Below are positions 1 through 64,000 of a stretch of 64,000 nt of DNA, piece by piece. This DNA comes from Candidatus Omnitrophota bacterium (GTDB taxonomy: Bacteria > Omnitrophota > Gorgyraeia > Gygaellales > Profunditerraquicolaceae). The number at the start of each line of letters is the position of its first letter. Position 1 is the stretch's first letter. The stretch is taken from positions 65,084 through 129,083 of the forward strand of contig CAWDSS010000016.1 of the NCBI GenBank assembly GCA_963805065.1, in the 5' to 3' direction. Made by a program: the position numbers and the translations under genes. The notes under the pieces are model-generated. The model did no database searches and was not told where the DNA came from. It worked only from the letters and a program-made list of their open reading frames with translations.

Positions 1-932
1 AACAGAGAAGTATCGTTAAGTCATTAGCAGCAGGAAGCATTGATATTGTAATAGGTACACACAGGCTTCTGTCGGATGACGTATCCTTTAAAGACTTGGG
101 ATTGGTAATAATCGACGAAGAGCAGCGTTTCGGGGTCAGGCATAAAGAAAAGTTAAAGAAGCTAAGGTTGTCAACCGACGTATTAACCTTGTCTGCAACC
201 CCCATACCCAGGACATTATACATGAGTTTAATGGGAGCAAGAGATATGTCGGTTATTAACACGCCGCCGCAAAATCGGTTGCCTATAAAGACTGTTGTGG
301 TAGAATATGATAACGACTTGGTAAGGCAGGCAGTGTTGCGGGAAGTAGGCAGAAAAGGCCAGGTTTTTTTCTTGCATAACCGCGTAGAAGACATAGAAAA
401 AGTCAGGGAAAAACTTGGCAGGATTTTGCCGCAGCATATCAGGCTTGATGTAGCGCATGGCTCAATGCATCCAAAGGCTTTGGAAAAAGTAATGTTTGAT
501 TTTTTAAGCGGGCAAATCGACTGCCTCCTATGCACAATGATTATAGAATCCGGGATAGATATACCTAATGCAAATACTATTATTGTAAATAATGCCCATA
601 GGTTTGGATTATCTGATTTGCATCAATTGCGGGGCAGGGTAGGCAGGTTTGACCGGCCTGCTTATGCCTACTTAATGATTCCCAGGGACGAAGTATTGGA
701 TAGCGATGCCAGAAAACGGCTTAATGCGATTCAACGATACACCCAGCTTGGTTCGGGTTTTGATATTGCAATGGAGGACCTGGAGATGAGAGGAGCCGGT
801 AACCTGTTGGGTATAGAGCAGCACGGTTTTATTGCTGCGTTAGGTTTCGATTTATATTGCCGGCTGTTACGAGAAGCAGTGGGTAACCTTAGAAAGGTAA
901 TGACAAATGAAAAAACTCAAATGTCAAAATAA
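1..932 (+). CDS. mfd: Transcription-repair coupling factor Mfd, 3' part (5' end outside the window)
   Basis: Open from nt 3 in the frame of ORF 96..932. Motifs: GTHRLLSDDVSFKDLGLVIIDEEQRFGV, SATPIPRT, QLRGRVGR, GFDLYCRLLREAV. TAA at 930-932. Confidence 0.9.
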   Translation, partial: QRSIVKSLAAGSIDIVIGTHRLLSDDVSFKDLGLVIIDEEQRFGVRHKEKLKKLRLSTDVLTLSATPIPRTLYMSLMGARDMSVINTPPQNRLPIKTVVVEYDNDLVRQAVLREVGRKGQVFFLHNRVEDIEKVREKLGRILPQHIRLDVAHGSMHPKALEKVMFDFLSGQIDCLLCTMIIESGIDIPNANTIIVNNAHRFGLSDLHQLRGRVGRFDRPAYAYLMIPRDEVLDSDARKRLNAIQRYTQLGSGFDIAMEDLEMRGAGNLLGIEQHGFIAALGFDLYCRLLREAVGNLRKVMTNEKTQMSK

Positions 933-1896
933 ATTAAAAGAAAAGGGGACGTTTCTATTTTTACCGTTTATTAATCAGCTTAAAAATAGAAACGTCCCCT
1001 TTATTTTATTATTTTGGATTTCCTGCTTTGGTATTTGTGATTTATGTTTTGCCCAGGACAAAATTGTAGCTATAGTAAACAACGAGATAATTACCCAAAG
1101 GGACTTAAGCGATTTTGTCAATTTTATGAGAATGCGCATGCTAGAAAGAAACAACGAGGCAGCAATAGAGAATAAAATCAAAACTCTAAAAACAGATTTA
1201 TTAGATAGGTTAATCGAAGACCGCCTCATCCTGCAGGAGGCAAAAAAGAGTAATCTAGCGCTTGACGAAAGCAAGGTAAAATCAAGGATAAATGAAATAA
1301 AACAGAAATACTCTTCAGAAACAGAATTCCAGGGTGCCTTAAGAAAACAAGGGCTTGTGCAGGCGGATCTTGAAACGAAAATCAGGGAACAGATGCTGAT
1401 ATATAATATAATTGATCAAAAAATCCGCAAGAAAGTCGTAGTTAGGCCGGATGAAGTCACCAACTTTTACAACAAAAACAGGAAAGAATTTGTCACGCCT
1501 AAAGAGCGGGACCTTGAAGTCATGCTGTTAGAAAACCAGGACCTGGCAAACAGTCTTTGTTTTGCTCTAAAGAGTGGCCAAAGATTGGAGGACCTGGCTA
1601 CAAGGTACCCTTTTAAGCTGGATAAAATACACGTAAGCAGGCTGGATGAATTAAAAAAAGAAATTGCCGATGTCGTCTTTAAAATTGGTGTCTCGGATGT
1701 GGCCGGGCCCATAAGCGTCGACGGAAAATATTATGTCTTTAAATTGGATTATATAGCTCCTGAAAAGCAACTGCCTTTGTCAGAGGTCCAGGATAAAATC
1801 CACAACTTTATTTTTGAAAGTAAAATGCAGGAAGAGTTGGTTAAATGGTTAGATGAACTCAAAAAACAATCCTACATTAAAATCACGCAAAGTTAA
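907..1896 (+). CDS. surA: SurA-like periplasmic chaperone (SurA N-terminal-type domain)
   Basis: QDKIVAIVNNEIITQRDL...LIEDRLILQEAKK pattern. Signal-like segment FILLFWISCFGICDLCFA. Conserved surA-pdxA-rsmA order. Start uncertain: the first ~31 codons are the translated terminator hairpin, so the start could be ATG 907 or ATT 970. Confidence 0.65.
   Translation: MKKLKCQNKLKEKGTFLFLPFINQLKNRNVPFILLFWISCFGICDLCFAQDKIVAIVNNEIITQRDLSDFVNFMRMRMLERNNEAAIENKIKTLKTDLLDRLIEDRLILQEAKKSNLALDESKVKSRINEIKQKYSSETEFQGALRKQGLVQADLETKIREQMLIYNIIDQKIRKKVVVRPDEVTNFYNKNRKEFVTPKERDLEVMLLENQDLANSLCFALKSGQRLEDLATRYPFKLDKIHVSRLDELKKEIADVVFKIGVSDVAGPISVDGKYYVFKLDYIAPEKQLPLSEVQDKIHNFIFESKMQEELVKWLDELKKQSYIKITQS
945..999 (+). 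terminator. Intrinsic-terminator-like hairpin, copy 1 of a repeated element (copy 2 at 34103-34154)
   Basis: Perfect 18-bp stem: GGGGACGTTTCTATTTTT (945-962) pairs with AAAAATAGAAACGTCCCC (982-999). 19-nt loop, then TTTATTTTATTATTTT. Starts 13 nt after the mfd stop. Confidence 0.7.
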
Positions 1897-2836
1897 AGTC
1901 GGTATTACCATTGGGGATCCTTCCGGTATAGGGCCTGCCGTAACTTTAAAAGCACTTCATAAACTGAAGGGACAAGTAGACGCTACAGTTATAGGGGATA
2001 GGTGGGTCCTTTCTAGGTTCTTGGTTCTAGGTTCTAGGTTCTTGGTTAACAATATAATAGACCTTAACAACGTAGCGCATAAAACATTTTCTTTCGGTAA
2101 AATAAAGGCTGAATATGGGAAAGCTTCAATTGAATACCTAAAAAAGGCCCTGGAAATGTTAAAAAACAAAGAAATTGACTGTCTTGTAACAGCGCCGATC
2201 TCCAAGGAAGCAATAAATAAGGCGGGGTTTAAATATTCAGGCCACACCGAGTTTCTCTCAAGTCAAACTCATACTGCAAGGCCTGTGATGATGCTATTGA
2301 ATAAGCAACTTAAATTTAGCCTGGTGACCAGGCATATCGCGTTAAAGGACGTTTCAATGCAATTAAGCGCAGATACTCTAGAAAACACTATAATCTCAAC
2401 CGATCAGGCGCTAAGGAAGCTTTTTAACATTATTAATCCTAGGATAGTTGTATGTGGTTTAAATCCCCATGCCTCTGATAACGGGCTTATGGGAATTGAA
2501 GAGGCTAGCATTATAAAACCCGCAGTAATCAAATTAAAAACCAGGATTAAAGGTTTAAGCGGCCCGATTTCTGCAGATGTGGCAATTTCAAAAGCTGCTG
2601 GAAAAGAATATGATTGCGTAATCGCAATTTTTCATGACCAGGCTTTGATACCTTTAAAATTGACCGGCAAGAATAGCGGCGTAAATATTACCTTAGGTCT
2701 TCCTTTTGTGAGAACCTCTCCATTACACGGGACAGCCTTTGATATTGCGGATAATCCGAAGTTAATTAGCCCGGATTCCATGGTAGAGGCTATTAAACTT
2801 GCCATACAATGCACATCAAACCTAAAAAAAGCTTAG
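1853..2836 (+). CDS. pdxA: 4-hydroxythreonine-4-phosphate dehydrogenase
   Basis: KVGITIGDPSGIGP, SGHTEFL, CGLNPHA, HDQALIPLK, NITLGLPFVRTSPLHGTAFDIA. Start may lie a few codons downstream of 1853. Confidence 0.85.
   Translation: MNSKNNPTLKSRKVKVGITIGDPSGIGPAVTLKALHKLKGQVDATVIGDRWVLSRFLVLGSRFLVNNIIDLNNVAHKTFSFGKIKAEYGKASIEYLKKALEMLKNKEIDCLVTAPISKEAINKAGFKYSGHTEFLSSQTHTARPVMMLLNKQLKFSLVTRHIALKDVSMQLSADTLENTIISTDQALRKLFNIINPRIVVCGLNPHASDNGLMGIEEASIIKPAVIKLKTRIKGLSGPISADVAISKAAGKEYDCVIAIFHDQALIPLKLTGKNSGVNITLGLPFVRTSPLHGTAFDIADNPKLISPDSMVEAIKLAIQCTSNLKKA
2011..2045 (+). repeat. Five tandem heptamers (TTCTAGG/TTCTTGG) inside the pdxA ORF
   Basis: The sequence ttctagg ttcttgg ttctagg ttctagg ttcttgg, read directly; it encodes SRFLVLGSRFLV. 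Confidence 0.85.
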
Positions 2837-3582
2837 GGCAGAATTTTCTCATTGATGCCAACATAAGGCGTAAGATAGTCGAATCACTCGCCTTAACAGC
2901 CCAAGACGTAATACTTGAAATAGGCGCCGGTAAAGGAGAGATGACCGCTTTGATTGCAAAGCGGGTAAAAAAAGTATACGCGCTTGAAATAGACAAAAAC
3001 TTATGCTACGAGCTTAATCAATCCTTAAGCGGGCATTCGAATATTGAAATATTAAACCAGGATATATTAAAGTTCAATATAGGGGCTTTGGGTAAAAGAA
3101 TAAAAGTTTTTGGGAACATCCCGTATTATATATCAAGCCCGATTATCGAGCATCTACTTAAGTTTAAAACAACAATTTCCAGCATATTTATAACCGTGCA
3201 AAAAGAGTTTGCAAGAAGAGCTGTATCTGGCGGCGGCTCAAAGGAGTTTGGCGCCTTAAGCTGCTTCGTGCAATTTTATAGTAAACCTGCGATAATTTTC
3301 CCAATTTCCAGAAACTCATTTTTCCCCGTGCCGAAAGTGGATTCTGCTTTATTAAGGATGGATATAATAAAACCTCTCTTGACAACCAAGCAGCAAGAAG
3401 CAAGGTTTTTCCGGATAGTAAGGGCTGTTTTTAATCAGAGAAGAAAAACCCTAAGAAACAGCTTAGAGGGGGTAGTGGCTCCTGGAAGGCTGAATCAATT
3501 TTTTAGCACCTTTAAAATAGATAAAGATATCCGGCCGGAAAAACTTTCCTTCCGGGATTTTCTCAACCTGTCAAAAACCTAA
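2809..3582 (+). CDS. rsmA: 16S rRNA (adenine1518/1519-N6)-dimethyltransferase
   Basis: KKSLGQNFLID, LEIGAGKGEMT, FGNIPYYISSPI, FNQRRKTL. Confidence 0.9.
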   Translation: MHIKPKKSLGQNFLIDANIRRKIVESLALTAQDVILEIGAGKGEMTALIAKRVKKVYALEIDKNLCYELNQSLSGHSNIEILNQDILKFNIGALGKRIKVFGNIPYYISSPIIEHLLKFKTTISSIFITVQKEFARRAVSGGGSKEFGALSCFVQFYSKPAIIFPISRNSFFPVPKVDSALLRMDIIKPLLTTKQQEARFFRIVRAVFNQRRKTLRNSLEGVVAPGRLNQFFSTFKIDKDIRPEKLSFRDFLNLSKT

Positions 3583-3590
3583 AAAAAGAC

Positions 3591-3619
3591 TTGACAAAAT
3601 CATAATTGTAGTATATATT
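3591..3619 (+). promoter_or_regulatory. Sigma70-like promoter
   Basis: TTGACA (3591-3596), 17-nt spacer, TATATT (3614-3619). Lies upstream of tRNA-Thr and rpmG. Confidence 0.45.
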
Positions 3620-3763
3620 TAAATGCTTACATAATTCCCAAGTATAATATTTTCAACGAGATTCAATCTTAGTTTAAAAAAGTTAAAAAGAATTTTACAA
3701 AAATTCTTGTGTGGAGATTTTTTTTATTTAGCTGTAGTTGGCCGACTTAGGCTATTTTCTTAT

Positions 3764-3836
3764 GCTGGAGTAGCTCAGTTGGCAGAGCACGTCCTTGGTA
3801 AGGACGGGGTCACGAGTTCAATTCTCGTCTCCAGCT
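3764..3836 (+). tRNA. tRNA-Thr (anticodon GGT)
   Basis: Hand-folded cloverleaf: acceptor GCTGGAG/CTCCAGC, D arm GCTC-AGTTGGCA-GAGC, anticodon arm CGTCC-TTGGTAA-GGACG, T arm ACGAG-TTCAATT-CTCGT. 73 nt, no encoded CCA. Confidence 0.9.
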
Positions 3837-3880
3837 TAAGTGAGTGCTTAAGTTATGGATTAGTTCACATTCATTAAACA

Positions 3881-4030
3881 ATGCGCGAAATAATCACATT
3901 AGAGTGCACGGTTTGCAAAAATAGAAATTATACGACGACAAAGAATAAAAAAAAGCATCAGGACAGGTTGGAGATCAGTAAATTTTGCAGGTCCTGCCAT
4001 AAGCATACCCCGCATAAGGAGTCAAGTAAA
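3881..4030 (+). CDS. rpmG: 50S ribosomal protein L33 (zinc-type); the ORF as sequenced runs on to 4081 because the stop is lost
   Basis: [16 protein letters not shown]...[13 protein letters not shown]. The expected end is ...gag tca aag taa; the sequence reads gagtcaagtaaa (one A short), so the ORF continues into tRNA-Trp. Confidence 0.8.
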
Positions 4031-4066
4031 TTCAACATCTACTCACACTTAGATCGAATTATATAT

Positions 4067-4137
4067 AGGGGCGTCGGTTAATGGCAAACCAACGGTCTCC
4101 AAAACCGTGACTGCAGGTTCAAGTCCTGCCGCTCCTG
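4067..4137 (+). tRNA. tRNA-Trp (anticodon CCA)
   Basis: Acceptor AGGGGCG/CGCTCCT (one G-T pair), anticodon arm ACGGT-CTCCAAA-ACCGT, T arm GCAGG-TTCAAGT-CCTGC. Canonical position between rpmG and secE. Confidence 0.85.
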
Positions 4138-4173
4138 TAGTTTGTAAAAGGCAGTAGCGGATGAAGCAAGAGA

Positions 4174-4371
4174 ATGAGATATGAATATTATAGAAAACCG
4201 GTAAATTTTTTAAAAGAAGTAAGAGCGGAATTAGGAAAAGTTGCATGGTCAACGCGCCAGGAATTAATAGATGCTACGATCGTAGTCATCGTGGTTACGG
4301 CAATCATGGCGGTTTTTATCGGATTGATAGATATCCTGCTTTCCAAATTTTTAAGCGTGATGTTTAAATGA
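4174..4371 (+). CDS. secE: Preprotein translocase subunit SecE
   Basis: FLKEVRAELGKVAWSTRQEL followed by a single TM helix. Located between tRNA-Trp and nusG. Confidence 0.85.
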   Translation: MRYEYYRKPVNFLKEVRAELGKVAWSTRQELIDATIVVIVVTAIMAVFIGLIDILLSKFLSVMFK

Positions 4372-4897
4372 AAAATTGGTACGTGGTACATACTCAGACG
4401 GGCCTGGAAGATAAAGTCAAGGCTGCCCTTGAAAAAAGGATTGCCCAGGCCGGATTAAACGATTTGATTAGCAGTGTCGTTATCCCTACCGAACAGGTTT
4501 CCGAAATACGTTCGGGAAAGAAGAAAATATCCCAGAGAAAGTTTTTCCCCGGCTATTTACTCGTGGAAATGGAATTAATCGAGCAAACCTACCTTTTTGT
4601 TAAAACCGTCCCCGGCGTAACAGGTTTCATCGGCTTAGGCAAGAAAACCTATGCCCCTGCCCCAGAACGAAGTAGATAATATCCTAAAAAGAACAAAGGA
4701 AACCGCAGTAAAACCCAGCCCCAAAAGTAATTTTTGAAAAAGGCGAACAGGTAAGGGTTACAGAAGGCCCGTTTCTTAATTTTAACGGGACGATTGAGGA
4801 GATACATCCTGAAAAGGGCAAGGTCAAGGTTAGCGTTTCAATTTTCGGCAGGTCTACTCCCGTAGAGTTGGAATACTGGCAGGTGGAAAAAACTTAA
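4368..4897 (+). pseudogene. nusG: Transcription antiterminator NusG, interrupted by two +1 frameshifts (probably sequence indels)
   Basis: The NGN domain is in the frame of 4368. The continuation reads [26 protein letters not shown], then [56 protein letters not shown] in successive frames. There is an extra A in the A-runs at ~4644-4647 and ~4723-4726. Confidence 0.85.
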
Positions 4898-4903
4898 GAT
4901 AAA

Positions 4904-5329
4904 ATGGCAAAAAAAATTAACGCACAAATTAAATTACACGTTCCGGCAGCGCAGGCAAATCCCGCTCCTCCGGTAGGCCCGGCATTAGGCCAGCATGGCG
5001 TAAACATCATGCAGTTCTGCAAACAGTTTAATGATCAGACCAAGGGCAGGGACGGCTTGATCTTACCCGTAGTCATCAGTGTTTATGAAGACAGGACATT
5101 TACTTTTATAATTAAAAGCCCGCCTTCTTCGGTTCTTCTTAAGCGCGCGGCAAATTTAGCCAAGGCATCGGGGACAAGCGGAAAGGAAATAATCGGCAAA
5201 GTTACCAGGAAACAAGTCGAAGAGATCGCAAAGCTTAAGATGCAGGATCTAAATACTTCCGATATGGAAGAGGCAATTAAGATCATAGAGGGCACTGCCC
5301 GAAGCATGGGCATTGCCATAGAAGGTTAA
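4904..5329 (+). CDS. rplK: 50S ribosomal protein L11
   Basis: [30 protein letters not shown]; intact, 141 aa. Confidence 0.95.
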
Positions 5330-5335
5330 TAGATC

Positions 5336-6015
5336 ATGAAAACACAGAGTAAAAGATACAAGGAATCGGAAAAGCAGTTGGACAGGGATAAAACTTACCA
5401 GCTAAAAGAGGCAATACACTGCTTAAAAAAATGGCCTCCCCCAAGTTTGACGGTTCAGTGGATTTGCATTTTACCTTAACGTTGATACCAAGAAATCCGA
5501 CCAGATGGTGCGCGGGACAGTTGTCCTGCCGCACGGCACCGGTAAAAAAATCAGAGTGGCGGTTTTCTGCAAGGGAGAGCATGAAAAAGCAGCAAAAGAT
5601 GCACAGGCGGATTTCGTGGGTGCAATCGAATTAATAGACAAAGTTGCCGCCGGATTCCTGGATTTTGACTGTGCTATCGCTACTCCTGAAATGATGAAGG
5701 ATTTAAGCAAATTAGGCAAGATCTTAGGCCCGCAGCGGCCTCATGCCCAGCCCTAAGACAGGCACGGTTACAAATGATATCACGAAAGCCATCGAAGATG
5801 TAAAAAAAGGTAAGGTTGAATTCCGCGTGGATAAACAGGGCGGTGTTCATTTAGCAGTAGGCAAAATTTCTTTTAGCGAAGATAAATTGTATGATAATGC
5901 CTCAAGTGTAATCGAGGCATTGAATGAAGCAAAGCCGGCATCGGTAAAAGGAAAATTTATCCGTAGCCTTTATATTTCAGCTTCTATGAATCCGGGATTA
6001 AAACTATCTGTTTAA
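5336..6015 (+). pseudogene. rplA: 50S ribosomal protein L1, three frameshifts
   Basis: The segments MKTQSKRYKE..., [38 protein letters not shown]... and [14 protein letters not shown]... lie in different frames. The shifts are near 5425-5431 (A7 run), ~5476-5480 and ~5728-5740. Confidence 0.85.
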
Positions 6016-6016
6016 T

Positions 6017-6548
6017 ATGGAAAAAAAGCTAGGTTTATTAATTAAGGAAATTTCAGAGACGCGCATTAAAAGTTCGTTAAAACAGTCAAACGCTGTATTC
6101 ATTATCAAGTACTCAGGATTATCAAGCCCCAGACATTAGTACCTTGAGAAAGAATTTAAGGGTTGCAAACGCAACATTATTAGTAGTAAAGAATAGCGTT
6201 GCCAGGCGCGCCTTAAAGAATCGGGCCTGGATGTATTAATTCCTACTGTTGAAGGGCCTTGCGGTTTGGTATTTGCCAAAGAAGAGCCGGTTGGCGTTTC
6301 AAAAGTTTTGTTCAATTTCACAAAAGAACACGAGAATTTAAAATTAGACGGCGGTTTCTTGCAGGATAAACTGCTTGAGAAGAAAGATATCGAGACCTTA
6401 GCTAAACTTCCTTCGAAGCATGCCTTAAGGACTCAGGTAGTAGTGGTATTGAATTCGCCTATTTCGGGATTAGTAATTGCGCTTAATCAGATATTGTCAA
6501 AAATTTGTTTATTGTTTAGACCAGATAAAACAAAAAAAGACAAGTTAA
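6017..6548 (+). pseudogene. rplJ: 50S ribosomal protein L10, three frameshifts; the last one removes its stop and fuses it to rplL
   Basis: MEKKLGLLIKEISETRIK..., then [28 protein letters not shown], then [24 protein letters not shown]... Shifts are near 6128-6131, 6215-6217 and 6499-6503. The restored frame ends at TAA 6546-6548, just before the AAGGAGG of rplL. Confidence 0.8.
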
Positions 6549-6562
6549 AAGGAGGAAGTAAA

Positions 6563-6946
6563 ATGGCAACCGCAAAAATGGACGAATTGATTAAGTCAAT
6601 AGAGGGCATGACCGTATTAGAGCTCTCGGATTTAGTCAAGGCACTGGAAGAGAAGTTCGGTGTCAAGGCAAATATGCCGATGATGGCAATGCCCGCAGGC
6701 GCAGCAGCAGGCGCAGCTCCCGCAGCCGAAGAAAAAACTACTTTCACAGTAGTATTAGCAAGCGCAGGGGCAAATAAAATAGCCGTAATCAAGGAAGTCA
6801 GGACCATGACGAGCTTGGGCTTAAAAGAAGCCAAGGACCTGGTTGACGCAGCTCCCAAGCCGGTAAAAGAAGGCGTAGCAAAAGAAGAAGCCGAAGAAAT
6901 GAAGAAGAAACTTGAAGCAGCCGGCGCAACAGTTGAATTAAAATAA
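6563..6946 (+). CDS. rplL: 50S ribosomal protein L7/L12
   Basis: [34 protein letters not shown]...[10 protein letters not shown]...[19 protein letters not shown] at 6551-6555. Confidence 0.95.
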
Positions 6947-6948
6947 AC

Positions 6949-6979
6949 CATAACTCGTAACTCGCTAACTGGTAACTCA
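6949..6979 (+). repeat. Four NNTAACT heptamer-type repeats in the rplL-rpoB spacer
   Basis: TAACT at 6951, 6958, 6966 and 6973 (spacing 7, 8, 7). Confidence 0.7.
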
Positions 6980-6986
6980 TAAAAAA

Positions 6987-14470
<7,484 letters not shown>

Positions 14471-14471
14471 T

Positions 14472-14843
14472 ATGCCCACGATTGCTCAATTAATCAGATT
14501 CGGTAGGATATCCAAAAAGAAGAAAACAAAATCACCGGCTTTAAAGGGCTGCCCGCAGAGAAGAGGAGTCTGCCTTCAGGTGCGTACCATGACTCCCAAA
14601 AAACCCAACTCTGCATTAAGAAAAATTGCCAGGGTGAGGCTCACGACGGGCATCGAAGTTACTGCTTATATACCGGGAGAAGGCCATAACCTGCAGGAGC
14701 ATTCCATAGTCCTGGTCAGGGGCGGGCGCGTAAAAGATTTACCCGGAGTAAGGTATCATATCGTAAGAGGAACACTGGATGCTGCAGGAGTGAATCAGCG
14801 TAAGAAATCCCGCTCAAAATATGGAGCAAAGAGACCTAATAAT
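14472..14843 (+). CDS. rpsL: 30S ribosomal protein S12; the ORF as sequenced reads on to 14900 (stop lost)
   Basis: MPTIAQLIR...[10 protein letters not shown]...[19 protein letters not shown]...KYGAKRP. The expected end is cct aaa taa; the sequence reads cctaataatag (one A short). Confidence 0.85.
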
Positions 14844-14847
14844 AGAC

Positions 14848-15318
14848 ATGAGACGAAGAAAAGCGCAAGAAAAAGTAGTTTTAGCCGACCCGAAATTTAA
14901 CAGCAAGATCGTAGCAAAGTTCATCAACATGGTAATGCTTGAAGGAAAAAAATCCATGGCGGAAAAGATGGTTTACGGCGCCTTTGAAATTGTAAAGAAG
15001 CAGTTGAATGAGCCGGACATAATAAAAATATTCCATAAGGCATTGGATAACGCCCGGCCGAGGCTGGAAGTAAAACCCCGCCGCGTGGGTGGCGCAACGT
15101 ATCAGGTGCCAATAGAAGTCAGGCAGGAACGAGGCACTTCTATAGCTTTACGCTGGATAAGGGATTTTGCCAAAGCGAAAAAAGGCAAGTCCATGAAGGA
15201 AAAACTTGCCGATGAGATTATGGCAGCCTACAAAGGCGAAGGCTCGGCAATTAAGAAAAGAGACGATACGCATAAGATGGCTGAGTCAAATAAAGCCTTT
15301 GCTCATTTCAGATGGTAA
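14848..15318 (+). CDS. rpsG: 30S ribosomal protein S7
   Basis: [36 protein letters not shown]...[11 protein letters not shown]...HFRW. Confidence 0.9.
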
Positions 15319-15320
15319 AC

Positions 15321-17427
15321 ATGAGAAAAATAGCATTAGAGAAAGTAAGGAATATCGGGATAATCGCGCATATTGATGCCGGTAAGACCACGACCACCGA
15401 GCGTATCCTGTATTATACAGGTAAGACCTATAAACTGGGCGAGGTGCATGAAGGGACTGCCACCATGGACTGGATGGTCCAGGAGCAGGAAAGAGGCATC
15501 ACCATAACCGCAGCCTGCACTACCTGTAAATGGAATGATTTTACGATTAATATTATTGATACTCCCGGCCACGTAGATTTTACCGTTGAAGTAGAAAGGT
15601 CATTGAAGGTTTTAGACGGTGCGGTGGTGGTTTTTTGCGGAGTAGGCGGAGTAGAGCCGCAGTCAGAAACAGTCTGGCGCCAGGCTGACCGTTACGAAGT
15701 GCCCAGGATTGCTTTTGTCAACAAAATGGACAGGGCGGGAAGTAATTTTCCTGACACAATAGAGCAGATGCATAAAAAACTTGGCGCTAATGCAGCGGCA
15801 GTCCAATTACCGTATTATGAAGCAGATAATTTTCAGGGTATGATTGATTTGATTGAGAGAAAATTAATCGTATATAAAGATGAGTTGGGTAAGGAATTTG
15901 AGGTTAAAGATATCCCGGCAGAATTCGCTTGATGAAGTTGATAAATATCGGCACATATTATTAGAAAAAATTGCCGATGTCGATGAAAAGATGATGGATA
16001 GCGTAGTGCATAATAAAAAAATAAGCGCAGCAGATATTAAACAGGCGATACGTAGGGCTGTTGTGCATAATAAATTTGTCCCGGTTTTATGCGGCTCGGC
16101 ATTCAAGAATAAAGGCATTCAGCCCTTACTGGATGCAATTTGTGATTATCTTGCCTTCGCCTTCGGATTTACCGCCTGTAAAGGGTACTAACCCTGACTA
16201 CTGGAGAATTCGAAGAGATTATCGCTTCTGATAAGGCGCCTTTTTGCGCATTGTGTTTTAAGGTTGCCACTGACCCTTACGTAGGCAAGCTTAATTATAT
16301 ACGGGTTTACTCCGGGACTTTGAAATCAGGGGAATTCATCTACAATGCTTCAAGGAGCGAAAAAGAAAGAATAACCAAATTAGTCAGGATGCACGCTAAT
16401 CAACAGGAAGTTATTGATTTTGTCCATACCGGAGATATTGCTGCAGCGGTCGGCTTAAAGGAAACTAAGACCGGTGATACGCTGTGTACTGAAGTCAATC
16501 CGATCCTGATTGAGTCCATGCGTTTCCCTGAGCCGGTAATTCAGCAGGCGATTGAGCCGAAAACAAAACAAGACCAGGAAAAAATGGGATTTGCTTTGCA
16601 TAAATTAGCAGAAGAGGATCCGTCATTTCGCGTAGACTATAACCAGGAAACCGGACAAACCATAATTTCCGGAATGGGGCAGTTGCATTTGGAAATTGTT
16701 ATAGACAGGATTTTACGTGAATTTAATGTTGAGGCTTCAGTAGGTTCTCCGCAGGTAGCATACCGGGAAACAATTACCAGGAAAGTAACTTCCACCGGAA
16801 AATTTATCCAGCAGTCCGGCGGCCACGGCCAATATGGCCATGTTGTAATAGAAATGGAGCCCCAGGAAATGCCGGGGCAAGGCATTACTTTTGAAGATAA
16901 GATTAAAAGCGGTGCGATACCGCAGAGAATTTATACCGTCTGTTAAAGACAGGGATAATGGGTTCGGCAAAGAGCGGCAGTTTAGCGGGCTATCCGGTTA
17001 CGGATGTGAAAGTAACTTTAGTTGACGGATCTTTTCATGAAGTGGATTCTTCGGAAATGGCTTTTCAAATGGCGGCAGCAATCGCGTTTAATGACGGGCT
17101 TAAGAAAAGCAAATCCGATTATTATTGAGCCGATTATGGATATGGAAATTGTAGTCCCCGAAGAATACATGGGCGCGGTTATCGGAGACTTAAATTCCCG
17201 GCGGGCAAAAATAGTTTCGCTTGCTACAGCGCGCAAATGTGCGTGCGATACGAGCCTATGTTCCGCTGGCAGAAATGTTTAATTACGCAACCATATCAAG
17301 ATCCTTGACACAGGGCCGCGCTTCCTATACAATGGAGCCTTCATTTTACGCTGAAGTGCCTTCACATATAGCAGAAAAAATTATTTCTGGTTTTGCAACT
17401 TCGGGTTCGACAAGAAAAGGTTTTTAA
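15321..17427 (+). pseudogene. fusA: Elongation factor G, at least ~5 frameshifts
   Basis: [26 protein letters not shown] and [16 protein letters not shown] are in ORF 15312. The gene continues in ORFs 15880, 16251, 17022 and 17221, in different frames. Confidence 0.9.
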
Positions 17428-17446
17428 AACAATAAGGAGGACGTAA

Positions 17447-18660
17447 ATGGCTAAAGAGAAATTTGTAAGAAGTAAAGCCGCACGTAAATATCGGGACCAT
17501 CGGCCACATCGACCACGGTAAGACAACTTTAACTGCAGCTATTACTCTACGTATTATCCAAGATGGGAAAGGCCACTGCCAGAGAATATGCTGATATCGC
17601 CAAGGGCGGTACAGTAAGAGACGAAACAAAGATCGTTACAATTTCGGTTGCCCACGTTGAATATGAAACTGATAACCGCCATTATGCGCATATCGACTGC
17701 CCGGGCCATGCCGATTATATCAAGAACATGATTACCGGCGCTGCCCAGATGGACGGCGCAATACTGGTAGTTTCCGCAGCTGATGGCCCTATGCCTCAGA
17801 CAAGAGAGCATATTCTTTTGGCCAGGCAGGTCAACGTTCCTGCGATGGTCGTATTTTTGAACAAAGTCGACGTAGTGCAGGATAAGGAACTTATTGACCT
17901 GGTTGAAATGGAAGTAAGGGACCTTTTGACCAAATACGGATATCCCGGAGATAAAACTCCGATTATCAAGGGTAGCGCTATTAAAGGCTATTGCAGTCAG
18001 GCGGAGACCCTAATCAGCCCGGATTGCAAATGCATACTGGATTTGATGAAGGCCGTCGATGAGTTTATCCCGCTTCCCGGTAAGAGACCTGGATAAGCCA
18101 TTACTTGATGGCAGTAGAAGACGTTTTCAGCATTGAAGGTAGAGGAACGGTCGGCACAGGAAGGATCGAACGCGGCAAAGTAAAATTAAGCGAAGAAGTT
18201 GAAATCGTAGGCTTAAGGCCGGAAGTAAAAAAGACAGTAGTTACCGGCATTGAAATGTTCAGGAAACTTCTGGATGAAGGCCAGGCCGGAGATAACGTGG
18301 GCTTGCTTTTAAGAGGCGTGGAAAAGAATGATATTGAGCGCGGTATGGTTATCGCCGCTCCCAAGTCCATTACTCCGCATACCAAATTCAAAGCCCAGGT
18401 TTACATCTTGACCAAAGAAGAAGGCGGAAGGCATACCCCATTCTTCAAGGGTTACAGGCCGCAGTTCTATTTCCGTACCACCGATGTTACCGGTAGCGTT
18501 ACGCTTCCCGCAGGGCGTAGAAATGGTTATGCCCGGCGATAACGTCAATGTAGAGGTTGAATTGATCACCCCTATTGCCATGGAAAAGGAATCGCGTTTT
18601 GCCATCCGCGAAGGCGGCCATACAGTCGGCGCAGGAGTTGTTACTGAAGTAATAGCTTAA
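17447..18660 (+). pseudogene. tuf: Elongation factor Tu, about 5 frameshifts
   Basis: [10 protein letters not shown], then (after a shift at ~17477) [48 protein letters not shown] is in ORF 17563 and [13 protein letters not shown]...[24 protein letters not shown] in ORF 18105. The tail [47 protein letters not shown] is in a third frame. Further shifts lie near 17555, 18076, 18100 and 18515. Confidence 0.9.
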
Positions 18661-18674
18661 TTTGTTAAACGAAA

Positions 18675-18974
18675 ATGCAGAAAATCAGAATAAAATTAAA
18701 AGCATATGACCATCGTCTGCTGGATCAGGCGGTAGAAGAGATAGTAGAGACTGTAAAGCGCACCGGTGCCAGGATTTCCGGGCCAGTGCCGCTTCCCACC
18801 AAAAGAGAGATCTATACGGTCTTGCGTTCTCCGGTTATCGATAAGAAATCGCGCGAGCAGTTTGATTTGTCAACCCACAAGCGGCTTATCGACATATTTG
18901 AGCCGACATCCAAGACGATAGATTCTTTGAGGAAGCTGAATTTACCTGCCGGAGTGGATGTGGAGATTAAATGA
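18675..18974 (+). CDS. rpsJ: 30S ribosomal protein S10
   Basis: [15 protein letters not shown]...SGPVPLPT...[13 protein letters not shown]. Confidence 0.95.
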
Positions 18975-19588
18975 TCGGTTTGCTGGGTAAAAAAATAGGC
19001 ATGACGCAGGTTTTTACCGATGACGGAAGGTTTCTTAGCGTTACTGCTATTGAGGCCGGGCCTTGCCCGGTATTAGCGGTAAATGAGAAAAGCATACAGC
19101 TGGGGTTTGATATTACTGAAGAGAAACGCCTTAAGAAGCCGCTGGCCGGATATTTTAAAAAGATAAACGTCAGCCCCCGTAAGTTCATCCGGGAAGTTAG
19201 CAAAGAAGCAACACGTGAATACAAGGTTGGAGAAGAAATAAAAGTCGATTTATTTAAATCCGGAGATTTTGTAGATGTAACCGGGACATCAATAGGCAAA
19301 GGGTTTCAGGGTGGCATGAAACGTTGGCATTGGCATGGCGGGCCGATGACGCATGGTTCAACGTCTCACCGCCGCGTTGGTTCCATCGGTTCAACTACCA
19401 CTCCCGGGAGAGTTTGGAAAGGGCATCATCTGCCCGGTCATATGGGTAATCACAGGACCACTACTCAGAATTTGAAAGTGGTAAAGATAGACGCGGAGAA
19501 TAACATATTACTGGTGGAGGGGAGCGTCCCCGGCAATAAGAACAGTTATGTAATTATTAAAAAAGCCAAAAAGAAAGTTGCTAAATAA
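18971..19588 (+). CDS. rplC: 50S ribosomal protein L3
   Basis: [13 protein letters not shown]...[17 protein letters not shown]. Confidence 0.95.
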
Positions 19589-19593
19589 CAATA

Positions 19594-20243
19594 ATGGAAG
19601 CTAAAACTTTACCTATATATAATAGCGAAGGCAAAGAGATTGATACTGTCAAGTTGAGCCCTGCGGTTTTTGACGGCACGATAAATCTGCTGCCATATAC
19701 CAGGCGGTTAATACTTACAGGGCAAATCAGAGGATGGGTTTAGCAGCCACAAAAACCAGAGGAGAAGTTTCAGGAGGCGGTAAAAAACCCTGGAAACAAA
19801 AAGGCACAGGACGGGCAAGGGTAGGTTCAACGCGTTCTCCGCTATGGCGCCACGGCGGCGTAATATTCGGCCCTCATCCCAGAGATTTTTCTCAAAGGCT
19901 GCCCCAAAAGATAAAAAATCTGGCTTTGAAATCCAGCCTCAATATTAAGCTGGGAGAAAATAATATTACCGTACTTGATGAATTAAAAGCAGATAAACCA
20001 AAAACCAAGGATATCTGCAAGATATTCGCTAACCTTAAGATTGATACCAAAAAAGCCAAGAAATCTAATGAAGTGCTGTTACTCCTGGACAAGCGAGAGA
20101 ATGGGCTAGATTTGGCGCTAAGAAACATTGCTTTTTTAAATGTAAATTTAGCTAAGGATGTGCATAGCTATGAAGTAATGAGGCACCGTAAAATTATAAT
20201 CACCAAACACGGCCTAAACGCAATTACAGATAGGTTTAAATAA
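19594..20243 (+). pseudogene. rplD: 50S ribosomal protein L4, one frameshift near ~19685
   Basis: MEAKTLPIYNSEGKEIDTVKLSPAVFDGTIN is in the frame of 19594. AAIYQAVNTYRANQRMGLAATKTRGEVSGGGKKPWKQKGTGRAR continues in the frame of ORF 19734. Confidence 0.85.
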
Positions 20244-20522
20244 TGATTTATCCTCAGGATACAATAAAGGCATTAGTAAGAACAGAAAAAGCGACCCTTT
20301 ACGAGCCGGATGGCAAATACCTGTTTTTGGTAAATAAGTCCGCAAATAAAATTCAGATTAAGCAGGCCGTAGAGCAGATTATATAAAGTAAAGGTAAAAC
20401 ACGTCAATACCTTTGTTTCGATAGGCAAATTAAAGAGGGTCAGGTATCAGCTGGGCCGCACACCTGATGTTAAAAAAGCGATAGTCACTCTTAAAGAGGG
20501 ACAAAAAATAGAGGCAGCTTAA
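20243..20522 (+). pseudogene. rplW: 50S ribosomal protein L23, one frameshift near ~20385
   Basis: [46 protein letters not shown], then [46 protein letters not shown] in the next frame. Confidence 0.8.
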
Positions 20523-20524
20523 TA

Positions 20525-21358
20525 ATGGGCATAAAAAAATTTAAACCTACGACACCTTCCAGGCGCCATATGTCAGGCCCGGATTTTTCAGAAATTACCA
20601 AGCACCGGCCTGAGAAATCACTCATTGCGCCGCTTAAAAAAACAGGCGGCAGAAATGTTTACGGCCGCATAACCGTGCGGCATCAAGGCGGCGGGCATAA
20701 GCGGATGCTTCGGATAATTGATTTTAAGCGTGATTTGTGGGAATCCCCGGCAAAGGTTATTGCTATGGAATACGACCCTAACCGCTCAAGCCGCATTGCC
20801 TTGCTAGAGTATGCTAATAAGGAAAAAAGATACATAATAGCGCCGTTAGGGTTAAATGTGGGAGATACAGTTCTTTCATCTAATCAAAAAGAAGCAGAAA
20901 TAAAAACAGGGAATTGCCTTCTTTTAAGGTATATTCCTTCAGGAACCTTGATTCACAATGTTGAATTAGCCAAAGGCAAAGGCGGCCAGATTGTAAGGGG
21001 TGCCGGCACCAGCGCCCAGATAATGGCAAAAGAAGGGGAATTCGCGCATGTCAAGCTTCCTTCGGGAGAAGTGAGGATAATGAGTTTGGATTGCCATGCG
21101 ACAATAGGCCAGGTGGGTAATGTTGAGCATGAAGCGTTAATTTTAGGCAAAGCCGGCAAATCACGCTGGTTAGGCATAAGGCCGACGGTAAGAGGCTTGG
21201 CAATGAATCCCGTAGACCATCCGCACGGCGGCGGCGAAGGAAAATCCGGCCAGGGTAATCCTCATCCTGTTACTCCCTGGGGCGTTCCTACTAAAGGTTA
21301 TAAAACAAGAAGGCACCAGAAATATTCGGATAAATTTATTGTTAAGAGAAGGAAATAA
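20525..21358 (+). CDS. rplB: 50S ribosomal protein L2
   Basis: [19 protein letters not shown]...[13 protein letters not shown]. Confidence 0.95.
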
Positions 21359-21360
21359 TT

Positions 21361-21648
21361 ATGCCACGATCACTGAAAAAAGGACCTTTTGTTGAAGAAA
21401 AATTATTGAAAAAAGTGGAAAAGCTGCGCGGTCTGGGAACACGCCAGGCAATAAAAACCTGGTCGAGGCGTTCCACAATCATTCCTGAATTTGTGGGGCT
21501 TACGTTTGCGGTTCATGACGGCCATAAACATATTCCGGTGTTTGTCACAGAAAACATGGTCGGCCATAAACTGGGAGAATTTGCCCCTTCAAGAATATTC
21601 AGGAAGCACGGCGGCGTGAAAGCTAAGAAAGCCGTAGAGAAGACGTAG
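21361..21648 (+). CDS. rpsS: 30S ribosomal protein S19
   Basis: [10 protein letters not shown]...[24 protein letters not shown]. Confidence 0.95.
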
Positions 21649-21651
21649 AAA

Positions 21652-21989
21652 ATGATAGCAAAAGCTGAAGGAAAATTTTTAAGGATTTCACCTCCTAAAG
21701 TAAGGCAGGTTATTGATTTAATCAAAAATAAGGATGCGCAAGAAGCCACAAGCATTCTTGTTACGCTTAACAAACGGCCTAAGGAATATTTGATTAAGCT
21801 TTTGAAGTCTGCGGTTGCCAATGCTAAGGTTAAAGGCTTTAACATTAACAGCTTTATATTTCCAAGTTAGTCTGTAATCCAGGCCCGAGCTGGAAACGAT
21901 TTAGAGCAGCTGCGTTTGGCAGGGCTGCCTCTATTAAGAAGAGGACTTCGCACATAAGAATCGAATTAGATTTAAAACCGGGAGAATAA
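21652..21989 (+). pseudogene. rplV: 50S ribosomal protein L22, one frameshift near ~21850
   Basis: MIAKAEGKFLRISPPKVRQVIDLIKNKDAQEA...NAKVKGFN, then LYISKLVCNPGPSWKRFRAAAFGRAASIKKRTSHIRIELD in another frame. Confidence 0.85.
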
Positions 21990-21993
21990 TTAT

Positions 21994-22686
21994 ATGGGAC
22001 AAAAGGTCCATCCGTTAATACTTAGAATAGGTTTCATAAGGACGTGGCACAGCCGCTGGTTTGCAAAGCCAAAGGACTATGCCAGATTTATCGAGCAGGA
22101 CTATAGAATTCGTAATTTCATAAAGAAAAGGTTTAAACAAGCGGCAATCTCTAAGATTGTCATAGATAGATTGGCGGAGAAGATTAAGGTGAGGATTTTC
22201 TCAGCCAGGCCGGGATTAATTATCGGCAGGCACGGAGCTGATATAGAGCGCTTGCGCGAAGACCTCAATACCACGCTTAAGACTGAGCTCTCCATAGATA
22301 TAGAGGAAGTAAAGAACCCGGCATTGGATGCGCAGTTGGTGGCAGAAAACGTGGCTTTCCAACAGGAAAAAAGAGTGGCATTCCGCCGCGCAGTAAAAAG
22401 AGCAATGGCTCAGACTATTAGTGCCGGCGCAAAAGGAATAAGGGTATGTTGTGCAGGCCGGCTGAACGGCGCAGAGATGTCCCGCACAGAAACATATAAG
22501 ATAGGCAAAGTCCCTCTTCAGACTTTTCGTGCGGATATAGATTATGGTTTTGCAGAAGCTTTAACTACATATGGCTTAATAGGTGTTAAGGTATGGATTT
22601 ATAAAGGCGAGATTATCATTAAAAGGGGAACTAAGGCTCTACCTGCCGCCCCGCAAGTACAGCAGGAGCCGGTAAGGGCACAGTAG
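21994..22686 (+). CDS. rpsC: 30S ribosomal protein S3
   Basis: MGQKVHPLILRIGFIRTWHSRWFA...GRLNGAEMSRTE. Confidence 0.95.
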   Translation: MGQKVHPLILRIGFIRTWHSRWFAKPKDYARFIEQDYRIRNFIKKRFKQAAISKIVIDRLAEKIKVRIFSARPGLIIGRHGADIERLREDLNTTLKTELSIDIEEVKNPALDAQLVAENVAFQQEKRVAFRRAVKRAMAQTISAGAKGIRVCCAGRLNGAEMSRTETYKIGKVPLQTFRADIDYGFAEALTTYGLIGVKVWIYKGEIIIKRGTKALPAAPQVQQEPVRAQ

Positions 22687-22716
22687 TTATCAGATAATTA
22701 AAAGGAGTTTGATTCC

Positions 22717-23133
22717 ATGGTAATGATGCCCAAAAGAGTAAAATACCGAAAGTTACAAAAAGGACAGAGGCGTGGCATCGCTACTACAGGTTCTGAGTTG
22801 GCATTCGGTGAATTCGGCTTAAAGGTTTTGGAGAACGGATGGATTAAGAATACGCAGATCGAAGCAGTGCGCGTTGTACTGGCCAGGCAGTTGCATAAAG
22901 GCGGAAAACTCTGGATCAGGATTTTCACCGATAAATCCATAACCAAGAAACCCGCTGAAGTGCGCATGGGTAAAGGCAAGGGAGAAATAGACCATTGGGT
23001 AGCAGTAGTAAAAAGAGGGCGCATACTTTTTGAATTAGGCGGCGTTCCGCAGGAATATGCCAAGCAGTGTTTTAGGCTGGCAGCATATAAGTTACCGTTA
23101 AGAACAAAATTTATTACACGTATTCATAAATAA
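22717..23133 (+). CDS. rplP: 50S ribosomal protein L16
   Basis: [17 protein letters not shown]...[20 protein letters not shown] lies 9 nt upstream. Confidence 0.95.
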
Positions 23134-23134
23134 T

Positions 23135-23326
23135 ATGAAAATAAGTGAATTAAAGAATTTGTCAAAAGAGGAATTGCTGCAGAAAGAAAAAACCTTAAAA
23201 GAAGAGATTTTTAAGCTTAACATACAGCGCTATAGCGGGAGGGTGGAAAAGCCGCATATGTTTAGCTTACTTAAAAAAGATATTGCAAGGATAAAAACGC
23301 TACTTAACGAAAAGAAAGACAAATAA
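23135..23326 (+). CDS. rpmC: 50S ribosomal protein L29
   Basis: 63 aa: [23 protein letters not shown]. Conserved position. Confidence 0.9.
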
Positions 23327-23327
23327 A

Positions 23328-23609
23328 ATGGGTAAAAGAAAAGAATTCATCGGCACGGTAATCAGCGATAAGATGCAGAAGACAGTAATTGTGAGAATTA
23401 TGCGTCTTAGTAAACATGCCAAATACGGCAAAATAGTAAAGAAATACAATAAATTCAAGGCGCATGATGAATAAGGCAGCGCTAAATCAGGCGATACAGT
23501 GCGCATAGTAGAAACCAGGCCCTTATCAAAAGATAAGCGTTTTAGAGTTGTAGGAATAATCAAGAAATCCGAGACCCCGCACTTAACATTGAAAGAGGAA
23601 GTTCAATGA
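23328..23609 (+). pseudogene. rpsQ: 30S ribosomal protein S17 with an in-frame TAA at 23472-23474
   Basis: [48 protein letters not shown], then TAA, then [29 protein letters not shown], all in one frame. The TGA overlaps the rplN ATG. Confidence 0.85.
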
Positions 23610-23974
23610 TTCAACTAAGATCAATATTAGACGTGGCTGATAATACAGGGGCAAAACGCGTGTCCATGATTGGCGTATTAGGCAGGAAGGGCAAGAGTTT
23701 TGCCGAGGTGGGAGACGTAATCAACGTAAATGTCAAAGAATCTTCTCCCTTGGCCGTGGTCAAAAAGGGAGAAGTTGGTCGCGCCGTGGTAGTCAGGACT
23801 AAAGATGCGATTAGACGGCCTGACGGTTCGATATTAAGGTTTGACCGCAATGCAATTGTTTTCATTGATGCTCAGTCAAATCCCAGGGGCACCAGGGTAT
23901 TCGGCCCGGTTGCGCGCGAATTAAGAGAAAAGAATTTTACCAAAATAATATCCCTGGCTCCAGAGGTGATTTAA
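23606..23974 (+). CDS. rplN: 50S ribosomal protein L14
   Basis: [17 protein letters not shown]...[14 protein letters not shown]. Confidence 0.95.
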
Positions 23975-24285
23975 TGCAAAAAATCAGAAAAGGCGATACA
24001 GTCCAAATAACCAAAGGAAAAGACAAAGGCAAGAAAGGCAGGGTCCTAACTTTACTTGCGCCAGGTACGCATGCTTTGATCGAAGGGCTTAATATGGTCA
24101 AGAAACATAAACGCCAGACACGCCAGGATCAGCAGGGCGGCATTGTTTCAATTGAGATGCCGGTGAGCATGGCGAATTTGCAATTGGTTTGCAAGAGTTG
24201 TAACCGTCCCACGCGCGTAGGTTTTTCAGTTTCCCAAGACGGCTTGAAATCCAGAATTTGTAAGAGTTGTAAAGAGGCTATATAA
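23974..24285 (+). CDS. rplX: 50S ribosomal protein L24
   Basis: [21 protein letters not shown] (KOW motif). Confidence 0.9.
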
Positions 24286-24286
24286 C

Positions 24287-24838
24287 ATGATACCCAGATT
24301 ACAAGAGAGATACAGGAATGAAATTACCCCCAAGATGATGGAAACTTTTGGGCTAAAGAATAAAATGGCTGTGCCTCGCTTGGAAAAAATAGTGGTAAAT
24401 ATGGGCGTGGGCGAGGGTGCGCAGGATATTAAAATCCTGGAAAAATCCATGGATGAAATGGCTGCAATAACCGGCCAGAAACCGATTATGCGGCGGGCTA
24501 AAAAAGCCATTGCTAATTTTAAAATCCGGCAGAATCATCCGGTCGGTTGTAAAGTTACGCTTAGAAGGGCAATGATGTATGAATTCATGGATAGGCTCCT
24601 GAATGTCACGCTTCCGCGTATCCGCGACTTTAGGGGAGTATCTAGCGATGCGTTTGACCACGCAGGCAATTATACCTTAGGCCTTTCAGAGCAAACGATA
24701 TTTCCTGAAATAGAATACGACAGAATAACACGCACCCAGGGCATGGATATTACCTTTGTAATAAAGAACGCAAAAACCAAAGAACAGGCACGGGAATTAT
24801 TGAAACTATTCGGCATGCCTTTTCAAATGAATACATAA
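24287..24838 (+). CDS. rplE: 50S ribosomal protein L5
   Basis: [14 protein letters not shown]...AIANFKIRQ...RDFRG. Confidence 0.95.
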
Positions 24839-25063
24839 GTTATGGAGCTGTCAATTAGCTTAGAGCGACATAACTTATCGTATGAATTTGACCCCGCACT
24901 AATTTTTTAGATGTCTTGGAATTATAGATGCGGGGTAAGCGCGAGATATGCCTTTATATATAAGTTGAGTCTTTTTTAAAAATTAGTGCGGGGTTTAATT
25001 CGCACAGCGGCTTATGTCGGTAGCCTATGAAGCAATACTCCATAAGTCGCGTGCTCATAAAAC
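24839..25063. repeat. 225-bp nested-palindrome insertion filling the rplE-rpsZ spacer (ACCCCGCAC-cored element)
   Basis: Perfect 17-bp arms: ACCCCGCACTAATTTTT (24891-24907) pairs with AAAAATTAGTGCGGGGT (24978-24994). Outer pairs: TTATGGAG (24840-47)/CTCCATAA (25038-45) and CGACATAA (24866-73)/TTATGTCG (25012-19). A third core copy, ATGCGGGGT, sits at 24928-36. Confidence 0.8.
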
Positions 25064-25249
25064 ATGGCTAAAAATTCACAAATCGCAAGATGGAAAAGGC
25101 CGGCTAAGTTTTCTTCGCGTAAATATAACCGCTGCCATATCTGCGGCAGGTCCGGCGGATTCCTAAGAAGATTTCAGCTTTGCCGCCTATGCTTTCGGGA
25201 ACTGGCTTGGCAGGGTTTAATACCCGGAGTCAGGAAAGCAAGCTGGTAG
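25064..25249 (+). CDS. rpsZ: 30S ribosomal protein S14, zinc-binding type Z
   Basis: 61 aa: [23 protein letters not shown]. Confidence 0.9.
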
Positions 25250-25266
25250 ACAAATAAGGGGAAAAT

Positions 25267-25662
25267 ATGTCTAGAACAGATTTAATTGCCGATGCATTCA
25301 CTATGATACGCAATGCCATTATGGCAAAAAAAGAAAATGTCGATGTCCCGGCTTCAAACGCATTAAAGTCAATCGTAGAAATATTAAAAAAAGAAAATTA
25401 CATCGAGAATTTCAAATTAATAGAAGATAAGAAACAGGGTGTAATACGCATTTATCTAAAATATATTGCCCATAAACCGGCAATCAGGAATATTAAGCGC
25501 GTGTCCCGTCCGGGGCTAAGAGTATATGTCAAGCGTAAAAAAGTCCCTTCCATATTAAGAGGAAGGGGTTTGGCAATAGTGTCTACCTCTAAGGGATTGA
25601 AGACTGATACAGAAGCAAGAGAGTTAGGGTTAGGCGGAGAAATAATAGGATACATTTGGTAG
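25267..25662 (+). CDS. rpsH: 30S ribosomal protein S8
   Basis: DLIADAFTMIRNA...VSTSKGLKTD. Confidence 0.95.
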   Translation: MSRTDLIADAFTMIRNAIMAKKENVDVPASNALKSIVEILKKENYIENFKLIEDKKQGVIRIYLKYIAHKPAIRNIKRVSRPGLRVYVKRKKVPSILRGRGLAIVSTSKGLKTDTEARELGLGGEIIGYIW

Positions 25663-25678
25663 TAGGTAGCGATAAGAG

Positions 25679-25746
25679 ACCCCACGCCTAAACGCTCGAA
25701 AATTTCAGAATACAGTAAATGAAATTTTCTTCGCAGGCTTTGGGGT
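25679..25746 (+). repeat. Composite hairpin in the unusually long (116-nt) rpsH-rplF spacer
   Basis: Inner 10-bp stem: GAAAATTTCA (25698-25707) pairs with TGAAATTTTC (25720-25729). Outer arms: ACCCCACGCC (25679-88) and GGCTTTGGGGT (25736-46). Confidence 0.6.
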
Positions 25747-25778
25747 TAATTAAGAAACAAGTAATAGAGGTTAATTAA

Positions 25779-26324
25779 ATGTCACGAATCGGAAAAAAAC
25801 CCATTGAAATTCCAAAGGATGTAAAGGTAGAAGCCAAAGACGGCCAGGTTTTTGTGGAAGGGCCCAAAGGAAAACTTTCTCGCGTTGTGTCTTACAGGAT
25901 TTGCGTAGAAATAAAGGACAATAGGGTAACCCTGACGCGTTCGGGAGATACAAAGTTAGATAAGTCGCTGCATGGCCTTTACAGGGCTTTGATCGCAGGT
26001 ATGATTAAAGGAGTTACCGAAGGTTACAAGAAGGAAATGGAAATTATCGGCGTGGGTTTTAAGGCTGTAGTGCAAGGTAATAAGTTAAATATGCAGTTGG
26101 GTTTTTCGCATCCGGTAAATTTCTCTATCCCGCAGGGTATTAAAATAGAAACTCCCAAGCCTACACAAATAGTAATCAGCGGCATTGACAAAGAAACAGT
26201 CGGTGAGGTAGCAGCTGAGATCCGCGCAATTTATCCTCCTGAGCCGTATAAAGGCAAAGGTATACGTTTTGCCGGAGAATATATAAAGAAAAAAGTGGGC
26301 AAAGCTCAGGCAACCACTAAATAG
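25779..26324 (+). CDS. rplF: 50S ribosomal protein L6
   Basis: MSRIGKKPIEIPKDVKV...PEPYKGKGIRF. Confidence 0.95.
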   Translation: MSRIGKKPIEIPKDVKVEAKDGQVFVEGPKGKLSRVVSYRICVEIKDNRVTLTRSGDTKLDKSLHGLYRALIAGMIKGVTEGYKKEMEIIGVGFKAVVQGNKLNMQLGFSHPVNFSIPQGIKIETPKPTQIVISGIDKETVGEVAAEIRAIYPPEPYKGKGIRFAGEYIKKKVGKAQATTK

Positions 26325-26332
26325 GTCTGAAT

Positions 26333-26692
26333 ATGAACACAAAAGAACATCAGAGATTAAAGAGGCATCGGACAATCAGGCTGCGAATGCAAGGTGATGC
26401 CCAAAGGCCGCGCCTGATTATTAAACGCAGCCTCAGGAATCTTGCAGCCGAGGTCATAGATGATACTGCGAATAAAACATTATTTGCCCTTTCCACGCAG
26501 AATAAGGAAGTAAAACAGAAGGTTGCCTTTGCGGGAAACGTGAAATCAGCGGAACTTTTCGGGCAAATTTTTTCCCAAAAGGCAAAAGAAAAAGGAATCT
26601 TGAAAGTTGTTTTTGACCGTGCCGGTTATTTGTACCACGGCAGGATTAAGGCTTTTGCGGAGGCCTTAAGAAAAGGCGGATTGGAGTTCTAA
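26333..26692 (+). CDS. rplR: 50S ribosomal protein L18
   Basis: [20 protein letters not shown]...[20 protein letters not shown]. Confidence 0.95.
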
Positions 26693-26696
26693 AAAT

Positions 26697-27182
26697 ATGC
26701 GCGAATTGAATATTGAGCAACAGCCGGAATTGATTGAAAAGATAATTACCATTAACCGCGTATGCAAAGTAACTAAAGGTGGTAAAAAACTTCACTTTAG
26801 TGTTTTAGTAGTGGTAGGAGATACCAAGGGCAGAGTGGGTTTTGCGTTGGATAAAGCCAATGAAGTCGCAGATGCGATAAGAAAGTCTTTAACTAAGGCA
26901 AAGAAGTCACTGTTTAAGGTAACTATGGAGGGTTCGACTATCCCGCATGAAATAATCGGCCATTACGGGGCAGCAAAAGTGCTTTTGAAACCGGCTTCAG
27001 AAGGGACGGGAGTTATTGCGGCAGGACCCGTAAGAGCAATATGTGAGGCAGCCGGCATTAAGGATATATTGACGAAATGCCTTAAGTCAAACAACCCCAT
27101 AAATGTTATCAAGGCTACAGTTGACGGTCTTAAGAACTTGAAGGTAAACGAGGAAACAGTTAATGCAACCGAACAAAAATAA
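26697..27182 (+). CDS. rpsE: 30S ribosomal protein S5
   Basis: [24 protein letters not shown]...[12 protein letters not shown]. Confidence 0.95.
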
Positions 27183-27708
27183 AAATATTGAAAAGATTGA
27201 GCCTGTTGCCAGGTCTATCCGTAAGCTCAAGCGAGTTGCCGCTAAACTAGAGGTACGCCAAACCATCGGGCTTAATAATTTAAGAGCACCAGTGGGCGCG
27301 CATAAAAAGAAAAAGCTTTTAGGGAGAGGGTCTGGATCAGGGCATGGTAAAACTTCTACCAGAGGAAGCAAGGGCCAGACTTCGCGTGCAGGAAGGCATT
27401 TTTACCTGGGATTTGAAGGCGGCCAATCCCCGTTAGTCCGCAGGATCCCTAAGAGAGGTTTCACTAACAGGTTTAAGAAGGAATATCAAATCGTAAATTT
27501 AGACCAGCTTAATAACGTAAAGGAAGCTACAATTAACCCGGAATTGTTAGAGCAAAAAGGGTTGATTAAAGATAAGGCGAAGCTGGTTAAAATACTCGGG
27601 GACGGAAAGCTAAAAAATCCCATTAACGTTTCAGCGCACGCTTTTTCTAAAAAGGCCTCCCAGGAAATTAAAAATTCAGGCGGGACGGTAGAAGTCATAA
27701 ATGTTTAG
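27163..27708 (+). CDS. rplO: 50S ribosomal protein L15 (the ORF has a ~35-aa N-terminal extension; true start uncertain)
   Basis: [32 protein letters not shown]...[18 protein letters not shown]. It directly follows rpsE; no L30 gene lies between them. Confidence 0.85.
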
Positions 27709-29050
27709 CGCACTATATAACGCATTCAAGATTCCTGATTTAAAGAGGCGGTTGCTCATAACCGGCGCACTTATTGCGGTTTACCGCGTGGGCTGCTATA
27801 TACCAACCCCGGGTATCGACGGAACAGCATTAGCCGAATTCTTTAACCGTATTGCCAAGACCCAGGGCGGTACCATCTTTGGCATAATCAACATGTTTTC
27901 CGGCGGCGCTATGGAACGGCTGACTATTTTTGCCTTGGGTATTATGCCCTATATTTCCTCTTCAATTATCCTGCAGCTTTTAACTGCTGTTATACCGGCA
28001 TTAGAAAAGATGGCCAAAGAAGGCAAGGCAGGATACGAAAGGATAAATCAATATACGCGTTACGGAACAGTTGCTCTTTCTTTAATACAGTCATTTTTTA
28101 TTGCCCTGTGGCTGGAAAACCCTGCTCGTTTTGAGGGTTTGAAGATCGTTATGTATCCCGGATGGGGATTTAGGATCCTTACGGTCTTAACTTTGACTAC
28201 CGGCACAATATTCATCATGTGGCTGGGTGAACAGATTCAGGAAAGAGGTATAGGTAACGGTATATCTTTGGTTATTACCGCAGGTATTATCTCAAGGATT
28301 CCTGCAGCACTGCACCAGCTATTCATTTTGGTTTCTCCTTTTGCAGCGTCAAAGCGACAGATACAGCCATTTACTTTATTGATTATGGCAATATTGCTTG
28401 TGGTAGTGGTGTTTGCGGTTATTATGATAACTCAAGGGCAAAGAAAGATACCCGTGCAATATGCGCGAAGGATCGTAGGCAGAAAGATTTACGGTGGGCA
28501 ATCAACTTACATCCCTTTAAAAGTAGATACATCAGGAGTCATCGCCATAATTTTTGCCCAGTCAATTATTCTTTTCCCGGCGACAATGGCCTCATTTATC
28601 CCTAACCCGGCTTTCCAAAGGTTAGCGCAGAGCTTAATCAGGGGGCATTTACTTTATACGCTTATCTATGCGTTGTTGATTATTTTCTTCTGTTATTTTT
28701 ATACGGCTATTGTTTTTAACCCGCTGGATTTATCGGAAAACATGAAAAAATACGGCGGATTCATCCCGGGAATAAGGCCGGGTACTCCTACTGCCGAATT
28801 CCTGGATTTTGTAATGACCAGGATTACTTTGGCCGGAGCTGCCTTTATTGCGGTTATTGCTATATTGCCTGATTTTATAATGGCTACGCTTAAAGTCCCG
28901 TATTTGGTGGCTTCGTTCTTCGGCGGGACAGGCATCTTGATTATCATCGGCGTTATGCTGGATACTTTGAAACAAGTCGAGTCGCATTTGCTTACGCATC
29001 ATTACGAAGGTTTTATCAGGGGCGGCGGGCATATTAGAGGCAGGAGATAA
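27701..29050 (+). CDS. secY: Preprotein translocase subunit SecY
   Basis: 449 aa, 10-TM pattern: GIMPYISSSIILQLL, WLGEQIQERGIGNGISL. Confidence 0.95.
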   Translation: MFSALYNAFKIPDLKRRLLITGALIAVYRVGCYIPTPGIDGTALAEFFNRIAKTQGGTIFGIINMFSGGAMERLTIFALGIMPYISSSIILQLLTAVIPALEKMAKEGKAGYERINQYTRYGTVALSLIQSFFIALWLENPARFEGLKIVMYPGWGFRILTVLTLTTGTIFIMWLGEQIQERGIGNGISLVITAGIISRIPAALHQLFILVSPFAASKRQIQPFTLLIMAILLVVVVFAVIMITQGQRKIPVQYARRIVGRKIYGGQSTYIPLKVDTSGVIAIIFAQSIILFPATMASFIPNPAFQRLAQSLIRGHLLYTLIYALLIIFFCYFYTAIVFNPLDLSENMKKYGGFIPGIRPGTPTAEFLDFVMTRITLAGAAFIAVIAILPDFIMATLKVPYLVASFFGGTGILIIIGVMLDTLKQVESHLLTHHYEGFIRGGGHIRGRR

Positions 29051-29150
29051 AGTAAGGTAAAACGTAAAAGTAAAAAGGCAAAACTGCAACGTAAAACTAA
29101 AAACGTTTTAAGTTAAAGTTTTGACTTTTGGCTTTTGACTTTTGAGTTTA
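29051..29150. repeat. Heptamer-array palindrome: ~8 A-rich heptamers (TAAAACG/TAAAAGT type), then 4 T-rich heptamers (CTTTTGA/CTTTTGG)
   Basis: Read directly. The centre is the perfect palindrome AAAACGTTTT (29100-29109). T-rich units lie at 29118-29145. Confidence 0.8.
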
Positions 29151-29161
29151 TCGGATTTTTT

Positions 29162-29827
29162 ATGAACATTATACTATTAGGTCCTCCGGGAGCGGGCAAA
29201 GGCACTCAATCAGTAAGGTTAGCGCAGGAGTTAGGTTTAGCTCATATTGCCACAGGAGATTTGTTACGTAAGAACGTAAGAGAAGGCACTCAGCTTGGCA
29301 AACAGGCAAAAGATTTCATGGATAAAGGCCTGCTCGTCCCCGACGAACTGGTCGCCAAAATGCTTAAAGAAAGGTTTGATAACCCCGATGTAAAAAATGG
29401 GTTTATCCTTGACGGTTATCCGCGTAACATCAATCAGGCAAAGACGCTGGATAGCTTATTGAGGTCCGCTAATTTGACGATAGATTTGGTAGTTTATTTA
29501 GATTCAAGCGAAAAGGTTATTCTAACGCGGCTTACCGGGCGTTTAGTCTGCAGTAATTGCGGCGCAAATTTTCATATCAAAAATATGCCGCCTAAAGTTG
29601 AAGGCACCTGCGATAAGTGCGGGGGTGCGCTTTATCAAAGGGCAGATGATTTAGAAGAAACAGTAAGGCAACGTCTTAAGGTTTATAAGCAGGAAACCGC
29701 TTCGCTGATAAAATACTACGAATCTGAAAACAAGCTGCATCGTTTATCAGCGGACGGTGATGCAAGCGAGGTCTTGAAACAAATTATTCAGCTGGCTAAC
29801 AATAGAAATGATTCCCTTAAAGTCTGA
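29162..29827 (+). CDS. adk: Adenylate kinase (zinc-lid type)
   Basis: MNIILLGPPGAGKGTQ...CSNCGANFH...CDKCGG. The upstream part of ORF 29135 is translated repeat. Confidence 0.9.
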   Translation: MNIILLGPPGAGKGTQSVRLAQELGLAHIATGDLLRKNVREGTQLGKQAKDFMDKGLLVPDELVAKMLKERFDNPDVKNGFILDGYPRNINQAKTLDSLLRSANLTIDLVVYLDSSEKVILTRLTGRLVCSNCGANFHIKNMPPKVEGTCDKCGGALYQRADDLEETVRQRLKVYKQETASLIKYYESENKLHRLSADGDASEVLKQIIQLANNRNDSLKV

Positions 29828-30551
29828 AGAAGACTTAGAGATGCTAAGAAAATCAGGTAAGATTTTGGCTGGAGTGCTTAAGAAGTTGGAAGGATATGTT
29901 TTGCCGGGGATTACAACCGAACAGATTAATATTCTGGCTGAAAAATTCCTGGCTAAAGAAAATGCAAAACCGGCTTTTAAGGGTTACAGGGGTTTTCCTG
30001 CCAGTATCTGCACTTCAATAAACGCAGAAATAGTGCATGGAATTCCCGGCCCGGTAAAGATTAAAGAGGGAGATATTATTAGTTTGGATTTCGGAGTAAA
30101 TTATAAGGGTTATTTTTCCGATGCGGCAGTCACCGTTGCGGTGGGTAAGATTGATGCCGGGAAGAAAAAACTTATTGAAGTAACCAAAGAAGCGCTATCA
30201 ATGGGAATAAAACAAGCACGCGTTGATAATCATTTGTCGGATATATCAGCCAGCATCCAAGGTCACGTAGAAAAGAACGGATTTTCTGTTGTCAGGCAAT
30301 TTGTGGGGCACGGCATAGGCAAGGAATTGCATGAGGAGCCGGAGATTCCCAACTTCGGGAAACCTCACGAAGGGTGTGTTTTAAGAAAGGGAATGGTTTT
30401 GGCAATTGAGCCTATGGTGAACATGGGCACATGGGAGGCGGAAATTCTGGATAATGGCTGGACTGCAGTGACAAAAGACAGGCTGCCTTCGGCGCATTTT
30501 GAGCATACAGTGGCAATTACCGATGATGGGGCTGAAATTTTAACAAACTAA
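29808..30551 (+). CDS. map: Methionine aminopeptidase type I
   Basis: [50 protein letters not shown]. Confidence 0.9.
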
Positions 30552-30559
30552 TAAAAAAT

Positions 30560-30778
30560 ATGGCCAAAGAAGAGCTGATTGAAACAGAAGGAAAAATTAT
30601 AGAGGCTTTACCTAATGCAATGTTTAAAGTAGAACTGGAGAATGGACACGTAGTATTAGCGCACGTTTCTGGAAAAATGCGCATGAATTTTATAAGGATA
30701 TTACCGGGAGATAAAGTAAAGTTGGAACTTTCTCCCTATGATTTAACGAGAGGAAGAATTACCTTTAGGGTAAAATAA
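30560..30778 (+). CDS. infA: Translation initiation factor IF-1
   Basis: [41 protein letters not shown]... Confidence 0.95.
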
Positions 30779-30790
30779 ACGAGAGTGTGA

Positions 30791-30870
30791 ACCCCGCACC
30801 TTCTAGAAATTTAGTTATTTATAGAATAATAGATGTGCAGGGTTGGTGAATAGGAAAGAAGGTGCGGGGT
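30791..30870 (+). promoter_or_regulatory. 14-bp perfect inverted repeat whose 3' arm covers the rpmJ SD region and the first two bases of its GTG start
   Basis: ACCCCGCACCTTCT (30791-30804) pairs with AGAAGGTGCGGGGT (30857-30870). 52-nt AT-rich loop. The rpmJ GTG is at 30869. Confidence 0.6.
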
Positions 30871-30982
30871 GAAAGTAAAAGCATCGGTGAGAAAAATCTG
30901 CGATAAGTGCAAAGTTATTAAAAGAAGAGGTGTGGTGAGAGTAATTTGCATTAATCCTAAACATAAGCAGAGACAAGGTTAA
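30869..30982 (+). CDS. rpmJ: 50S ribosomal protein L36 (GTG start; below the ORF-track size cutoff)
   Basis: [37 protein letters not shown], then TAA. Canonical position between infA and rpsM. Confidence 0.9.
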
Positions 30983-30994
30983 TAGGAGAGATAT

Positions 30995-31412
<418 letters not shown>

Positions 31413-31429
31413 GCAAAGAAGAGGAGAAT

Positions 31430-31819
31430 ATGGCGACACAAGATAAGGCAAAAAAGAAAAAATTAGCCAAAGGAGTAACTTCAGGCATCGCTCATATACA
31501 GGCTAGTTTTAATAACACTATAATTACAATTACCGATAAACAAGGCAATGTAATGGTTTGGTCTGCGCCTGGTATCGTAGGTTACAGCGGTTCAAAAAAA
31601 TCCACTCCCTTTGCCGCGCAGGTGGCAGCATCTGACGCAGCCAGAAAGGCAAAGGAAATAGGCATTAAGGAAGTTGAAGTATGCGTAAAAGGCCCGGGGT
31701 TCGGCAGAGAATCTGCAATCAGGGCTTTACAGGCATCAGGATTGACCATTACTTCAATTAAAGATGTGACTCCTATCCCGCATAACGGTTGTCGTCCAAA
31801 GAAGAAAAGGAGAGTGTAA
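31430..31819 (+). CDS. rpsK: 30S ribosomal protein S11
   Basis: [18 protein letters not shown]...[16 protein letters not shown]. Confidence 0.95.
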
Positions 31820-31822
31820 TAA

Positions 31823-32454
31823 ATGGCTAGATACATTGATGCAGTCTGCAGATTGTGCCGTTCGCGAGGGAGAGAAATTGTTTTTAAAAGGCACAAAATG
31901 CTTTACCGAAAAATGCCCGGTGGCAAAAAGGGCGTATCCGCCAGGACAGCACGGAGAAAAATCGCAGGCCTAAACTATCCAACTACGGCCTGCAGCTAAG
32001 GGAAAAACAGAAAGTAAAAAGGATTTATGGGGTCTTGGAAAGGCAATTCCGCAAGTATTTTAAAATAGCATCTAAAACAAAAGGCGTAACCGGCAAGGTA
32101 TTGCTGCAGATGTTGGAGAGAAGGCTGGATAACGTAATTTTCCGTATGGGCCTTGCCATATCAAGGTCACAGGCAAGGCAGATAGTCCGCCATAACTAAA
32201 TCCATGTAAATAACCACAGGGTTAATATACCGTCTTATTTGGTTGACAAAGACGATACAATCTTCGTAAAGACCAAAGACAAAGCCCTTAAGAAGCTTAA
32301 AGAGAATCTTGAGGTATCAAAAGACAGGACAGTGCCTGCATGGTTAGAATTTAACCGTAATGACTTAAGCGCAAAAGTTCTCAGGCTGCCGGAAAAAGAC
32401 GATATCTCAATGCCGATTCAAGAGCAGCTGATCGTAGAGTTGTATTCTAAGTAG
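31823..32454 (+). pseudogene. rpsD: 30S ribosomal protein S4, two frameshifts (~31868, ~31972) plus an in-frame TAA at 32197-32199
   Basis: [77 protein letters not shown]...ARQIVRHN, then TAA, then IHVNNHRVNIPSYLV...EQLIVELYSK. Confidence 0.85.
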
Positions 32455-32504
32455 CTTTCAGCTGTCAGTTTTTATCTAAAAGACTGACGACTGAAGACTG
32501 AAAG
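32455..32504 (+). repeat. Hairpin built from CTGAAAG-family heptamers between rpsD and rpoA (possible terminator or attenuator)
   Basis: CTTTCAG CTGTCAG (32455-68), a 13-nt loop, then CTGACGA CTGAAGA CTGAAAG (32484-504). The outer heptamers are exact reverse complements of each other. Confidence 0.7.
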
Positions 32505-32536
32505 CTAAAGAGGTTATTAATCATAGGAGGAAATAG

Positions 32537-33529
32537 ATGGGTATAAAATGGAGAGATTTTCAGCTACCGAAAAGATTGGAATGTGATGAGTCTACTTATA
32601 CCGCTACCTACGGAAAATTTTCCGCTGCTCCTTTTGAAAGGGGTTATGGTGTGACAATGGGTAATTCTTTGAGGCGCGTTTTACTTTCTTCAATAGAAGG
32701 AAGCGCGGTAACCTCCGTAAAATTTATTGGCGCTGCGCATGAGTTTTCCAACATCCCCGGAGTCCTTGAGGATGTCCCGGAGATAATCCTGAATATAAAA
32801 AATTTGGTTTTGAATTCGCATTCCAAGATCCCCAAGACCATCTATATCAAGGAAGACTCCAAAGGAGAAGTAAAAGCAAAAGATATAGATGTTGACGAGA
32901 CGATTGAAATAATAAACCCGGATTTGCATATCGCTACCCTCACCAAAGACGTAAAATTGAACGTTGAAATGGAAGTTTCCAGGGGCAGGGGTTATGTGCC
33001 GGCGGAGTTGAACAAGAAAGAAGAGAAAACAATAGGCGTAATCCCTATCGATTCCATATTTACTCCCGTAAGGAAAGTAAATTTCAGCATTGAGAATACC
33101 CGCGTGGGACAAAGGACGGATTACGATAAGCTAATACTTGAAATTTGGACAAACGGCGCAATAAGCCCCAAAGACGCATTATTATATGCGTCTAATATTT
33201 TGCAAAGGCACTTGGATATATTCGTTAATTTCGGCCAGCTTCCCGAAGATGTTGCGGAGGAAGAACCGGAAATGACCAAGGAAGAAATTGCCCTCTATGA
33301 AAAACTGAGGCTTCCCATATCAGAGCTTGAATTATCCGTCAGGAGCTCTAACTGCCTAAGGGAAGCAGGGATTAAAATAATCTCGGATCTTGTCAGAAAG
33401 ACAGAAGATGAAATGCTAAGCTTTAAAAATTTCGGGAAGAAATCGTTAAACGAGATAAAAGAACTTTTGGCAGGTTTAGGTTTAACTTTAGGCATGCAGG
33501 TTGATCCCAAAAAACTAAAAAAGGGTTAA
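32537..33529 (+). CDS. rpoA: DNA-directed RNA polymerase alpha subunit
   Basis: GNSLRRVLLSSIEGSAV...ELELSVRSSNCLREAGI. Confidence 0.95.
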   Translation: MGIKWRDFQLPKRLECDESTYTATYGKFSAAPFERGYGVTMGNSLRRVLLSSIEGSAVTSVKFIGAAHEFSNIPGVLEDVPEIILNIKNLVLNSHSKIPKTIYIKEDSKGEVKAKDIDVDETIEIINPDLHIATLTKDVKLNVEMEVSRGRGYVPAELNKKEEKTIGVIPIDSIFTPVRKVNFSIENTRVGQRTDYDKLILEIWTNGAISPKDALLYASNILQRHLDIFVNFGQLPEDVAEEEPEMTKEEIALYEKLRLPISELELSVRSSNCLREAGIKIISDLVRKTEDEMLSFKNFGKKSLNEIKELLAGLGLTLGMQVDPKKLKKG

Positions 33530-33532
33530 TTC

Positions 33533-34096
33533 ATGAGACATGGTAAGAAAAGATATCAATTAAACCGTTTCACCAGCTGGCATAAAAGCACCATAAATAG
33601 CCTGGCGCGAAATCTGCTAATCCATCAGAGGATACAAACTACTTTAACCAGGGCTAAAGCAGTAAGGCCATTGGCAGAAAAGCTCATTTCGCTTGCCAAG
33701 GAAAACTCACTGGCTGCAAAAAGGCAAGCTGTCAAGGTCTTAGGCGAACATAAGTTAGTCAGTATCTTGTTCAATGATATCGGGCCGCGTTTTAAGGATA
33801 GGGCTAGCGGTTTTACCAGGATTATACATTTGGGTGTCAGGCGGGGAGATGACGCAACATTGGCAATTTTAGAGCTTACTGAAATAAAAGAAAAGAAAAA
33901 GCCGGTTCACAAGAAAGAAAAAGAAACAAAGACGCAAGAAGACGTTGCTCAGGAAATGCCGCCAGTAGAAGAAAAAAAGCCGCAGATTCCTGAGGCTCCC
34001 AAAGAGAAAGAAAAACCTCCAGTTACCAAAAAACCCACTAAGAAGTTCCTGGGTGGCATAAGAGGCATATTCAAGAAACAAAGAGACTCCTTGTAA
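33533..34096 (+). CDS. rplQ: 50S ribosomal protein L17 with a ~65-aa K/E/P-rich C-terminal tail
   Basis: MRHGKKRYQLNRFTSWHKS...RGDDATLAILEL, then KEKKKPVHKKEKETK... Confidence 0.9.
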   Translation: MRHGKKRYQLNRFTSWHKSTINSLARNLLIHQRIQTTLTRAKAVRPLAEKLISLAKENSLAAKRQAVKVLGEHKLVSILFNDIGPRFKDRASGFTRIIHLGVRRGDDATLAILELTEIKEKKKPVHKKEKETKTQEDVAQEMPPVEEKKPQIPEAPKEKEKPPVTKKPTKKFLGGIRGIFKKQRDSL

Positions 34097-34102
34097 AATA
34101 GA

Positions 34103-34154
34103 GGGGACGTTTCTATTTTTTATGAGAAAAACTATATAAAATAGAAACGTCCCC
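34103..34154 (+). terminator. Intrinsic-terminator-like hairpin, copy 2 of the GGGGACGTTTCTATTTT element
   Basis: GGGGACGTTTCTATTTT (34103-19) pairs with AAAATAGAAACGTCCCC (34138-54). 18-nt loop, then ATTATTTTTTT. Starts 7 nt after the rplQ stop. Confidence 0.7.
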
Positions 34155-34185
34155 ATTATTTTTTTGGTAATTGGTTATTTTATTT

Positions 34186-34214
34186 TTGGACTTATTTAAA
34201 ATTCGTTGTATAAT
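34186..34214 (+). promoter_or_regulatory. Sigma70-like promoter of aspC, predicting a leaderless or near-leaderless mRNA
   Basis: TTGGAC (34186-91), 17-nt spacer, TATAAT (34209-14). The ATG at 34223 is only 8 nt after the -10 box and has no SD. Confidence 0.5.
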
Positions 34215-34222
34215 ATAATGCT

Positions 34223-35413
34223 ATGCAGATAGATACAATACTTGCAGATCGCATTAAAAGGATAAATCCTTCCTCAACCCTGGTCATTACCTCAAGGGCA
34301 AAAAAGCTAAAAGCCGAAGGCAAGGATATAGTCAATTTTGCCGCGGGTGAGCCGGATTTTGACACCCCTGGTTTTATTAAGGGTGCTGCCATTGAAGCGA
34401 TAAAAGCAGGTTTTACTAAATATACCCCTACCACAGGTATCTTAGAGCTAAAGAAATTAATCTGCGATAAATTTCAGAAAGATAATCAGCTTAAATTTAC
34501 TCCTGAACAAATAGTAGTTTCCTGTGGCGCAAAGCACAGCATTTTTAATGCCTTGTTTGTGCTGGTTAACCAGGGCGATGAGGTTTTAATTCCCTGTCCG
34601 TATTGGGTAAGTTACCCTGAAATGGTGAATCTTTGCGAAGGCGTTCCTGTTTTTATTCCTACTGCTTCGAAAAATAATTTTAAGATTACAGCCGCTGATT
34701 TAAAAAAACATATTAGCAAAAAAACCAAGCTACTTATACTAAACAGTCCTTCAAATCCTACCGGTTGCGTATATAAAGAAGATGAACTTAAGGCAATTGC
34801 GGACATTTGCGTTGATAATAAAATTTTCATCATCAGCGATGAAATATATGAAAAACTTATCTATGATAATTTAAAACACGTTTCCATTGCATCGTTTAAT
34901 AAGAGTATCTGTGATTTAACCATTACTGTTAATGGTATGTCAAAAAGTTATTCCATGACCGGCTGGCGCATAGGTTACCTGGGAGCTGCTCCTGTTATAG
35001 CTGAGGCAGTAGCGAGACTTCAGGACCACTCTACTTCAAACCCTAATTCCATCGCCCAAAAGGCAGCTGTAGCCGCATTAAGTGCCTCTGGTGACTTTAC
35101 GAAAAAAATCTGCTGTGAATTCCAGAAAAGAAGGGATTTTGCAGTTAGCCGTTTAAAGAAAATAGAAAAACTGGACGTAGTTGTGCCGCAGGGAGCATTT
35201 TATATTTTTTGTAACATTGCTAAGACAGGTTTGGATTCCTCAACCTTTGCCCAGCGGCTGCTGGAGGAGAAATTTGTCAGCCTCATCCCGGGCAATGGTT
35301 TTGGCAGGGATGATTATGTGCGCATCAGTTTTACTACCAGCGTTGAGCAGATAGAAAAAGGGTTAGAGAGAATGGAAGATTGGCTCAATTTTTGTCTGAA
35401 AGCTGAAAGCTGA
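34223..35413 (+). CDS. aspC: Aspartate/aromatic aminotransferase (class I PLP enzyme)
   Basis: NFAAGEPDFDTP, NSPSNPTG, SKSYSMTGWRIGY. Confidence 0.85.
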   Translation: MQIDTILADRIKRINPSSTLVITSRAKKLKAEGKDIVNFAAGEPDFDTPGFIKGAAIEAIKAGFTKYTPTTGILELKKLICDKFQKDNQLKFTPEQIVVSCGAKHSIFNALFVLVNQGDEVLIPCPYWVSYPEMVNLCEGVPVFIPTASKNNFKITAADLKKHISKKTKLLILNSPSNPTGCVYKEDELKAIADICVDNKIFIISDEIYEKLIYDNLKHVSIASFNKSICDLTITVNGMSKSYSMTGWRIGYLGAAPVIAEAVARLQDHSTSNPNSIAQKAAVAALSASGDFTKKICCEFQKRRDFAVSRLKKIEKLDVVVPQGAFYIFCNIAKTGLDSSTFAQRLLEEKFVSLIPGNGFGRDDYVRISFTTSVEQIEKGLERMEDWLNFCLKAES

Positions 35414-35430
35414 CGACTGAAAACTAAAAA
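35396..35430 (+). repeat. Five tandem CTGAAAG-family heptamers spanning the aspC stop and ending at the next gene's ATG
   Basis: ctgaaag ctgaaag ctgacga ctgaaaa ctaaaaa. The last codons of aspC (LKAES, then stop) are encoded by the repeat. Confidence 0.8.
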
Positions 35431-36683
35431 TGGGTAAGACAATCGCAGAAAAAATTTTAAGCAAACATGCCGGAAGAGATTTAAAAGCGGGTGATTTTGC
35501 AATTTGTAAGGTAGACTTTGCATTCGGACAGGACGGTACATCTTCAATTATAATTGATAGGATAAAGGAACTGGGCGTCGATAAGTTAAAAACGCAGTTT
35601 TGCATGGTTATTGACCATAGCGCGCCATCGCCTGGCGAAGGGGTTTCACGCGTGCATAAAAAAATGCGCTCCTTTGCCGATGATTTTAATACCCAGCTTT
35701 ATGATATCGGTTGCGGCGTATGCCATCAGGTCATTCCGGAATCAGGAGAAATTCTCCCCGGTGATTTGGTTTTAGGCGCTGATTCGCATACCTGCACTTA
35801 CGGGGCATTAGGCGCATTTGCCACGGGTGTAGGCTCTACGGACTTGGCAATTACTTTAGCTACCGGTAAGAATTGGTTTAAGGTGCCCCAGACTATTAAA
35901 ATTGTAGTATCGGGAAAAATTCCTAAAGGCGTATACGCAAAAGATATAATCTTGCATATTATTGATAAAGTGAAGGCAGACGGCGCAACCTATAATGCGG
36001 TAGAATTCAGCGGTAATGTAATTGACAAGCTGGATATGGACGGCCGCTTCACCATCTCTAATATGGTAGTTGAAATGGGCGCCAAGGCAGGTTTTATGCC
36101 GATTGATAAAACAACGATTAACTGGCTTAAACCCAGGATCGCTAAAACTAGAAAGATAAAAATAGTTACACCCGACGATGATGCAAAATACAAGGAAGTC
36201 CTTAAATTCGATATCTCAAAACTAAAAGCCCAGGTAGCTATGCCGCACAGCGTAGATAATGTTACAAGCGTTGACAAATTAAAAGGGACTAAAATTAATG
36301 AGGCCTTTTTAGGCACCTGCACAAACGCAAGGCTTGAGGATTTTAAAGTAGCTGCTAAAATACTTAAAGGTAAAAAAGTTTCTAAAAGAGTAAGGCTTAT
36401 TGTCGCTCCCAGTTCGCGCACGATATTTTTAGAGGCAATGAAGCTGGGCTTAATTGATGTTTTCGTCAAATCAGGCGCTGTAGTTGTTGCTCCCGGGTGC
36501 GGGCCATGCGTGGGCACGCATAACGGGATACCTGCTGACGGAGAAATCGTCATATCCACGGCAAACAGGAATTTTAAGGGCAGGATGGGAAATCCCGCTG
36601 CCTTTATTTATTTAGCATCGCCTGCTACAGTTATTTCTTCGGCAATTAAAGGCGTAATTTCTGATCCGAGAGAATTTTTGTAA
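35430..36683 (+). CDS. Aconitase-family hydratase large subunit (LeuC/HacA-type, 3-isopropylmalate/homoaconitate/aconitate hydratase)
   Basis: GADSHTCTYGALGAFATGVGSTD, GTCTNARLED, GCGPCVG, ANRNFKGRMG. Confidence 0.8.
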   Translation: MGKTIAEKILSKHAGRDLKAGDFAICKVDFAFGQDGTSSIIIDRIKELGVDKLKTQFCMVIDHSAPSPGEGVSRVHKKMRSFADDFNTQLYDIGCGVCHQVIPESGEILPGDLVLGADSHTCTYGALGAFATGVGSTDLAITLATGKNWFKVPQTIKIVVSGKIPKGVYAKDIILHIIDKVKADGATYNAVEFSGNVIDKLDMDGRFTISNMVVEMGAKAGFMPIDKTTINWLKPRIAKTRKIKIVTPDDDAKYKEVLKFDISKLKAQVAMPHSVDNVTSVDKLKGTKINEAFLGTCTNARLEDFKVAAKILKGKKVSKRVRLIVAPSSRTIFLEAMKLGLIDVFVKSGAVVVAPGCGPCVGTHNGIPADGEIVISTANRNFKGRMGNPAAFIYLASPATVISSAIKGVISDPREFL

Positions 36684-36700
36684 ATGAAAGAGAGGTTGAT

Positions 36701-37750
36701 ATGGATATCAGGGACCTGTTTTTATTATGTATAAAAAGTAACGCTTCAGATTTGCACATTACGGAAAGTGAACCGCCGATTTTGCGTATAGACGGTAAAT
36801 TGCATAGATGTAGAGACCTGCCTGTTTTTGACAAGCAAAGCTTGAAACTTATGATTTATGCTGTGCTTACCAATACGCAAAAGGAAATGTTTGAGAGGGA
36901 TCTGGAGCTGGATTTCTCTCTGGCACTTCCCGGCTTAGACAGGTTTCGCGTAAACATCCACCTTCAGAAAGGCTCCGTCGAGGGGGCGTTTCGGCGCGTG
37001 CCCTTGGAGATTCCCAAAATTGAAACCTTAGGGCTACCGCCCATAGTCATGGATTTGGCGCGCAGGCCTAACGGACTGGTTTTGGTTACAGGGCCTACGG
37101 GTATGGGTAAAACAACAACCATGGCAGCCATAATCAATCTTATTAATAATGAAAGGGAATGCCTGGTTGTTTCTATTGAGGATCCCATTGAATTTATTTA
37201 CACTAACAACAAATCAATTATCAAACAAAGGGAGGTTTATTCTGATACGCGTTCTTTTGCAGAAGCCTTAAGGCATGCATTAAGGCAGGATCCCAACGTT
37301 ATCGTGGTAGGGGAAATGCGCGACTTGGAAACAATTTCTACTGCTCTTACCGCAGCTGAAACAGGCCACTTGGTTTTAGCAACCTTGCACACGCCTGATG
37401 CCCCCCAGACAATTGAAAGAATCATAGACGTATTCCCCCCACATCAGCAGCAGCAGGTAAAACTGCAGTTAGCAGATTGCTTGCAGGGGGTAGTTTCGCA
37501 GTTGTTATTGCCTCATTCTTCAGGCAAGGGAAGAGTCCTGGCAACGGAAATCATGATTGGAACCCCGGGAGTCAGAAACTTAATCCGTGAGCAGGAAATA
37601 GAACAAATCCCCACCTTGATGCAAACGGGTTCTCAATACGGCATGAAAACCATGGATAAATGCCTGAAAGAATTGACGCAAAAAGGTTTGATTACTTTAG
37701 ACGTTGCCATGTCAAAGGTGAAAAACGCCGAGGAGTTTAAGCAACTATGA
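36701..37750 (+). CDS. pilT: PilT-type type IV pilus retraction ATPase
   Basis: ASDLHI, Walker A GPTGMGKTTT, VIVVGEMRD, GHLVLATLHT, GVRNLIRE (PilT AIRNLIRE-type motif). Confidence 0.85.
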   Translation: MDIRDLFLLCIKSNASDLHITESEPPILRIDGKLHRCRDLPVFDKQSLKLMIYAVLTNTQKEMFERDLELDFSLALPGLDRFRVNIHLQKGSVEGAFRRVPLEIPKIETLGLPPIVMDLARRPNGLVLVTGPTGMGKTTTMAAIINLINNERECLVVSIEDPIEFIYTNNKSIIKQREVYSDTRSFAEALRHALRQDPNVIVVGEMRDLETISTALTAAETGHLVLATLHTPDAPQTIERIIDVFPPHQQQQVKLQLADCLQGVVSQLLLPHSSGKGRVLATEIMIGTPGVRNLIREQEIEQIPTLMQTGSQYGMKTMDKCLKELTQKGLITLDVAMSKVKNAEEFKQL

Positions 37751-38247
37751 GGCTTGCAGGAAAATCAGTCAAACTTTCAGATAACATCAACACGGATTTT
37801 ATTATTTCCGGACGGTATAAGTTCGCTATTACCGATATGAAAGAACTGTCTAAGCATATTATGGAAGACATTGATCCGGCTTTCCCTGCAAAAATAATCC
37901 CAGGGAAAACCATGATTGTTGCTGGAAAAAATTTCGGAATGGGGTCATCCCGCGAACAAGCCCCTTTGGTGATAAAAGAAGCAGGGATTGTGGCGGTTTT
38001 AGCTAAATCATTTGCCAGGATATTCTACAGGAACGCTTTTAATATAGGCTTAGCCTTGATTGAAACCGATACGGATAATATAGAAGAGAATGACGAGCTG
38101 GAAATAGATCTAGACAACGGCATAGTCAATAACCTTAGCAGGAATATGAAGTTGGCTATAAAGCCTTTTCCTGAATTTATGCAGAAGTTGTTAATAGAAG
38201 GCGGAATCGTCAATTACTATAAGAAGTACGGAGAGTTGAAGGTTTAA
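37747..38247 (+). CDS. Aconitase-family hydratase small subunit (LeuD/HacB-type)
   Basis: [12 protein letters not shown]...[14 protein letters not shown]. Its ATG overlaps the pilT stop (ATGA). Confidence 0.8.
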
Positions 38248-38248
38248 T

Positions 38249-39331
38249 ATGGCGCATAAAATTACTTTAATACCAGGGGATGGCATTGGGCCTGAGATAA
38301 CCGAAGCTGCCAGAAGATGCATTGAGGCAACAGGCGTAAAAATTGATTGGGATTTAGCTTATGCAGGGGAAGAGGCAAAAATTAAATTCGGCGATTTGCT
38401 TCCCAGGCAAACTTTAGATTCCATAAAAAAGAACAAGGTGGCACTGAAGGGGCCGATTACAACGCCTATCGGCAGCGGGTTTCGCTCGGTTAATGTAGCT
38501 ATAAGGCATGCTTTAGATTTATATGCCTGTGTGCGGCCGGCGAAATCCTATCCCGGAGTAAAAAGTTATTACAAAGATATAGATTTGGTAATTATCAGGG
38601 AAAACAGCGAAGATTTATATGTGGGGATAGAATTTGAAGAGGGAAAGCCCGAGACAGTTGATCTTATTGGAAAAATCGAAAAATATTCGAAGAAGAGCAT
38701 ACGCCGCGATTCCGGCATTTCCATAAAACCGATTTCTAAATTTGCCACTGAACGAATCGTGGATTTTGCGTTTCGATACGCTATAGAATTCAACCGTAAA
38801 AAAATCACCGTAATCACAAAGGCGAATATTATGAAATTTACCGACGGGTTATTTCTTAAGACAGCCCGTGAAGTCGCTGCTCAATACGCGGGAAAAATTG
38901 AATTTAATGAAGCGTTGGTTGATAATATGGCTATGCAATTAGTGCAGAAACCGCATAATTTTGACGTATTAGTACTTCCTAACCTTTATGGCGATATACT
39001 TTCTGATTTGTGCGCCGGGCTTATCGGAGGCTTAGGTATTGCTCCCGGAGCCAACATCGGAGACGGTTTAGCTGTTTTTGAAGCAGTGCACGGCTCAGCG
39101 CCTAAATACAAAGGGATGAATAAGGTAAATCCTGCTGCAATGATTTTATCCGGTGTTTTAATGTTGAAGTACCTTAAAGAAGACAAGGCAGCGCAAAATT
39201 TAGAAAATGCAGTTAAAGATGTATTAGCTGAAGGAAAATCTGTGACCTACGATTTAAAACCTACCCCTAACGATCCATCAGCCGTAGGCACGAAAGAGAT
39301 GGCTTCCGCCATCATCTCCAAAATCAAATGA
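38249..39331 (+). CDS. icd: Isocitrate dehydrogenase (isocitrate/isopropylmalate dehydrogenase family)
   Basis: [46 protein letters not shown] plus the IDH-type insert ...[37 protein letters not shown]. Confidence 0.75.
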
Positions 39332-40251
39332 AAATATCTGTTATTGGAGCAGGAAATGTGGGGAGTACAACCGCGATGCGGTTAGCACAGGAAGCCATAG
39401 GCGATATTGTCCTGGTTGATGTAGTTAAAGGCTTGGCGCAAGGTAAGGTTTTTGACCTGGAAGATGCCCGTCCGATTACAAAAATTAATTATAAAATACA
39501 GGGCAGCGATGATATTACTTTAATGAAAGATTCAGATATCATTGTGGTAACTGCCGGCTTGGCTAGAAAGCCCGGGATGACCAGAGAAGAATTACTAAAT
39601 AAGAATTCGCAGATTCTAAAGGAAATTTGCCTAAACATAAAGAAATTAGCCAAAGATTCCATAGTTATTATAGTGACTAATCCACTGGACTTAATGACAT
39701 ATCTGGCCTTAAAGGAGACCATGTTCAGACCGCAAAAAATTTTTGGCATGGGGGTTAGCTTGGATGCTGCCAGGTTCGCCAACGTTATCAGTAGGGAATT
39801 AGATATACCTGCTACTGATATTGATGCCTGCGTAATCGGTAGTCACGGAGAAGCCATGCTTCCTTTACCCCGCTTTAGCAAAGTAAAAGGCGTTTCATTG
39901 GATGAATTCGTTGATGATGTAAGAATACAAACGCTGATTAATAAAACGGTAAATAGAGGTGCTGAAATTGTATCATTATTAGGCAGTGGCAGCGCATATT
40001 ACGCGCCTTCTGCAGCAGTAGCAGCGCTTGTTAAAACGGTTGCCAAAGATGAGAAAAGGACAGTGGGCGTATGCGCATACTTAAACGGTGAGTACGGAAT
40101 TAAAGATATTTGCTTAGGTGTTCCCTGCAGGATAGGCAGAAACGGAATAGAGAAAATTATTGAGCTGGATTTGAATAAACAAGAAATTGAGGCAATGCTA
40201 AAGTCAGCTGATTCAATCCGCTCAGCTTTAAAAAGTTTATACTTTTCTTAG
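39328..40251 (+). CDS. mdh: Malate dehydrogenase (LDH-like family)
   Basis: [22 protein letters not shown] (Arg at the substrate-selectivity position), VTNPLD, GSHG. Confidence 0.85.
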
Positions 40252-40258
40252 CATTTTT

Positions 40259-41548
40259 ATGGATTACGATCTAACAATTATAGGTGCTGGTTGGGCAGGC
40301 TTTAACGCAAGCTTAAGGGCAAAGGAGCTGGGTTTAAAAGTTTGCCTGATTGATGAATCGCAAATCGGCGGCACCTGCCTGAATAAAGGTTGTATCCCTA
40401 CCAAGGCTTTAATTCAATCAGCAAAAGTTTACTCCATTGTCAAGAAATCCCCCAGTTATGGTATAGATAGGGCTGATCCCGCGTTAAATTTCATACGAAT
40501 TCAGCAAAGAAAAGAAGAAATTATCCAACAGTTGCGTAGCGGCATGCAATTCATGCTTAAGGAAATTGATTTCCTGAATAGCGAGGCAAAGTTTGTTTCT
40601 AATCAAGAATTGATAGCAGGTGGCAAAACAATAAAATCAAGCTCTATAATCATTGCCTGCGGCTCCAAGGCCATGGAGCTTAAAAGTATAAAATTTGACG
40701 GCAAGAAGATATTATCAAGCGACGACATCCTCAATTTAAAAGAAATACCCAAGAGTCTACTGATTATTGGTGGAGGAGTCATCGGTTGTGAATTTGCCAG
40801 TTTGTTTACAATGCTTGGGAGCCATGTATCGATAGTAGAAATGATGCCGCATATTTTGCCTGGCGTAGATAAGGAAGTAGCCAGTAAACTGGAAACCGTG
40901 TATAAAAAACGAGGTTTAAAAATAAGCACTAATACCGATGCTACTACCGTAGATTTAACTAAATTTGATACGGTATTGGTTTGCATAGGCCGTTCACCTG
41001 ATACCCAGAGGTTGAATTTGCAAGATATGGGAATTAATTTAGATAAAAATAAAATTATCGTTGATGAGTACCTTAAGACCAGCGTCCCCAATATTTATGC
41101 TGCAGGAGACTGCACAGGAAAAATTATGCTTGCGCACTTTGCTGCTTATCAGGGCGTGGTTGCTGCTGAAAATATTGCCTGGCCGGACAATCTTAAAAAA
41201 GCTGATAACGCCGTTGTCCCCAATTGTATTTTTACTGATCCTGAAATAGCTGCGGTTGGCTTGACTGAGGATGAATCATCTGCCAAGGGTTTAGAAATAA
41301 GCGTGCAGAAGTTTAATTTCTTAGGTTCGGGAATGGCGCGTATTATGGATGAGTCCGAGGGTTTCATCAAGATAATTTCTGATAAGAAAACCGGTTATAT
41401 CCTGGGTGCATCTATAATCGGGCCTAAAGCAACCGAACTTATCGCCAGTTTAACCGTGGCCATTACAAACCGCCTGACTATCTCGCAAATAAAAAATACC
41501 ATTTTCGCACACCCGACTTTATCCGAATCAATTTTAGAAGCGCTTTAA
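40259..41548 (+). CDS. lpdA: Dihydrolipoyl dehydrogenase-family flavoprotein disulfide reductase
   Basis: IIGAGWAGF, GGTCLNKGCIPTK redox disulfide, GGGVIGCEFA, C-terminal HAHPTLSE. Confidence 0.75.
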   Translation: MDYDLTIIGAGWAGFNASLRAKELGLKVCLIDESQIGGTCLNKGCIPTKALIQSAKVYSIVKKSPSYGIDRADPALNFIRIQQRKEEIIQQLRSGMQFMLKEIDFLNSEAKFVSNQELIAGGKTIKSSSIIIACGSKAMELKSIKFDGKKILSSDDILNLKEIPKSLLIIGGGVIGCEFASLFTMLGSHVSIVEMMPHILPGVDKEVASKLETVYKKRGLKISTNTDATTVDLTKFDTVLVCIGRSPDTQRLNLQDMGINLDKNKIIVDEYLKTSVPNIYAAGDCTGKIMLAHFAAYQGVVAAENIAWPDNLKKADNAVVPNCIFTDPEIAAVGLTEDESSAKGLEISVQKFNFLGSGMARIMDESEGFIKIISDKKTGYILGASIIGPKATELIASLTVAITNRLTISQIKNTIFAHPTLSESILEAL

Positions 41549-41550
41549 TT

Positions 41551-42204
41551 ATGGAAATAAATATTTTTGATTTAAACCTGGTTGATTTTGAATGCGCCTG
41601 GAAGTTTCAAAAACAAATTTTTACTCAGGTTCAAAATAACTCTTTACGGCACGCATTAATTTTATGCCGGCATAAACCCGTTATCACTTTAGGAAGGGCA
41701 GGGCACAAAGAAAATATCCTGGCTACTAAAGAAGAATTGGAAAGAAAAGGTATAAGTGTCTATGCAATTGAGCGGGGAGGAGACGTAACTTATCATGGGC
41801 CTGGCCAATTGACGGTTTACCCTGTTTGTAACCTCACCTTTTTAAAAAAAGACATCCATTGGTTTTTGCGGCTCTTAGAAGAGGCGCTGATTTGCTGGAT
41901 TTCTGATTTTGGAATTAAGGCCGAGAGGAATCCCGGGTATAGCGGTGTTTGGGTCGAGGGTAAAAAAATTGCTTCTATCGGAATAGCAATCAGGCATTGG
42001 ATAACTTTTCACGGTATCAGCATAAATATTAAAAAGTCAGATTTAGACAATTTTAAACTCATAAAGCCTTGCGGACTGAACGTAGAAATGACTTGCCTTG
42101 AGGCGATTTTGGATAGAGAATTAGACATAGAGAATATAAAGAATAGCCTTATCAATCAATTTAGGGACACCCTTCCGATTGAATTACAGGGTGTCCCTGC
42201 TTAG
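41551..42204 (+). CDS. lipB: Octanoyltransferase
   Basis: ITLGRAGHKENIL, ERGGDVTYHGPGQLTVYP, GVWV.GKKIASIGI. Confidence 0.85.
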   Translation: MEINIFDLNLVDFECAWKFQKQIFTQVQNNSLRHALILCRHKPVITLGRAGHKENILATKEELERKGISVYAIERGGDVTYHGPGQLTVYPVCNLTFLKKDIHWFLRLLEEALICWISDFGIKAERNPGYSGVWVEGKKIASIGIAIRHWITFHGISINIKKSDLDNFKLIKPCGLNVEMTCLEAILDRELDIENIKNSLINQFRDTLPIELQGVPA

Positions 42205-42216
42205 GAGGAAAATACA

Positions 42217-42453
42217 ATGGTTAAAGTAGGATTGCCTGAGTTAGGCGAAGGAATCACAAAAGCCACGCTTTCTTATTGGTATTATAAAGTGGGGGAGAAG
42301 GTCAGTGAAAGGGACGATCTTGTGGAATTGACTACAGATAAAGCTACCTTTAACTTGCCAAGTCCCTGCACAGGCAGGCTTTCTGAGGTTTTCTACCAGG
42401 AAGGTGATACAGTGAATGTCGGAGAAATTTTAGCCATAATTGAAGAATCCTAA
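42217..42453 (+). CDS. Free-standing lipoyl-attachment domain protein (78 aa)
   Basis: LPELGEGITKATL...VELTTDKATFNLPSPCTGRL (DKA lipoyl-lysine motif). No E2 catalytic domain follows. Confidence 0.7.
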   Translation: MVKVGLPELGEGITKATLSYWYYKVGEKVSERDDLVELTTDKATFNLPSPCTGRLSEVFYQEGDTVNVGEILAIIEES

Positions 42454-42470
42454 ATGAAATTTTATTATTT

Positions 42471-44270
42471 ATGATAAGCCAATTTTGTGACCTTAGCAGA
42501 TATTATTATTTTAATCCGCATGCCATCCCGCCTTTAATTCTGGGAGTCTTTATACTGGTATTGGCAATTTATGTGTTTAACCAAAACAGAAGATCAAGCA
42601 TCAACATTGCTTTCTCGATTTTTGGGTTAAGTATATTTCTGTGGTTCTTTGGCAACGCCATGATTTATTTCAGTAAAGACGACACAAACATAATCAACTT
42701 TTGGTGCAGATATTGCGTAAATTTGGGCGTAGTCTTTATTCCTGCTAATATCTATTTTTTCAGTGTTTCAATGACAAAAACCCTTAATATAAATAAATGG
42801 CGTGTATCCTTGAGTTATTTAGTTTCCTCATTCTTATATCTTACGGTAATAAAAAGCAATTATTTTGTCACAGGCTTCAAAAAGTATTACTGGGGTTGGT
42901 ATTCTCAGTTTGGGCCCGCATCATTTATTTATCTTATTTTCTTTTTTATTGTATTGTTATTAAGCGTAAAAAGCTTTTTATCTGCCCTTAAAAAATTGCC
43001 TCCGGGAACTGAAAGAAACCGTGTCAAGTATGTTTTTATTGGCCTTGCCCTGGCCAATCTCGGTTCAATTGATATCCTTCCAGGTTATGGTATCTTAGTT
43101 TATCCTTTGGGTTGCGTTTTTATATTTATCTTCGCTATTCTTATTGCCTTTGCTATCGTTAAATACAAATTGATGGTTATGACGCCGGCTTTGGCTGCGG
43201 ATACGATTATTGATACTATGGCAGATTCGCTGGTAGTGTTTAGCTTGGAAGGCAATATCCTCATGGTTAATCGTGTGACAGGCGAGTTTTTGGGGTATAA
43301 ACAAGAGGAATTAATCGGAAGGCCAGTAAATATACTTTTTGCCGAGAAAGACTTGTTTTCTGGTGAAGGGCTTAAGGCACTAACCACGAAAGGCAGGATA
43401 TATAATTACGAATTAAATTACCTGACTAAAAATAATGATAGGATTCCTGTGAGCCTTAATGCCGGGGCAATAATCGACAGAGATGGCGCTGTTTTGGGTA
43501 TCGCCGGAATTGCCAGGGATATCCGGGAAACAAAGAAACTGCAGTCCCAACTTATCCAATCAGCAAAGATGTCAGCTGTAGGCCAGTTGGGTGCGGGTAT
43601 AGCCCATGAATTAAATAACCCGTTGGGCGGAATCTTGGGTTACGCACAATTTATGCTGGAAAAGATTAAACAGCCGGATTTTGGGCCGGAGGAATTCCGA
43701 TCCTGCAAAGGTTATATTGAATCCATTGAGAAAGAATCATCTCGTAGCAAGAATATTATCAGTAGTTTATTGAGGTTCTCCAGGAAATCCATGATTAATC
43801 AGCCGGAATTAATGGATATAAGTTTGGCTCTTGAGGATACACTTGCAATTATCGGCCATCAGATGGAAGTAAGCAATATTAAAATCACTACCAGCCTCCA
43901 GCCAGGTTTATCCAAGATTATGGGCGTGGTTAACCTCATACAGCAGGTTTTCGCCAACATAATCCTTAACGCCCAGCAGGCCATGCCAACTGGAGGGGAG
44001 CTAAAGATTACAGCGCAAAATATAATGGATGAAAAAACCAAAGTTACTTCTATGGTGAAAATTGAGTTTACTGATACAGGCTGCGGCATATCCGAAGAGA
44101 ACCTCAGCCACATTTTTGAGCCATTCTTTTCTACAAAGGCGAAAGAAAAGAGTGTAGGCTTGGGTTTGGCCATCTGCTACCAGATAATTCAGGACCATAA
44201 AGGCAAGATTGAAGTAAAAAGTCAAGTAGGCAAAGGTTCCACCTTTACTATTACTTTGCCAATTCGCTAA
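42471..44270 (+). CDS. Sensor histidine kinase: N-terminal 7TM sensor, PAS, HisKA, HATPase
   Basis: ~220-aa polytopic N-terminus with a KYYWGWY motif. PAS region (DSLVVFSLEGNILMVN...). H-box GAGIAHELNNPLG. Also NAQQAMP and DTGCGISE...GLGLAI. Confidence 0.85.
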   Translation: MISQFCDLSRYYYFNPHAIPPLILGVFILVLAIYVFNQNRRSSINIAFSIFGLSIFLWFFGNAMIYFSKDDTNIINFWCRYCVNLGVVFIPANIYFFSVSMTKTLNINKWRVSLSYLVSSFLYLTVIKSNYFVTGFKKYYWGWYSQFGPASFIYLIFFFIVLLLSVKSFLSALKKLPPGTERNRVKYVFIGLALANLGSIDILPGYGILVYPLGCVFIFIFAILIAFAIVKYKLMVMTPALAADTIIDTMADSLVVFSLEGNILMVNRVTGEFLGYKQEELIGRPVNILFAEKDLFSGEGLKALTTKGRIYNYELNYLTKNNDRIPVSLNAGAIIDRDGAVLGIAGIARDIRETKKLQSQLIQSAKMSAVGQLGAGIAHELNNPLGGILGYAQFMLEKIKQPDFGPEEFRSCKGYIESIEKESSRSKNIISSLLRFSRKSMINQPELMDISLALEDTLAIIGHQMEVSNIKITTSLQPGLSKIMGVVNLIQQVFANIILNAQQAMPTGGELKITAQNIMDEKTKVTSMVKIEFTDTGCGISEENLSHIFEPFFSTKAKEKSVGLGLAICYQIIQDHKGKIEVKSQVGKGSTFTITLPIR

Positions 44271-44285
44271 AGCTACAAGTTATAT

Positions 44286-44332
44286 TCTCTGCCATCTATA
44301 CGTTAGTTGTCTGTAAAAGGCAGGGATTTTTT
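44286..44332 (+). terminator. Possible terminator after the first kinase gene
   Basis: TCTCTGCC (44286-93) pairs with GGCAGGGA (44319-26), followed by TTTTTT. The loop is long (25 nt). Confidence 0.4.
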
Positions 44333-44352
44333 ATGCTTATTTAAGATTTCAC

Positions 44353-44381
44353 TTGACAACATCTAGTTTTATCAGTATATA
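44353..44381 (+). promoter_or_regulatory. Consensus-like sigma70 promoter
   Basis: TTGACA (44353-58), 17-nt spacer, TATATA (44376-81). Lies 39 nt upstream of the HTH gene. Confidence 0.55.
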
Positions 44382-44419
44382 TATAACTACATTAAATTTG
44401 ATAAAAGAGAGGTGAAAAA

Positions 44420-44650
44420 ATGGCAAAGGTTAAAGAGATTTGGACAGCCAAGGAGGTAGCTGAATACCTCAATATCCACCCTCTCACAGTCCATAAGTAT
44501 GCGCGCGAAGGCAAGATACCGGCATTTAAGATTGGCATGGACTGGAGGTTTCACAGAAAATTTATCGAGCGGTGGATTAAGGAAAAATCAGCTTACAACG
44601 CCAATGGCAAAGAACGCAGGAAGTCGCTGCTAAATGGAAACACAAGTTAA
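44420..44650 (+). CDS. Excisionase-family (MerR-superfamily) helix-turn-helix DNA-binding protein
   Basis: WTAKEVAEYLNIHPLTVHKYAREGKIPAFKIGMDWRF. 76 aa, with its own promoter and SD. Confidence 0.75.
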   Translation: MAKVKEIWTAKEVAEYLNIHPLTVHKYAREGKIPAFKIGMDWRFHRKFIERWIKEKSAYNANGKERRKSLLNGNTS

Positions 44651-44673
44651 ATAGTTTACAAAACATAACTATA

Positions 44674-45666
44674 ATGAAATCTTTTGCTTATATACTTAGC
44701 CCTATAAGTATTAAACAGCTTAAGAGCTTTAGCCCTGCCCTTAAGATTCTTCCTGATTTTGTGATTAAGGCAAGCCTGAAAAATAGCCAGCCTTTTAAAT
44801 CTTTGCGCTACAAAAACATACTCTCGGTTCAAGGGCAAGAAGTGCAAGGCGTGCTTATTGTCTGTCCGCTTTTGCCCCGGCAAATGCTAGAGTCAGAGGA
44901 AAGTTTTGTTTTGGATAAGATTATTGCTGCCGGCAGGGTTGCCCAGCAGCTTGGCGCAAAAATAATCGGTTTAGGCGGTTATACCGCCATAGTGGCAGAT
45001 AAAGGATTAACAGTAGCCAAAAAACTAAATATGCCTGTAACCACGGGAAAGGCGCTTACAGCCTGGTCAATATTTGAGGCAATTTATAGGACGGCACGCC
45101 TGAAAAATATCCGGCTCCAGGATTCTTCACTGACAATTGTAGGAGGAGGGTCTCTGGGTTACCTTTGCGCAGCTAAATTATCCGGTTATATTCCTAAGAT
45201 AACCATTACTGATGGCAATGGAAAAACAGACCGGCTTCATCAGTGTAAAGAACGTATTTTATGCGTTAAACAAGTAGAGATAATTATAGAAGATAATGTG
45301 CATAATGCCGTAAAGAATGCAGATTTTATAATTAATGCTTCACGGTCTTTGCAGGCGTTGTTTAGCCTTGATGAATTAAAAGCGGGTGCAGTGGTATGCG
45401 ATGTTTCCGTTCCTTGGAATATTGCCGATAGCCGAAACAACCGCCATGACATCACGGTCATAAGAGCTGGATTAGTCAAGGTCCCTGATGGCTGCGATAC
45501 CATTGTTCACGCTTCATTAGCAGAAACCATGCTTTTGACATTAGAGGAAAAGTTCACCAGCTATTCTTTGGGGGATAATATAAATTTGGATAAGCTTGAG
45601 GAAATCGCAGACTTGGCAGTGCGCCACGGTTTTGAAATCTGGGTTCCTCAGGCGCCGCTATTTTGA
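44674..45666 (+). CDS. Homologue of cyanobacterial long-chain acyl-ACP reductase (AAR family; often annotated shikimate/quinate dehydrogenase-like)
   Basis: Collinear, by my recall of the AAR sequence: CPLLPRQML...AQQLGAKIIGLGGYTAIV..., VTTGKALTAW, Rossmann-like TIVGGGSLG, and the C-terminal ASLAETMLLTLEE...LEEIADLAVRHGFE, which resembles FAEAMLLEFEG...MEAIGEASVRHGFQ. Confidence 0.6.
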   Translation: MKSFAYILSPISIKQLKSFSPALKILPDFVIKASLKNSQPFKSLRYKNILSVQGQEVQGVLIVCPLLPRQMLESEESFVLDKIIAAGRVAQQLGAKIIGLGGYTAIVADKGLTVAKKLNMPVTTGKALTAWSIFEAIYRTARLKNIRLQDSSLTIVGGGSLGYLCAAKLSGYIPKITITDGNGKTDRLHQCKERILCVKQVEIIIEDNVHNAVKNADFIINASRSLQALFSLDELKAGAVVCDVSVPWNIADSRNNRHDITVIRAGLVKVPDGCDTIVHASLAETMLLTLEEKFTSYSLGDNINLDKLEEIADLAVRHGFEIWVPQAPLF

Positions 45667-45691
45667 TGGGCTTAAAAGAAAGGATAAACCC

Positions 45692-46126
45692 GTGATAGAA
45701 AATATAGAAGAATTGCAAAAAATATTACCGCAAAGATACCCGTTTTTGTTAATCGACAAAGTCACGCAATCATCACCGGGTAAATCCGTTACCGCCATAA
45801 AGAATGTTACAATTAATGACTGGTTTTTTGAGGGGCATTTCCCCGGTAATCCCGTGATGCCCGGGACGTTGATAATTGAGGCAATGGCGCAGGCATCAAT
45901 TTTACTTTATCACAGCGGCTTTGAAGATAAGCTGAAAAAAAGGCCGGATTATTATCTGGGTTCGGTTAAAGCAAGATTCCATCATCCGGTGGTACCGGGT
46001 GACCAGCTGAAACTTATCTCAGAGAGCGTTAAATTATTATCTACCGGAGCATTCGTTTCTGCTAAGGCCTTTGTGGAAGATAAATTAGTTGCCGAAGCGG
46101 ATTTGGTATTTGCCGTAAAGCCATGA
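45692..46126 (+). CDS. fabZ: FabZ-like 3-hydroxyacyl-ACP dehydratase (GTG start)
   Basis: ILPQRYPFLLIDKV...FFEGHFPGNPVMPGTLIIEAMAQ. AGGA lies 7 nt before the GTG at 45692. Confidence 0.8.
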   Translation: MIENIEELQKILPQRYPFLLIDKVTQSSPGKSVTAIKNVTINDWFFEGHFPGNPVMPGTLIIEAMAQASILLYHSGFEDKLKKRPDYYLGSVKARFHHPVVPGDQLKLISESVKLLSTGAFVSAKAFVEDKLVAEADLVFAVKP

Positions 46127-46178
46127 AACTTTTGAGGTGCGCAAAAATTAGCCACGTATTCATAAAAGGGGGGTTAAG

Positions 46179-46949
46179 ATGGAAAAAAGATTATATCCAA
46201 GAGTAGCTTCTGTATTACCCATAGAAATAAAATTTGAAGACACAGCCAACAATGTTTTATATAGCGGAAAAGGCCAAGTAGTTAATCTTAGCGAGACAGG
46301 CCTATGTATTATGCTGGATAAAAATTTACCCGCCTCATTACAGGGCTCTGTCTTATTTGACCCATCGTCAAAGTATCCCTCTTTTAAAACAAAGGCCAAA
46401 GTAATTTGGAGCAATAAATTGGAAGGGAAAAATAAATTCCATTGCGGAATCGATTTCCTAGATTTGGATACTAAAGAAATAAAAGTTTTTAAGCAAATAC
46501 TTTCAGATAACGGCAGGAAGTCATTTGTATTTGAGAAAACAGTTTACCTTGGCGATACCAATGCAGAAGGCAATGTTTATTTTGCAAAATATCTTGATTG
46601 GCAGGGGATGGCAAGAGAGGAATTTTATAAACAAAACTTTCCTGTCGAAGCGTTAAAATCAGGGCTTAAGCTTATTACGGTGCATGCCTCGATAGATTAT
46701 AAGCATGAAGCCTTCCTGTTTGATGAAATCTTAATCGCAGTTTTTGTTGCGAATGTTAAAAAAGCTAGTTTAGATTTGATATTTAATTACAGGAATAAAG
46801 CAACCAAACAGTTATTAGCCACAGGGAGCCAAACAATAGCTTTTGGCGACTTTAAGGGCAATTTAATACCGATACCCAAAGAAATCAAGGAAATCGTTAA
46901 GTATTTCTTATCAGAAGAAACTACTAACAAAGCAGGAGACAAATTATAG
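46179..46949 (+). CDS. PilZ domain fused to a 4HBT/YbgC-type hotdog thioesterase
   Basis: N-terminal RLYPR (RxxxR) and NLSETG (D/NxSxxG) PilZ motifs. C-terminal half: VYLGDTNAEGNVYFAKYLDWQGMAREEF (YbgC-like). Confidence 0.7.
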   Translation: MEKRLYPRVASVLPIEIKFEDTANNVLYSGKGQVVNLSETGLCIMLDKNLPASLQGSVLFDPSSKYPSFKTKAKVIWSNKLEGKNKFHCGIDFLDLDTKEIKVFKQILSDNGRKSFVFEKTVYLGDTNAEGNVYFAKYLDWQGMAREEFYKQNFPVEALKSGLKLITVHASIDYKHEAFLFDEILIAVFVANVKKASLDLIFNYRNKATKQLLATGSQTIAFGDFKGNLIPIPKEIKEIVKYFLSEETTNKAGDKL

Positions 46950-46951
46950 AA

Positions 46952-49114
46952 ATGAATTTTTATTCTATAGCGCCTCTTTTTGCTTCCCTACTTTTCTTAT
47001 TATTAGGAATATTTTGTTTATCCGTAAGCAAAATAAGAAGGGAGGTTATTTTATTTACCTCTCTGTGTTTTGTTACTTTTATCTGGCAATTCAGTTGGTT
47101 TATTTTGTTTAATACAACTTCCGACAAAATTGCCTCGCTAGTCATAAAGATTGGCTATACTGGTATAATATTCATCCCCATCGCTTATTTTCATTTCATG
47201 GTTAGTTTCTTAAAAATCGAAAATTACAAAGTAATCTTAAGGATATCTTATGCAATAGCATTTATTTTAGTAATTCTATTATGGACATCAAAATATTTTG
47301 TGAATGGCTATTATAAGTTCTATTGGGGTTATTATCCAAAGGCAGGCCTTTTACATCCCCTTCACTTGCTGCAAGTTTTCACGGTTACTATGTGGATGTT
47401 GTATTTGTTATGGAATAGTATAAATAAATTTAAGCTGGAACCGATGAAATATAACCAGCTAAAATACGTAATGTTAGGCATACTCTTTTATTTCCCCGCC
47501 GCCTCTGATTACCTTGTCAATTATGGCGTAGAGTTTTACCCCAAAGGTTTTATTTCCCTGTCTATTTTTGCCATAATTACTACATATGCCATTATACGTT
47601 ATCGCCTGATGGATTTAAAAATTGCGGTTACCAGGATCGGTATATTTATTTTAGTCTATACCTTACTGCTTGGTCTTCCTTTTGCCGTAGCTGTAGGGTT
47701 AAAGGGGTGGTTAGTTGATAAATTCGGGCCGGGATGGTGGATGTTTCCCTTAATATTAATGGCTGTCCTTGCTACCGTCGGGCCTTTTATTTACATTTTC
47801 CTGCAAAAAAAAGCAGAAGATAGGTTGTTACGGGAGCAAAGGAAATATCAGGAAACGCTTAAGCAGGCCTCGGTAGGCATGACTCGCATTAGAAACCTCG
47901 ATAGGCTGCTGGATTTGATAGCGCACATTGTGACAAAAACAGTAAAGATTTCCTACGCCGCGATATACCTTTACAATAAAGACACAAATGAATATGTCCT
48001 GCAAGTCAGCCGTGACAAAGGAAGAATACCAATACCCAAAGTAAATCCTATTAATCCGCTGGTTGCCTGGATTATGGTTGAACGTGAACCGCTAATTTAC
48101 GAAGAAGTAAAACGCAAAATGGAAGATGCCAAAGATGAAACTTGCAAGCTTCTTGAAGAAAATATGCGACTTTTAACTGCAACTGTGATTATTCCCAGTT
48201 TCCTGGAAGATAAATTTATCGGCTTCTTTGTCCTGGGTGACAAGCTTTCAGGGCAAATTTACACTCCGGATGACCTGAATGTTTTTCAGGTCCTCGCCAG
48301 CCAGGCTGCCCTTGCCATTGAAAACGCGCAATTTTATGAAGACGCAAAAGAGATGCAGGAGCAGATTGCGCAGGCAGAGAAAATGGCTACCATAGGAACC
48401 ATGGCTGATGGATTGTCCCATCAGATAAACAACCGTTTTTATGCGCTTTCTCTGATTGCGGGAGATACCATTGATACCATAAAAACTACAGATACTACCA
48501 AATGCACTCCTGAAGTAAGAACAATGATTGACGAGATTAACCATGCGCTTGAACGTATTCAGACTAATGTTATGCAGGGTGGAGAAGTGGTAAAAGGCAT
48601 TTTAAAATATTCCAAAAAAGGCAGCGGGCAATTTGAGGCGCTGGATTTGGACGCAATCATAGACAATACCTTAGAAATGGTTCAGTACAAGGTAAAGTTG
48701 TCGGAAATTGACCTTGTGCGCGATTATAAGGATATTCCCAAAATAAAGGGGAACATGACGCAATTACAGGAAGTGTTTTTCAATTTTATTGATAATGCCT
48801 ATGATGCGATTGTAGAGCGGCGTACGACACTAAAAGAAGATGGCTACCGCGGCAGGATTATTATTTCAGCCCGGCCAAAGGATAAATTCCTGGAAATTAT
48901 TGTTGAAGATAACGGTATGGGAGTAAAAGATTTCAACAATACAAAAATTTTCACGCCATTTTTTACCACTAAAACCTCATCCAATAAGGGCACAGGGCTA
49001 GGCCTTTACGTAATCAAGCGCATAATCACCGATACGCATAAAGGCACAATAAGCTTTGAATCCAAACACGGCATCGGCACCCGCTTCATTCTGGAACTTC
49101 TCACCGCCAAATAG
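46952..49114 (+). CDS. Sensor histidine kinase: N-terminal 7TM sensor (paralogue of 42471), GAF, HisKA-like, HATPase
   Basis: Polytopic N-terminus with KFYWGYY. GAF-like region (ISYAAIYLYNKDTNEYVL...FIGFFVLGDK). H-box MADGLSHQINN. Also DNGMGV...GTGLGLY. Confidence 0.85.
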   Translation: MNFYSIAPLFASLLFLLLGIFCLSVSKIRREVILFTSLCFVTFIWQFSWFILFNTTSDKIASLVIKIGYTGIIFIPIAYFHFMVSFLKIENYKVILRISYAIAFILVILLWTSKYFVNGYYKFYWGYYPKAGLLHPLHLLQVFTVTMWMLYLLWNSINKFKLEPMKYNQLKYVMLGILFYFPAASDYLVNYGVEFYPKGFISLSIFAIITTYAIIRYRLMDLKIAVTRIGIFILVYTLLLGLPFAVAVGLKGWLVDKFGPGWWMFPLILMAVLATVGPFIYIFLQKKAEDRLLREQRKYQETLKQASVGMTRIRNLDRLLDLIAHIVTKTVKISYAAIYLYNKDTNEYVLQVSRDKGRIPIPKVNPINPLVAWIMVEREPLIYEEVKRKMEDAKDETCKLLEENMRLLTATVIIPSFLEDKFIGFFVLGDKLSGQIYTPDDLNVFQVLASQAALAIENAQFYEDAKEMQEQIAQAEKMATIGTMADGLSHQINNRFYALSLIAGDTIDTIKTTDTTKCTPEVRTMIDEINHALERIQTNVMQGGEVVKGILKYSKKGSGQFEALDLDAIIDNTLEMVQYKVKLSEIDLVRDYKDIPKIKGNMTQLQEVFFNFIDNAYDAIVERRTTLKEDGYRGRIIISARPKDKFLEIIVEDNGMGVKDFNNTKIFTPFFTTKTSSNKGTGLGLYVIKRIITDTHKGTISFESKHGIGTRFILELLTAK

Positions 49115-49160
49115 GGTAAACCCTAAAATTATTATTGAAATTCGGAAATTGTGCTATAAT

Positions 49161-49270
49161 GAAGCCCACCCAGGCTAAAGCCCAGGGTTTCCCTCCTGTC
49201 GGAGGGCAAGCTTTGGGCGGAATGCCCAAGCGGCCAAGGCTTATCCGCGCCCTGAAAGGGCGCGGTTTTA
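49161..49270 (+). ncRNA. Candidate structured RNA (unclassified leader, riboswitch or sRNA) with its own promoter and intrinsic terminator
   Basis: Extended -10 TGCTATAAT (49152-60) with TTGAAA at 49135-40. A GC-rich segment with three hairpins: CCCTCC-TGTC-GGAGGG (49191-206), TTTGGGC-GGAAT-GCCCAAG (49212-30) and CCGCGCCC-TGAAA-GGGCGCGG (49245-65), followed by TTTTA. Confidence 0.5.
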
Positions 49271-49327
49271 TGCCGCGGGGTATGAAAAAAAACTATGGAT
49301 AACTTGTTATTAAATGGGGTGAAAAAT

Positions 49328-49711
49328 ATGGCGAAATTATTGATAGTGGACGATGAAGCTGATGTCCGTGAATTTGCGGCAAAATTCTTTAAACGGCGCA
49401 AAATCGAAGTGATGATTGCCGGTAGCGGTGAAGACGCCTTAACTGCCTTAGAAAAGTATAAGGCAGATTTAGTGCTTCTTGATATTAAGATGGAAGGCAT
49501 TGACGGCATAGAAACCTTAAGGCGCATAAGAGAAAGAGATAAAGATGCGCGCGTGATAATGGTCACCGGCAGAAAACCCGATGAATCAGGCTCGTTTGAA
49601 AAATGCCGTGAGTTAGGCGCCATAGATTATATTCACAAGCCCCTTGAACTGGATGAGCTGGAAAGAGTAGTGTTACGAGAGCTGTCCCAAGACTCCCCGA
49701 ATCAAACATAA
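49328..49711 (+). CDS. Single-domain CheY-like response regulator
   Basis: MAKLLIVDDE...DLVLLDIKMEG...MVTG...IHKP. The ORF-track start at 49295 is probably too early. Confidence 0.85.
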   Translation: MAKLLIVDDEADVREFAAKFFKRRKIEVMIAGSGEDALTALEKYKADLVLLDIKMEGIDGIETLRRIRERDKDARVIMVTGRKPDESGSFEKCRELGAIDYIHKPLELDELERVVLRELSQDSPNQT

Positions 49712-50877
49712 TGAAAATCGATTACAAGAAAGAGTTAGAAGGCGCATCAAAAACCATGATTTTGGTGCACGAGCCGCAAACCCTGATAAGGATGATTGTG
49801 CGCATGATTGTGCAAAGGGTAGAGGTTGAACATGCTGCTATCCTTTTGCATGACCAGTTCAAGGATTCTTATATCCTGACTGTTTCACGCGGCGCAGCAG
49901 GGTTAAAAATACCTCCGGGATTCGCGCGCATGGATTCTGATAACCCTCTGATTTATTTTTTCAGGGAAAATCTGGTCAAGCAAATTTTTAATGACGGCGC
50001 GGTTGTCTATGATGAAGCCTTAAAGATATTAAAAAGCAAGAAAATCAAGCCTGAACTGGAAGAGAAGCTAAAGAAAGCTTTGTATCAAATGGAAATATTT
50101 GAGGCAGTTATCTGCATCCCCAGTTACTTCAGGGATGAATTGCTGGGCCTGCTTCTGTTGGGCCGCAAAAAGAACAGGAAAAAGTTTGACCAGCATGAAT
50201 TGGATTTTTTTGTGGCCTTGGCTTCGGACGTTGCCATGGCCATCCGTAATGCCAGGTTGTTCTCAGAGCTTGAACAAGAGCTCCAAAAAAAGCAACGCCT
50301 TTTTGTGCATACTACAATTGCCTTGGCAGCTGCCATTGATGCCAAAGACCATTACACGCATGGCCACACATCAAGGGTAACCAATTTAAGCCTTGAGATT
50401 GCCAAGTACATGAAGGAAAAGAACAGGAATGTCTTTAATGATAAGTTTTTGGAGCATCTCCATATCGCGGGGCTCTTACATGACATAGGTAAAATCGGAA
50501 TCCCTGAGTCCATATTAAATAAAGACGGCCCTTTAAATGATACAGAATCTAAAAAAATGCAAGAGCATCCCTCTGTAGGAGCATCTATATTGCAGCCGAT
50601 AAAGGAACTAGAAGAGGCTATCCTGGGCGTAAAATACCATCATGAAAAATACGACGGCTCAGGCTACCCCGAGGGCCTTAAAGGCGAACAAATTCCTCTC
50701 ATTGCCGCTATTATTTCTGCAGCAGATACATTTGATGCCATGACTTCAGACAGGCCATACCGCCGCGCTTTAACCAAGGCAGAGGCAGTTGAAGAAATAA
50801 AACGTGTGAAAGGTAAGCAGCTTAGCCCTGAAGTCGCAGATGTAATAGTCGAGCTTTTTAAACTCCAGAAAATCTAA
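49711..50877 (+). CDS. GAF domain plus HD-GYP domain protein (putative c-di-GMP phosphodiesterase)
   Basis: HTSRVTNL, LLHDIGKIGIP, HHEKYDGSGYPEGLKG, ADTFDAMTSDRPYR. Confidence 0.85.
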   Translation: MKIDYKKELEGASKTMILVHEPQTLIRMIVRMIVQRVEVEHAAILLHDQFKDSYILTVSRGAAGLKIPPGFARMDSDNPLIYFFRENLVKQIFNDGAVVYDEALKILKSKKIKPELEEKLKKALYQMEIFEAVICIPSYFRDELLGLLLLGRKKNRKKFDQHELDFFVALASDVAMAIRNARLFSELEQELQKKQRLFVHTTIALAAAIDAKDHYTHGHTSRVTNLSLEIAKYMKEKNRNVFNDKFLEHLHIAGLLHDIGKIGIPESILNKDGPLNDTESKKMQEHPSVGASILQPIKELEEAILGVKYHHEKYDGSGYPEGLKGEQIPLIAAIISAADTFDAMTSDRPYRRALTKAEAVEEIKRVKGKQLSPEVADVIVELFKLQKI

Positions 50878-50880
50878 TTC

Positions 50881-51993
50881 ATGCAACCGCGCCGCATAAT
50901 CTTAATGTATATTTCAGAAGTCTCCGGACATCACAGCGCGACTCTCGCTATTGAAAAGGCGATTAAAATGCTATCTTGCGATACGCAAATTTTAAATATC
51001 AACGCCTTTAATTATACAAATCCCATTTCCGAAAAAATAGTCAATAAGATTTACATGGGCATTATCAAAATCACGCCTAAGGTATGGGATTACCTTTATG
51101 ATAATCCCAAGGTTGTAGAGAGAATATCTAAAATGAAGGAAAAGCTGCATAAGTTTAATTCCCTGAAACTGAAAAATCTTTTTGATGATTTTAATCCGGA
51201 CGCAGTCCTTTGCACCCAGGCATTCCCCTGCGGGATGGTAGCGGATTATAAGAAAGAATTTAATTCCCAAATTCCCTTGGTTGCGGTGCTCACGGATTAT
51301 GTCCCGCATTCATATTGGGTTTATGATACCGTGGATTACTATGTTACGCCTTCTGAAGAGGTATCACGGCGCCTGGTAAAAAAAGGGGTTGCGGCAGAAA
51401 AAATAAAATCACTGGGGATTCCTATTGACCCCAAATTTAACAAACCGCAAAACAAGGAATCTATCAAGCGTAAATTAAAGCTAAGCACGCAATTGCCAAC
51501 CATATTAATCATGGGGGGAGGCCAGGGATTGGGGCCGATTAAAACTATCATCAAATCATTGGAAAAGAGCCTTAAGCCTATTCAGGAAATTATCGTTACC
51601 GGCACCAATAAAAAGCTATATAAATCCCTGAAAAGAAAAATTAAAAAATATAAAAATAAAATCTTGCTTTTCAGGTATGCCGATAATATTGAAGAATTAA
51701 TGGCTGCTTCTGATATTATTATCAGTAAGCCCGGAGGGGTGACGACTGCAGAAGTCCTGGTAATGAATTTGCCTATGGTCATTGTAAAACCCATACCCGG
51801 CCAGGAAGCCAATAATACCGCGTATCTCACACAGAAAGAGGCAGCAATCAAAATAGATGACCCCAAGAAAACAAACCAGGCAATTGAGGATTTATTAAAG
51901 CACGCTGATAAGTTAAGGCATTTGCGGGAAGCTGCCAGCCGCATAAGTAAACCGCAGGCGAGCCTCGATATAGCCAGGCTCTTATTAAGGTAA
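50881..51993 (+). CDS. MGDG-synthase/UgtP-like diacylglycerol glycosyltransferase (GT28)
   Basis: N-terminal GHHSA...-type MGDG_synth pattern. C-terminal GGGQGLGP...SKPGGVTTAEVL...PGQEANN. Confidence 0.75.
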   Translation: MQPRRIILMYISEVSGHHSATLAIEKAIKMLSCDTQILNINAFNYTNPISEKIVNKIYMGIIKITPKVWDYLYDNPKVVERISKMKEKLHKFNSLKLKNLFDDFNPDAVLCTQAFPCGMVADYKKEFNSQIPLVAVLTDYVPHSYWVYDTVDYYVTPSEEVSRRLVKKGVAAEKIKSLGIPIDPKFNKPQNKESIKRKLKLSTQLPTILIMGGGQGLGPIKTIIKSLEKSLKPIQEIIVTGTNKKLYKSLKRKIKKYKNKILLFRYADNIEELMAASDIIISKPGGVTTAEVLVMNLPMVIVKPIPGQEANNTAYLTQKEAAIKIDDPKKTNQAIEDLLKHADKLRHLREAASRISKPQASLDIARLLLR

Positions 51994-51995
51994 CC

Positions 51996-52862
51996 GTGTA
52001 TAATTATATACTTTACAGGATTGGCCAGTTTATCGCACTTAATACACCGTTAAAAATCGGGTATAGGTTGGCGATATTTTTTTCCGATGTGCATTATTTA
52101 TTTGCCGGTAAAGACCGCCGCAGTGTAACTGGCAACCTCAAAGCAATATTTCCTCAAAAATCAGGCAAAGAAATTGCCGCAATCAGGATATGGATGTTCA
52201 GGAATTTTGCCAAATACCTGGTGGATTTCTTCCGTTTCCAGAATTTGGATAAGGAATACATAAGGAGCAATATCAAAATAGAAAACATAGATTATTTTGA
52301 CCAAGCCCTTAAAAAGGGCAAGGGTGTAATTATCCTAACCGCGCATTTGGGAAATTGGGAGCTTGGCGGAGTGGTAATTGCTCTTTTAGGGTATCCGTTG
52401 TGGGCAGTGGTCCTTCCGCATAGGCATCAACAGGTAAATAAATTTTTTAATTTTCAACGAGAAAGTAAGGGGATAGGCATAATAGAGCTGGGAAAAGCTG
52501 TCAGGCTGTCGCTAAATGTTTTGAAACAAAATAAAGCCCTGGCATTGGTTGGCGACAGAGATTTTACGGAAACCGGAATTGCCTTAGACTTTTTTGGCAA
52601 ACCCACTCTTTTCCCTGAAGGCCCGGCAGCATTTGCATTAAAAACAGGAGCGGCTATAGTCCCCGGATTTATGTTTAGAAACAGGGATGACACCTTTACT
52701 TTAAAAATTGAAAAGCCTCTTGAATTTGTCGCCACGGGAGATAAAATACAGGATGAGACCCAGATAATCTTAAAATATAAAGGTATTTTTGAGGATTATA
52801 TTAAAAGGTTTCCCGATCAGTGGTATATGTTCAGGCAATTCTGGATACAGGAAAAAAAATGA
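51996..52862 (+). CDS. LpxL/HtrB-family lipid acyltransferase (lysophospholipid acyltransferase superfamily)
   Basis: ILTAHLGNWELGG (HX4-type acyltransferase region), LVGDRDF, PEGPAAFALKTGAAIVP. Confidence 0.7.
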   Translation: MYNYILYRIGQFIALNTPLKIGYRLAIFFSDVHYLFAGKDRRSVTGNLKAIFPQKSGKEIAAIRIWMFRNFAKYLVDFFRFQNLDKEYIRSNIKIENIDYFDQALKKGKGVIILTAHLGNWELGGVVIALLGYPLWAVVLPHRHQQVNKFFNFQRESKGIGIIELGKAVRLSLNVLKQNKALALVGDRDFTETGIALDFFGKPTLFPEGPAAFALKTGAAIVPGFMFRNRDDTFTLKIEKPLEFVATGDKIQDETQIILKYKGIFEDYIKRFPDQWYMFRQFWIQEKK

Positions 52863-53530
52863 AGACCTGTGTAATCATTCCTACATACAATGAAGCTAAG
52901 GCCATAGGGGATTTAGTGTGTTCGATACGCAGCCAGAATTTTGAAGTGGTTGTGGTAGACGATGGTTCGGCTGATAAAACTTTCAAGATAGCCAGCGATT
53001 GCGGAGCAACTATTTTACGCAATGAAAAAAACCTGGGTAAGGGAGCGTCTTTAGTAAAGGGTTTTAATTACGCTTTGGCTAATAATTTTGACGCAGTGGT
53101 TACTATGGATGGTGACGGGCAGCATCTTGCCGAAGACATTCAGCAATTTATAAACGTGGCAAAAAATTCGGACAGCGATATCTTTATCGGTAACAGGATG
53201 CACAAGCCCAGAAATATGCCCTGGGTACGCGTTTTAACCAACAACGCAATGTCCTGGTTTATATCGGGTCTTGTGAAGCAAAAGATTCCCGATTCGCAGT
53301 GCGGGTTTAGGCTTATTAAGAAAGAAGCATTAAAAAAAATTGATTTTATAACCTCCAATTTTGAGATTGAATCTGAAATGCTTATTAAGGGTGCGCGTTT
53401 AGGTTTTAAAATTGAGTCCGTTTCCATAAAAACTGTTTACTCGGGAGAGAAAAGCAGGATTAATCCCTTTGTTGATACGTTTAGATTTTTACGATTCGCT
53501 ATAGGAGAGCTATGGATTTCCAAACGTTAA
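52859..53530 (+). CDS. Family 2 glycosyltransferase (polyprenol-phosphate sugar transferase-like)
   Basis: MKTCVIIPTYNEA, VVVDDGSADKT, MDGDGQH, QCGFR. The ATG overlaps the preceding stop (ATGA). Confidence 0.8.
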   Translation: MKTCVIIPTYNEAKAIGDLVCSIRSQNFEVVVVDDGSADKTFKIASDCGATILRNEKNLGKGASLVKGFNYALANNFDAVVTMDGDGQHLAEDIQQFINVAKNSDSDIFIGNRMHKPRNMPWVRVLTNNAMSWFISGLVKQKIPDSQCGFRLIKKEALKKIDFITSNFEIESEMLIKGARLGFKIESVSIKTVYSGEKSRINPFVDTFRFLRFAIGELWISKR

Positions 53531-54153
53531 GGCAAAGAATGGTGGGTGAACAGCTCCTGGCGCGAGGGATAAAAAATGAAAGGGTGCTGGATGCCTTTAG
53601 GAAAGTTGAACGCCATAAATTTATTCCCGAAGATTTAAGGCCCAGCGGTTATTCGGATTTTCCCGTTCCCATAGGAGAAAGCCAAACCATATCCCAGCCA
53701 TACATTGTCGCGCTAATGACTGAGTTGCTGGATTTATCCGGCAATGAAAAGGTTTTAGAGATAGGCACGGGTTCGGGATATCAAACAGCCATACTGGCAG
53801 AATTATCAAAATATGTTTACAGCATAGAAAGAGTTGAGGTTCTGGCACAGAAAGCCGAAGAAGTTATAAGTGCGCTTAATTACACAAACGTGAAGATAAA
53901 GGTAGGTGACGGAACATTGGGATGGCCGCAAGAATCCCCTTTTGACAGGATTATCATTACTGCTGCTAGCCCCAGGGTGCCTTTACCTTTGACAGAGCAG
54001 CTAAATGACGGGGGAAAGCTGATTCTCCCCTTGGGTGAAAGCTTCAGCCAGGTATTGACGCTGATTGAAAAGAGAAACAATCAATTCATTACAACTGAAA
54101 TTTGCGGCTGCGTGTTTGTGCCGTTAGTCGGCAAGTACGCTTTCAAAAAGTAA
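53512..54153 (+). CDS. pcm: Protein-L-isoaspartate O-methyltransferase
   Basis: TISQPYIVALMTELL, VLEIGTGSGYQTAILA. Confidence 0.9.
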   Translation: MDFQTLRQRMVGEQLLARGIKNERVLDAFRKVERHKFIPEDLRPSGYSDFPVPIGESQTISQPYIVALMTELLDLSGNEKVLEIGTGSGYQTAILAELSKYVYSIERVEVLAQKAEEVISALNYTNVKIKVGDGTLGWPQESPFDRIIITAASPRVPLPLTEQLNDGGKLILPLGESFSQVLTLIEKRNNQFITTEICGCVFVPLVGKYAFKK

Positions 54154-54169
54154 ATTGAAATAAATTTTC

Positions 54170-54198
54170 TTGACACAATAATTATTAGGCATTAATAT
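54170..54198 (+). promoter_or_regulatory. Consensus-like sigma70 promoter
   Basis: TTGACA (54170-75), 17-nt spacer, TAATAT (54193-98). Confidence 0.5.
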
Positions 54199-54223
54199 AG
54201 ACCTACGAGAAAAGGAGGCTACA

Positions 54224-54730
54224 ATGTTAGCAATAATTTTGGTTTTTATGGGAATATTATTAAGATTTGCACCGCACGCGCCAAATTTCACGCCAGTTGC
54301 AGCGATTGCATTATTCGGCGGGGCATATTTAAATAAAAGAAGTTCTCTCATCGTCCCATTGGCCCTTATGATAATCAGCGATTATTTATTGGGGTTACAT
54401 AATGTGGTGTTTTTTACCTGGGGAGGGTTTGTCTTGGTTGCCTTGTTAGGTACGCGCCTTAAGGGCAATAAAGGCGTTGCCAGGACCATAACCTTTTCTT
54501 TGGCATCAGCAATTATATTTTATATCGTGTCAAACTTTGGCGTGTGGTTAATGGGTTGGTATCCTCCCACCTTAAATGGCCTTATTGATTGTTATGCCTT
54601 AGCAATTCCTTTCTTTAGGACCTTTACGCTGGCAACATTGATATATACTGCCGTATTTTTCGGCATTTATGAATTAGCCGCGCATTTTGTTAAACAGACA
54701 AAGTTCGCGCATGCTCTTTTAACAAAATAA
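54224..54730 (+). CDS. Small polytopic membrane protein of unknown function (a link to B12 uptake is suggested by adjacency only)
   Basis: 168 aa, ~5-6 hydrophobic helices, PNFTPVAAIALFGGAY motif, AGGAGG SD. Confidence 0.5.
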   Translation: MLAIILVFMGILLRFAPHAPNFTPVAAIALFGGAYLNKRSSLIVPLALMIISDYLLGLHNVVFFTWGGFVLVALLGTRLKGNKGVARTITFSLASAIIFYIVSNFGVWLMGWYPPTLNGLIDCYALAIPFFRTFTLATLIYTAVFFGIYELAAHFVKQTKFAHALLTK

Positions 54731-54740
54731 TTTTTTGTCT

Positions 54741-54885
54741 TATATGGACTAGGGAAGGCCGTAAAAGCGGCCACAGTCCCGCTGCTGTATAGAGGGACGA
54801 AATTCCGCAATAAGCCACTGGTGTTTTAGCCGGGAAGGCGCGGAAGAGTAGGATGATCTCTTGAGTCAGAAGACCTAGGCATATA
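54741..54885 (+). promoter_or_regulatory. Cobalamin (B12) riboswitch aptamer
   Basis: P1 TATATG/CATATA; AGGGAAGGCCGTAAAAGCGGCCACAGTCCCGCTGCTGT; GCCACTG; GGGAAGGC; B12-box-like GAGTCAGAAGACCTAGGC. Confidence 0.85.
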
Positions 54886-54938
54886 ATCAAAAATATAATA
54901 ACCATTTGGTCCGTGGACAGGCCAAGGGCTAAGAGGGT

Positions 54939-54976
54939 AACCCTTGATGTCAATTGTGATATCAAGGGTTTTTTAT
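54939..54976 (+). terminator. Intrinsic terminator acting as the riboswitch expression platform
   Basis: AACCCTTGAT (54939-48) pairs with ATCAAGGGTT (54961-70), followed by TTTTATTTT. Confidence 0.8.
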
Positions 54977-55000
54977 TTTAACGTCCGGAATGGAGAAAAG

Positions 55001-57070
55001 ATGGGAAAGAGTATTCAGGTTGTAAATAGTTCATTTTTATTAGCATTTTTTATATCTATAACAGTTCCTGCTTTTGCTGATTCGCCAGAGGTGGATTTAG
55101 ATAAGATCGTTGTGACTCCCTATCGCTATGAAGAGAAATTAGGCAACACAGCGTCAAGTGTTACGATAATTACTCCTGGAGACATAGCTAGCTCTAATGC
55201 TCGCAATGTAGTCGGTATGCTTAGGTCAATACCTGGGGTTACAGTACGGGATACTCTTGGAAACGGCACACAAGCAGTTGTGGACATAGCAGGATTTGGA
55301 GAACAGGCGCCACTTAACGTATTGGTATTAGTTGACGGCAGGCGGGCAAACAATGTTGATTTAAGCGGTGTGGACTGGAGTCAAATCCCGCTTGACGAAG
55401 TGGAGCGTATCGAGGTTGTTCGCGGAGGCTCTGCTGCGGTGCTATATGGCGATAATGCATCTAGCGGTGTAATTAATATTATTACCAAAAAGGGCACCGG
55501 CAAACCAAAAATAGACATAGAAACTGAATACGGCAGCTATGATATGAACAAAGAAAAACTATCTTTAGGCGGCAAAGCTAACGATAAACTTTCTTATTGG
55601 TTCAGCCTGGGACGCGATTCTACCAATGGTTATCGCAATAACAACTTTGATAAAAATAGCGACTTTGCTTCTAAAATCAATTATGATTTTAGTGATATAC
55701 TGTCCGCACATTTTGACTCTGGGTTTCATGCTTGGACTTACGGCATGCCCGGGGCATTGTTTCAAAGTGATATAGACCAGCACGGTAGGACGTTTGCCCG
55801 ATTCGGCAATGACCATGCTAATGGTAAGGACTATTATTTTGTTTTTGGACCAAAAGTCCAATTTCCAGGATTAGGAAATCTCGATTTAGATTTTAATTAC
55901 CGTCAGAATGATGTTGATTCATATTATCTGACCTCAGGGCACGATACTTACAGGAACAGTATCGAAACTTTTGGGGCAACGCCGAAGTATACATTAGGCA
56001 ATAGTATTCTTAACCATGATAATAAATTCATTGCGGGGTTAGATTTTTACCGGTCATTATATAGCTCAAAGACATATCTTATCTCTAATGACAACGCGTT
56101 GGATCAATATACGGATATTCACAAGGATTCATTAGGAAGCTACCTGCAAGATGAGTTTTCAATCTTTAAACAGTTAGTTTTAGTAGGCGGCTACCGCCAT
56201 GAATTTGCAGAGTACACATTCGCTTATCACAATAATGTTTATCCCTTATATTATCCCGATCAAGATAGTAAAGTAAAATTTAATATGGATTCTTTTAACA
56301 GCGGCCTTACGTATACTTATAAAGATGATTCCAATCTTTTTTTAAATGTGAGCAGAAGCTTTCGTTTTCCCGAGGTAGATGAGTTTACCTATTTTGATGC
56401 AACTTCTTATCAAACGCTGCTTAATACCGGCCTTAAGCCACAATCTTCGATAGATTACCAGGTTGGTTTACGGCATAAATTTTCTGACCGTTTTAGGGTG
56501 AGCTTATCATTATTTAGAATGAATGTTAAAAATGAGTTGTATCTTAATGCCACGGATACCTGGGATGGTTCTGAGTGGAATAGTAAGAATGAAAATTATG
56601 ACAGGACTGTTCATGAAGGCCTAGAATCATCCCTGGATGCAAAGCTTAACGATTGGGTCGAATTCCTGGGAAATTATACTTTTACCAATGCTTATTTTGA
56701 CGGCGGACAATATAGCGGGAATGAAATACCGTTAGTGCCTAAGCATAAAGTAAGCGTTGGGTTAAAATTTGCATTACCAATGAATTTAGCTTTTAATATT
56801 ACCGGTAATTATGTCGGCTCTAGATATTATCTGAATGATCAGGCAAACGCTTATTCCCGGCTTAACGGGTATATGGATACCGATACAAACTTGTCCTGGC
56901 GCTATAAAGATTGGATGGTTACTTTCGGTATTAATAATCTCTTTAATAAACAATACTCAGAGATTGCCGGAGTATTACAAGGATTTTCCCCCGGGCACGC
57001 TGTGGGTGAAGAATTTTATTATCCAAACCCAGGGAGAAATTTTATACTGAAGGTTGACTACGCCTTTTAA
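55001..57070 (+). CDS. TonB-dependent outer-membrane receptor (BtuB-like, downstream of the B12 riboswitch)
   Basis: Signal peptide MGKSIQVVNSSFLLAFFISITVPAFA. TonB box/plug: DKIVVTPYR...VTIITPGDI...IPGVTV. C-terminal ...NFILKVDYAF. Confidence 0.85.
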   Translation: MGKSIQVVNSSFLLAFFISITVPAFADSPEVDLDKIVVTPYRYEEKLGNTASSVTIITPGDIASSNARNVVGMLRSIPGVTVRDTLGNGTQAVVDIAGFGEQAPLNVLVLVDGRRANNVDLSGVDWSQIPLDEVERIEVVRGGSAAVLYGDNASSGVINIITKKGTGKPKIDIETEYGSYDMNKEKLSLGGKANDKLSYWFSLGRDSTNGYRNNNFDKNSDFASKINYDFSDILSAHFDSGFHAWTYGMPGALFQSDIDQHGRTFARFGNDHANGKDYYFVFGPKVQFPGLGNLDLDFNYRQNDVDSYYLTSGHDTYRNSIETFGATPKYTLGNSILNHDNKFIAGLDFYRSLYSSKTYLISNDNALDQYTDIHKDSLGSYLQDEFSIFKQLVLVGGYRHEFAEYTFAYHNNVYPLYYPDQDSKVKFNMDSFNSGLTYTYKDDSNLFLNVSRSFRFPEVDEFTYFDATSYQTLLNTGLKPQSSIDYQVGLRHKFSDRFRVSLSLFRMNVKNELYLNATDTWDGSEWNSKNENYDRTVHEGLESSLDAKLNDWVEFLGNYTFTNAYFDGGQYSGNEIPLVPKHKVSVGLKFALPMNLAFNITGNYVGSRYYLNDQANAYSRLNGYMDTDTNLSWRYKDWMVTFGINNLFNKQYSEIAGVLQGFSPGHAVGEEFYYPNPGRNFILKVDYAF

Positions 57071-57085
57071 AATTCTGTCTTGAAA

Positions 57086-57796
57086 ATGATTGCAGGCTGT
57101 GTTAATCTAGACTCTATGTTTAGGGATAAGCTTTTTAGGAATGCAATTCTAGCCTCTTTAATTGCCCACAGCCTGCTTTTATTTCAAAACCCGCATTTGA
57201 ATTTTCTGGTTGCGCCAAAAAAAGACAATAATATTGAGGTAACTTACATAAAGCCGAATTTAATGGAAAAAACAGGCGTAAGGCTAAGTGAGGCCAGTAA
57301 AGAGCCATTCTTAAGAATGGATCAGAAAATAGTAACGGCCAAAAATGTCCCGCCGCCTTTTATTGACAGGGAAGCAATTTTTAAAGGCGCTAAGATGCTT
57401 CCTCCCGAGCAGCCCGACATTAATAAGCCTACCCTCATGAGCCAGGAGGCCATTCTTTTTAAGAAGAAGATTACCATGCCTGCTTTGGATCTGGATAAAA
57501 TAAATAACCCCTCTTACATAAGCTATTACCAGATTGTGCGTGAAAAAATAAAACGCGCAGCTTACAGGAATTACTCGCACCAGGATACAGGAGAGGTTTA
57601 TCTTTCTTTCATTGTATCAAACGACGGCTTTCTAAAAGATGCGCGCCTGGTAGAACAGAAATCTTCTGTCAATCCGTATCTTAGGCAAATTGCCTTAAGA
57701 AGCCTTAAGGATGCATCTCCTTTCCCGAATTTCCCCAAAAACCTGGATTATCCCAGTCTTTCCTTTAACGTGGTCATTTCCTTTGAAATTGAATAA
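57086..57796 (+). CDS. tonB: TonB-family energy transducer (C-terminal TonB domain)
   Basis: N-terminal TM AILASLIAHSLLLF. C-terminal GEVYLSFIVSNDGFLKDARLVEQKSSVNPYLRQIALRSLKDASPFPNFP. Start uncertain (57080, 57086 or 57116). Confidence 0.7.
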   Translation: MIAGCVNLDSMFRDKLFRNAILASLIAHSLLLFQNPHLNFLVAPKKDNNIEVTYIKPNLMEKTGVRLSEASKEPFLRMDQKIVTAKNVPPPFIDREAIFKGAKMLPPEQPDINKPTLMSQEAILFKKKITMPALDLDKINNPSYISYYQIVREKIKRAAYRNYSHQDTGEVYLSFIVSNDGFLKDARLVEQKSSVNPYLRQIALRSLKDASPFPNFPKNLDYPSLSFNVVISFEIE

Positions 57797-57803
57797 TTAA
57801 TTC

Positions 57804-57848
57804 GCGCATATAACTTACGTCGCATTTTATGCTCCGTAAGTTATGCGC
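57804..57848 (+). repeat. Hairpin after tonB, related to a sub-motif of the 24.9-kb palindrome
   Basis: GCGCATATAACTTACG (57804-19) pairs with CGTAAGTTATGCGC (57835-48) with a 2-nt bulge. Compare GCGACATAACTTATCG at 24865-80. Confidence 0.6.
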
Positions 57849-57863
57849 TCATTAAAACTCAAG

Positions 57864-57892
57864 TTGACAGGCAAATGATTAAGTGCTATATT
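57864..57892 (+). promoter_or_regulatory. Consensus-like sigma70 promoter with extended -10 (TGC TATATT)
   Basis: TTGACA (57864-69), 17-nt spacer, TATATT (57887-92). Lies upstream of rpsU. Confidence 0.55.
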
Positions 57893-57945
57893 AAATAACT
57901 TCAGAGAGTTGTATTTAGTTTAATTCAAGAAAGGAGATGATTATA

Positions 57946-58107
57946 TTGTCAGAGGTAGAAGTTAGAAAAGACGAATCTTTTGAATCGGCTTTACGCAGGT
58001 TCAAGAAGAAAATTGAGCAGGAGGGAATCTTAAGAGAAGTCAGGGACCGCAAGCACTACGAAAAGCCCAGTGAAAGACGCAGAAAGAAGGCAAAAGAAAG
58101 AAGATAG
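57946..58107 (+). CDS. rpsU: 30S ribosomal protein S21 (below the ORF-track cutoff; TTG start at 57946 or ATG at 57937)
   Basis: [58 protein letters not shown] at 57931-36. Confidence 0.85.
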
Positions 58108-58109
58108 AA

Positions 58110-59033
58110 ATGGGCCTGGTTCTTTCTACGTCCTGGAATGCCTTTCGCCATAACAACGCTAAAAATCTGCTCTTTGAAATAAAAAAGACGGGTTTCCAAG
58201 AAGTAGAGTTAAGTTTCAACCTAACTTCTTCCGTGGTGACCGATCTTGAAAAATGCATAGGGCTTCTACAGATGAAGGTCGTCAGCTTGCATAATTACTG
58301 CCCCATACCCGACGGTGTATTACGTAAAGATGCACTGCCTGATTATTTCTCCATGAGCTCAACCGATAAGGAAGTGCGTAGCCTGTCCGTGCAATATACA
58401 AAAAGGACCATAGAGACAGCAAGCCGTTTGGGGGCAAAGGCGGTTGTGCTTCATTGCGGAAGGGTAGATATACCGGATAAAACCATGGAGCTCATCAATC
58501 TTTATACTCGAGGCCTGAAGGACTCAGCCGAATTTAAGCGATTAAAAACTTGCATTATCCGTGATAGAGAAAATCTCTGCCAGCCGTTTTTTAATAATAC
58601 ACTGGAAAGCCTGGAAGAATTAAGTAAATTCGCCCGGGAAAAAGGTGTGTTGTTGGGGATAGAAACCAGGTTTTACTATCGGGAAATCCCGTCTTTTGAA
58701 GAAATAGCAGTAATTCTTAAAGAATTAAAAGGCTCTAATATATTTTACTGGCATGATACCGGACATGCGCAGGTGATGGAAAACCTGGGGTTTGCCAGCC
58801 ACAAGGAATATTTAGAGCGTTATCAAAACTTGATGATCGGAATTCATCTGCATGATGTATCCGGATGCGTCGATCATCTGGCTCCTGGCAGGGGAAAGTT
58901 GGATTTCACTTTTTTAAAGCCCTATCTTAAAAAAGAAACTCTAAAAGTCGTGGAAGCACATCATCCCGCAACAGCGCGCGATATTAAAAAAAGTAAGCTT
59001 TTTTTGAATACATTGTTAAATGGAATTATCTAA
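58110..59033 (+). CDS. Xylose-isomerase-like TIM-barrel protein (sugar phosphate isomerase/epimerase family)
   Basis: Family-level pattern only: ...[10 protein letters not shown]...LGIETRF...WHDTGHA...IHLHD. Confidence 0.6.
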
Positions 59034-59832
59034 AATAAGAAAGCCCTGCGTATCAGGCCAATTCTATCCTTCCACAAGCTCTCTACTTAGAAGTGAAATA
59101 GAAAGCCTCATTGATAAGCAGGCGCAAAAGAAAGACATCATCGCCTGTATGCTGCCTCATGCCGGTTACATGTATTCAGGCAGGGTTGCTGTAGCAACAG
59201 CTTCGCGGATCAAGATTAAGGAAAAGATTATTCTCCTTGGCCCCAATCATACCGGAAACGGTGCGGATTTTGGCATTATGACTGAAGGTATATGGCAGAC
59301 GCCTCTGGGTGAAAATAAAATAGATTCCGTCCTTGCCAAAGAATTGCTGAAGAATTCAAAATACTTGCAGGACAGTATTGAGGCGCACACTTATGAACAT
59401 TCCCTCGAGGTTGAATTACCGATATTGCAGTATTTCAGGCCCAATTTTGAAATTGTCCCCATCACATTCTTATCGGATAATTTAGTGGCTATTAAGGAGA
59501 TAGGCGCTGAAATTGCAGCCGTGCTTAAAGACAGGCACGACGTTTTGATTGTAGCCAGCACCGACATGACCCACTATGAGCCGCAATTGAACGCGCAAAA
59601 AAAAGACCAGGAAGCGATTCAGGCAATACTGGAATTAGATGAGGATAAATTGATACAGAGGATTCAAAGGTTTAATATAACCATGTGCGGGTTTGCTCCC
59701 GTGGTCGCAATGCTGAAGGCAGCTAAAATATTGGGAGCAGAAAAGGGAGAACTTGTGAAATACCAGACCAGCGGTGATATTACGGGAGATAAAGAAAGCG
59801 TAGTCGGCTACGCAGGAATTATCTTATACTGA
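59020..59832 (+). CDS. Memo-like protein (AmmeMemoRadiSam system protein B family)
   Basis: PCVSGQFYP...[11 protein letters not shown]...LGPNH...MTHYE...GYAGII. Confidence 0.75.
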
Positions 59833-59833
59833 T

Positions 59834-60184
59834 TTGGAAGAGGAAATTAAAAAATCCAGCGATGATAGCTGGAAGGAAGCAGTAGAAAAAGAAAAGACAG
59901 GCCTTAAAAAGGAAGAAGGTTTTGTTGCACCGACGCCGGATTTTAATTTTTTTATAACTACGCTTTCCCTGCAGGCTTCCATTGCCCTCGGCCAACTTGC
60001 TAATCCGGTTAGCGATAAGGTAGAAGAAGACATTATCCAGGCGAAATTCATTATCGATACCTTAGGCATGCTGAAAGAAAAAACCAAGGGTAATTTAACC
60101 AAAGAAGAAGAATCGCTTTTGGAAAATGTCCTTTATGAGTTAAGGATGCTCTACGTAGCTAAGGATAAAGGCACCCCGCGCTAA
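59834..60184 (+). CDS. DUF1844-like small protein
   Basis: PDFNFFITTLSLQASIALGQLANP...AKFIIDTLGMLKEKTKGNLT. Confidence 0.6.
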   Translation: MEEEIKKSSDDSWKEAVEKEKTGLKKEEGFVAPTPDFNFFITTLSLQASIALGQLANPVSDKVEEDIIQAKFIIDTLGMLKEKTKGNLTKEEESLLENVLYELRMLYVAKDKGTPR

Positions 60185-60274
60185 GCAGGCACCTGGCGCT
60201 TATTTGTATTGCGCCAGTGTCCCCTCGTGGGGAAATTTGCGCGAGTGTTGTCTTGGTAGACAAGGAGAAGTAAA

Positions 60275-60430
60275 ATGATTGATAAAGAATTGCTGGAAAT
60301 ACTTGCCTGTCCGGCTTGCAAAGGGGATGTGGAATTAAAGGATAAAAAAATAGTTTGCAAAGCTTGCGGCAAGAAATACCCCATTAAAGATGGCGTTCCA
60401 ATAATGCTAGTAGATGAAGCGGAGGAATAA
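60275..60430 (+). CDS. Trm112-family zinc-ribbon protein (51 aa; below the ORF-track cutoff)
   Basis: MIDKELLEILACPACKGDVELKDKKIVCKACGKKYPIKDGVPIMLVDEAEE. AAGGAG lies upstream. Confidence 0.8.
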   Translation: MIDKELLEILACPACKGDVELKDKKIVCKACGKKYPIKDGVPIMLVDEAEE

Positions 60431-60536
60431 AAGTAAAAAGGAAAAAGCCAAAAGTAAAAAGTACAAGTAAAAAGTCAAAACTTTTAAATTTTAACTTTAA
60501 CTTTTACCTTTTTGCTTTTAACTTTTGACTTTCAGA
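60431..60536. repeat. Heptamer-array palindrome: ~7 A-rich units (AAGTAAA type), then ~7 T-rich units (TTTTAAC/TTTTGAC type)
   Basis: Read directly. Shares CTTTTGACTTT with the 29.1-kb array. Confidence 0.8.
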
Positions 60537-60545
60537 TTAAAATAT

Positions 60546-60989
60546 ATGAAAAAGATACTCGTGATCCACGGCCCGAACCTCGACCTGCTGGGACAAAGAG
60601 AACCCACGGTTTATGGGAAAGTTACACTTGAGCAAATTAATGCCGGCTTGAAAAAAATCGCCAAGACAAAAAAGGTAAGCCTGACCATAAAACAGTCAAA
60701 CCACGAAGGAGAGATTGTGGATTTGATCGGCAAGAGCAAAAATAAATTTGACGGGCTCTTGATTAACCCCGCAGCCTATACCCATACGAGCGTTGCCATA
60801 AGAGACGCCCTGGCTGCCAGCGCAATATTGGCAGTTGAGGTGCACCTTTCCAATATTTATTCCAGAGAAGAATTCAGGCAAAAATCATTAATTACTCCTG
60901 TTGTAAAGGGGACGATTTTAGGCTTTGGCTATAAAAGTTATTATCTTGGCCTTGAGGCGTTAGTGGATTTAATAAATGCTGCTAAATGA
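60546..60989 (+). CDS. aroQ: Type II 3-dehydroquinate dehydratase
   Basis: [24 protein letters not shown]...[15 protein letters not shown]...VEVHLSNI. Confidence 0.9.
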
Positions 60990-62047
60990 GCTCCCGCATA
61001 AAGAAACTATACACACAGTTACAGCTGCAGGGTTTAGACGGGTTTCTGGTTTCCAGCCCACCTAGCATATCGTATCTCACAGAATATATCAGCCGCGATT
61101 CCTACCTTCTGGTCACTAAAAAAGAAAACCTGTATTTTACGGATTCAAGGTATACGCAAGAAGTTAAATTAGCGCTTAAAGGCAAAGTCTCTCTAAAAAA
61201 AATAAACGGCTCTGTATTTAAGTTGATTGCCGATACATGCTTAAGCATGAAATTAAAACGTGTAGCTTTTGAAGAAAGGCACCTGCCGTTTGCCGAATAT
61301 AACAAGATAAAACAGGGCCTTGGCAAAAAAATTGAATTAGTTCCTACGCACAGCCTGATTGAGTCATTAAGGCAAATTAAGGAACCGGTAGAATTAAAAA
61401 AGATAAAGCGGGGAATAAAAATTACCGCTGCTGCCTTTCGATTTGCAGAAGGTTTTATCAGGCCGGGGTTAACTGAGCTACAGGTAACTGCGGAATTAGA
61501 GCGCTTTATCAGGTATCACGGGGCTTTTGGCTCATCTTTCCAGATAATTGTCGGCTCAGGCCCAAACTCAAGCTTCCCTCACCACTTATCTGGTAAAAGA
61601 AAAATCCGCAATAACGAACCGGTGCTAATTGACATGGGAGTCAACTATTTAGGGTATAAAACTGACTTGACAAGGGTATTCTTTTTGGGTAAAATAAATG
61701 CTCTCGCGCGAAAGGTTTACGATATTGTGCTCGCTGCACAGCGAGAAGCAATAAGCAAAATAAAGCCAGCCACAGCATTAGCCAAAATCGATGCGGCTGC
61801 CCGCCAGTATATAGCCAAAAAGGGATTTGCAGCATTTTTCGGCCATGCCTTAGGCCATGGAGTAGGGTTGGAGGTCCATGAGTCACCAAGTGTATCCGGA
61901 AAAGAAAAATCCGAATTAAAACCCGGCATGGTTTTTACAATTGAACCGGCAGTTTATTTGCCCGGGAAATTCGGGATAAGAATAGAAGATATGGTTTTAG
62001 TAACGCAAGATGGATGTGAGGTGTTAAGTGGCGCTCTCTATAAATGA
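60986..62047 (+). CDS. pepP: Xaa-Pro aminopeptidase (M24B)
   Basis: [44 protein letters not shown]. Confidence 0.85.
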
Positions 62048-62591
62048 TATTAAAAGCAGTTTAACTATCCTGGTTGACGGTGAAGTATATTTGGTGGTGG
62101 AAACTCAACATGTAAAACCAGGTAAAGGCGCTGCTTTTGTCAGGGCGAAATTAAGGCATCTCAAGAATGGCAGCATTCAGGAAAGAACATTCCGGGGAGA
62201 TGAAAAAATAGATGAGGCATACGTGGATGAGCGTAAGCTTCAATACCAATACGCCTCAGGTAAGATGTATCATTTTATGGACCAGGAAAATTTTGAAGAA
62301 GTGGCAATTTCAGAAGAATCACTGGGAGATAAGAAAAAATTCCTCAAAGATAATTTGGAAGTTTCCGGGCATTTTTATAAAGGCGATACCTTAAATGTGA
62401 GCCTGCCTACTTTTGTTCAGTTTAAAATTATTCATACTGAGCCGGGGATTAAAGGAGATACGTCAAAAAGCGGCACTAAACCCGCAGAAATAGAAACCGG
62501 TGCCACAGTCCAGGTCCCCTTGTTTATCAATGTGGGAGATGTAATCAAGCTGGATACCCGCACCGGAGAATACGTAGAAAGGGTCAATTAA
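62028..62591 (+). CDS. efp: Elongation factor P (GTG start)
   Basis: HVKPGKGAAFVRAKLRHLKNG...ETGATVQVPLFI. Confidence 0.9.
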   Translation: MALSINDIKSSLTILVDGEVYLVVETQHVKPGKGAAFVRAKLRHLKNGSIQERTFRGDEKIDEAYVDERKLQYQYASGKMYHFMDQENFEEVAISEESLGDKKKFLKDNLEVSGHFYKGDTLNVSLPTFVQFKIIHTEPGIKGDTSKSGTKPAEIETGATVQVPLFINVGDVIKLDTRTGEYVERVN

Positions 62592-62592
62592 C

Positions 62593-63045
62593 ATGAACCT
62601 TAAAGAAATCAAAGAAATGATTGCATTGATGAACGATAACGGCCTTGTAGAATTGGAAATTGAAAAAGAAGGCATGCGCATCCGCTTAAAAAAGACTTCT
62701 GGCAACCAGGAAGGTTTTAGCGGCCCGATTCTAGTCGAAAGGGAAAGAGTGTCGGATGCAGGGCACAAGGCTATTACTGATTCAGTTGAGAAGATGTCTG
62801 TAAAGACAGTTGAGATTAAGGCTCCCATGGTCGGTACTTTCTACCGTGCTCCTTCTCCCGAGGCTCCGCCTTACGTTGAGGTTGGCCAGATTATTGAGCC
62901 TGGCCAGGTCATCTGCATTATCGAGGCGATGAAGTTGATGAATGAAATTAAATCTGAAATTAAAGGCAAAATCCTGGAAATCCTTATCGATAACGCCGAA
63001 CCCGTAGAATTCGGACAGCCTATGTTTCTCATCGAACCTCTCTAA
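62593..63045 (+). CDS. accB: Biotin carboxyl carrier protein of acetyl-CoA carboxylase
   Basis: IKAPMVGTFYRAPSPEAPPYV...IIEAMKLMNEI. Confidence 0.9.
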   Translation: MNLKEIKEMIALMNDNGLVELEIEKEGMRIRLKKTSGNQEGFSGPILVERERVSDAGHKAITDSVEKMSVKTVEIKAPMVGTFYRAPSPEAPPYVEVGQIIEPGQVICIIEAMKLMNEIKSEIKGKILEILIDNAEPVEFGQPMFLIEPL

Positions 63046-63048
63046 AAA

Positions 63049-64000
63049 ATGTTCTCCAAAATACTTATTGCCAATCGGGGAGAAATAGCCCTTAGAATAA
63101 TCCGCGCCTGTCGTGAGCTGGGCATCCGTACTGTAGCTGTTTTTTCTGAGGCAGACCGTAGTTCGCTGCATGTGAGGTTAGCTGATGAAGCTATTTGCAT
63201 AGGCCAAACAGCCAGCTCCAGCAGTTACCTTAACATACCCGCCATAATCAGCGCAGCAGAAATTACCGACGTAGAAGCAATACATCCGGGTTATGGGTTC
63301 TTAGCAGAAAATCCTCATTTTGCGGAAATCTGCGAGTCATGTAAAATTACTTTTATCGGCCCTACCCCTGAAAATATCCGGCTTATGGGAGATAAAATGG
63401 CAGCTCGCTCTACAATGCAGAAAGCAGGTTTGCCCATTGTCCCGGGCAGCATTTCAGTGGTAAAGAACAAAGAAGAAGCGCTTAAAACCGCCAAAGCAAT
63501 AGGATATCCTGTAATAATTAAGGCGGCAGCAGGCGGCGGCGGAAAAGGGATGAGGATCTGCCATAATGATTTAACTTTGGTTTCCAGCCTCATGACTGCA
63601 CAGGCAGAAGCAGAAGCAAATTTCGGCAACTCCAATGTTTATATCGAAAAATATATAGAAAAACCCCGCCACATTGAAATACAGATCCTGGGGGATAAAT
63701 TTGGCCATATAATGCATTTGGGAGAAAGAGACTGCAGCATACAAAGGCGCCACCAGAAACTCTTGGAAGAATCTCCTTCGCCTGTAGTGGATAATAAACT
63801 GCGCAGGCGCCTGGGCGAAATGGCATTAAAAGGCGCTAAAACAGTAAACTATGTCAGCGCGGGCACAATTGAATTCCTCCTGGACAGAAATCATAATTTT
63901 TATTTTATGGAAATGAACACCAGGATTCAGGTTGAACATCCGGTAACTGAAATGGTAACCGGCATTGACCTTATAAAAGAGCAGTTAAAAGTCGCAGCAG
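63049..64000 (+). CDS. accC: Biotin carboxylase, 5' part (runs off the window end)
   Basis: [26 protein letters not shown]...[18 protein letters not shown]...[14 protein letters not shown]. Open to nt 64000. Confidence 0.9.

Follow-up and report, generated by a model that had tools for sequence, protein, structure and literature searches.

The + strand of the window, by which we mean the whole 64,000-nt stretch of DNA analyzed here, carries the S10-spc-alpha ribosomal protein cluster, and the best named relatives of its L5 protein come from Candidatus Omnitrophica/Omnitrophota. Within this cluster the genes rplE and rpsZ (Table 1) are separated by exactly 225 nt (24839-25063). A preliminary description made from the sequence of the window had pictured this gap as a multi-layer nested palindrome, and all of the sequence features it listed were recovered at the same coordinates: an outer inverted repeat (TTATGGAG/CTCCATAA), a middle one (CGACATAA/TTATGTCG), a perfect inner pair of 17 nt and, inside the gap, a third copy of the core (TGCGGGGT, 24929-24936). 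The nesting, by contrast, is not the preferred structure. The sense RNA of the gap folds with a predicted energy of -82.7 kcal/mol compared to -55.8 ± 4.7 kcal/mol for dinucleotide shuffles (z = -5.77; none of 200 shuffles folds as well), and its minimum free energy (MFE) fold consists of three side-by-side hairpins, H1, H2, and H3. In these fold predictions the arms that build the three hairpins can instead pair over a long range, and this alternative gives the outer and middle pairs.

The 9-mer ACCCCGCAC or its complement occurs five times in the window against 0.23 expected occurrences, a number reached by none of 100 shuffles, so that its reported excess over chance is borne out. The five occurrences do not all represent copies of an element. 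The one at 23574 lies in rpsQ coding sequence (..SETPHLT.., with ..ATAH.. in the relative L082) and is a chance match, while those at 30791 and 30862 belong together as the arms of a separate 82-nt element (30790-30871) between infA and rpmJ. The 9-mer had also been said to lie always in the ribosomal block, which is true for the real copies of the window and not for the family, as the latter is not confined to ribosomal operons. The whole rplE-rpsZ element recurs without a single difference in L001 (ERR10755942), an independent Logan assembly, and is therefore not an assembly artefact.

Table 1. Genes and repeat modules of the window discussed in the text.
Feature	Position	Strand	Characteristics
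rplE	24287-24838	+	stop TAA 24836-38
Module H1, left terminal hairpin	24824..24889	+	nhmmer H1 profile match 24825-24889, E = 5e-13; MFE hairpin 24831-24883
Module H2, central long hairpin	24890..24994	+	perfect 17-bp stem 24891-24907/24978-24994; MFE hairpin 24884-25000
Module H3, right terminal hairpin	24995..25061	+	nhmmer H3 profile, E = 1e-10; MFE hairpin 25001-25054
rpsZ	25064-25249	+	61 aa, Zn-ribbon type
Solo H2-type hairpin in the 116-nt rpsH-rplF spacer	25678..25747	+	fold z = -3.15
B-type solo element, infA-rpmJ	30787..30873	+	R1 76.4 bits, E = 1e-17; fold z = -4.2
Solo H3-type module	57797..57855	+	nhmmer E = 7.6e-16; inverted repeat I12

Modules of the rplE-rpsZ element and its empty sites

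The element spans about 24824-25061 and starts inside rplE, whose last four codons (QMNT) and stop (CAA ATG AAT ACA TAA) are element sequence. Its left boundary is based on the profile match and also on the alignment to empty sites in the related loci L082 and L083, and homologous H1 units are found in L094, L095, L113, L149, L183, L203, L144, and L132. The canonical left end of H1 reads TAA followed by GTGAGGACATAAGTTATGGAGC..GCGACATAACTTAT..GTCCGAACTTA, of which the window contains a degenerate version (CAAATGAATACATAAGTTATGGAGC...). Because the first TAA has become CAA, L5 now ends on a second TAA that the element encodes. The stem of H2 is closed by the clamp ACCCCGC/GCGGGGT, and the third core copy in its interior repeats the 3' arm and provides an alternative partner, or decoy, for the 5' arm; the predicted pairing of this 5' arm with the loop amounts to -18.2 kcal/mol compared to -8.9 kcal/mol for shuffled loops (p = 0.006). 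The right-hand module H3 has the form TTAATTCGCACA..CTTATG..loop..CATAAG..TGCTCAT and ends 3-5 nt before the ATG of rpsZ at 25064. In the predicted fold H3 is closely followed by an unpaired A-rich tail that contains this start codon and has no Shine-Dalgarno (SD) sequence. The complete junction of the window reads ..ATGCCTTTT, then CAAATGAATACATAAG...GTGCTCATAAAAC, then ATGGCT...

The preliminary description had rightly supposed that rplE and rpsZ normally lie a few nucleotides apart. In about fourteen other Omnitrophota loci (those of the junction-by-locus matrix together with L206 and L207) the spacer measures 2-25 nt, and in the close relatives L082, L083, L084, and L085 (91-92% L5 identity), L206 (91%), and L207 (88%) it measures 2-20 nt, compared to 225 nt in the window and L001. 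The closest relatives read ..ATGCCTTTTGGCGTTAAGGAATAAAAATGGCT.., with the rpsZ SD AAGGAA within the tail of rplE, while L206 has a different but equally short tail and spacer. In about 70 Firmicutes and other loci the gap was approximated as the distance from the end of the L5 match to the start of rpsZ, with the final L5 codons and the stop included; it is mostly 19-45 nt and never exceeds 83 nt. As judged from these sequence comparisons, the 225-nt spacer is shown to be a lineage-specific insertion, and the native L5 tail and the rpsZ SD (AAGGAA in relatives) have been replaced by the element in the window.

The copy in the window is old, worn, and mutated. Aligned to the empty sites, it presents as an insertion plus a 12-nt loss and several substitutions, and no clean filled/empty pair from near-identical genomes was found for the three-module element. 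The canonical copies of the three-module element have TAA at both ends, which may represent a duplicated target or merely belong to the terminal repeats. When the spacers of the operon were tabulated by junction and locus, long ones further appeared at different junctions in different genomes, which is the signature of insertions and not of a conserved leader. The rpsH-rplF spacer, for instance, is 13-27 nt long in L082, L002, L005, and L122 versus 116 nt in the window.

The three-module family at other loci

A search of about 0.9 Mb of related contigs revealed that each of the three modules is a repeat family and that the order H1-H2-H3 is itself conserved. The element of the window is thus shown to belong to a multi-copy, polymorphic, hairpin-forming repeat family. 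The left part of the consensus is TAA followed by GTGAGGACATAAGTTATGGAGC-loop-GCGACATAACTTATnTGTCCGAACTTA and then yCCCCGC-variable hairpin-GCGGGGr, and the right part is TTAATTCGCGCAnATAACTTACG-loop-CCGTAAGTTATGCGCTCAT followed by TAA(A)ATG. Full copies were found in L094, L095, L113, L132, L149, and L183, and copies with a degenerate H3 in L144 and L203; all eight composites fold as three adjacent hairpins. The copy in L094 precedes a hisF-like gene, that in L149 a hisH-like gene and that in L095 lies between rpsZ and rpsH, with purH-, ptsH-, and ftsW-like genes being further examples of genes downstream of composites.

H1 and H3 are inverted versions of one hairpin of about 55 nt. Since H1 is approximately the reverse complement of H3, the composite is bounded by terminal inverted repeats of about 25 nt, with TAAGTGAGGACATAAGTTATGGAGC on the left and, read as its reverse complement, TTAATGAGCGCATAACTTACGGAAC on the right. 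The sequence of the central H2 is wholly different between copies, yet it always forms a near-perfect palindrome, usually with a CCCC(G)C/G(C)GGGG clamp. The H3 stem has compensatory double changes at 8 of its 13 pairs in an alignment of 19 sequences.

Canonical copies fill the space from the upstream TAA stop codon, which is the first triplet of the element, to the next ATG, located 0-5 nt past the terminal ..CTCATTAA. The upstream ORF ends on this first TAA in the canonical copies that were checked (L094, L095, and L149), and a start codon on the same strand follows within 15 nt after H3 in about 19 of 28 units, often without an SD. We considered whether a ribosome could be relayed through the composite by means of mini-ORFs and rejected this candidate, as the ORFs starting in H1 end differently between copies (compared by eye). 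The composite of the window folds better in sense than in antisense orientation (-83.6 versus -66.3), but this asymmetry is not consistent across composites and was discarded as proof of selection on them at the RNA level.

The modules also occur in partial forms. Modules consisting of H3 only are present between rplN and rplX in L083 and at a second site in the window, where a near-consensus module (TTAATTCGCGCATATAACTTACG..CCGTAAGTTATGCGCTCATTAA) directly follows the TAA stop of an ORF at 57080-57796. Dyads of H2 and H3 are found in L161, L201, L003, and L004, a combination of H1 and H2 in L109 and arrays in L132 and L183; the dyads and arrays of L132 and L183 form palindromic mosaics of alternating orientation in extragenic space. 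The solo hairpin in the rpsH-rplF spacer of the window has the form GACCCCACGCC..CGAAAATTTC..GAAATTTTC..GGCTTTGGGGTT, then TTAATT, and is homologous to the H2 units of L132 that precede H3 modules, with covarying stem ends. No junction of H1 with H3 lacking H2 was found among the related loci, so that a nested insertion is only a candidate origin of H2.

Organization of the B-type family at start codons

The element between infA and rpmJ belongs to a related family, which we denote B-type. It has a perfect 14-bp stem with its 5' arm at 30791-30804 and its 3' arm, AGAAGGTGCGGGGT, at 30857-30870, the latter containing an SD. The old start codon is a GTG at 30787-89, and the element supplies a new GTG start of rpmJ at 30869-71. 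From the old start runs a mini-ORF of 20 codons (VNPAPSRNLVIYRIIDVQGW), which stops at a TGA (30847-49) and ends 22 nt before the new GTG. Homologous B-type elements occupy the infA-rpmJ junction in L082, L004, L107/L122, and L200, and B-type elements are located at other junctions elsewhere.

A degenerate pattern was derived from this copy and from the related elements of L082 and L083; it matches at least 120 metagenomic stretches and has no match in viral contigs. The statistics given here refer to 119 distinct copies among the matches listed; those on the arms are partly circular, the arms being fixed by the search pattern, which does not apply to the statistics on flanks, loops, and reading frames. 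The left flank is an old start codon (A 83%/G 15%, T 97%, G 92% in the 119 copies listed), and the right flank is AA in 97-98% of the same copies. The idea that the element begins at the stop codon of the upstream gene was abandoned, as the apparent stop turned out to be the TGA in an ATGA stop/start overlap; what is conserved in the flank is the old start codon. Terminal inverted repeats are present (CCCCGCMCYTYCT/AGRARGKGCGGGG), and in nearly all copies the downstream gene starts at the GTG with which the element ends. This GTG and an SD (AGAAGG/AGGAAGG) belong to the 3' arm, whose pairing partner, the 5' arm, resembles an anti-SD, and the degenerate stem positions covary almost perfectly. 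The infA-rpmJ element of the window has the three defining traits of the family, namely RTGAA...TGAA flanks, a 3' arm with an SD and the GTG that opens the downstream gene, and the mini-ORF from the old start.

The preliminary description had proposed to look for target-site duplications. At the window site the insertion is not a clean one, while the related B-type elements provide two filled/empty pairs. The filled site of L083 reads CATGAA(CCCCGC..GCGGGGTGAA)GCC where the empty site of L082 reads CATGAAGCC, which reveals a 4-bp duplication of TGAA. A second pair with a TGAA duplication is formed by L082 and L092 at the rplP-rpmC junction. The duplication sits at the start codon plus AA. The B-type copies of L083 (before rplE) and L092 (before rpmC), two loci of one metagenome, do not differ at any of their 83 nt, indicating recent transposition. 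We infer the mobility of these elements from the target duplication, the identical copies and the polymorphism. In L004, four B-type and two H3-type units lie within 10 kb of the same operon.

The reading frame of the old ATG is free of stops in 67 of 117 copies compared to 0 and 6 in the other two frames, and the length classes are biased to 2 mod 3 (61/24/13). In the 2-mod-3 class, the terminal TGA of 48 of 59 mini-ORFs (MNPAPS... or MNPALP...) overlaps the new GTG (GTGA). Of the 26 copies with a length that is a multiple of three, mostly 54-57 nt long, twelve are in-frame N-terminal extensions. A decoy for the 5' arm is present in the loop of 71 out of 89 long copies, with a predicted pairing of -16.3 kcal/mol versus -7.8 kcal/mol for shuffled loops, and the sense strand folds better than the antisense strand in 91 of 117 copies. 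H2 of the rplE-rpsZ element shares the 9-bp core and the decoy arm with these elements. It has no SD, no GTG and no TGAA flanks, and the B-type covariance model R1 assigns it only 19.0 bits on the + strand (E = 0.018) and 28.9 bits on the - strand (E = 4e-5); it is therefore a relative of the B-type family and not a member.

These traits suggest how a B-type insertion could spare its host gene. By bringing its own SD and GTG, both sequestered in the stem, the element provides the gene with a new start. The native signals would drive translation of the mini-ORF, whose ribosome would melt the stem and terminate at or near the new start, and the decoy arm may provide an alternative open conformation. 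Since the mini-ORF from the old ATG ends in the GTGA overlap, the host gene presumably stays translationally coupled. The arrangement strongly suggests such coupling, as far as sequence can tell.

Origin of the elements and comparison with known repeats

We consider it highly probable that the 225-nt spacer represents the insertion of a non-coding mosaic palindromic repeat, MITE/BIME/BOX-like in character and specific to Omnitrophota. The preliminary description had offered a MITE- or REP-like element as one of two readings. In keeping with this, the modules occur at many non-homologous junctions and are absent from this one in close relatives, and the related B-type family shows target-site duplication and identical copies at two loci. 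The absence of other copies and of conserved structure had been named as what would speak against such an element; on the contrary, at least 120 related B-type copies exist, H1, H2, and H3 units are found in related loci, and the stems of both B-type and H3 elements covary. The composite would be co-transcribed with the spc operon, and its three stable mRNA hairpins would separate the termination of rplE from the initiation of rpsZ. With the rpsZ AUG in the unpaired A-rich tail, S14 synthesis would have to be initiated without an SD. The hairpins probably also present structural barriers to the mRNA's decay or sites for its processing, a role proposed for REP and BOX as well. An autonomous element or transposase bounded by matching ends was not found in the about 0.9 Mb of related loci, which contain no complete genomes, and the stop-to-start placement and the strict sense orientation could reflect function instead of a tolerated selfish insertion.

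A related reading overlaps with this insertion model and adds selection to it, namely that the elements were spread by mobility and are kept as domesticated intercistronic RNA devices for a function in mRNA. We regard it as possible but not likely. The two-state hairpin of B-type elements, in which the 5' arm pairs with either the 3' arm or the decoy, would tune translational coupling, and the modules of the composites would set boundaries of mRNA processing or stability. The near-exclusive sense orientation and the exact placement at stop and start codons are in line with this, as is the presence of at least 92% of the B-type copies at start codons although TGAA is common elsewhere. The decoy arm shared by 71 of 89 B-type copies and the H2 of the window, the open mini-ORF with its 3-nt length periodicity, the better sense folding (91 of 117 B-type copies and, strongly, the window composite) and the occupation of the infA-rpmJ junction in five different lineages point in the same direction. 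However, the same patterns are expected from survivorship if insertions persist only where the downstream gene is not killed; in addition, close relatives lack the element at the same junctions and the strand asymmetry is not consistent in composites.

A further-reaching form of this idea seems rather doubtful to us. It states that Omnitrophota carry a self-rescuing cassette that seeks start codons (RTG AA), together with mosaic relatives, that both have become general operon parts and that the composites are kept as stop-to-start spacers. The old start would then open a translated mini-cistron, with the new SD and GTG placed inside a two-state decoy hairpin, and translation of the downstream gene would depend on, or be tunable by, translation upstream, while the composites might serve in mRNA processing or keep neighboring genes uncoupled.

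As for the way in which the elements move, they may be REP/REPIN-type sequences mobilized as single-stranded hairpins by RAYT (IS200/IS605-like Y1) enzymes and not MITEs moved by a DDE transposase. The hairpin units do occur singly, as dyads and in BIME-like alternating arrays (L132 and L183), and no IS with matching ends was found in the about 0.9 Mb of related loci. To our knowledge, Y1 transposition of the IS200/IS605 kind produces no target duplication. The clean 4-bp direct duplication of TGAA therefore disfavors such a mechanism for the B-type family, no RAYT gene came up incidentally, and we regard mobilization by RAYT as improbable. A DDE enzyme of the IS5-like kind would fit T-rich duplications of 3-4 bp.

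The preliminary description had also allowed for a structured RNA, and both hairpins are indeed strongly structured. A dedicated leader or riboswitch-like RNA by which ribosomal proteins regulate rpsZ (and rpmJ) would fit the fact that these two Cys-rich Zn-ribbon ribosomal protein genes are both preceded by ACCCCGCAC hairpins and that the ribosomal protein block contains every real copy of the window. Yet no relative examined has the element ahead of rpsZ. The same modules are found upstream of his, pur, pts, glycosyltransferase, and many other genes, and the same B-type element precedes rplE in L083 and rpmC in L092. The suggested search of Rfam yielded no family for the window or canonical copies: there was no match at the gathering score of Rfam 15 in the whole window, nothing at E ≤ 10 in the spacer when 23300-31200 was searched, and in six loci with canonical copies none of the module positions gave a match at E ≤ 0.1. 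The sole match in these six loci, to a snoRNA elsewhere in L132, is due to chance. A dedicated regulatory RNA is therefore very improbable.

Equally remote are an intrinsic terminator or attenuator within the operon and an artefact of assembly: H2 does have a G+C-rich clamp followed by TTTAATT, but its loop measures about 70 nt, there is no T-run, essential genes come next in the same operon, a scan for promoters and terminators gave counts at or below shuffle expectation with no + strand sites (terminator-like ones included) in the spacer, and L001 is identical.

Several known repeat families resemble the elements described here, and we know of no shared sequence between these elements and BOX, REP/BIME, MIRU, MITEs, or RPE. 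REP/PU sequences and BIMEs of enterobacteria were reportedly described by Gilson, Bachellier, and Hofnung. They are short imperfect palindromes in transcribed extragenic space inside operons and are thought to stabilize mRNA. Nunvar et al. are said to have linked RAYT to REP, and according to Liang, Rudd, and Deutscher (2015) a REP within about 15 nt of a stop codon can affect translation. Like REP/BIME, the units described here occur singly or in alternating mosaics within operons. Unlike them, they are longer (about 55 nt and 50-110 nt) and abut or contain stop or start codons, and the related B-type family duplicates its target.

The MIRUs of Mycobacterium tuberculosis, reportedly described by Supply et al. 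in 1997, are intercistronic direct tandem repeats (VNTRs) with small ORFs that overlap the flanking stop and start codons so that coupling is preserved. The B-type elements resemble them in their intercistronic position and in the old ATG, the mini-ORF and the GTGA overlap. They differ from MIRUs in being palindromic hairpins that form no tandem array, and MIRUs lack the SD-sequestering stem, the decoy arm and the TGAA duplication of the B-type family. Correia/NEMIS of Neisseria, RUP of pneumococcus and ERIC are bacterial MITEs, and the RPE of Rickettsia are palindromic elements that insert in frame into ORFs. With bacterial MITEs, the elements share terminal inverted repeats, a short target duplication, high copy number, presence/absence polymorphism and co-transcription, and with RPEs the in-frame N-terminal extensions formed by 54-57-nt B-type copies. 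The three-hairpin mosaic with a hypervariable center sets them apart from these MITEs and RPEs, and we know of no MITE or RPE that targets a start codon plus AA and rebuilds the start with its own SD and GTG.

Pneumococcal BOX repeats are modular (boxA-boxB(n)-boxC), are predicted to form stems when transcribed and often supply the preceding gene with its stop codon, as in 36 CDSs (PMC3049150). The composites resemble BOX of Streptococcus pneumoniae and the BOX-type repeats of S. suis in their modular build with complementary end modules and a variable middle, in their predicted stem-loops and in their location at gene ends and within operons. There is no evident sequence relationship, however, and the host belongs to a different phylum; the middle of the composite is a single hypervariable palindrome instead of tandem copies of a fixed boxB, and its placement is far stricter (from stop to start codon, in sense orientation).

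A search of the literature on palindromes, MITEs, and hairpins of Omnitrophota/Omnitrophica returned nothing relevant, and no equivalent was found in the general literature on MITEs and translational coupling. As far as we found, both the mosaic repeat and the B-type family are thus previously undescribed. The worn 225-nt copy would by itself be a moderate curiosity, and the start-codon cassette in the same window raises its interest. Even the most conserved operon junctions, such as rplE-rpsZ and infA-rpmJ, are open to colonization by small mobile palindromes, and the B-type design would explain how such an insertion is survived, as a mini-ORF runs from the old start and a new SD and start codon are supplied. 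In that sense the B-type element may be seen as a natural, portable translational coupling cassette. Mobile-element biology would gain a MITE of unusually precise functional target, and translation biology a natural series of hundreds of variants of a hairpin that sequesters the SD and has a decoy arm. When MAGs of Omnitrophota are annotated, these elements would account for odd GTG starts, extended N-termini, altered C-termini, and long spacers. Relatives also carry an 86-aa GIY-YIG ORF between rpsQ and rplN; a link to the repeats was rejected, as this ORF has no flanking hairpin modules and is absent in the window, and it is treated here as a separate insertion.

The central hairpin of the composites

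In the composites, three-hairpin palindromic repeats of the type found between rplE and rpsZ in the window, the central hairpin H2 is a hypervariable, near-perfect palindrome within a conserved frame. This frame reads ..GAACTTA, hairpin, TTAATTCGC.. in the composite copies of seven of the other loci compared (L094, L095, L132, L144, L149, L183, and L203), and TTA is found on both sides of H2 in seven out of nine composite copies. The sequence of H2 itself is wholly different and unrelated from copy to copy, each time forming a nearly perfect palindrome.

Palindromes and insertions at gene junctions

We found that one Omnitrophota MAG (L004; JAKLQX010000059.1, 365-8510) encodes four B-type cassettes (solo hairpin elements at start codons, related to the composite) and two H3-type modules (the right terminal hairpin of the composite, also found alone), all within 10 kb of the r-protein operon. 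Essential genes are under an extreme load of these elements in L004.

Further palindrome families occupy gene junctions (Table). Copies of the GGGGACGTTTCTATTTT / AAAATAGAAACGTCCCC family are present at the rpmJ-rpsM junction of the close relative L082, whereas the window has a spacer of 12 nt there. One window copy of this family sits after rplQ, where the operon ends, and looks terminator-like. Other gene junctions are filled by long A-rich/T-rich palindromes, AAAAGTAAAAAG...CTTTTGACTTTT, which represent a fourth intercistronic palindrome family. The rpsZ-rpsH spacer of L083 (another close relative) and L004 holds a GCACCCCGCGC..GCGCGGGTG hairpin, a family found again in L114.

The same r-protein operon shows a further insertion polymorphism, specifically an ORF with a GIY-YIG domain between rpsQ and rplN, which overlaps its neighbors by stop/start codons in the close relatives L082 and L084 and is absent from the window and L085. 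This insertion is apparently unrelated to the hairpin modules.

Table. Location of the additional features in the window and the compared loci
Feature	Window	Other loci	Remarks
GGGGACGTTTCTATTTT / AAAATAGAAACGTCCCC palindromes	937-1007; 34095-34162	L082:10421-10480	
AAAAGTAAAAAG...CTTTTGACTTTT palindromes	29060-29149 (secY-adk); 60428-60532	L004:9966-10070; L154:6731-6839	
GCACCCCGCGC..GCGCGGGTG hairpins		L083:1840-1906; L004:2400-2529; L114:9441-9471	
GIY-YIG ORF		L082:3157-3417; L084:212-472	86 aa
Cobalamin riboswitch	54720-54896		RF00174, 80.8 bits

Reading frame of rpsQ and other features

The rpsQ gene of the window (S17, 23328-23608) contains an in-frame TAA at 23472-23474 (..KAHDE*GSAKSGD..), at a position where L082 has AAA (Lys). 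Past this codon the frame stays open, and its terminal stop overlaps the rplN start. Possible explanations for the TAA are an error in sequencing or in the consensus, a nonsense mutation of recent origin, and readthrough of the codon.

Protein P0002, from an ENA contig of 1934 nt, is a 307-aa ‘L5’ in which approximately residues 1-124 are duplicated internally. The contig is probably chimeric or misassembled, and a genuine fusion is less likely. The cobalamin riboswitch of the window is located upstream of a 708-aa ORF (54944-57070).

Follow-up and report, generated by a model that had tools for sequence, protein, structure and literature searches.

The eleven plus-strand genes at 42471-53530 of the window (the 64 kb stretch of Omnitrophota DNA analyzed here) are two adjacent units and not one pathway. 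Unit A (44420-49114) represents one form of a lipid island whose content varies while its chromosomal site is fixed; an HTH_17 gene and a Cys-less AAR paralogue come first, variable acyl enzymes follow, and a 7TM-GAF histidine kinase comes last. Unit B (49328-53530) is a tight operon encoding a receiver (REC), a GAF-HD-GYP protein, a GT28 enzyme, an LpxL/PatA-type acyltransferase and a GT2 enzyme. On sequence evidence, the PilZ-thioesterase gene of Unit A and the 7TM-coding part of the adjoining kinase gene (~46179-47600) were imported together, replacing the resident enzyme and sensor. We tentatively propose, at somewhat less than an even chance, that they would serve an undescribed fatty-acid-type signaling loop located beside, not inside, a conserved glycolipid operon.

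An earlier note, made from the letters of this DNA, had described eleven same-strand genes, tightly packed or overlapping. This arrangement is confirmed, and the domain assignments of the note are upheld by the Pfam, NCBIfam and PDB matches through which gene domains were assigned here. The stretch is matched at 100% identity by an independent assembly (L001). The features are:

42471-44270, +, HK1, histidine kinase with multi-TM N-terminus, PAS, HisKA and HATPase (Pfam, NCBIfam)
44353-44381, +, promoter-like site TTGACA-17 nt-TATATA preceding HTH_17 (read from the sequence)
44420-44650, +, HTH_17 (excisionase/MerR-like) DNA-binding protein (PF12728, E 3e-15)
44674-45666, +, AAR*, AAR-family paralogue without the catalytic cysteine (TIGR04058, PigE, PDB AAR)
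45692-46126, +, FabZ-type 3-hydroxyacyl-ACP dehydratase (PF07977, E 8e-31; NF000582, 152.7 bits vs cutoff 113)
46179-46949, +, PilZ and hotdog thioesterase (4HBT_2) fusion (PilZ, E 1.5e-11; 4HBT_2, E 3.6e-16)
46952-49114, +, HK2, HisKA_7TM, GAF and HATPase kinase (Pfam)
46952-47600, +, thioesterase-type HisKA_7TM sensor domain of HK2, ~aa 1-215 (identity profile, GC)
47601-49114, +, resident cytoplasmic part of HK2: last TM and linker, GAF, H-box (SHQINN), HATPase (Pfam GAF, HATPase_c)
49152-49160, +, extended -10 TGCTATAAT (promoter read)
up to 49275, +, GC-rich structured RNA with an intrinsic-terminator-like hairpin and T-run at 49245-49269 (folding)
49328-49711, +, stand-alone CheY-like receiver (PF00072, E 6e-28)
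49711-50877, +, GAF-HD-GYP cyclic-dinucleotide phosphodiesterase (HD_5, E 3e-37; HDIGK and HHEKYDGSGYP motifs)
50881-51993, +, GT28/UgtP-like diacylglycerol glycosyltransferase (MGDG_synth, E 8e-28; diglucosyl-DAG synthase model, E 5e-69)
51996-52862, +, LpxL/PatA-type acyltransferase with HX4E in AHLGNWE (PF03279, Lip_A_acyltrans, E 1e-45)
52859-53530, +, GT2, polyprenyl-phosphate glycosyltransferase-like (PF00535, E 7e-30)

As previously noted, a PilZ receptor domain and an HD-GYP enzyme lie amid acyl-handling and glycolipid-type genes, and the window is devoid of KS, ACP and GGDEF: tblastn with relatives' proteins finds no KS, ACP or KR homologue in the 64 kb, a regex search (not an HMM) finds no GGDEF motif there, and no diguanylate cyclase is present in the window.

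HK2 is a mosaic protein. Its residues 1-200 share only 12-28% identity with the orthologue in L026 vs 38-62% with the kinase of L003, and 32-55% with an Elusimicrobiales kinase (L009); these last two kinases both follow a thioesterase. Over residues 241-720, identity to L026 rises to 75-98%, and the cytoplasmic part shows 61-86% pairwise identity among the orthologous kinases. A GC trough of 0.31-0.35 extends over the cassette (0.33-0.35 for the PilZ-thioesterase, 0.31-0.33 for the 7TM part). Transmembrane regions evolve fast and are AT-rich, which partly accounts for both the fall in identity and the GC trough; the 7TM is hypervariable among orthologous kinases in general (16-36% identity). 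It may also part from its upstream enzyme, as in three kinases following the same methyltransferase, one pair of which is 83% identical and shares 32-36% with the third. The enzymes directly 5' of the orthologous kinase in relatives are of chain-releasing or tailoring types, namely a Cys-bearing AAR, a LuxD-like acyltransferase-methyltransferase fusion, and an aminotransferase whose SNNYLGLA motif suggests an alpha-oxoamine synthase.

The reading of HK2 as a 7TM-GAF paralogue of HK1 stands, with HisKA_7TM, GAF and HATPase all found and the HK1 N-terminus 33% identical to the 7TM region of HK2 (E 4e-20). HK1 itself had been called a 7TM-PAS kinase; PAS, HisKA and HATPase are there, but its N-terminal membrane region gives no HisKA_7TM match at the Pfam threshold of E<=0.01. 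HK1 is missing between the lipoyl-carrier gene and HTH_17 in L026, L027, L003 and the other relatives examined. HK2 aligns end to end (residues 13-716) with the model of PrsK, the PEP-CTERM/exosortase histidine kinase with the same 7TM-GAF-kinase layout, albeit at 94.8 bits vs a model cutoff of 300, and neither an exosortase gene nor PrsR/PrsT is seen among the genes annotated around the locus.

The sensor domain tracks the thioesterase across genomes. Loci were collected by anchoring on the thioesterase or AAR*, not on the kinase, and in all 19 informative thioesterase-anchored loci a HisKA_7TM protein lies within ~2 kb downstream of the thioesterase, whether or not the latter has a PilZ domain. 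These belong to about six lineages (Omnitrophota, Endomicrobiia/Elusimicrobiales, Planctomycetes, Nitrospirae, Saganbacteria and Obscuribacterium); the organisms of all the loci involved are uncultivated. All 12 non-window loci whose 7TM is at least 37% identical have a thioesterase directly upstream (a remnant in one case), and in loci lacking one the 7TM domain is no more than 19-36% identical to that of the window. The earlier note had cast the 7TM kinases simply as brackets of the module. The thioesterase-type 7TM is joined to varied outputs, including a GAF-kinase, a PAS-kinase (L002) and a GAF-HD-GYP without kinase (L007, L008), and it also occurs as a stand-alone protein, either between thioesterase and kinase (L011, L013, L014, L018, L019) or upstream of the thioesterase (L015). 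Its many invariant polar and aromatic residues suggest a defined site. A REC-HD-GYP lies 3' of the kinase in L017 and L018, and a FadL/TodX channel gene is adjacent in L010.

The PilZ motifs RxxxR (R4, R8) and NxSxxG (G41) are kept across the thioesterase family. Among solved structures, the enzyme comes closest, in sequence (E 8e-15 to 2e-11) and in fold (TM-score on target 0.81-0.91), to DynE7, CalE7, SgcE10 and EspE7, the enediyne acyl-ACP thioesterases, which are hotdog enzymes that hydrolyze and release ACP-tethered products (PMC3107222). The segment (E/D)TN..GNVYF..WQG..RE keeps its Asn, Tyr and Arg, but the residue before the TN motif is Asp in the window enzyme, as in YbgC-type enzymes, and Glu in DynE7. 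Moreover, unlike the enediyne enzymes, the window thioesterase has an N-terminal PilZ domain and no enediyne PKS at its locus, and its type has a sensor kinase and small type II ACP/KS genes as genomic partners. An ACP is fused to the PilZ-thioesterase in L022, and ACP or KS genes lie directly 5' of the thioesterase in L005, L011, L018 and L020; L005 and L022 also have PilZ fusions with KS or KASIII. From these ACP fusions and neighbors, and from the ACP-tethered products released by the nearest solved relatives, we infer that the substrate is probably an acyl-ACP.

In the proposed loop, the hotdog thioesterase would hydrolyze acyl-ACP, maybe an enoyl or hydroxyacyl intermediate handled by the neighboring FabZ, into a free fatty-acyl product. 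This putative ligand, or its effect on the membrane, would be sensed by HK2 through its cognate 7TM domain, and HK2 would phosphorylate the stand-alone receiver. The latter would control the GAF-HD-GYP enzyme and change the c-di-GMP level, and c-di-GMP would bind the PilZ domain and adjust thioesterase activity, which would close the loop. The phosphotransfer partners and the sign of the feedback are putative, as would be any link with the glycolipid genes beyond co-transcription. The logic of this putative loop resembles that of the DSF/Rpf system of Xanthomonas and Burkholderia (RpfF, RpfC, RpfG). In DSF/Rpf, dehydratase and thioesterase chemistry on an acyl-ACP intermediate yields a free fatty acid, the genes are clustered, and a multi-TM sensor kinase senses the fatty acid and acts via a receiver on an HD-GYP c-di-GMP phosphodiesterase (PMC4504480). 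L017 even carries a fused REC-HD-GYP, as in RpfG. However, the relevant protein parts are non-homologous: FabZ and a hotdog thioesterase take the place of the crotonase, a 7TM-GAF kinase without REC or HPt that of the 5-TM hybrid RpfC, and REC and GAF-HD-GYP are separate proteins, unlike RpfG. Rpf also lacks a counterpart to the PilZ domain on a synthase-like enzyme, which would provide direct c-di-GMP feedback.

Unit B recurs in Omnitrophota-like contigs with or without the upstream genes. Its receiver has the DD acidic pocket, the phospho-acceptor Asp in LVLLD and the conserved Thr and Lys, and accompanies HD-GYP in L109 and L110 even without an adjacent kinase. The GAF-HD-GYP protein has the layout of PmGH, with intact HD and HHExxDGxGYP motifs. 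Its best PDB match is a 3'3'-cGAMP-specific enzyme, V-cGAP3 (E 6e-34), and the c-di-GMP phosphodiesterase PmGH is also a relative (E 6e-30); the substrate may be c-di-GMP or 3'3'-cGAMP. It differs from these enzymes in that its operon also encodes a stand-alone receiver and three enzymes of glycolipid type. GT28 is an Omnitrophota core gene, with >120 clusters at 68-80% identity. Among NCBIfam models, the acyltransferase scores best with PIM acyltransferase and lipid A lauroyl acyltransferase, and GT2 matches AglJ and PpgS-like models (E 1e-30); all these matches are under cutoff. The GT2 start is most likely 52859 and the acyltransferase gene ends at 52862, in agreement with the ATGA overlap read previously.

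The earlier note had united all eleven genes in one c-di-GMP-controlled diversion of acyl-ACP into a GT28/LPLAT/GT2 membrane glycolipid, which now appears quite improbable. Such a pathway would agree with the full AAR*-to-GT2 order kept in L026, with the kinase-REC-HD-GYP-GT28 order kept in L035 and L068 at 58-80% identity, with the tight coupling of HD-GYP to GT28-LPLAT-GT2 in seven of eight informative loci, and with an LPLAT 1 kb upstream of the PilZ-thioesterase in the Elusimicrobiales MAG L009. The halves are nevertheless separable, as the PilZ-thioesterase and kinases occur without GT genes in L003 and all other thioesterase-anchored loci, and HD-GYP-GT28-LPLAT-GT2 occurs without acyl genes or kinase in L109 and L111. 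Several genomes keep HD-GYP in synteny with GT28, LPLAT and GT2, but the AAR-like, FabZ and thioesterase genes are not co-localized with these outside the window lineage; within it, synteny is no proof of function because unrelated upstream housekeeping genes are equally syntenic. GT28 is moreover a slowly evolving core gene and the acyl genes are variable, AAR* has no catalytic Cys, and a thioesterase-released free acid would require re-activation, and the scan of window genes (those at 38.2-57.8 kb plus a few more) shows no acyl-CoA or acyl-ACP synthetase.

It is unlikely that the system ensures membrane homeostasis, the 7TM kinases reading a bulk bilayer property (thickness, fluidity, packing) with no specific ligand, the thioesterase trimming the acyl-ACP pool and c-di-GMP being an extra input. 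The orthologous kinase core is indeed retained whatever the upstream enzymes, and sister islands hold enzymes of membrane-lipid type (PlsC acyltransferase, KR/KS/ACP/FabZ sets, CrtI-like oxidoreductases, B12 radical SAM enzymes). The PlsC-type acyltransferases of these islands and the LPLAT beside L009 also count against the proposed loop, in that they fit a membrane-bound lipid product better than a free signal. Yet a bulk sensor needs no joint replacement with an enzyme, across phyla the 7TM subtype goes with the thioesterase, in conflict with kinase-core and organismal relationships, and a defined site is suggested by its invariant residues. The thioesterase-type 7TM also has conserved His, Asp and Glu residues, which, together with the kinase-free 7TM proteins beside the thioesterase in six loci, could instead denote a membrane enzyme or transport pair that accepts, flips or transfers the acyl chain, the kinase reporting flux and the product serving neither as a cell-to-cell nor as a feedback signal. 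We consider this very unlikely: the only known role of HisKA_7TM is that of an input domain in signaling proteins, no catalytic motif is recognized in the 7TM, and it is fused to a kinase or HD-GYP in most loci.

The start of the island is its constant part. HTH_17 is always the first gene; of 45 informative related loci, 37 have it directly 5' of the AAR-like gene, and it also lies upstream of the thioesterase loci L003, L011, L018, L019 and L020. Its HTH_17/excisionase family holds, but the consensus promoter once ascribed to it, TTGACA-17-TATATA, is only near-consensus and is not listed by the automatic consensus scan. The AAR family relationship of AAR* is likewise sound, with full-length alignment, the Rossmann motif VGGGSLG, matches to TIGR04058 (E 2.7e-18, at 66 bits far under the cutoff of 450) and to the PigE N-terminal domain (E 5e-43), and AAR and PigE as PDB relatives. 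However, a Ser aligns with the catalytic Cys of PigE and position 294 of AAR. This position is S in 71, C in 16, A in 16 and P in 6 members of the AAR* subfamily, with others besides, and the Cys is retained in sister paralogues. Aldehyde formation by the AAR mechanism is therefore unsupported, and the conversion of acyl-ACP to aldehyde/alcohol envisaged earlier is doubtful. Unlike cyanobacterial AAR, AAR* has no noticed aldehyde-deformylating oxygenase partner, its constant partner being the HTH_17 regulator.

FabZ, whose start is most likely 45692, carries the HFPG His and the IIEAMAQ Glu, has an orthologue of 84% identity in the corresponding position of L026, and is not a conserved partner of the thioesterase. 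It also gives an ApeI-like Pfam match. The dehydratase, hotdog thioesterase, LpxL-type acyltransferase and GT2 presumably recall ApeI/P, ApeK, ApeD and ApeJ of aryl-polyene (APE) clusters. The window differs from these in having no KS/CLF, ACP or KR homologue, and its acyltransferase and GT2 are part of Unit B, which is conserved separately.

Between the units, the GC-rich structured leader with a terminator is confirmed by the hairpin and T-run. The fold of 49160-49275 is stable (MFE -61.2 kcal/mol, z -4.2) and matches no Rfam family and no tRNA. The leader is missing from L026, where the extended -10 is retained.

The most informative feature of the stretch is the thioesterase-7TM cassette with the c-di-GMP loop proposed to surround it. 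It lies in a cluster that the earlier note had described as eleven genes, and which an ORF listing shows to be real: the genes at 42471-53530 are all on the + strand, with small gaps or overlaps between neighbours. Almost all of the domain names proposed for them are borne out by Pfam and NCBIfam, as follows.

42471-44270, + strand, kinase HK1 with PAS, HisKA and HATPase domains
from 44420, + strand, HTH_17 protein of the excisionase family
44674-45666, + strand, AAR-family relative (AAR*)
45692-46126, + strand, FabZ
46179-46949, + strand, PilZ-thioesterase (PilZ and 4HBT_2)
46952-49114, + strand, kinase HK2 with HisKA_7TM, GAF and HATPase domains
49152-49275, between the HK2 and receiver genes, extended -10 element TGCTATAAT followed by a GC-rich structured RNA
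49328-49711, + strand, receiver (REC)
49711-50877, + strand, GAF-HD-GYP protein (GAF and HD_5, motif HHEKYDGSGYP)
50881-51993, + strand, MGDG_synth/GT28 glycosyltransferase
51996-52862, + strand, Lip_A_acyltrans acyltransferase (LPLAT)
52859-53530, + strand, GT2 glycosyltransferase

The segment from the AAR-like gene through GT28 is 100% identical in an independent assembly (L001), and the closest relatives of several cluster proteins are MAG proteins named Omnitrophota or Omnitrophica, names that place the source very probably in Omnitrophota. No GGDEF motif was found in the window.

The PilZ half of the thioesterase (PF07238, 44.9 bits against a cutoff of 22.5), predicted to form a beta-barrel followed by a helix, carries both binding motifs, R4-x3-R8 (RxxxR) and N36-L-S-E-T-G41 (NxSxxG), with R4, R8 and G41 invariant across 16 homologues; the family match and these motifs make it a putative c-di-GMP receptor. 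The hotdog half (PF13279, 60.2 bits against 25.5) is a 4HBT/YbgC-type thioesterase of the enediyne subgroup, to which it conforms in fold and in its N-terminal catalytic segment. Its nearest PDB sequences are the enediyne-PKS thioesterases DynE7, CalE7, SgcE10 and EspE7 (E 8e-15), and Foldseek places the predicted model of the protein (pLDDT 83.9) with the same enzymes at a TM-score on target of 0.81-0.91. Residues D126, N128, Y134 and R146 are invariant and, after the work on CalE7, presumably catalytic. Enediyne-PKS thioesterases free chains tethered to ACP (PMC3107222). Fusions and neighbours at five related loci point to acyl-ACP as the substrate: a Nitrospirae MAG (L022, 7449-10777) encodes an ACP-PilZ-thioesterase fusion beside a PilZ-PilZ-KS protein, a metagenome contig (L005, 8171-10828) has the order ACP, PilZ-KASIII, PilZ-thioesterase, and upstream of the thioesterase lie an ACP gene, immediately adjacent, in L011 and L020, and a KS gene in L018 and L020. 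The fusion of PilZ to several acyl-chain enzymes suggests c-di-GMP control at multiple steps of a small ACP-dependent pathway, and together these fusions (thioesterase, KS, KASIII, ACP-thioesterase) would carry such control into acyl-chain metabolism. The PilZ-thioesterase fusion is rare (~40 clusters at 50% identity among 1.84 billion representatives), and the literature searched contains no description of PilZ fused to an acyl-ACP thioesterase.

With the thioesterase as anchor, a scan of a genome collection yielded 20 loci, 19 of them informative, from Omnitrophota, Endomicrobiia/Elusimicrobiales, Planctomycetes, Nitrospirae, Saganbacteria and Obscuribacterium. A HisKA_7TM protein is encoded downstream of the thioesterase, within ~2 kb and usually after a gap of 6-250 bp, at every informative locus (19/19), and the kinase is often followed by a receiver. 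In L017 and L018 an HD-GYP domain comes after the kinase, and the one in L017 forms a fusion with REC, like RpfG; L007 and L008 encode 7TM-GAF joined directly to HD-GYP. None of AAR-like, FabZ, GT28, LPLAT or GT2 is a conserved partner at these loci, with just two exceptions: an LPLAT near L009 and, at a distance, a GT2 in L015. One locus (L010) has an additional gene for a FadL/TodX outer-membrane channel.

HK2 itself, whose HisKA_7TM domain (PF16927) scores 40.2 bits against a cutoff of 28.6 and whose H, N and G boxes are present, is a mosaic. Compared with its closest orthologue (L026), residues 241-720 are 75-98% identical and residues 1-200 only 12-28%, a comparison to be read with the AT-rich composition and quick divergence of TM segments in mind. 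The same N-terminal residues reach 38-62% identity to the kinase of L003 and 32-55% to an Elusimicrobiales kinase (L009); each of these two kinases is encoded after a PilZ-thioesterase. Among loci retrieved through the thioesterase, AAR* or GT28 rather than the kinase, with genes labelled by tblastn and simple ORF calls, all 12 others whose 7TM domain is at least 37% identical to that of HK2 have the thioesterase directly upstream (as a remnant only in L025); the 7TM domains of loci without a thioesterase, all orthologous kinases included, are 19-36% identical to it. L026 has an SRPBCC protein and a Cys-bearing AAR in the place of the thioesterase, and its 7TM domain also differs. The GC content falls to 0.31-0.35 over 46200-47600, an interval that coincides with the PilZ-thioesterase gene plus the portion of the HK2 gene encoding the 7TM domain, against 0.40-0.46 on either side. 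The simplest reading is that thioesterase and sensor domain were transferred as a single cassette, with a junction near HK2 residue 210-240.

Orthologous kinases in general share 61-86% of their cytoplasmic part and 16-36% of their 7TM part in pairwise comparison, the 7TM pairs above that range being the window with L003 (48%), L045 with L110 (83%) and L040 with L053 (43%). A stricter rule, in which the 7TM subtype always tracks its immediate upstream neighbour, fits the thioesterase fully and the methyltransferase-linked kinases only in part, since L053 is 32-36% identical to L045 and L110, themselves the 83% pair. In the thioesterase-linked subtype (46952-47641 and 13 related loci), W45, Q46, W49, H81, G126, Y128, P129, H135, D186, N190, Y191, G192, Y196 and P197 are invariant or nearly so; judged from the alignment, these aromatic and polar residues are compatible with a defined binding site. 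An AlphaFold model of HK2 residues 1-260 built without an alignment (pLDDT 58.8) was too poor for a fold search. A PEP-CTERM/PrsK assignment of HK2 was rejected on score (TIGR02916, 94.8 bits against an equivalog cutoff of 300).

These elements could be wired as a loop, for which we infer the substrate, the ligand, the specificity of the partners and whether the feedback is positive or negative. The thioesterase would cleave an acyl chain off ACP, HK2 would sense this product through its cognate 7TM domain and would signal through the receiver to the GAF-HD-GYP protein; c-di-GMP, acting through PilZ, would then feed back onto the thioesterase. The acidic pocket, phospho-acceptor Asp, Thr and Lys typical of receivers are all present in REC. 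The HD_5 domain (128 bits) has the HD metal-binding residues and the HHExxDGxGYP signature, its LLHDIGK and HHEKYDGSGYP segments aligning with PmGH and V-cGAP3. Its best PDB match is a cGAMP-specific enzyme, which makes the nucleotide handled by the HD-GYP domain uncertain; the PilZ domain argues for c-di-GMP as the nucleotide of the loop. The GAF domains of HK2 and of the HD-GYP protein are related (~26% identity, E 1e-11 to 8e-18), and this detectable relatedness means that the two proteins may share a cytoplasmic GAF ligand.

The logic of such a loop (fatty-acid signal, sensor kinase, HD-GYP) resembles that of the DSF/Rpf system, in which 3-hydroxyacyl-ACP undergoes dehydratase and thioesterase chemistry and a multi-TM kinase signals to a REC-HD-GYP protein (PMC4504480), but the proteins of the window are unrelated to Rpf proteins. 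The RpfF crotonase is absent, Pfam finding no ECH domain in any of the eleven genes. RpfC is a hybrid of 5 TM segments, HisKA, REC and HPt, whereas HK2 is HisKA_7TM-GAF-HATPase and has neither REC nor HPt. The window encodes REC and GAF-HD-GYP in two genes that overlap, and the related locus L017 has a fused REC-HD-GYP. Aryl-polyene clusters differ in having a dedicated KS/CLF pair, ACPs and a KR, of which tblastn with the KS, ACP and KR proteins of related loci found no homologue in the 64-kb window.

It is possible, though we consider it rather unlikely, that HisKA_7TM domains at large are fast-swapping receptors for fatty-acyl-derived molecules, each co-inherited or co-transferred with the enzyme that releases its ligand (the hotdog thioesterase, a LuxD-like acyltransferase-methyltransferase, a Cys-bearing AAR or an alpha-oxoamine-synthase-like enzyme), and that the thioesterase set is a lipid quorum-type system. 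If so, the PilZ-thioesterase, 7TM kinase, REC and HD-GYP would constitute an undescribed form of cell-to-cell lipid signalling with built-in c-di-GMP feedback, widespread in uncultivated Omnitrophota, Elusimicrobia, Planctomycetes and Nitrospirae. HisKA_7TM is catalogued in the literature as a sensor domain of bacteria and archaea, and the two papers mentioning it name no ligand; searches on this domain, on PilZ with thioesterase or 4HBT, and on c-di-GMP in Omnitrophota returned no account of the present system. The conserved, co-transferred thioesterase partner offers a first concrete, testable ligand class for this domain, in phyla nearly devoid of experimental signalling biology and with all parts of a size that can be tested heterologously.

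The earlier note had read the whole cluster as one pathway diverting acyl-ACP, to aldehyde/alcohol or free acid, into a membrane glycolipid. This reading is only partly supported: the domains invoked for it hold, its unity does not, and the stretch is two units rather than one pathway. Sites were compared with the AAR-like protein as anchor of a metagenome scan and GT28 as anchor of three look-ups. In Omnitrophota-like contigs the first unit (44420-49114) belongs to a variable island at one fixed chromosomal site. Genes for isocitrate/isopropylmalate dehydrogenase, malate/lactate dehydrogenase, E3, LplA/B and the lipoyl carrier lead up to it in that order, and HTH_17 and AAR* come next (37 of the 45 informative loci). 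The island always starts with HTH_17 and the Cys-less AAR paralogue (L026-L108; for example L027 8001-17017, L035 10001-17914 and L040 1402-7953), continues with acyl enzymes that vary greatly from locus to locus, and leads into a 7TM-GAF kinase followed by a receiver. Its contents differ even among close relatives and include PlsC-type acyltransferases, SRPBCC fused to a Cys-bearing AAR, GMC oxidoreductases, KR/KS/KS/ACP/FabZ sets, fatty-acyl reductases, CrtI-like oxidoreductases, a B12 radical SAM enzyme, an alpha-oxoamine-synthase-like aminotransferase and a LuxD-like acyltransferase fused to a methyltransferase. The second unit, a separate and tightly spaced (REC)-GAF-HD-GYP-GT28-LPLAT-GT2 block, recurs in the window, L026, L035, L068, L109, L110 and L111, with L040 the sole exception, and it follows secretin genes in L109 and stands immediately after the lipoyl-carrier gene in L111, where no island is present. 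GT28 belongs to the core genes and evolves slowly (68-80% identity in >120 clusters). Gene order is weak evidence of shared function here, because the upstream housekeeping genes are equally syntenic in the lineage of the window. Tight gene order among the Omnitrophota-like relatives examined may therefore mask two independent units, which calls for caution when a neighbourhood is read as a pathway.

Diversion of acyl-ACP to aldehyde by AAR* is unsupported as well. AAR* aligns over its full length with the PigE N-terminal domain and with AAR, but it has a Ser, in IVHASLAETMLL, at the position of the PigE Cys and of AAR Cys294, the acyl-enzyme nucleophile, and it scores far under the cutoff of the cyanobacterial acyl-ACP reductase model (TIGR04058, 66.4 bits against 449.7). 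With the catalytic Cys missing, we reject AAR* as a functional acyl-ACP reductase of canonical mechanism. Its best AAR match, entry 6JZZ, likewise has Ser at residue 294, and among 116 members of the AAR* subfamily the position is S in 71, C in 16, A in 16, P in 6, D in 4, G in 2 and F in 1. A sister paralogue in related islands and many other bacteria retains the Cys (YACMAETMLL). No ferritin-like protein, as would be expected of an aldehyde-deformylating oxygenase, occurs among the Pfam-annotated neighbours of AAR*.

Within the second unit, GT28 exceeds the cutoffs for both the MGDG_synth N-domain (98.1 bits) and Glyco_tran_28_C (64.8 bits); we leave its sugar and acceptor unassigned, since it misses the cutoff of the diglucosyl-DAG synthase equivalog models (233 against 500). 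LPLAT matches PF03279 at 156 bits and has the HX4(D/E) motif, read off the sequence as AHLGNWE, with scores short of the cutoffs of the specific LpxL and PatA equivalogs. At the other end of the cluster, the membrane N-termini of HK1 and HK2 are paralogous, as the earlier note held (33% identity, E 4e-20), although HK1 gives no HisKA_7TM match at E<=0.01. HK1 has no response regulator beside it, and its absence from this position in all related loci examined suggests that it was inserted between the lipoyl-carrier gene and HTH_17 in this lineage only.

The leader between the two units folds stably over 49160-49275 (MFE -61.2 kcal/mol, z -4.2), and the terminator hairpin and T-run noticed in it are real (49245-49269). 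Rfam searches of the 49.1-49.3 kb leader in gathering and E-value modes gave only sub-threshold, chance-level matches (PreQ1, 22 bits against a cutoff of 39), and ARAGORN found no tRNA there; the element has no second copy in the window and is missing from the closest relative, L026. A scan for sigma-70 promoters and terminators carries no weight alone, because its counts are not above those in shuffled sequence.

Beyond the cluster, a cobalamin riboswitch (RF00174, 80.8 bits) lies upstream of genes for a TonB-dependent receptor and a TonB-like protein (54720-57796), and the corresponding place in L109-L111, after GT2/PCMT, is taken by genes for cobalamin salvage and transport. At 35430-38247, a gene for a T2SSE/PilT-like ATPase (36701-37750) is nested between those for the large and small subunits of an aconitase-family (LeuC/LeuD-like) enzyme, an order retained in L026, L027 and L111.

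Follow-up and report, generated by a model that had tools for sequence, protein, structure and literature searches.

A PilZ–thioesterase fusion from Omnitrophota and its conserved HisKA_7TM sensor partner: a candidate lipid circuit linked to c-di-GMP

Within the window, by which we mean the whole 64-kb stretch of DNA analysed here, a single open reading frame (46179..46949, + strand; 256 aa, ATG start) fuses a PilZ domain to a hotdog thioesterase, and this thioesterase forms, together with the HisKA_7TM sensor encoded directly after it, an undescribed and widely conserved gene pair that has the look of a circuit for lipid signalling or lipid control tied to c-di-GMP. The preliminary description of this DNA gave the coordinates of the frame exactly, and its central claim of a PilZ domain and a thioesterase in one frame is borne out: the Pfam PilZ and 4HBT_2 models both score above their curated cut-offs in a two-domain match that is far beyond chance, both c-di-GMP motifs are intact, and AF2 models searched with Foldseek likewise recover an N-terminal PilZ domain and a C-terminal hotdog fold. 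The start codon is preceded, at a distance of 5 nt, by a G-rich Shine–Dalgarno sequence (AAAGGGGGG). The AF2 model of the 256-aa protein has a mean pLDDT of 84.3 and a pTM of 0.56, its inter-domain geometry being uncertain.

The N-terminal half (aa 1-112; 46179..46514, +) is a canonical PilZ domain, as had been proposed, and profile, motifs and predicted fold agree on this point. Pfam PilZ (PF07238) matches aa 2-108 over profile positions 1-100 of 102 (44.9 bits, E 1.5e-11; cut-off 22.5 bits). The RxxxR motif is RLYPR (aa 4-8, nt 46188-46202) and the (D/N)xSxxG motif is NLSETG (aa 36-41, nt 46284-46301); the latter begins 28 residues after R8, one fewer than the 29 first reported. A profile search of the PDB matched the c-di-GMP-binding PilZ proteins MotI/YpfA and Alg44, in both of which the corresponding motifs align with R4-R8 and N36-G41. 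The AF2 model shows a six-strand barrel (strands 9-21, 26-37, 41-46, 55-60, 69-80 and 87-95) with a C-terminal helix (98-111). When the PilZ domain was modelled by itself (pLDDT 85.3, from an 8-row alignment), the best 46 Foldseek matches in the PDB were all PilZ structures, mostly in complex with c-di-GMP. Among fused relatives R4, R8 and G41 are invariant or almost so; RxxxR is kept in 48 of their 53 PilZ domains and the full canonical motif pair in 34 of the 53, the second motif being non-canonical in about one third, usually with Gly for Ser. Judged by these sequence features, the PilZ domain of the 256-aa protein probably binds c-di-GMP.

The C-terminal part (aa 113-256; 46515..46949, +) is a hotdog thioesterase, in agreement with the preliminary description, but it belongs to the CalE7/DynE7/SgcE10 type and not to the YbgC type named there. 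Pfam 4HBT_2 (PF13279) matches aa 124-238 at 60.2 bits (E 3.6e-16; cut-off 25.5 bits). In a sequence search of the PDB, DynE7 (7.9e-15), SgcE10 (1.8e-12) and CalE7 (2.2e-11) far outranked YbgC (0.012), and the best six sequence matches as well as the best 30 Foldseek matches were enediyne thioesterases, with target-normalised TM-scores of 0.82-0.91 for 5vpj, 2xfl, 2w3x, 9ccr and 4i4j. All YbgC models of NCBIfam score far below cut-off (TIGR02799, 43.3 vs 141.35; NF008065, 29.5 vs 185; subfamily TIGR00051, 40.5 vs 68.7). The core of the domain lies in VYLGDTNAEGNVYFAKYLDWQGMAREEF (aa 122-149), its motif running from D126 to E147 (nt 46554-46619; N128 at 46560-46562, R146 at 46614-46616). The Asp of DTN had been taken for a catalytic-type residue; in a pairwise alignment, however, D126 pairs with YbgC D16, and the catalytic D18 of YbgC pairs with N128. 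The YbgC sequence used for that alignment is identical to PDB 5kl9 at 132 of 134 residues and throughout the N-terminus.

N128, Y138 and R146 align instead with N19, Y29 and R37 of CalE7, residues whose catalytic roles were reportedly worked out by Kotaka and colleagues in 2009; an R35A mutant of EspE7 deposited in the PDB is consistent with such a role for the Arg (CalE7 R37). The motif DTNxEGNxYF..WQGxARE is invariant among 18 fused homologues, and 16 of those 18 share the Tyr found here at position 138. Across the pattern-matched family members listed, every one has Arg at the position of R146 and all but one have Asn at that of N128. We infer from these alignments that the domain is a CalE7-type enzyme in which an Asn/Tyr/Arg set stands in place of the catalytic Asp, and that it probably acts on acyl-ACP. 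The known enzymes of this type act on carrier-protein-tethered chains (PMC9992847, PMC3107222) and work for polyketide synthases rather than in signalling (PMC4147253, PMC9992847). No PKSE or other PKS gene was found near the thioesterase in the 64-kb window or in any related locus examined, which places this TE15-like enzyme in another functional setting. One homologue is named 'enediyne biosynthesis thioesterase' by JGI.

The PilZ–thioesterase fusion defines a genuine family, though a small one. Both domains occur in 50 of the 213 proteins retrieved, and homologues that are 33-68% identical have the same architecture; the closest relatives with a name come from Omnitrophota and Endomicrobiia or are labelled 'MAG: bacterium'. 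The fusion had been called unusual, and it is indeed rare and without description in the literature searched, where no paper joins these subjects meaningfully. In the available part of one PilZ survey (10.1101/814665), a thioesterase output is absent from the PilZ architectures mentioned. PilZ is absent from the thioesterase in 69 of 91 non-redundant loci and has been gained or lost repeatedly across the thioesterase family, so that control by c-di-GMP appears to be optional for the module. Sister fusions comprise PilZ-PilZ-TE, REC-TE, ACP-PilZ-TE, ACP-TE, PilZx2-FabF, REC-FabF and PilZ-KASIII. All organisms that carry the module are uncultivated.

The principal result concerns the gene context. 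The HisKA_7TM-GAF-HATPase_c sensor kinase (46952..49114, +; Pfam HisKA_7TM 40.2 bits, GAF, HATPase_c) starts 2 nt past the stop codon of the fusion gene. This kinase went unmentioned in the preliminary description and is the most informative neighbour. A HisKA_7TM gene lies on the same strand within 400 bp 3′ of the thioesterase gene, with or without PilZ, in 59 of 67 non-redundant loci (88%), and the pair is found in about ten phylum-level lineages. Gaps between the two genes are mostly -4 to +100 nt, and the stop and start codons often overlap (-4 or -1 nt). The partners tested with Pfam are either HisKA_7TM-GAF-HK or HisKA_7TM-GAF-HD-GYP proteins, and the pairing is independent of the output domain of the sensor, as in locus L101, where a solo thioesterase stands beside a 7TM-HD-GYP protein. 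Genes for a 7TM domain alone, comparable to rpfH, sit beside the sensor in some loci. The distance matrices of thioesterase and 7TM domain correlate (r = 0.48; 0 of 2000 permutations as high), as those of any two co-inherited genes of an operon would be expected to do, and the correlation does not separate physical interaction from co-inheritance. The HisKA_7TM domain occurs in bacteria and haloarchaea (PMC5847659), and the pair provides a concrete, testable candidate for what this domain detects.

In the window, the pair stands between genes of acyl metabolism and genes of c-di-GMP signalling, all on the same strand. Upstream are a small HTH_17 DNA-binding protein (44420..44650, +; Pfam HTH_17 56.6 bits), an acyl-ACP-reductase-like protein (44674..45666, +) and a FabZ-type 3-hydroxyacyl-ACP dehydratase (45692..46126, +; 144 aa, gene call in L041). 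The HTH_17 protein is a recurrent first gene of the module, encoded 5′ of the thioesterase in many loci (among them L002, L009, L010, L040, L078 and L121), and the locus of a 68%-identical homologue has the order HTH_17, PilZ-TE, 7TM-HK, REC. The reductase-like protein is related to the PigE N-terminal domain and the AAR family, with NCBIfam scores that are both under cut-off (PigE 147 bits, AcACP_reductase 66 bits) and PDB matches to 4ppm (6.8e-20), 6jzz (3.3e-9) and 6jzu (1.4e-8). The dehydratase passes NF000582 (153.6 bits, cut-off 113) and falls just short of TIGR01750 (153.5 bits, cut-off 155.15). We considered these two enzymes as conserved partners and rejected them, given that among the loci examined they occupy this position of the module only in the window. 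Downstream of the kinase follow a stand-alone REC protein (49295..49711, +; Pfam Response_reg 97.6 bits) and a GAF-HD-GYP protein (49711..50877, +; Pfam HD_5 128.3 bits, HD, GAF), a predicted c-di-GMP phosphodiesterase whose HD (LLHDIGK) and HHEKYDGSGYP motifs are intact in translation. The preliminary description had drawn attention to the HD-GYP gene: an intact one does lie nearby, but the conserved partner of the thioesterase is the HisKA_7TM-GAF kinase and not HD-GYP. After these two genes, at gaps or overlaps of 0-4 nt, come an MGDG-synthase-like glycosyltransferase, a lipid A acyltransferase and a GT2 protein, a set of lipid genes that relatives do not retain. Neither a GGDEF-motif ORF nor a c-di-GMP riboswitch was found in the 64-kb window.

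Related loci vary the same components. A FabF-type ketosynthase and a dedicated ACP are encoded directly 5′ of the thioesterase in many of them; in L030 and L035 the ketosynthase scores high enough to pass as a FabF equivalog and could therefore serve bulk lipid synthesis. No ACP gene adjoins the thioesterase in the window; in relatives, a dedicated ACP is encoded immediately 5′ of it or forms part of the same protein (ACP-TE, ACP-PilZ-TE). A FadL/TodX outer-membrane channel was identified by Pfam directly 5′ in L028, and FadL was also detected in L019, L083, L086 and L111 using a model built for this analysis. The order thioesterase, 7TM-HK, REC, GAF-HD-GYP, as in the window, recurs in L081, L083, L094, L103 and L107; REC-HD-GYP proteins are encoded in L010, L022, L025 and L090, and 7TM-HD-GYP proteins in L013, L014 and L101. 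An enrichment of HD-GYP beside PilZ-fused thioesterases had been predicted and was not seen (about 4 of 11, vs 8 of 28 for solo thioesterases).

The best explanation for these observations, which we advance tentatively and with rather less than even confidence, is a c-di-GMP-gated thioesterase joined to a product-sensing 7TM kinase and to feedback through REC and HD-GYP. The fusion protein would be a cytoplasmic enzyme, composed of PilZ, a short helix and the hotdog thioesterase, that works as a tight pair with the HisKA_7TM-GAF kinase. The thioesterase would free a hydrophobic acyl product (a fatty acid, 3-oxo acid or methyl ketone) from acyl-ACP, the substrate being shaped here by the FabZ-like dehydratase and the acyl-ACP-reductase-like enzyme and in relatives by the FabF-type ketosynthase and dedicated ACP. 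Release of the acyl product may be gated allosterically by c-di-GMP bound to PilZ, whichever sign this regulation would take, and the 7TM domain of the co-translated kinase could then sense the product or the resulting lipid change. The kinase would in turn act on the stand-alone REC and the GAF-HD-GYP phosphodiesterase, which would reset c-di-GMP and close a feedback loop.

Several known systems share parts of this arrangement. CalE7, DynE7, SgcE10 and EspE7 (ThYme TE15; 2w3x, 2xfl/2xem, 4i4j, 9ccr) are the best sequence and fold matches to the thioesterase and have the motif (E/D)TNxxGNVY(F/Y)..YLxWQGxxRE in common with it, the Asn replacing the usual catalytic Asp; the present domain, in contrast, is about 30% identical to them, is fused to PilZ, has no enediyne PKS partner, and is found in a two-component and c-di-GMP neighbourhood in uncultivated non-actinobacterial phyla. 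YbgC and other 4HBT proteins share with it the hotdog fold, the Pfam clan and an aligned glycine-rich N-terminal segment; N128, however, takes the place of the catalytic Asp18 of YbgC, the scores of the present domain fall far short of the equivalog cut-offs, and a tol-pal context is lacking here. Known targets of PilZ effectors are polysaccharide synthases, flagellar motors, chemotaxis enzymes and transcription factors. The canonical barrel with RxxxR and (D/N)xSxxG is shared with the BcsA cellulose synthase, Alg44, YcgR, MotI and MapZ, which include the best structural and profile neighbours and in which the second messenger acts directly on an enzyme or machine; the output here differs in being a thioesterase of lipid or polyketide metabolism. 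Direct c-di-GMP control of an acyl-ACP thioesterase would carry c-di-GMP signalling into lipid and small-molecule biosynthesis, and in relatives to ketosynthases as well.

In circuit logic the arrangement parallels the Rpf/DSF system (PMC4504480). There the synthase RpfF, which has thioesterase activity towards acyl-ACP, produces a fatty-acid signal that is sensed by RpfC, a kinase that spans the membrane several times and has no large periplasmic domain, and the REC-HD-GYP protein RpfG lowers c-di-GMP; RpfH, encoded alongside, consists of the sensor membrane domain alone, and the sensor regulates the synthase. The likeness is one of analogy and not of homology, REC and HD-GYP being the sole homologous parts. 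In the window, a sensor kinase, REC and GAF-HD-GYP are encoded directly 3′ of the thioesterase, and the adjoining FabZ-like dehydratase supplies the second of the two activities that RpfF combines, although it is a neighbour only in this genome. The thioesterase is a hotdog protein, whereas RpfF is a crotonase, and no crotonase gene was found; the sensor is a HisKA_7TM-GAF protein with an input domain unrelated to that of RpfC, a 5-TM hybrid kinase, and feedback here would run via PilZ and c-di-GMP. An autoinducer synthase gene also adjoins a multi-pass membrane kinase, one that detects a hydrophobic ketone, in the alpha-hydroxyketone systems CqsA/CqsS and LqsA/LqsS, where CqsA is a PLP-dependent acyl-CoA transferase. 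Their synthase–sensor logic is similar, but their parts are not homologous and they have no PilZ or HD-GYP link.

A more far-reaching proposal is that the thioesterase, in many relatives with the FabF-type ketosynthase and ACP, is the synthase of a new diffusible lipid signal and that the 7TM-GAF kinase or 7TM-GAF-HD-GYP protein is its receptor, with direct gating of signal production by c-di-GMP at PilZ or by phosphorylation at REC and with feedback on c-di-GMP through HD-GYP, so that the whole would be a new counterpart to quorum sensing by DSF and CAI-1, with no homology to either. We consider this extended version unlikely as it stands, although it would have broad consequences: it would imply a lipid-signal system across Omnitrophota, Elusimicrobiota, Nitrospirota, Planctomycetota, Saganbacteria, Melainabacteria and CPR bacteria, and HisKA_7TM, an orphan sensor domain, would gain a first class of ligand. 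More generally, the pair hints that many uncultivated phyla, for which we know of no characterised cell–cell signalling system, may have a lipid-based circuit for signalling or homeostasis. All of the proteins except the kinase are small and soluble, and the key claims are therefore testable in vitro.

One may postulate an alternative scenario, a serious one even if somewhat unlikely, in which the 7TM-GAF kinase senses a membrane or environmental cue that the thioesterase does not make, and the thioesterase, like the ketosynthase of relatives, is an effector that remodels membrane or envelope lipids, with c-di-GMP bound to PilZ, or phosphorylation of REC, as its switch. On this view the window would encode a path from the kinase to REC and HD-GYP, to lower c-di-GMP and so to the fusion protein, which would act together with the glycolipid and lipid A genes that run in the same direction. 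Receiver-type domains on the enzymes themselves (PilZ-TE, REC-TE, PilZx2-FabF, REC-FabF, PilZ-KASIII) fit enzymes that are pure outputs equally well, and both the equivalog-level FabF scores in L030 and L035 and the lipid genes directly after REC and GAF-HD-GYP favour this scenario. The same lipid genes are not conserved in relatives, however, and the conserved partner of the thioesterase is a 7TM input domain rather than a REC or output domain. Solo thioesterases that carry no receiver domain are just as tightly paired, often with overlapping genes, and in L101 the partner is a 7TM-HD-GYP protein with no kinase at all; moreover, the small dedicated ACPs, the fusions of ACP to the thioesterase and the neighbouring FadL genes point to a discrete product over bulk lipid. 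The fusion protein might instead tune the kinase by contact, its hotdog domain reporting the acyl-ACP or acyl-CoA state and its PilZ domain c-di-GMP, with turnover secondary. Overlapping stop and start codons suggest co-translation in a fixed ratio, the thioesterase and 7TM distances correlate, the PilZ adaptor MapZ-CheR1 (5xly) is among the Foldseek neighbours, and RpfF is documented both to bind RpfC and to signal when catalytically dead (PMC4504480). We nevertheless regard such an adaptor as improbable: the family-wide conservation of R146 and the core motif, and of N128 in all but one listed member, argues for selection on catalysis, and the dedicated ketosynthase and ACP genes upstream in relatives imply a real substrate flux.

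Two further readings have very little probability. Taken literally, the preliminary description would make the protein a YbgC/4HBT housekeeping acyl-CoA thioesterase with a catalytic Asp, a PilZ domain attached by chance and incidental neighbours; the hotdog fold does superpose on YbgC too (Foldseek E ~1e-8), and the YbgC models of NCBIfam give weak matches, but this reading is contradicted by the scores of those same models, by the gulf between the PDB E-values of YbgC and DynE7 and by Asn at the position of Asp18, and we reject the YbgC assignment, there being no tol-pal genes near the fusion gene in the window and a 7TM neighbour retained in 88% of loci. It is similarly hard to credit a role for the thioesterase in releasing the product of an enediyne-like or polyene polyketide pathway, the role that its nearest sequence and fold relatives and the JGI label would imply; with no PKSE or enediyne genes, and at most one FabF-type ketosynthase and an ACP, in any locus examined, such a pathway was rejected.

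Other features of the neighbourhood bear on its organisation. A promoter scan was uninformative, as candidate sites were no commoner than in shuffled sequence. The sole convincing terminator-like hairpin found (49245..49265, +; a 9-bp stem with 8 GC pairs and a T-rich tail, by pattern match only) sits between the kinase and REC genes. Just upstream of the module, a second sensor kinase (42471..44270, +; Pfam PAS, HisKA and HATPase_c) has a 7TM-like N-terminus that does not reach the Pfam HisKA_7TM threshold alone; over 159 aa this N-terminus shares 33% identity (E 2e-20) with the 7TM domain of the kinase that is paired with the thioesterase.

The gene at 46179–46949 (+), with a G-rich ribosome-binding site 5 nt upstream of its ATG, encodes a 256-aa protein, here PilZ-TE, in which the preliminary description had read a PilZ domain with the motifs RLYPR and NLSETG (residues 4–8 and 36–41) fused to a thioesterase (TE). 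Profiles bear out both halves: Pfam PilZ (PF07238) covers residues 2–108 with 44.9 bits against a curated cut-off of 22.5, and 4HBT_2 (PF13279) covers residues 124–238 with 60.2 bits against 25.5. A profile of the N-terminal half, built from 8–10 homologues, matched c-di-GMP-binding MotI/YpfA in the PDB (5vx6, E 2.4e-4) as well as the PilZ domain of Alg44 (4xrn/4rt0), and the family's RxxxR and (D/N)xSxxG motifs fall in register with the motifs of both. AlphaFold2 returned a six-strand barrel with a C-terminal helix for the PilZ half, followed by a hotdog thioesterase; the full-length model has a pLDDT of 84.3 and a pTM of 0.56, so that inter-domain geometry is uncertain, and the PilZ-only model reaches 85.3 and 0.74. 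The best 46 Foldseek matches of the latter were all PilZ structures, most with c-di-GMP bound, including complexes of Alg44, YcgR, PP4397, MapZ, MotI, MrkH, and BcsA. By profile, motifs, and predicted fold alike, the PilZ half is canonical.

The C-terminal half, in which residues 122–149 read VYLGDTNAEGNVYFAKYLDWQGMAREEF, is a hotdog thioesterase as first proposed, although its assignment as YbgC-type did not survive closer comparison. A PDB sequence search ranked DynE7 (7.9e-15), SgcE10 (1.8e-12), 5vpj (7.1e-12), CalE7 (2.2e-11), and EspE7 (9.2e-11) as relatives, with E. coli YbgC at E 0.012 only; Foldseek gave the same ranking, with target-normalised TM-scores of 0.82–0.91. NCBIfam YbgC models scored 43.3 against a cut-off of 141.35 and 29.5 against 185. 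In a pairwise alignment with E. coli YbgC (a query sequence identical to PDB 5kl9 at 132 of 134 residues, including the N-terminus), D126 lies opposite D16 and N128 opposite D18, the catalytic Asp; because D18 pairs with N128 and not D126, the "catalytic-type Asp" formerly placed in DTN was mistaken. The NCBIfam scores, the PDB ranking, and Asn128 at D18 rule out a YbgC-type identity and, with the conserved sensor partner described below, make a housekeeping YbgC thioesterase highly improbable. Aligned to CalE7, residues N128, Y138, and R146 fall on N19, Y29, and R37, and as judged from these alignments the domain is a hotdog enzyme with the acid-free Asn/Tyr/Arg arrangement of enediyne thioesterases. 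Kotaka et al. 2009 reportedly assigned specific catalytic roles to Arg37 and Tyr29 of CalE7, and a deposited R35A mutant of EspE7, a Foldseek match, fits such roles. Enediyne thioesterases constitute ThYme family TE15 (PMC4147253) and set free carrier-protein-bound chains (PMC9992847, PMC3107222). That PilZ-TE is itself the release enzyme of an enediyne pathway is contradicted by the mapped gene neighbourhoods, and we give this idea scarcely any credence.

The fusion recurs in homologues. A word-indexed search recovered 16–18 two-domain homologues at 33–68% identity, and a profile run exhaustively against 1.84 billion representatives found 74 matches below 1e-30, of which, as 50%-identity representatives, approximately 34 span both domains; both are present in 50 of 213 retrieved proteins. 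An alignment of 18 members shows R4, R8, and G41 to be conserved; the thioesterase residues D126, T127, N128, E130, G131, N132, Y134, F135, W141, Q142, G143, A145, R146, and E147 are invariant. Of the 53 PilZ domains in a larger set, 48 retain RxxxR and 34 both canonical motifs; the remainder mostly carry Gly in place of Ser. On sequence grounds, PilZ-TE is a real family, and its architectures extend to PilZ-PilZ-TE, PilZ-x-TE, REC-TE (REC, receiver), and TE-TE. A neighbour-joining tree of the TE domain intermixes PilZ-fused with solo forms, so PilZ has been gained or lost several times; this tree, like the mirror-tree test, is rough. Databases label the homologues only "thioesterase family protein", and the literature searched yielded no published PilZ-thioesterase, PilZ or REC ketosynthase, or thioesterase–HisKA_7TM pairing. 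We rate PilZ-TE as a probable PilZ effector with a new enzymatic output.

The conserved partner of the thioesterase is a 7TM sensor. Exact look-ups, a scan of species-representative genomes, and a metagenome scan provided 122 neighbourhoods, or 91 at 90% TE identity, which were mapped with our own HMMs built from few sequences; Pfam spot-checks agreed. Sequence of 500 bp or more downstream of TE is available for 67 non-redundant loci; in 59 of them (88%) a HisKA_7TM-type domain begins on the strand of TE no more than 400 bp away, and five of the other eight have one 0.5–2.3 kb away. TE and the 7TM gene are mostly −4 to +100 nt apart, and ATGA-type overlaps are numerous; in the window the kinase ATG lies 2 nt past the TE stop. 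The 7TM HMM is not promiscuous, since it found only two matches in the 64-kb window. Pfam resolved the tested partners as HisKA_7TM-GAF-(HisKA)-HATPase_c, and in Endomicrobiia as HisKA_7TM-GAF-HD-GYP. The named hosts are Omnitrophota, Endomicrobiia/Elusimicrobiales, Saganbacteria, Obscuribacter, Nitrospirota, Planctomycetales, Anaerolineaceae, Lentisphaeria, Falkowbacteria, and Atribacterota. Two reports mention HisKA_7TM solely as a sensor domain and, in the relevant portions, assign it no ligand (PMC5847659, PMC6944256). In three loci (L013 5928–8045, L014, and L101) the partner is a HisKA_7TM-GAF-HD-GYP protein lacking a kinase, which would couple the sensor straight to c-di-GMP hydrolysis. 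In L004 3203–5815 (−) (Atribacterota MAG JBMCVI010000023.1), which is among the few loci lacking a 7TM partner, PilZ-TE lies beside a GT2 glycosyltransferase with MshEN domains, another type of c-di-GMP receptor.

Within the window, all on the forward strand, the order begins with a 7TM-like PAS kinase (42471–44270) and continues with a small HTH_17 gene (44420–44650), an acyl-ACP-reductase-like gene of the PigE N-domain/AAR family (44674–45666; nearest solved structures PigE 4ppm and a cyanobacterial acyl-ACP reductase), FabZ (45692–46126; perhaps the housekeeping copy, with TIGR01750 at 153.5 bits against a cut-off of 155.15), PilZ-TE, and a 7TM-GAF histidine kinase (46952–49114). A terminator-like hairpin (49245–49265) precedes REC (49295–49711) and GAF-HD-GYP (49711–50877; HD and GYP motifs intact), after which come an MGDG-synthase-like glycosyltransferase, a lipid A acyltransferase, and a GT2 gene, with gaps or overlaps of 0–4 nt. 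The arrangement at 49295–53530 (+) suggests that c-di-GMP turnover is co-transcribed with envelope-lipid genes. Neither a GGDEF gene nor a c-di-GMP riboswitch was found in the 64-kb window. The reductase-like gene and FabZ (44674–46126) fill the slot held in relatives by a ketosynthase (KS) and acyl carrier protein (ACP); among the mapped loci, their position between HTH_17 and PilZ-TE is found only in this genome, and the locus of the closest homologue has neither.

Elsewhere, the HTH_17 gene upstream of TE recurs, many loci carry a FabF-type KS and a small dedicated ACP immediately 5′ of TE, 7TM-only genes adjoin the kinase, and REC genes lie downstream. HD-GYP, present in about 30% of loci with enough sequence, takes three forms (REC-HD-GYP, REC with a GAF-HD-GYP after it, and 7TM-GAF-HD-GYP); across the mapped loci no enrichment was found beside PilZ-fused thioesterases. 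In L030 (Nitrospirae MAG JACQBZ010000076.1) a FabF-equivalog KS with two N-terminal PilZ domains (3059–5329) is followed by a single ACP-PilZ-TE reading frame (5347–6384) and a 7TM hybrid kinase; both enzymes of the minimal KS-ACP-TE cassette therefore bear c-di-GMP receptor domains. ACP-TE are fused in L039, and L006 4772–8664 (JGI Ga0063162_1012555) reads ACP, PilZ-KASIII (FabH-like), a short 7TM fragment, PilZ-TE, and a 7TM gene, the PilZ-KASIII being a second kind of PilZ–condensing-enzyme fusion within this module. A FadL/TodX gene, of an outer-membrane channel family for hydrophobic compounds, lies immediately upstream of TE in L028 340–1635 (Pfam) and upstream in L019, L083, L086, and L111 (own HMM only). 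A FabF-type KS is fused to REC in L023 4004–5719 (Omnitrophica MAG PCWA01000092.1), and in L121 545–1450 a REC-TE (P0139) precedes a 7TM gene; it is unusual for a two-component system to have lipid-synthesis enzymes as its direct outputs. L099 (JGI Ga0268278_1001535) runs REC, KS, ACP, TE, PilZ, with the PilZ domain 3′ rather than 5′ of TE, as a separate gene or C-terminal fusion, and a 7TM kinase about 1 kb on.

From these observed domain identities, motifs, folds, and gene orders, the best reading, which we favour tentatively, is a synthase–sensor loop: TE would free a hydrophobic acyl product from ACP, PilZ would make this release c-di-GMP-dependent, the co-translated kinase would detect the product through its membrane-embedded 7TM domain, and REC and HD-GYP would reset c-di-GMP. 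Ligand binding, catalysis, substrate, the ligand–receptor relation, and the sign of control are what we infer here. Rpf/DSF is a documented precedent for such logic, in which RpfF acts on acyl-ACP both as a dehydratase and as a thioesterase, the multi-pass kinase RpfC restrains RpfF, RpfG is a REC-HD-GYP protein, and RpfH, like the 7TM-only genes beside the module kinase, resembles the sensor's membrane domain only (PMC4504480).

One may postulate instead that TE and KS are lipid-remodelling effectors switched through PilZ or REC, an output-only arrangement with which the receiver–enzyme fusions, the FabF-like KS scores, and the glycolipid genes downstream in the window are consistent; we consider it possible, if on the unlikely side. 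A product acting as ligand is favoured because it is the input domain of the sensor that TE pairs with, regardless of the output, because the pairing includes solo thioesterases without a receiver domain, because the 7TM sensor has no periplasmic domain, and because FadL channels, dedicated ACPs, and 7TM-only paralogues are found with the module. A further role, which we think improbable, is that of an adaptor: PilZ-TE would tune the kinase through direct contact, in the way that RpfF acts on RpfC.

Outside the module, window 38249–42453 (+) is syntenic with L002 823–5114, the locus of a 54%-identical homologue (P0005), both carrying, upstream of the module and in the same order, genes for isocitrate dehydrogenase, malate dehydrogenase, dihydrolipoyl dehydrogenase, LipB, and a lipoyl carrier, which marks the two organisms as relatives. 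Downstream, a full-length cobalamin riboswitch (54720–54896 (+); Rfam RF00174, 80.8 bits) lies directly 5′ of a 708-aa reading frame (54944–57070), which could be a B12-related transporter or receptor.

What the first reader, a model, noticed from the sequence alone, without database searches (positions are those of the whole stretch)
49135..49270. Unclassified GC-rich structured RNA with its own promoter and terminator, upstream of the receiver/HD-GYP genes
In the 213-nt gap after the second kinase there is an extended -10 promoter (TGCTATAAT at 49152-60). It is followed by ~100 nt that are visibly more GC-rich than the surroundings and fold into three clean hairpins: CCCTCC-TGTC-GGAGGG, TTTGGGC-GGAAT-GCCCAAG, and CCGCGCCC-TGAAA-GGGCGCGG followed by TTTTA. 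The last is a textbook intrinsic terminator 58 nt before the receiver ATG. That is the layout of a transcription-attenuating riboswitch, a protein-binding leader or a small RNA. I could not match it to any riboswitch class I know. AAGCGGCCAAGGC faintly resembles the SRP RNA helix-8 strand AAGCAGCCAAGGC, but the rest does not fold like SRP RNA.
Basis: partly seen in the sequence, partly recalled or inferred. Interest (0 to 1): 0.55.

Follow-up and report, generated by a model that had tools for sequence, protein, structure and literature searches.

The report
Inserted GC-rich hairpin element, probably mobile
The GC-rich structured stretch is a roughly 123-base insertion, probably a small mobile or repeat-type element, of which one clear and two probable relatives sit at unrelated sites in other Omnitrophota genomes; here it landed between a conserved operon promoter and the receiver gene, so it is probably not a dedicated riboswitch.

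Summary
The described sequence is real. The 213-nt gap, TGCTATAAT, the GC peak (66%, the highest in the 64 kb) and a strong terminator-like hairpin are all present. The interpretation needs revising in four ways.

1. No Rfam family matches.
2. TGCTATAAT is the ancestral promoter of the receiver/HD-GYP operon. It is kept in five relatives whose receiver is 77-85% identical (one has TGATATAAT), and all of them lack the GC-rich block. About 35 further orthologous Omnitrophota loci lack it too.
3. The block (49161-49283) is therefore a lineage-specific insertion just after the -10 box.
4. It has relatives at non-orthologous sites:
   - a clear ~84-90% identical copy that interrupts an acetate kinase gene (L104);
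   - a probable diverged 243-nt copy beside a ParE toxin gene (L033);
   - a possible truncated copy at a contig end (L083).

Boundaries are sharp, all left flanks end in AT, and hairpins are kept through compensatory changes. No antiterminator competes with the terminator hairpin.

Best reading: a MITE/ERIC/PATE-like structured element co-transcribed as the operon leader, where it probably causes partial, unregulated termination. More than one copy per genome was not shown.

The parts
49152..49160 (+). Extended -10 promoter TGCTATAAT of the receiver/HD-GYP operon. It is ancestral and not part of the element.
   Evidence: TGCTATAAT or TGGTATAAT (TGATATAAT in L088) sits 28-63 nt upstream of the receiver start in relatives L082, L083, L084, L087 and L088, all of which lack the insert. 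Function is inferred from consensus only.
49161..49283 (+). Inserted element, GAAGCCC...GGGGTAT, about 123 nt. Similarity to the L104 copy runs from 49158 to 49288.
   Evidence: The alignment with relatives shows one gap block exactly here. It is 84% identical to L104:1577-1713 in the MAFFT alignment (higher, ~90% by eye, once the -1/+1 indels are placed), while the 40-nt flanks are 7/40 identical. A covariance model built from the window alone finds L104 at E = 5e-26.
49169..49186 (+). 5' hairpin of the family (CCCAGGC-TAAA-GCCCAGG). It is degenerate in this copy, with two A.C mismatches.
   Evidence: It is a perfect 7-bp stem in L104 (CCCGGGC/GCCCGGG), L083 (CTCGGGC/GCCCGAG) and L033 (CACGGGC/GCCCGTG). 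One pair occurs as C-G, U-A and A-U.
49180..49218 (+). 17-bp helix that dominates the predicted fold of this copy.
   Evidence: Pair probability is 0.98. In L104 the tip stem becomes CCCTGCC/GGCAGGG, a compensatory change, with a longer loop. In L033 this arm is replaced by a ~136-nt AT-rich hairpin.
49203..49233 (+). 31-nt block identical to L104 (AGGGCAAGCTTTGGGCGGAATGCCCAAGCGG).
   Evidence: The motif GGGCGGAAT..AAGCG also occurs in L033. Hairpin 2 itself has probability 0.02.
49222..49283 (+). 3' domain: outer helix ATGCCC..GCGGC (49222-49234) pairing with GCCGC.GGGTAT (49272-49283), enclosing the terminator-like hairpin.
   Evidence: It appears in the MFE of the window and L104 copies. 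100% of its cells are paired, with one C-G to U.G change. L033 has ATCC.CC/GG.GGAT at the same place.
49245..49270 (+). Terminator-like hairpin CCGCGCCC-TGAAA-GGGCGCGG followed by TTTTA.
   Evidence: -17.7 kcal/mol. There is a compensatory G-C to A-U change in L104 (CCGCACCC/GGGTGCGG). The U run is only 4 here and is degenerate in L033 (TATTCTG). Termination itself was not tested.
49316..49711 (+). Context: Shine-Dalgarno GGGGTGA (49316-49322) and the receiver gene (ATG 49328), followed by the GAF-HD-GYP gene at 49711-50877.
   Evidence: Pfam Response_reg 4.7e-28 and HD_5 3.3e-37. The SD GAGGTGA is conserved in relatives.

Best explanation
The feature is one copy of a small, non-coding, hairpin-rich element, about 123 nt long and 60% GC in a 42% GC genome, that is found scattered across Omnitrophota genomes. 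It behaves like a miniature mobile or repeat element (MITE, ERIC/Correia-like, or an IS200/IS605-type PATE).

In this genome it inserted right after the AT of the -10 box of the pre-existing receiver/HD-GYP operon promoter. Transcripts from that promoter therefore now start inside the element and carry it as a ~160-nt leader.

The element's 3' hairpin followed by UUUU resembles an intrinsic terminator and lies in the only path to the operon. The most likely effect is partial, unregulated premature termination, and possibly a stabilising 5' structure.

Shown: the insertion, its boundaries, one clear relative elsewhere (L104) and two weaker ones (L033, L083), conservation of the helices, and non-coding evolution.
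Inferred: mobility, the mechanism of mobilisation, transcription, and any effect on expression.
For: 1. It is an insertion. Relatives with 77-85% identical receivers keep the TGnTATAAT promoter, the A-rich leader and the SD, but lack the GC block. Kinase-receiver gaps are only 53-72 nt in L001, L002, L006, L012 and L015. nhmmer and covariance-model searches of the Omnitrophota loci find it at no orthologous site.

2. It has relatives at unrelated sites.
   - L104:1577-1713 is 84% identical in the MAFFT alignment, against random flanks of 7/40. It breaks an acetate kinase gene after codon ~53, whereas relatives have an intact ackA directly after pta.
   - L033:3302-3544(-) matches at E = 1.6e-4 and lies after a ParE toxin gene.
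   - L083:3339-3372 starts at the receiver stop codon and is cut by the contig end.

3. The same 5' boundary recurs in independent events. All four left flanks end in AT, and all three complete copies end in GTAT or GGAT.

4. The structure is maintained.
   - On the model-fitted alignment (which leans towards the structure) 98.8% of cells are paired and two pairs are compensatory, against at most 51% and none when partners are slid. The shuffle control was not exceeded (132 of 500).
   - The 5' hairpin has C-G, U-A and A-U at one pair.

5. It is not coding.
   - Substitutions fall mostly on codon positions 1 and 2, there are -1/+1 indels, and the frame is lost in L033.
   - There is no protein family. 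The only significant hit of the translation is the L104 copy read through by a gene caller.

6. The same intergenic spaces hold other insertions in relatives: IS200-like Y1 transposase genes, AbiE, 23S-IVP ORFs and palindromes.

7. It has no riboswitch-type switch.
Against: - More than one copy in a single genome was not shown. There is one copy in the window plus 4.8 kb beyond it, even with filters off.
- A k=31 Logan contig runs through the element without a break.
- There are no terminal inverted repeats, and a target duplication is uncertain (AT only).
- No match was found in IMG/VR or JGI metagenomes with exact or back-translated patterns.
- The L033 and L083 matches are weak by sequence alone (nhmmer E = 0.09 for L033, nothing for L083). 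The model that scores them well includes L083.
- All four copies point the same way as their flanking genes, and each lies upstream of a gene. That also fits an RNA-level regulatory role.
- Only HD-GYP neighbourhoods were sampled, apart from L104.
Confidence: 0.55

Rival explanations
1. It belongs to a new family of cis-regulatory leader RNAs (a riboswitch or a protein-dependent attenuator). Members sit upstream of signalling genes and control them through the 3' terminator hairpin.
For: - The helices are conserved and covary between copies.
- There is a three-way-junction-like 5' domain with a variable arm. It is the MFE in L033 and within 0.4 kcal/mol of the MFE in L104.
- All four copies are co-oriented with a downstream gene: receiver/HD-GYP here, a 7TM kinase in L033, presumably HD-GYP in L083.
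- This genome uses terminator-based riboswitch control, as at the cobalamin riboswitch.
- A relative carries a c-di-GMP-I-GGC riboswitch in the same gap.
Against: - It is absent from all orthologous loci.
- No antiterminator exists: the best fold without the terminator is 15 kcal/mol worse.
- The window copy has two mismatches in the family's best-conserved hairpin, and its junction fold is 7.6 kcal/mol above the MFE.
- The U tract is not conserved in L033.
- The L104 copy abuts codon ~53 of a broken gene.
- No promoter is conserved upstream of the copies.
- The gene-context association is biased by how the loci were collected.
Confidence: 0.15
2. It is an independent small RNA gene of about 105 nt, running from the promoter to the terminator and acting in trans.
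For: An extended -10 box is followed by a structured RNA and a hairpin+UUUU. The element is conserved in other genomes.
Against: - The promoter belongs to the operon and predates the element.
- The predicted start falls inside the element's 5' end, which is my inference from the -10 position.
- The other copies have no conserved promoter.
- One copy lies inside a coding region.
- No target search was possible.
Confidence: 0.08
3. It is a one-off patch of foreign or duplicated DNA with no mobility and no function. Its hairpins are incidental to GC-rich palindromic sequence.
For: There is a single copy in about 69 kb of this genome. Nothing was found in the collection scans. The minus strand folds equally well.
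Against: A copy with the same boundaries exists in another genome at an unrelated site, with compensatory changes in two stems. Two further probable copies exist.
Confidence: 0.08
4. It encodes a small protein or leader peptide: the 47-aa ORF from ATG 49159 to TAA 49302, or 26 aa from ATG 49222. Translation through the terminator would control read-through, as in pyrBI-type attenuation.
For: One frame is open across the whole element. GGAGGG lies 15 nt upstream of ATG 49222.
Against: - ATG 49159 lies inside the -10 box and has no SD.
- An open frame of this length is expected about 20% of the time at 60% GC (my estimate).
- Substitutions against L104 are mostly non-synonymous with -1/+1 indels, and the frame is lost in L033.
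- No protein homologues exist other than the read-through ORF of L104.
Confidence: 0.02

Closest known systems
ERIC, Correia/NEMIS, RUP and BOX-type small intergenic repeat elements (MITE-like). This comparison rests on general knowledge.
   Same: The size is about 100-250 nt. The element is strongly hairpin-forming and sits in transcribed intergenic DNA. It is present or absent between close relatives. Size variants arise from an internal insertion at a fixed arm (243 nt in L033 against ~130 nt). Once co-transcribed it could act on termination or mRNA stability.
   Different: No terminal inverted repeats. No demonstrated multi-copy state in any one genome. No sequence similarity to those families. 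The host phylum is Omnitrophota. One clear copy lies inside a coding gene.
IS200/IS605-family ends and their transposase-less derivatives (PATEs), or REP elements mobilised by RAYT Y1 transposases. This comparison rests on general knowledge.
   Same: No inverted terminal repeats. There are GC-rich subterminal hairpins near both ends. Every left flank ends in the same dinucleotide (AT) and the element also ends in AT, as expected for insertion 3' of a short target without duplication. IS200-like Y1 transposase genes occur next to the same operon in three relatives. In IS200 the left end also carries a terminator-like hairpin.
   Different: No Y1 transposase was found in the 64-kb window. The two hairpins resemble each other only in L033. 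The gene that follows the L104 copy is unknown because the contig ends. None of this was tested biochemically.
Terminator-based riboswitches, including c-di-GMP-I (GEMM-I)
   Same: A structured leader ending in a hairpin+U run upstream of c-di-GMP genes. A real c-di-GMP-I-GGC riboswitch occupies the same gap in relative L009.
   Different: No covariance-model match even at E<=10. No antiterminator. Not conserved at orthologous loci.
SRP RNA helix 8
   Same: AAGCGGCCAAGGC differs by one base from AAGCAGCCAAGGC.
   Different: No Rfam SRP hit. The opposite strand pairs fully instead of forming the symmetric loop. CCAAGGC is not conserved in L104 (TCAATCT). The 17-mer occurs by chance in coding DNA as AQAAKA.

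Membership tests
Any Rfam 15 family (including c-di-GMP-I/II, SRP RNA, preQ1-I, HEARO) | Covariance-model score at or above the family's gathering score | tested here: not met
   Nothing at the element at gathering threshold. The best sub-threshold hits are preQ1 at 22.3 bits against 39 and RAGATH-10 at 19.4 against 41.2. The L104 copy also has none.
Transcriptional riboswitch or attenuator | Conserved upstream of orthologous genes in related genomes | tested here: not met
   Absent in L082-L088 and in about 35 Omnitrophota loci.
Transcriptional riboswitch or attenuator | A mutually exclusive antiterminator competing with the terminator | tested here: not met
   Terminator P = 0.997. The best fold without it is 15 kcal/mol worse. 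Enforcing GGGCG:CGCCC costs 18 kcal/mol.
Transcriptional riboswitch or attenuator | Ligand or protein binding that changes read-through | not testable with these tools
   Needs in-line probing or in vitro transcription.
Intrinsic terminator | GC-rich hairpin directly followed by a U run | tested here: met
   9 bp, 8 of them G-C, then TTTTATG. The U run is shorter than in native terminators of the window (T6). Activity was not tested.
MITE or small repeat element | Presence/absence polymorphism with sharp boundaries at an otherwise conserved site | tested here: met
   A single gap block between the conserved -10 box and the leader. Flank identity to L104 is 7/40 on each side.
MITE or small repeat element | Related copies at non-orthologous sites | tested here: met
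   L104 inside ackA is clear. L033 beside parE is probable. L083 after the receiver gene is possible and truncated.
MITE or small repeat element | Several copies within one genome | tested here: inconclusive
   One copy in 64 kb plus 4.8 kb. The L083 contig ends 34 nt into its copy, but the Logan contig L081 passes through the window's copy.
MITE or small repeat element | Terminal inverted repeats and a target-site duplication | tested here: not met
   The ends GAAGCCCACCC and CCGCGGGGTAT are not inverted repeats. Only AT recurs on both sides, which may be the target plus the element's own end.
IS200/IS605-type PATE or REP | Subterminal hairpins without inverted repeats, and insertion next to a fixed short motif | tested here: inconclusive
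   Hairpins lie 8 nt from the 5' end and 18 nt from the 3' end. The left flanks are TAAT, AAAT, AAAT and ACAT. Four sites are too few.
IS200/IS605-type PATE or REP | A cognate Y1 (HUH) transposase in the same genome | tested here: inconclusive
   Y1_Tnp genes occur in L083, L003 and L088. tblastn finds none in the window. The whole genome was not available.
tRNA or tRNA-like | Cloverleaf detected by ARAGORN or the Rfam tRNA model | tested here: not met
   Only tRNA-Thr and tRNA-Trp, at 3.7-4.1 kb.

The most novel reading that the evidence does not exclude
The four copies define a previously undescribed structured RNA family of Omnitrophota. It would have a three-way-junction 5' domain with a UAAA-capped hairpin, a variable arm, the conserved GGGCGGAAU...AAGCG core, and a 3' hairpin nested in an outer helix. 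It would act in cis on downstream signalling genes, or would be the functional RNA of a new kind of mobile element (for example a guide or scaffold RNA for its own transposition).
Probability: 0.12. Interest if true: 0.55.

Novelty: new member of a known kind. Interest (0 to 1): 0.3.

Why it matters
As a riboswitch candidate it does not hold up, which saves a fruitless ligand hunt. What remains is a modest but concrete result. It is a new small structured element in a poorly studied, uncultured phylum, caught in one genome exactly between a promoter's -10 box and its gene.

That makes it a natural experiment. A terminator-like hairpin has been dropped into the only transcription path of a c-di-GMP phosphodiesterase operon whose genes are still intact. 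It could show how such insertions rewire signalling-gene expression.

It also illustrates that the intergenic spaces of this kinase/receiver/HD-GYP cluster are insertion hot spots across Omnitrophota.

Tried and rejected
- **Rfam.** Searched at gathering score and at E<=10. Only chance-level preQ1 and RAGATH-10 hits appeared. The preQ1-like A-rich tail with CTATGGA is partly ancestral leader sequence (CTATGGA recurs in L082).
- **SRP RNA.** No model hit. The 13-mer is not conserved in L104, and the 17-mer hits in IMG/VR are all coding AQAAKA.
- **tRNA-like reading of GCCCAAGCGGCCAAGGC.** ARAGORN is negative.
- **rRNA or other conserved fragment, plasmid or phage origin.** blastn against E. coli genomes, plasmids and phages found nothing.
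- **Exact and gapped DNA patterns in IMG/VR and JGI metagenomes.** Nothing, or only chance hits.
- **Six back-translated patterns tiling the element.** 600 pattern matches in the metagenomes, none confirmed.
- **Small-protein reading.** No word-sharing homologue. The exhaustive phmmer search found only P0121, which turned out to be the homologous DNA element read through from ackA. That hit is what opened the case.
- **Second copy in the window.** nhmmer, blastn-short, covariance models with filters off, and 4.8 kb beyond the window all found none.
- **Antiterminator GGGCG:CGCCC.** It is 18 kcal/mol too weak.
- **Strand assignment from G.U pairs.** Inconclusive, because substitutions favour each strand about equally.
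- **Second GGCTAAAGCC site in L033.** It is coding sequence of an antitoxin.
- **Literature search.** It gave nothing relevant on Omnitrophota RNA elements.

Full report
**1. What is in the sequence**

The window comes from a Candidatus Omnitrophota genome. HD-GYP orthologues at up to 72% identity all come from Omnitrophota MAGs or a few MAGs filed under other phylum labels.

The local gene order is as follows:
- PilZ-thioesterase;
- a 7TM-GAF histidine kinase (46952-49114);
- a 213-nt gap;
- a stand-alone receiver (ATG 49328);
- a GAF-HD-GYP protein (49711-50877);
- glycosyltransferase and lipid A acyltransferase genes.

This includes TGCTATAAT at 49152-49160, a GC-rich block, CCCTCC-TGTC-GGAGGG, TTTGGGC-GGAAT-GCCCAAG, and CCGCGCCC-TGAAA-GGGCGCGG followed by TTTTA ending 58 nt before the ATG.

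- The 100-nt window starting at 49164 has 66% GC, the highest value in the 64 kb (mean 42%, sd 6.4%).
- The last hairpin has 9 pairs, 8 of them G-C. At -17.7 kcal/mol it is the second most stable terminator-like hairpin in the window.
- The region folds better than dinucleotide shuffles (z = -3.9). The reverse complement folds equally well (z = -4.6).

**2. Where the description needs correcting**

At equilibrium the middle hairpin has probability 0.02. Its 5' strand extends hairpin 1 into a 17-bp helix at 49180-49218 (P 0.98). That helix would also form first during transcription.

When the conserved tail CCGCGGGGTAT is included, ATGCCC..GCGGC (49222-49234) pairs with GCCGC.GGGTAT (49272-49283). 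The 'terminator' is then nested inside a larger helix.

No alternative pairing can compete with the terminator hairpin:
- Its probability is 0.997.
- The best fold without it is 15 kcal/mol less stable.
- The only candidate antiterminator, GGGCG:CGCCC, costs 18 kcal/mol.

**3. It is not a known RNA**

Rfam 15 finds only a cobalamin riboswitch (54720-54896) and two tRNAs in the window.

A permissive search of the gap gives only sub-threshold hits: preQ1 at 22.3 bits against 39 and RAGATH-10 at 19.4 against 41.2. ARAGORN finds no tRNA there.

The SRP-like 13-mer is not conserved in the homologous copy found later. The 17-mer around it occurs by chance in coding DNA.

**4. It is an insertion, and the promoter is not its own**

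I collected 80 loci encoding relatives of the HD-GYP protein and then the closest receiver homologues.

- Five relatives with receivers 77-85% identical (L082, L083, L084, L087, L088) carry TGCTATAAT or TGGTATAAT (TGATATAAT in L088) 28-63 nt upstream of the receiver start.
- In all five this is followed by an A-rich leader and the GAGGTGA Shine-Dalgarno.
- None has the GC-rich block. The multiple alignment shows it as one clean gap block starting right after TATAAT.
- In L001, L002, L006, L012 and L015 the kinase-receiver gap is only 53-72 nt.
- nhmmer and covariance models find the element at no orthologous site.

The extended -10 box is therefore the ancestral operon promoter. The element arrived between it and the gene. 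A start about 7 nt after the -10 box (my inference) would fall inside the element's first bases.

**5. Searching for relatives**

The following searches found nothing real:
- blastn against plasmids, phages and E. coli genomes;
- exact and gapped patterns in IMG/VR and JGI metagenomes;
- six back-translated patterns tiling the element.

One frame is open across the whole element: 47 aa from ATG 49159, inside the -10 box. I therefore used its translation as a proxy query.
- A word-based search found nothing.
- An exhaustive phmmer search of 1.84 billion representatives found P0121 (E = 2.4e-5, 61% identity over 44 residues).

P0121 consists of the first ~54 residues of an acetate kinase fused to a translation of a homologous DNA element. 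Its contig is L104 (ENA ERZ27280021).

- L104:1577-1713 is 84% identical to window 49158-49288 in the MAFFT alignment. It reaches ~90% by my eye once the two 1-nt indels around the 3' hairpin are placed.
- It includes a 31-nt identical block, AGGGCAAGCTTTGGGCGGAATGCCCAAGCGG.
- The 40-nt flanks are only 7/40 identical on each side.
- L104 is also from Omnitrophota. In its relatives pta is followed directly by an intact ackA.
- In L104 the ackA reading frame matches the orthologue for 52 residues, stops at the element's 5' boundary, and does not resume in the remaining 125 nt.
- Those 125 nt hold another GC-rich palindrome and an SD plus ATG (MQKKQKKKK...) before the contig ends.

**6. Two further probable copies**

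A covariance model built from the window copy alone finds L104 at E = 5e-26. It also gives a weak truncated match at the very end of contig L083 (E = 0.57), starting at the receiver's stop codon: AATAAAGTTCCTCGGGCTAAAGCCCGAGGCCTCT.

A model built from these three then finds L033:3302-3544 on the minus strand (E = 1.6e-4). This is a 243-nt version in which the central hairpin is replaced by a ~136-nt AT-rich hairpin. It lies 21 nt after a ParE-family toxin gene and upstream of a 7TM kinase gene.

By sequence alone L033 is marginal: nhmmer gives E = 0.09 for the 5' part and 2.4 for the collinear 3' part. I rate L104 as certain, L033 as probable and L083 as possible.

None was found in the window with filters off, or in 4.8 kb beyond its end.

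**7. Shared anatomy**

All copies begin (A/C)AT|GRAGCCC, or AAT|AAAGTTC in L083. The three complete ones end in GGGGTAT| or GGCGGAT|. Every left flank therefore ends in AT, and so does the element.

The 5' hairpin is a perfect 7-bp stem with a TAAA loop in three copies. One pair occurs as C-G (L104), U-A (L083) and A-U (L033). The window copy has two A.C mismatches there.

Between the window and L104:
- Hairpin 1 changes from CCCTCC/GGAGGG to CCCTGCC/GGCAGGG.
- The 3' hairpin changes from CCGCGCCC/GGGCGCGG to CCGCACCC/GGGTGCGG.
- 98.8% of cells are paired and two pairs are compensatory, against at most 51% and none when partners are slid. Caveats: the alignment was fitted to the model, only two full sequences enter it, and the shuffle control was not exceeded (132 of 500).

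A three-way junction is a possible common fold: GCCCA/TGGGC closing the 5' hairpin and the variable arm. It is the MFE in L033, within 0.4 kcal/mol of the MFE in L104, and 7.6 kcal/mol above the MFE in the window copy.

The element is not coding:
- Differences fall mostly on codon positions 1 and 2.
- There are -1/+1 indels.
- L033 loses the frame.

G.U evidence does not settle which strand matters. The U run after the 3' hairpin is TTTTAT here, TTTTGT in L104, and TATTCT in L033.

**8. Interpretation**

Several observations are the signature of a small mobile or repeat-type element rather than a gene-specific regulator:
- the same unit, with the same boundaries, at unrelated sites in different genomes;
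- in the clearest case, a position inside a coding gene;
- absence from orthologous sites in close relatives;
- strong hairpins;
- a size variant produced by an insertion in one arm.

The absence of inverted repeats, the subterminal hairpins and the constant AT at the left flank and the right end recall IS200/IS605-type ends and their transposase-less derivatives. IS200-like Y1 transposase genes lie next to this same operon in L083, L003 and L088. This link is circumstantial: tblastn finds no such gene in the window.

The same intergenic spaces in relatives hold other insertions:
- a c-di-GMP-I-GGC riboswitch cassette (L009);
- 23S-IVP-like ORFs;
- an AbiE pair;
- assorted palindromes.

In this genome the consequence is that every transcript reaching the intact receiver and HD-GYP genes must pass a stable hairpin plus UUUU. 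Partial, unregulated termination is the simplest expectation. Native terminators in the window have six or more Ts, so termination here is probably incomplete.

**9. Limits**

- More than one copy per genome was not shown. A k=31 Logan contig crosses the window's copy without a break, whereas the L083 contig ends inside its copy.
- The loci available are nearly all HD-GYP neighbourhoods. The apparent association with signalling genes, and the 4-of-4 co-orientation with flanking genes, cannot be evaluated.
- For these reasons a cis-regulatory RNA family remains a live minority reading (about 0.15).

Noticed in passing
window 54720-54896 and 54941-54978: Cobalamin riboswitch (80.8 bits) followed by a canonical terminator (12-bp stem, T6). 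This shows that the genome uses terminator-based riboswitch control.
   Followed up: partly
L009:2994-3069: A c-di-GMP-I-GGC riboswitch (59.1 bits, gathering score 59), two terminator-like hairpins and two small ORFs form a 718-nt insert in the kinase-receiver gap of a relative.
   Followed up: partly
L022, L034 (kinase-receiver gap); L106-L115 (receiver/HD-GYP gap and kinase-receiver gap): The same intergenic spaces carry other insertions in relatives. L022 and L034 have a ~130-aa ORF in the kinase-receiver gap flanked by 'catagac' repeats, which I take to be a 23S-IVP-like four-helix-bundle protein (not checked by Pfam). L106-L115 have a Pfam 23S_rRNA_IVP ORF between receiver and HD-GYP. L106-L115 also have an AbiEii gene with an upstream partner ORF between kinase and receiver. 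These spaces are insertion hot spots.
   Followed up: no
L083:2303-2794; L003:278-724; L088:8-226: IS200-like Y1 transposase genes lie just upstream of the receiver gene in L083 and L088, and ~2.3 kb upstream of it in L003. None is present in the window.
   Followed up: partly
L104:1306-1415: A ~110-nt AT-rich insert is bounded by the inverted repeat CCCCGCACCTTCT.../...AGAAGGTGCGGGG between pta and ackA. Relatives have only 2 nt between the genes. It looks like a second, different MITE.
   Followed up: no
L104:1719-1838: After the element copy comes another GC-rich palindrome, then GGAGG and an ATG at 1803 opening an ORF MQKKQKKKK that runs off the contig. This could be the cargo or transposase gene of a larger element.
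   Followed up: no
window 49159-49302: A 47-codon frame is open across the whole element, starting at an ATG inside the -10 box. It is not under coding selection, but its translation was the handle that found the homologous copy.
   Followed up: yes
window 49164-49171 with 49317-49332: In the fold of the full leader, the element's 5' end GCC-CACCC is predicted to pair with the receiver's SD (GGGUG) and start-codon region. It is only 5+3 bp and may be chance.
   Followed up: no
window 46179-46949: A PilZ-thioesterase fusion gene lies between the shikimate-DH-like gene and the kinase. The closest relative with a long contig (L082) lacks it.
   Followed up: no
L033:3566-4108 (minus strand): A Phd/YefM-like antitoxin and a ParE-family toxin lie immediately upstream of the L033 copy of the element.
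   Followed up: partly
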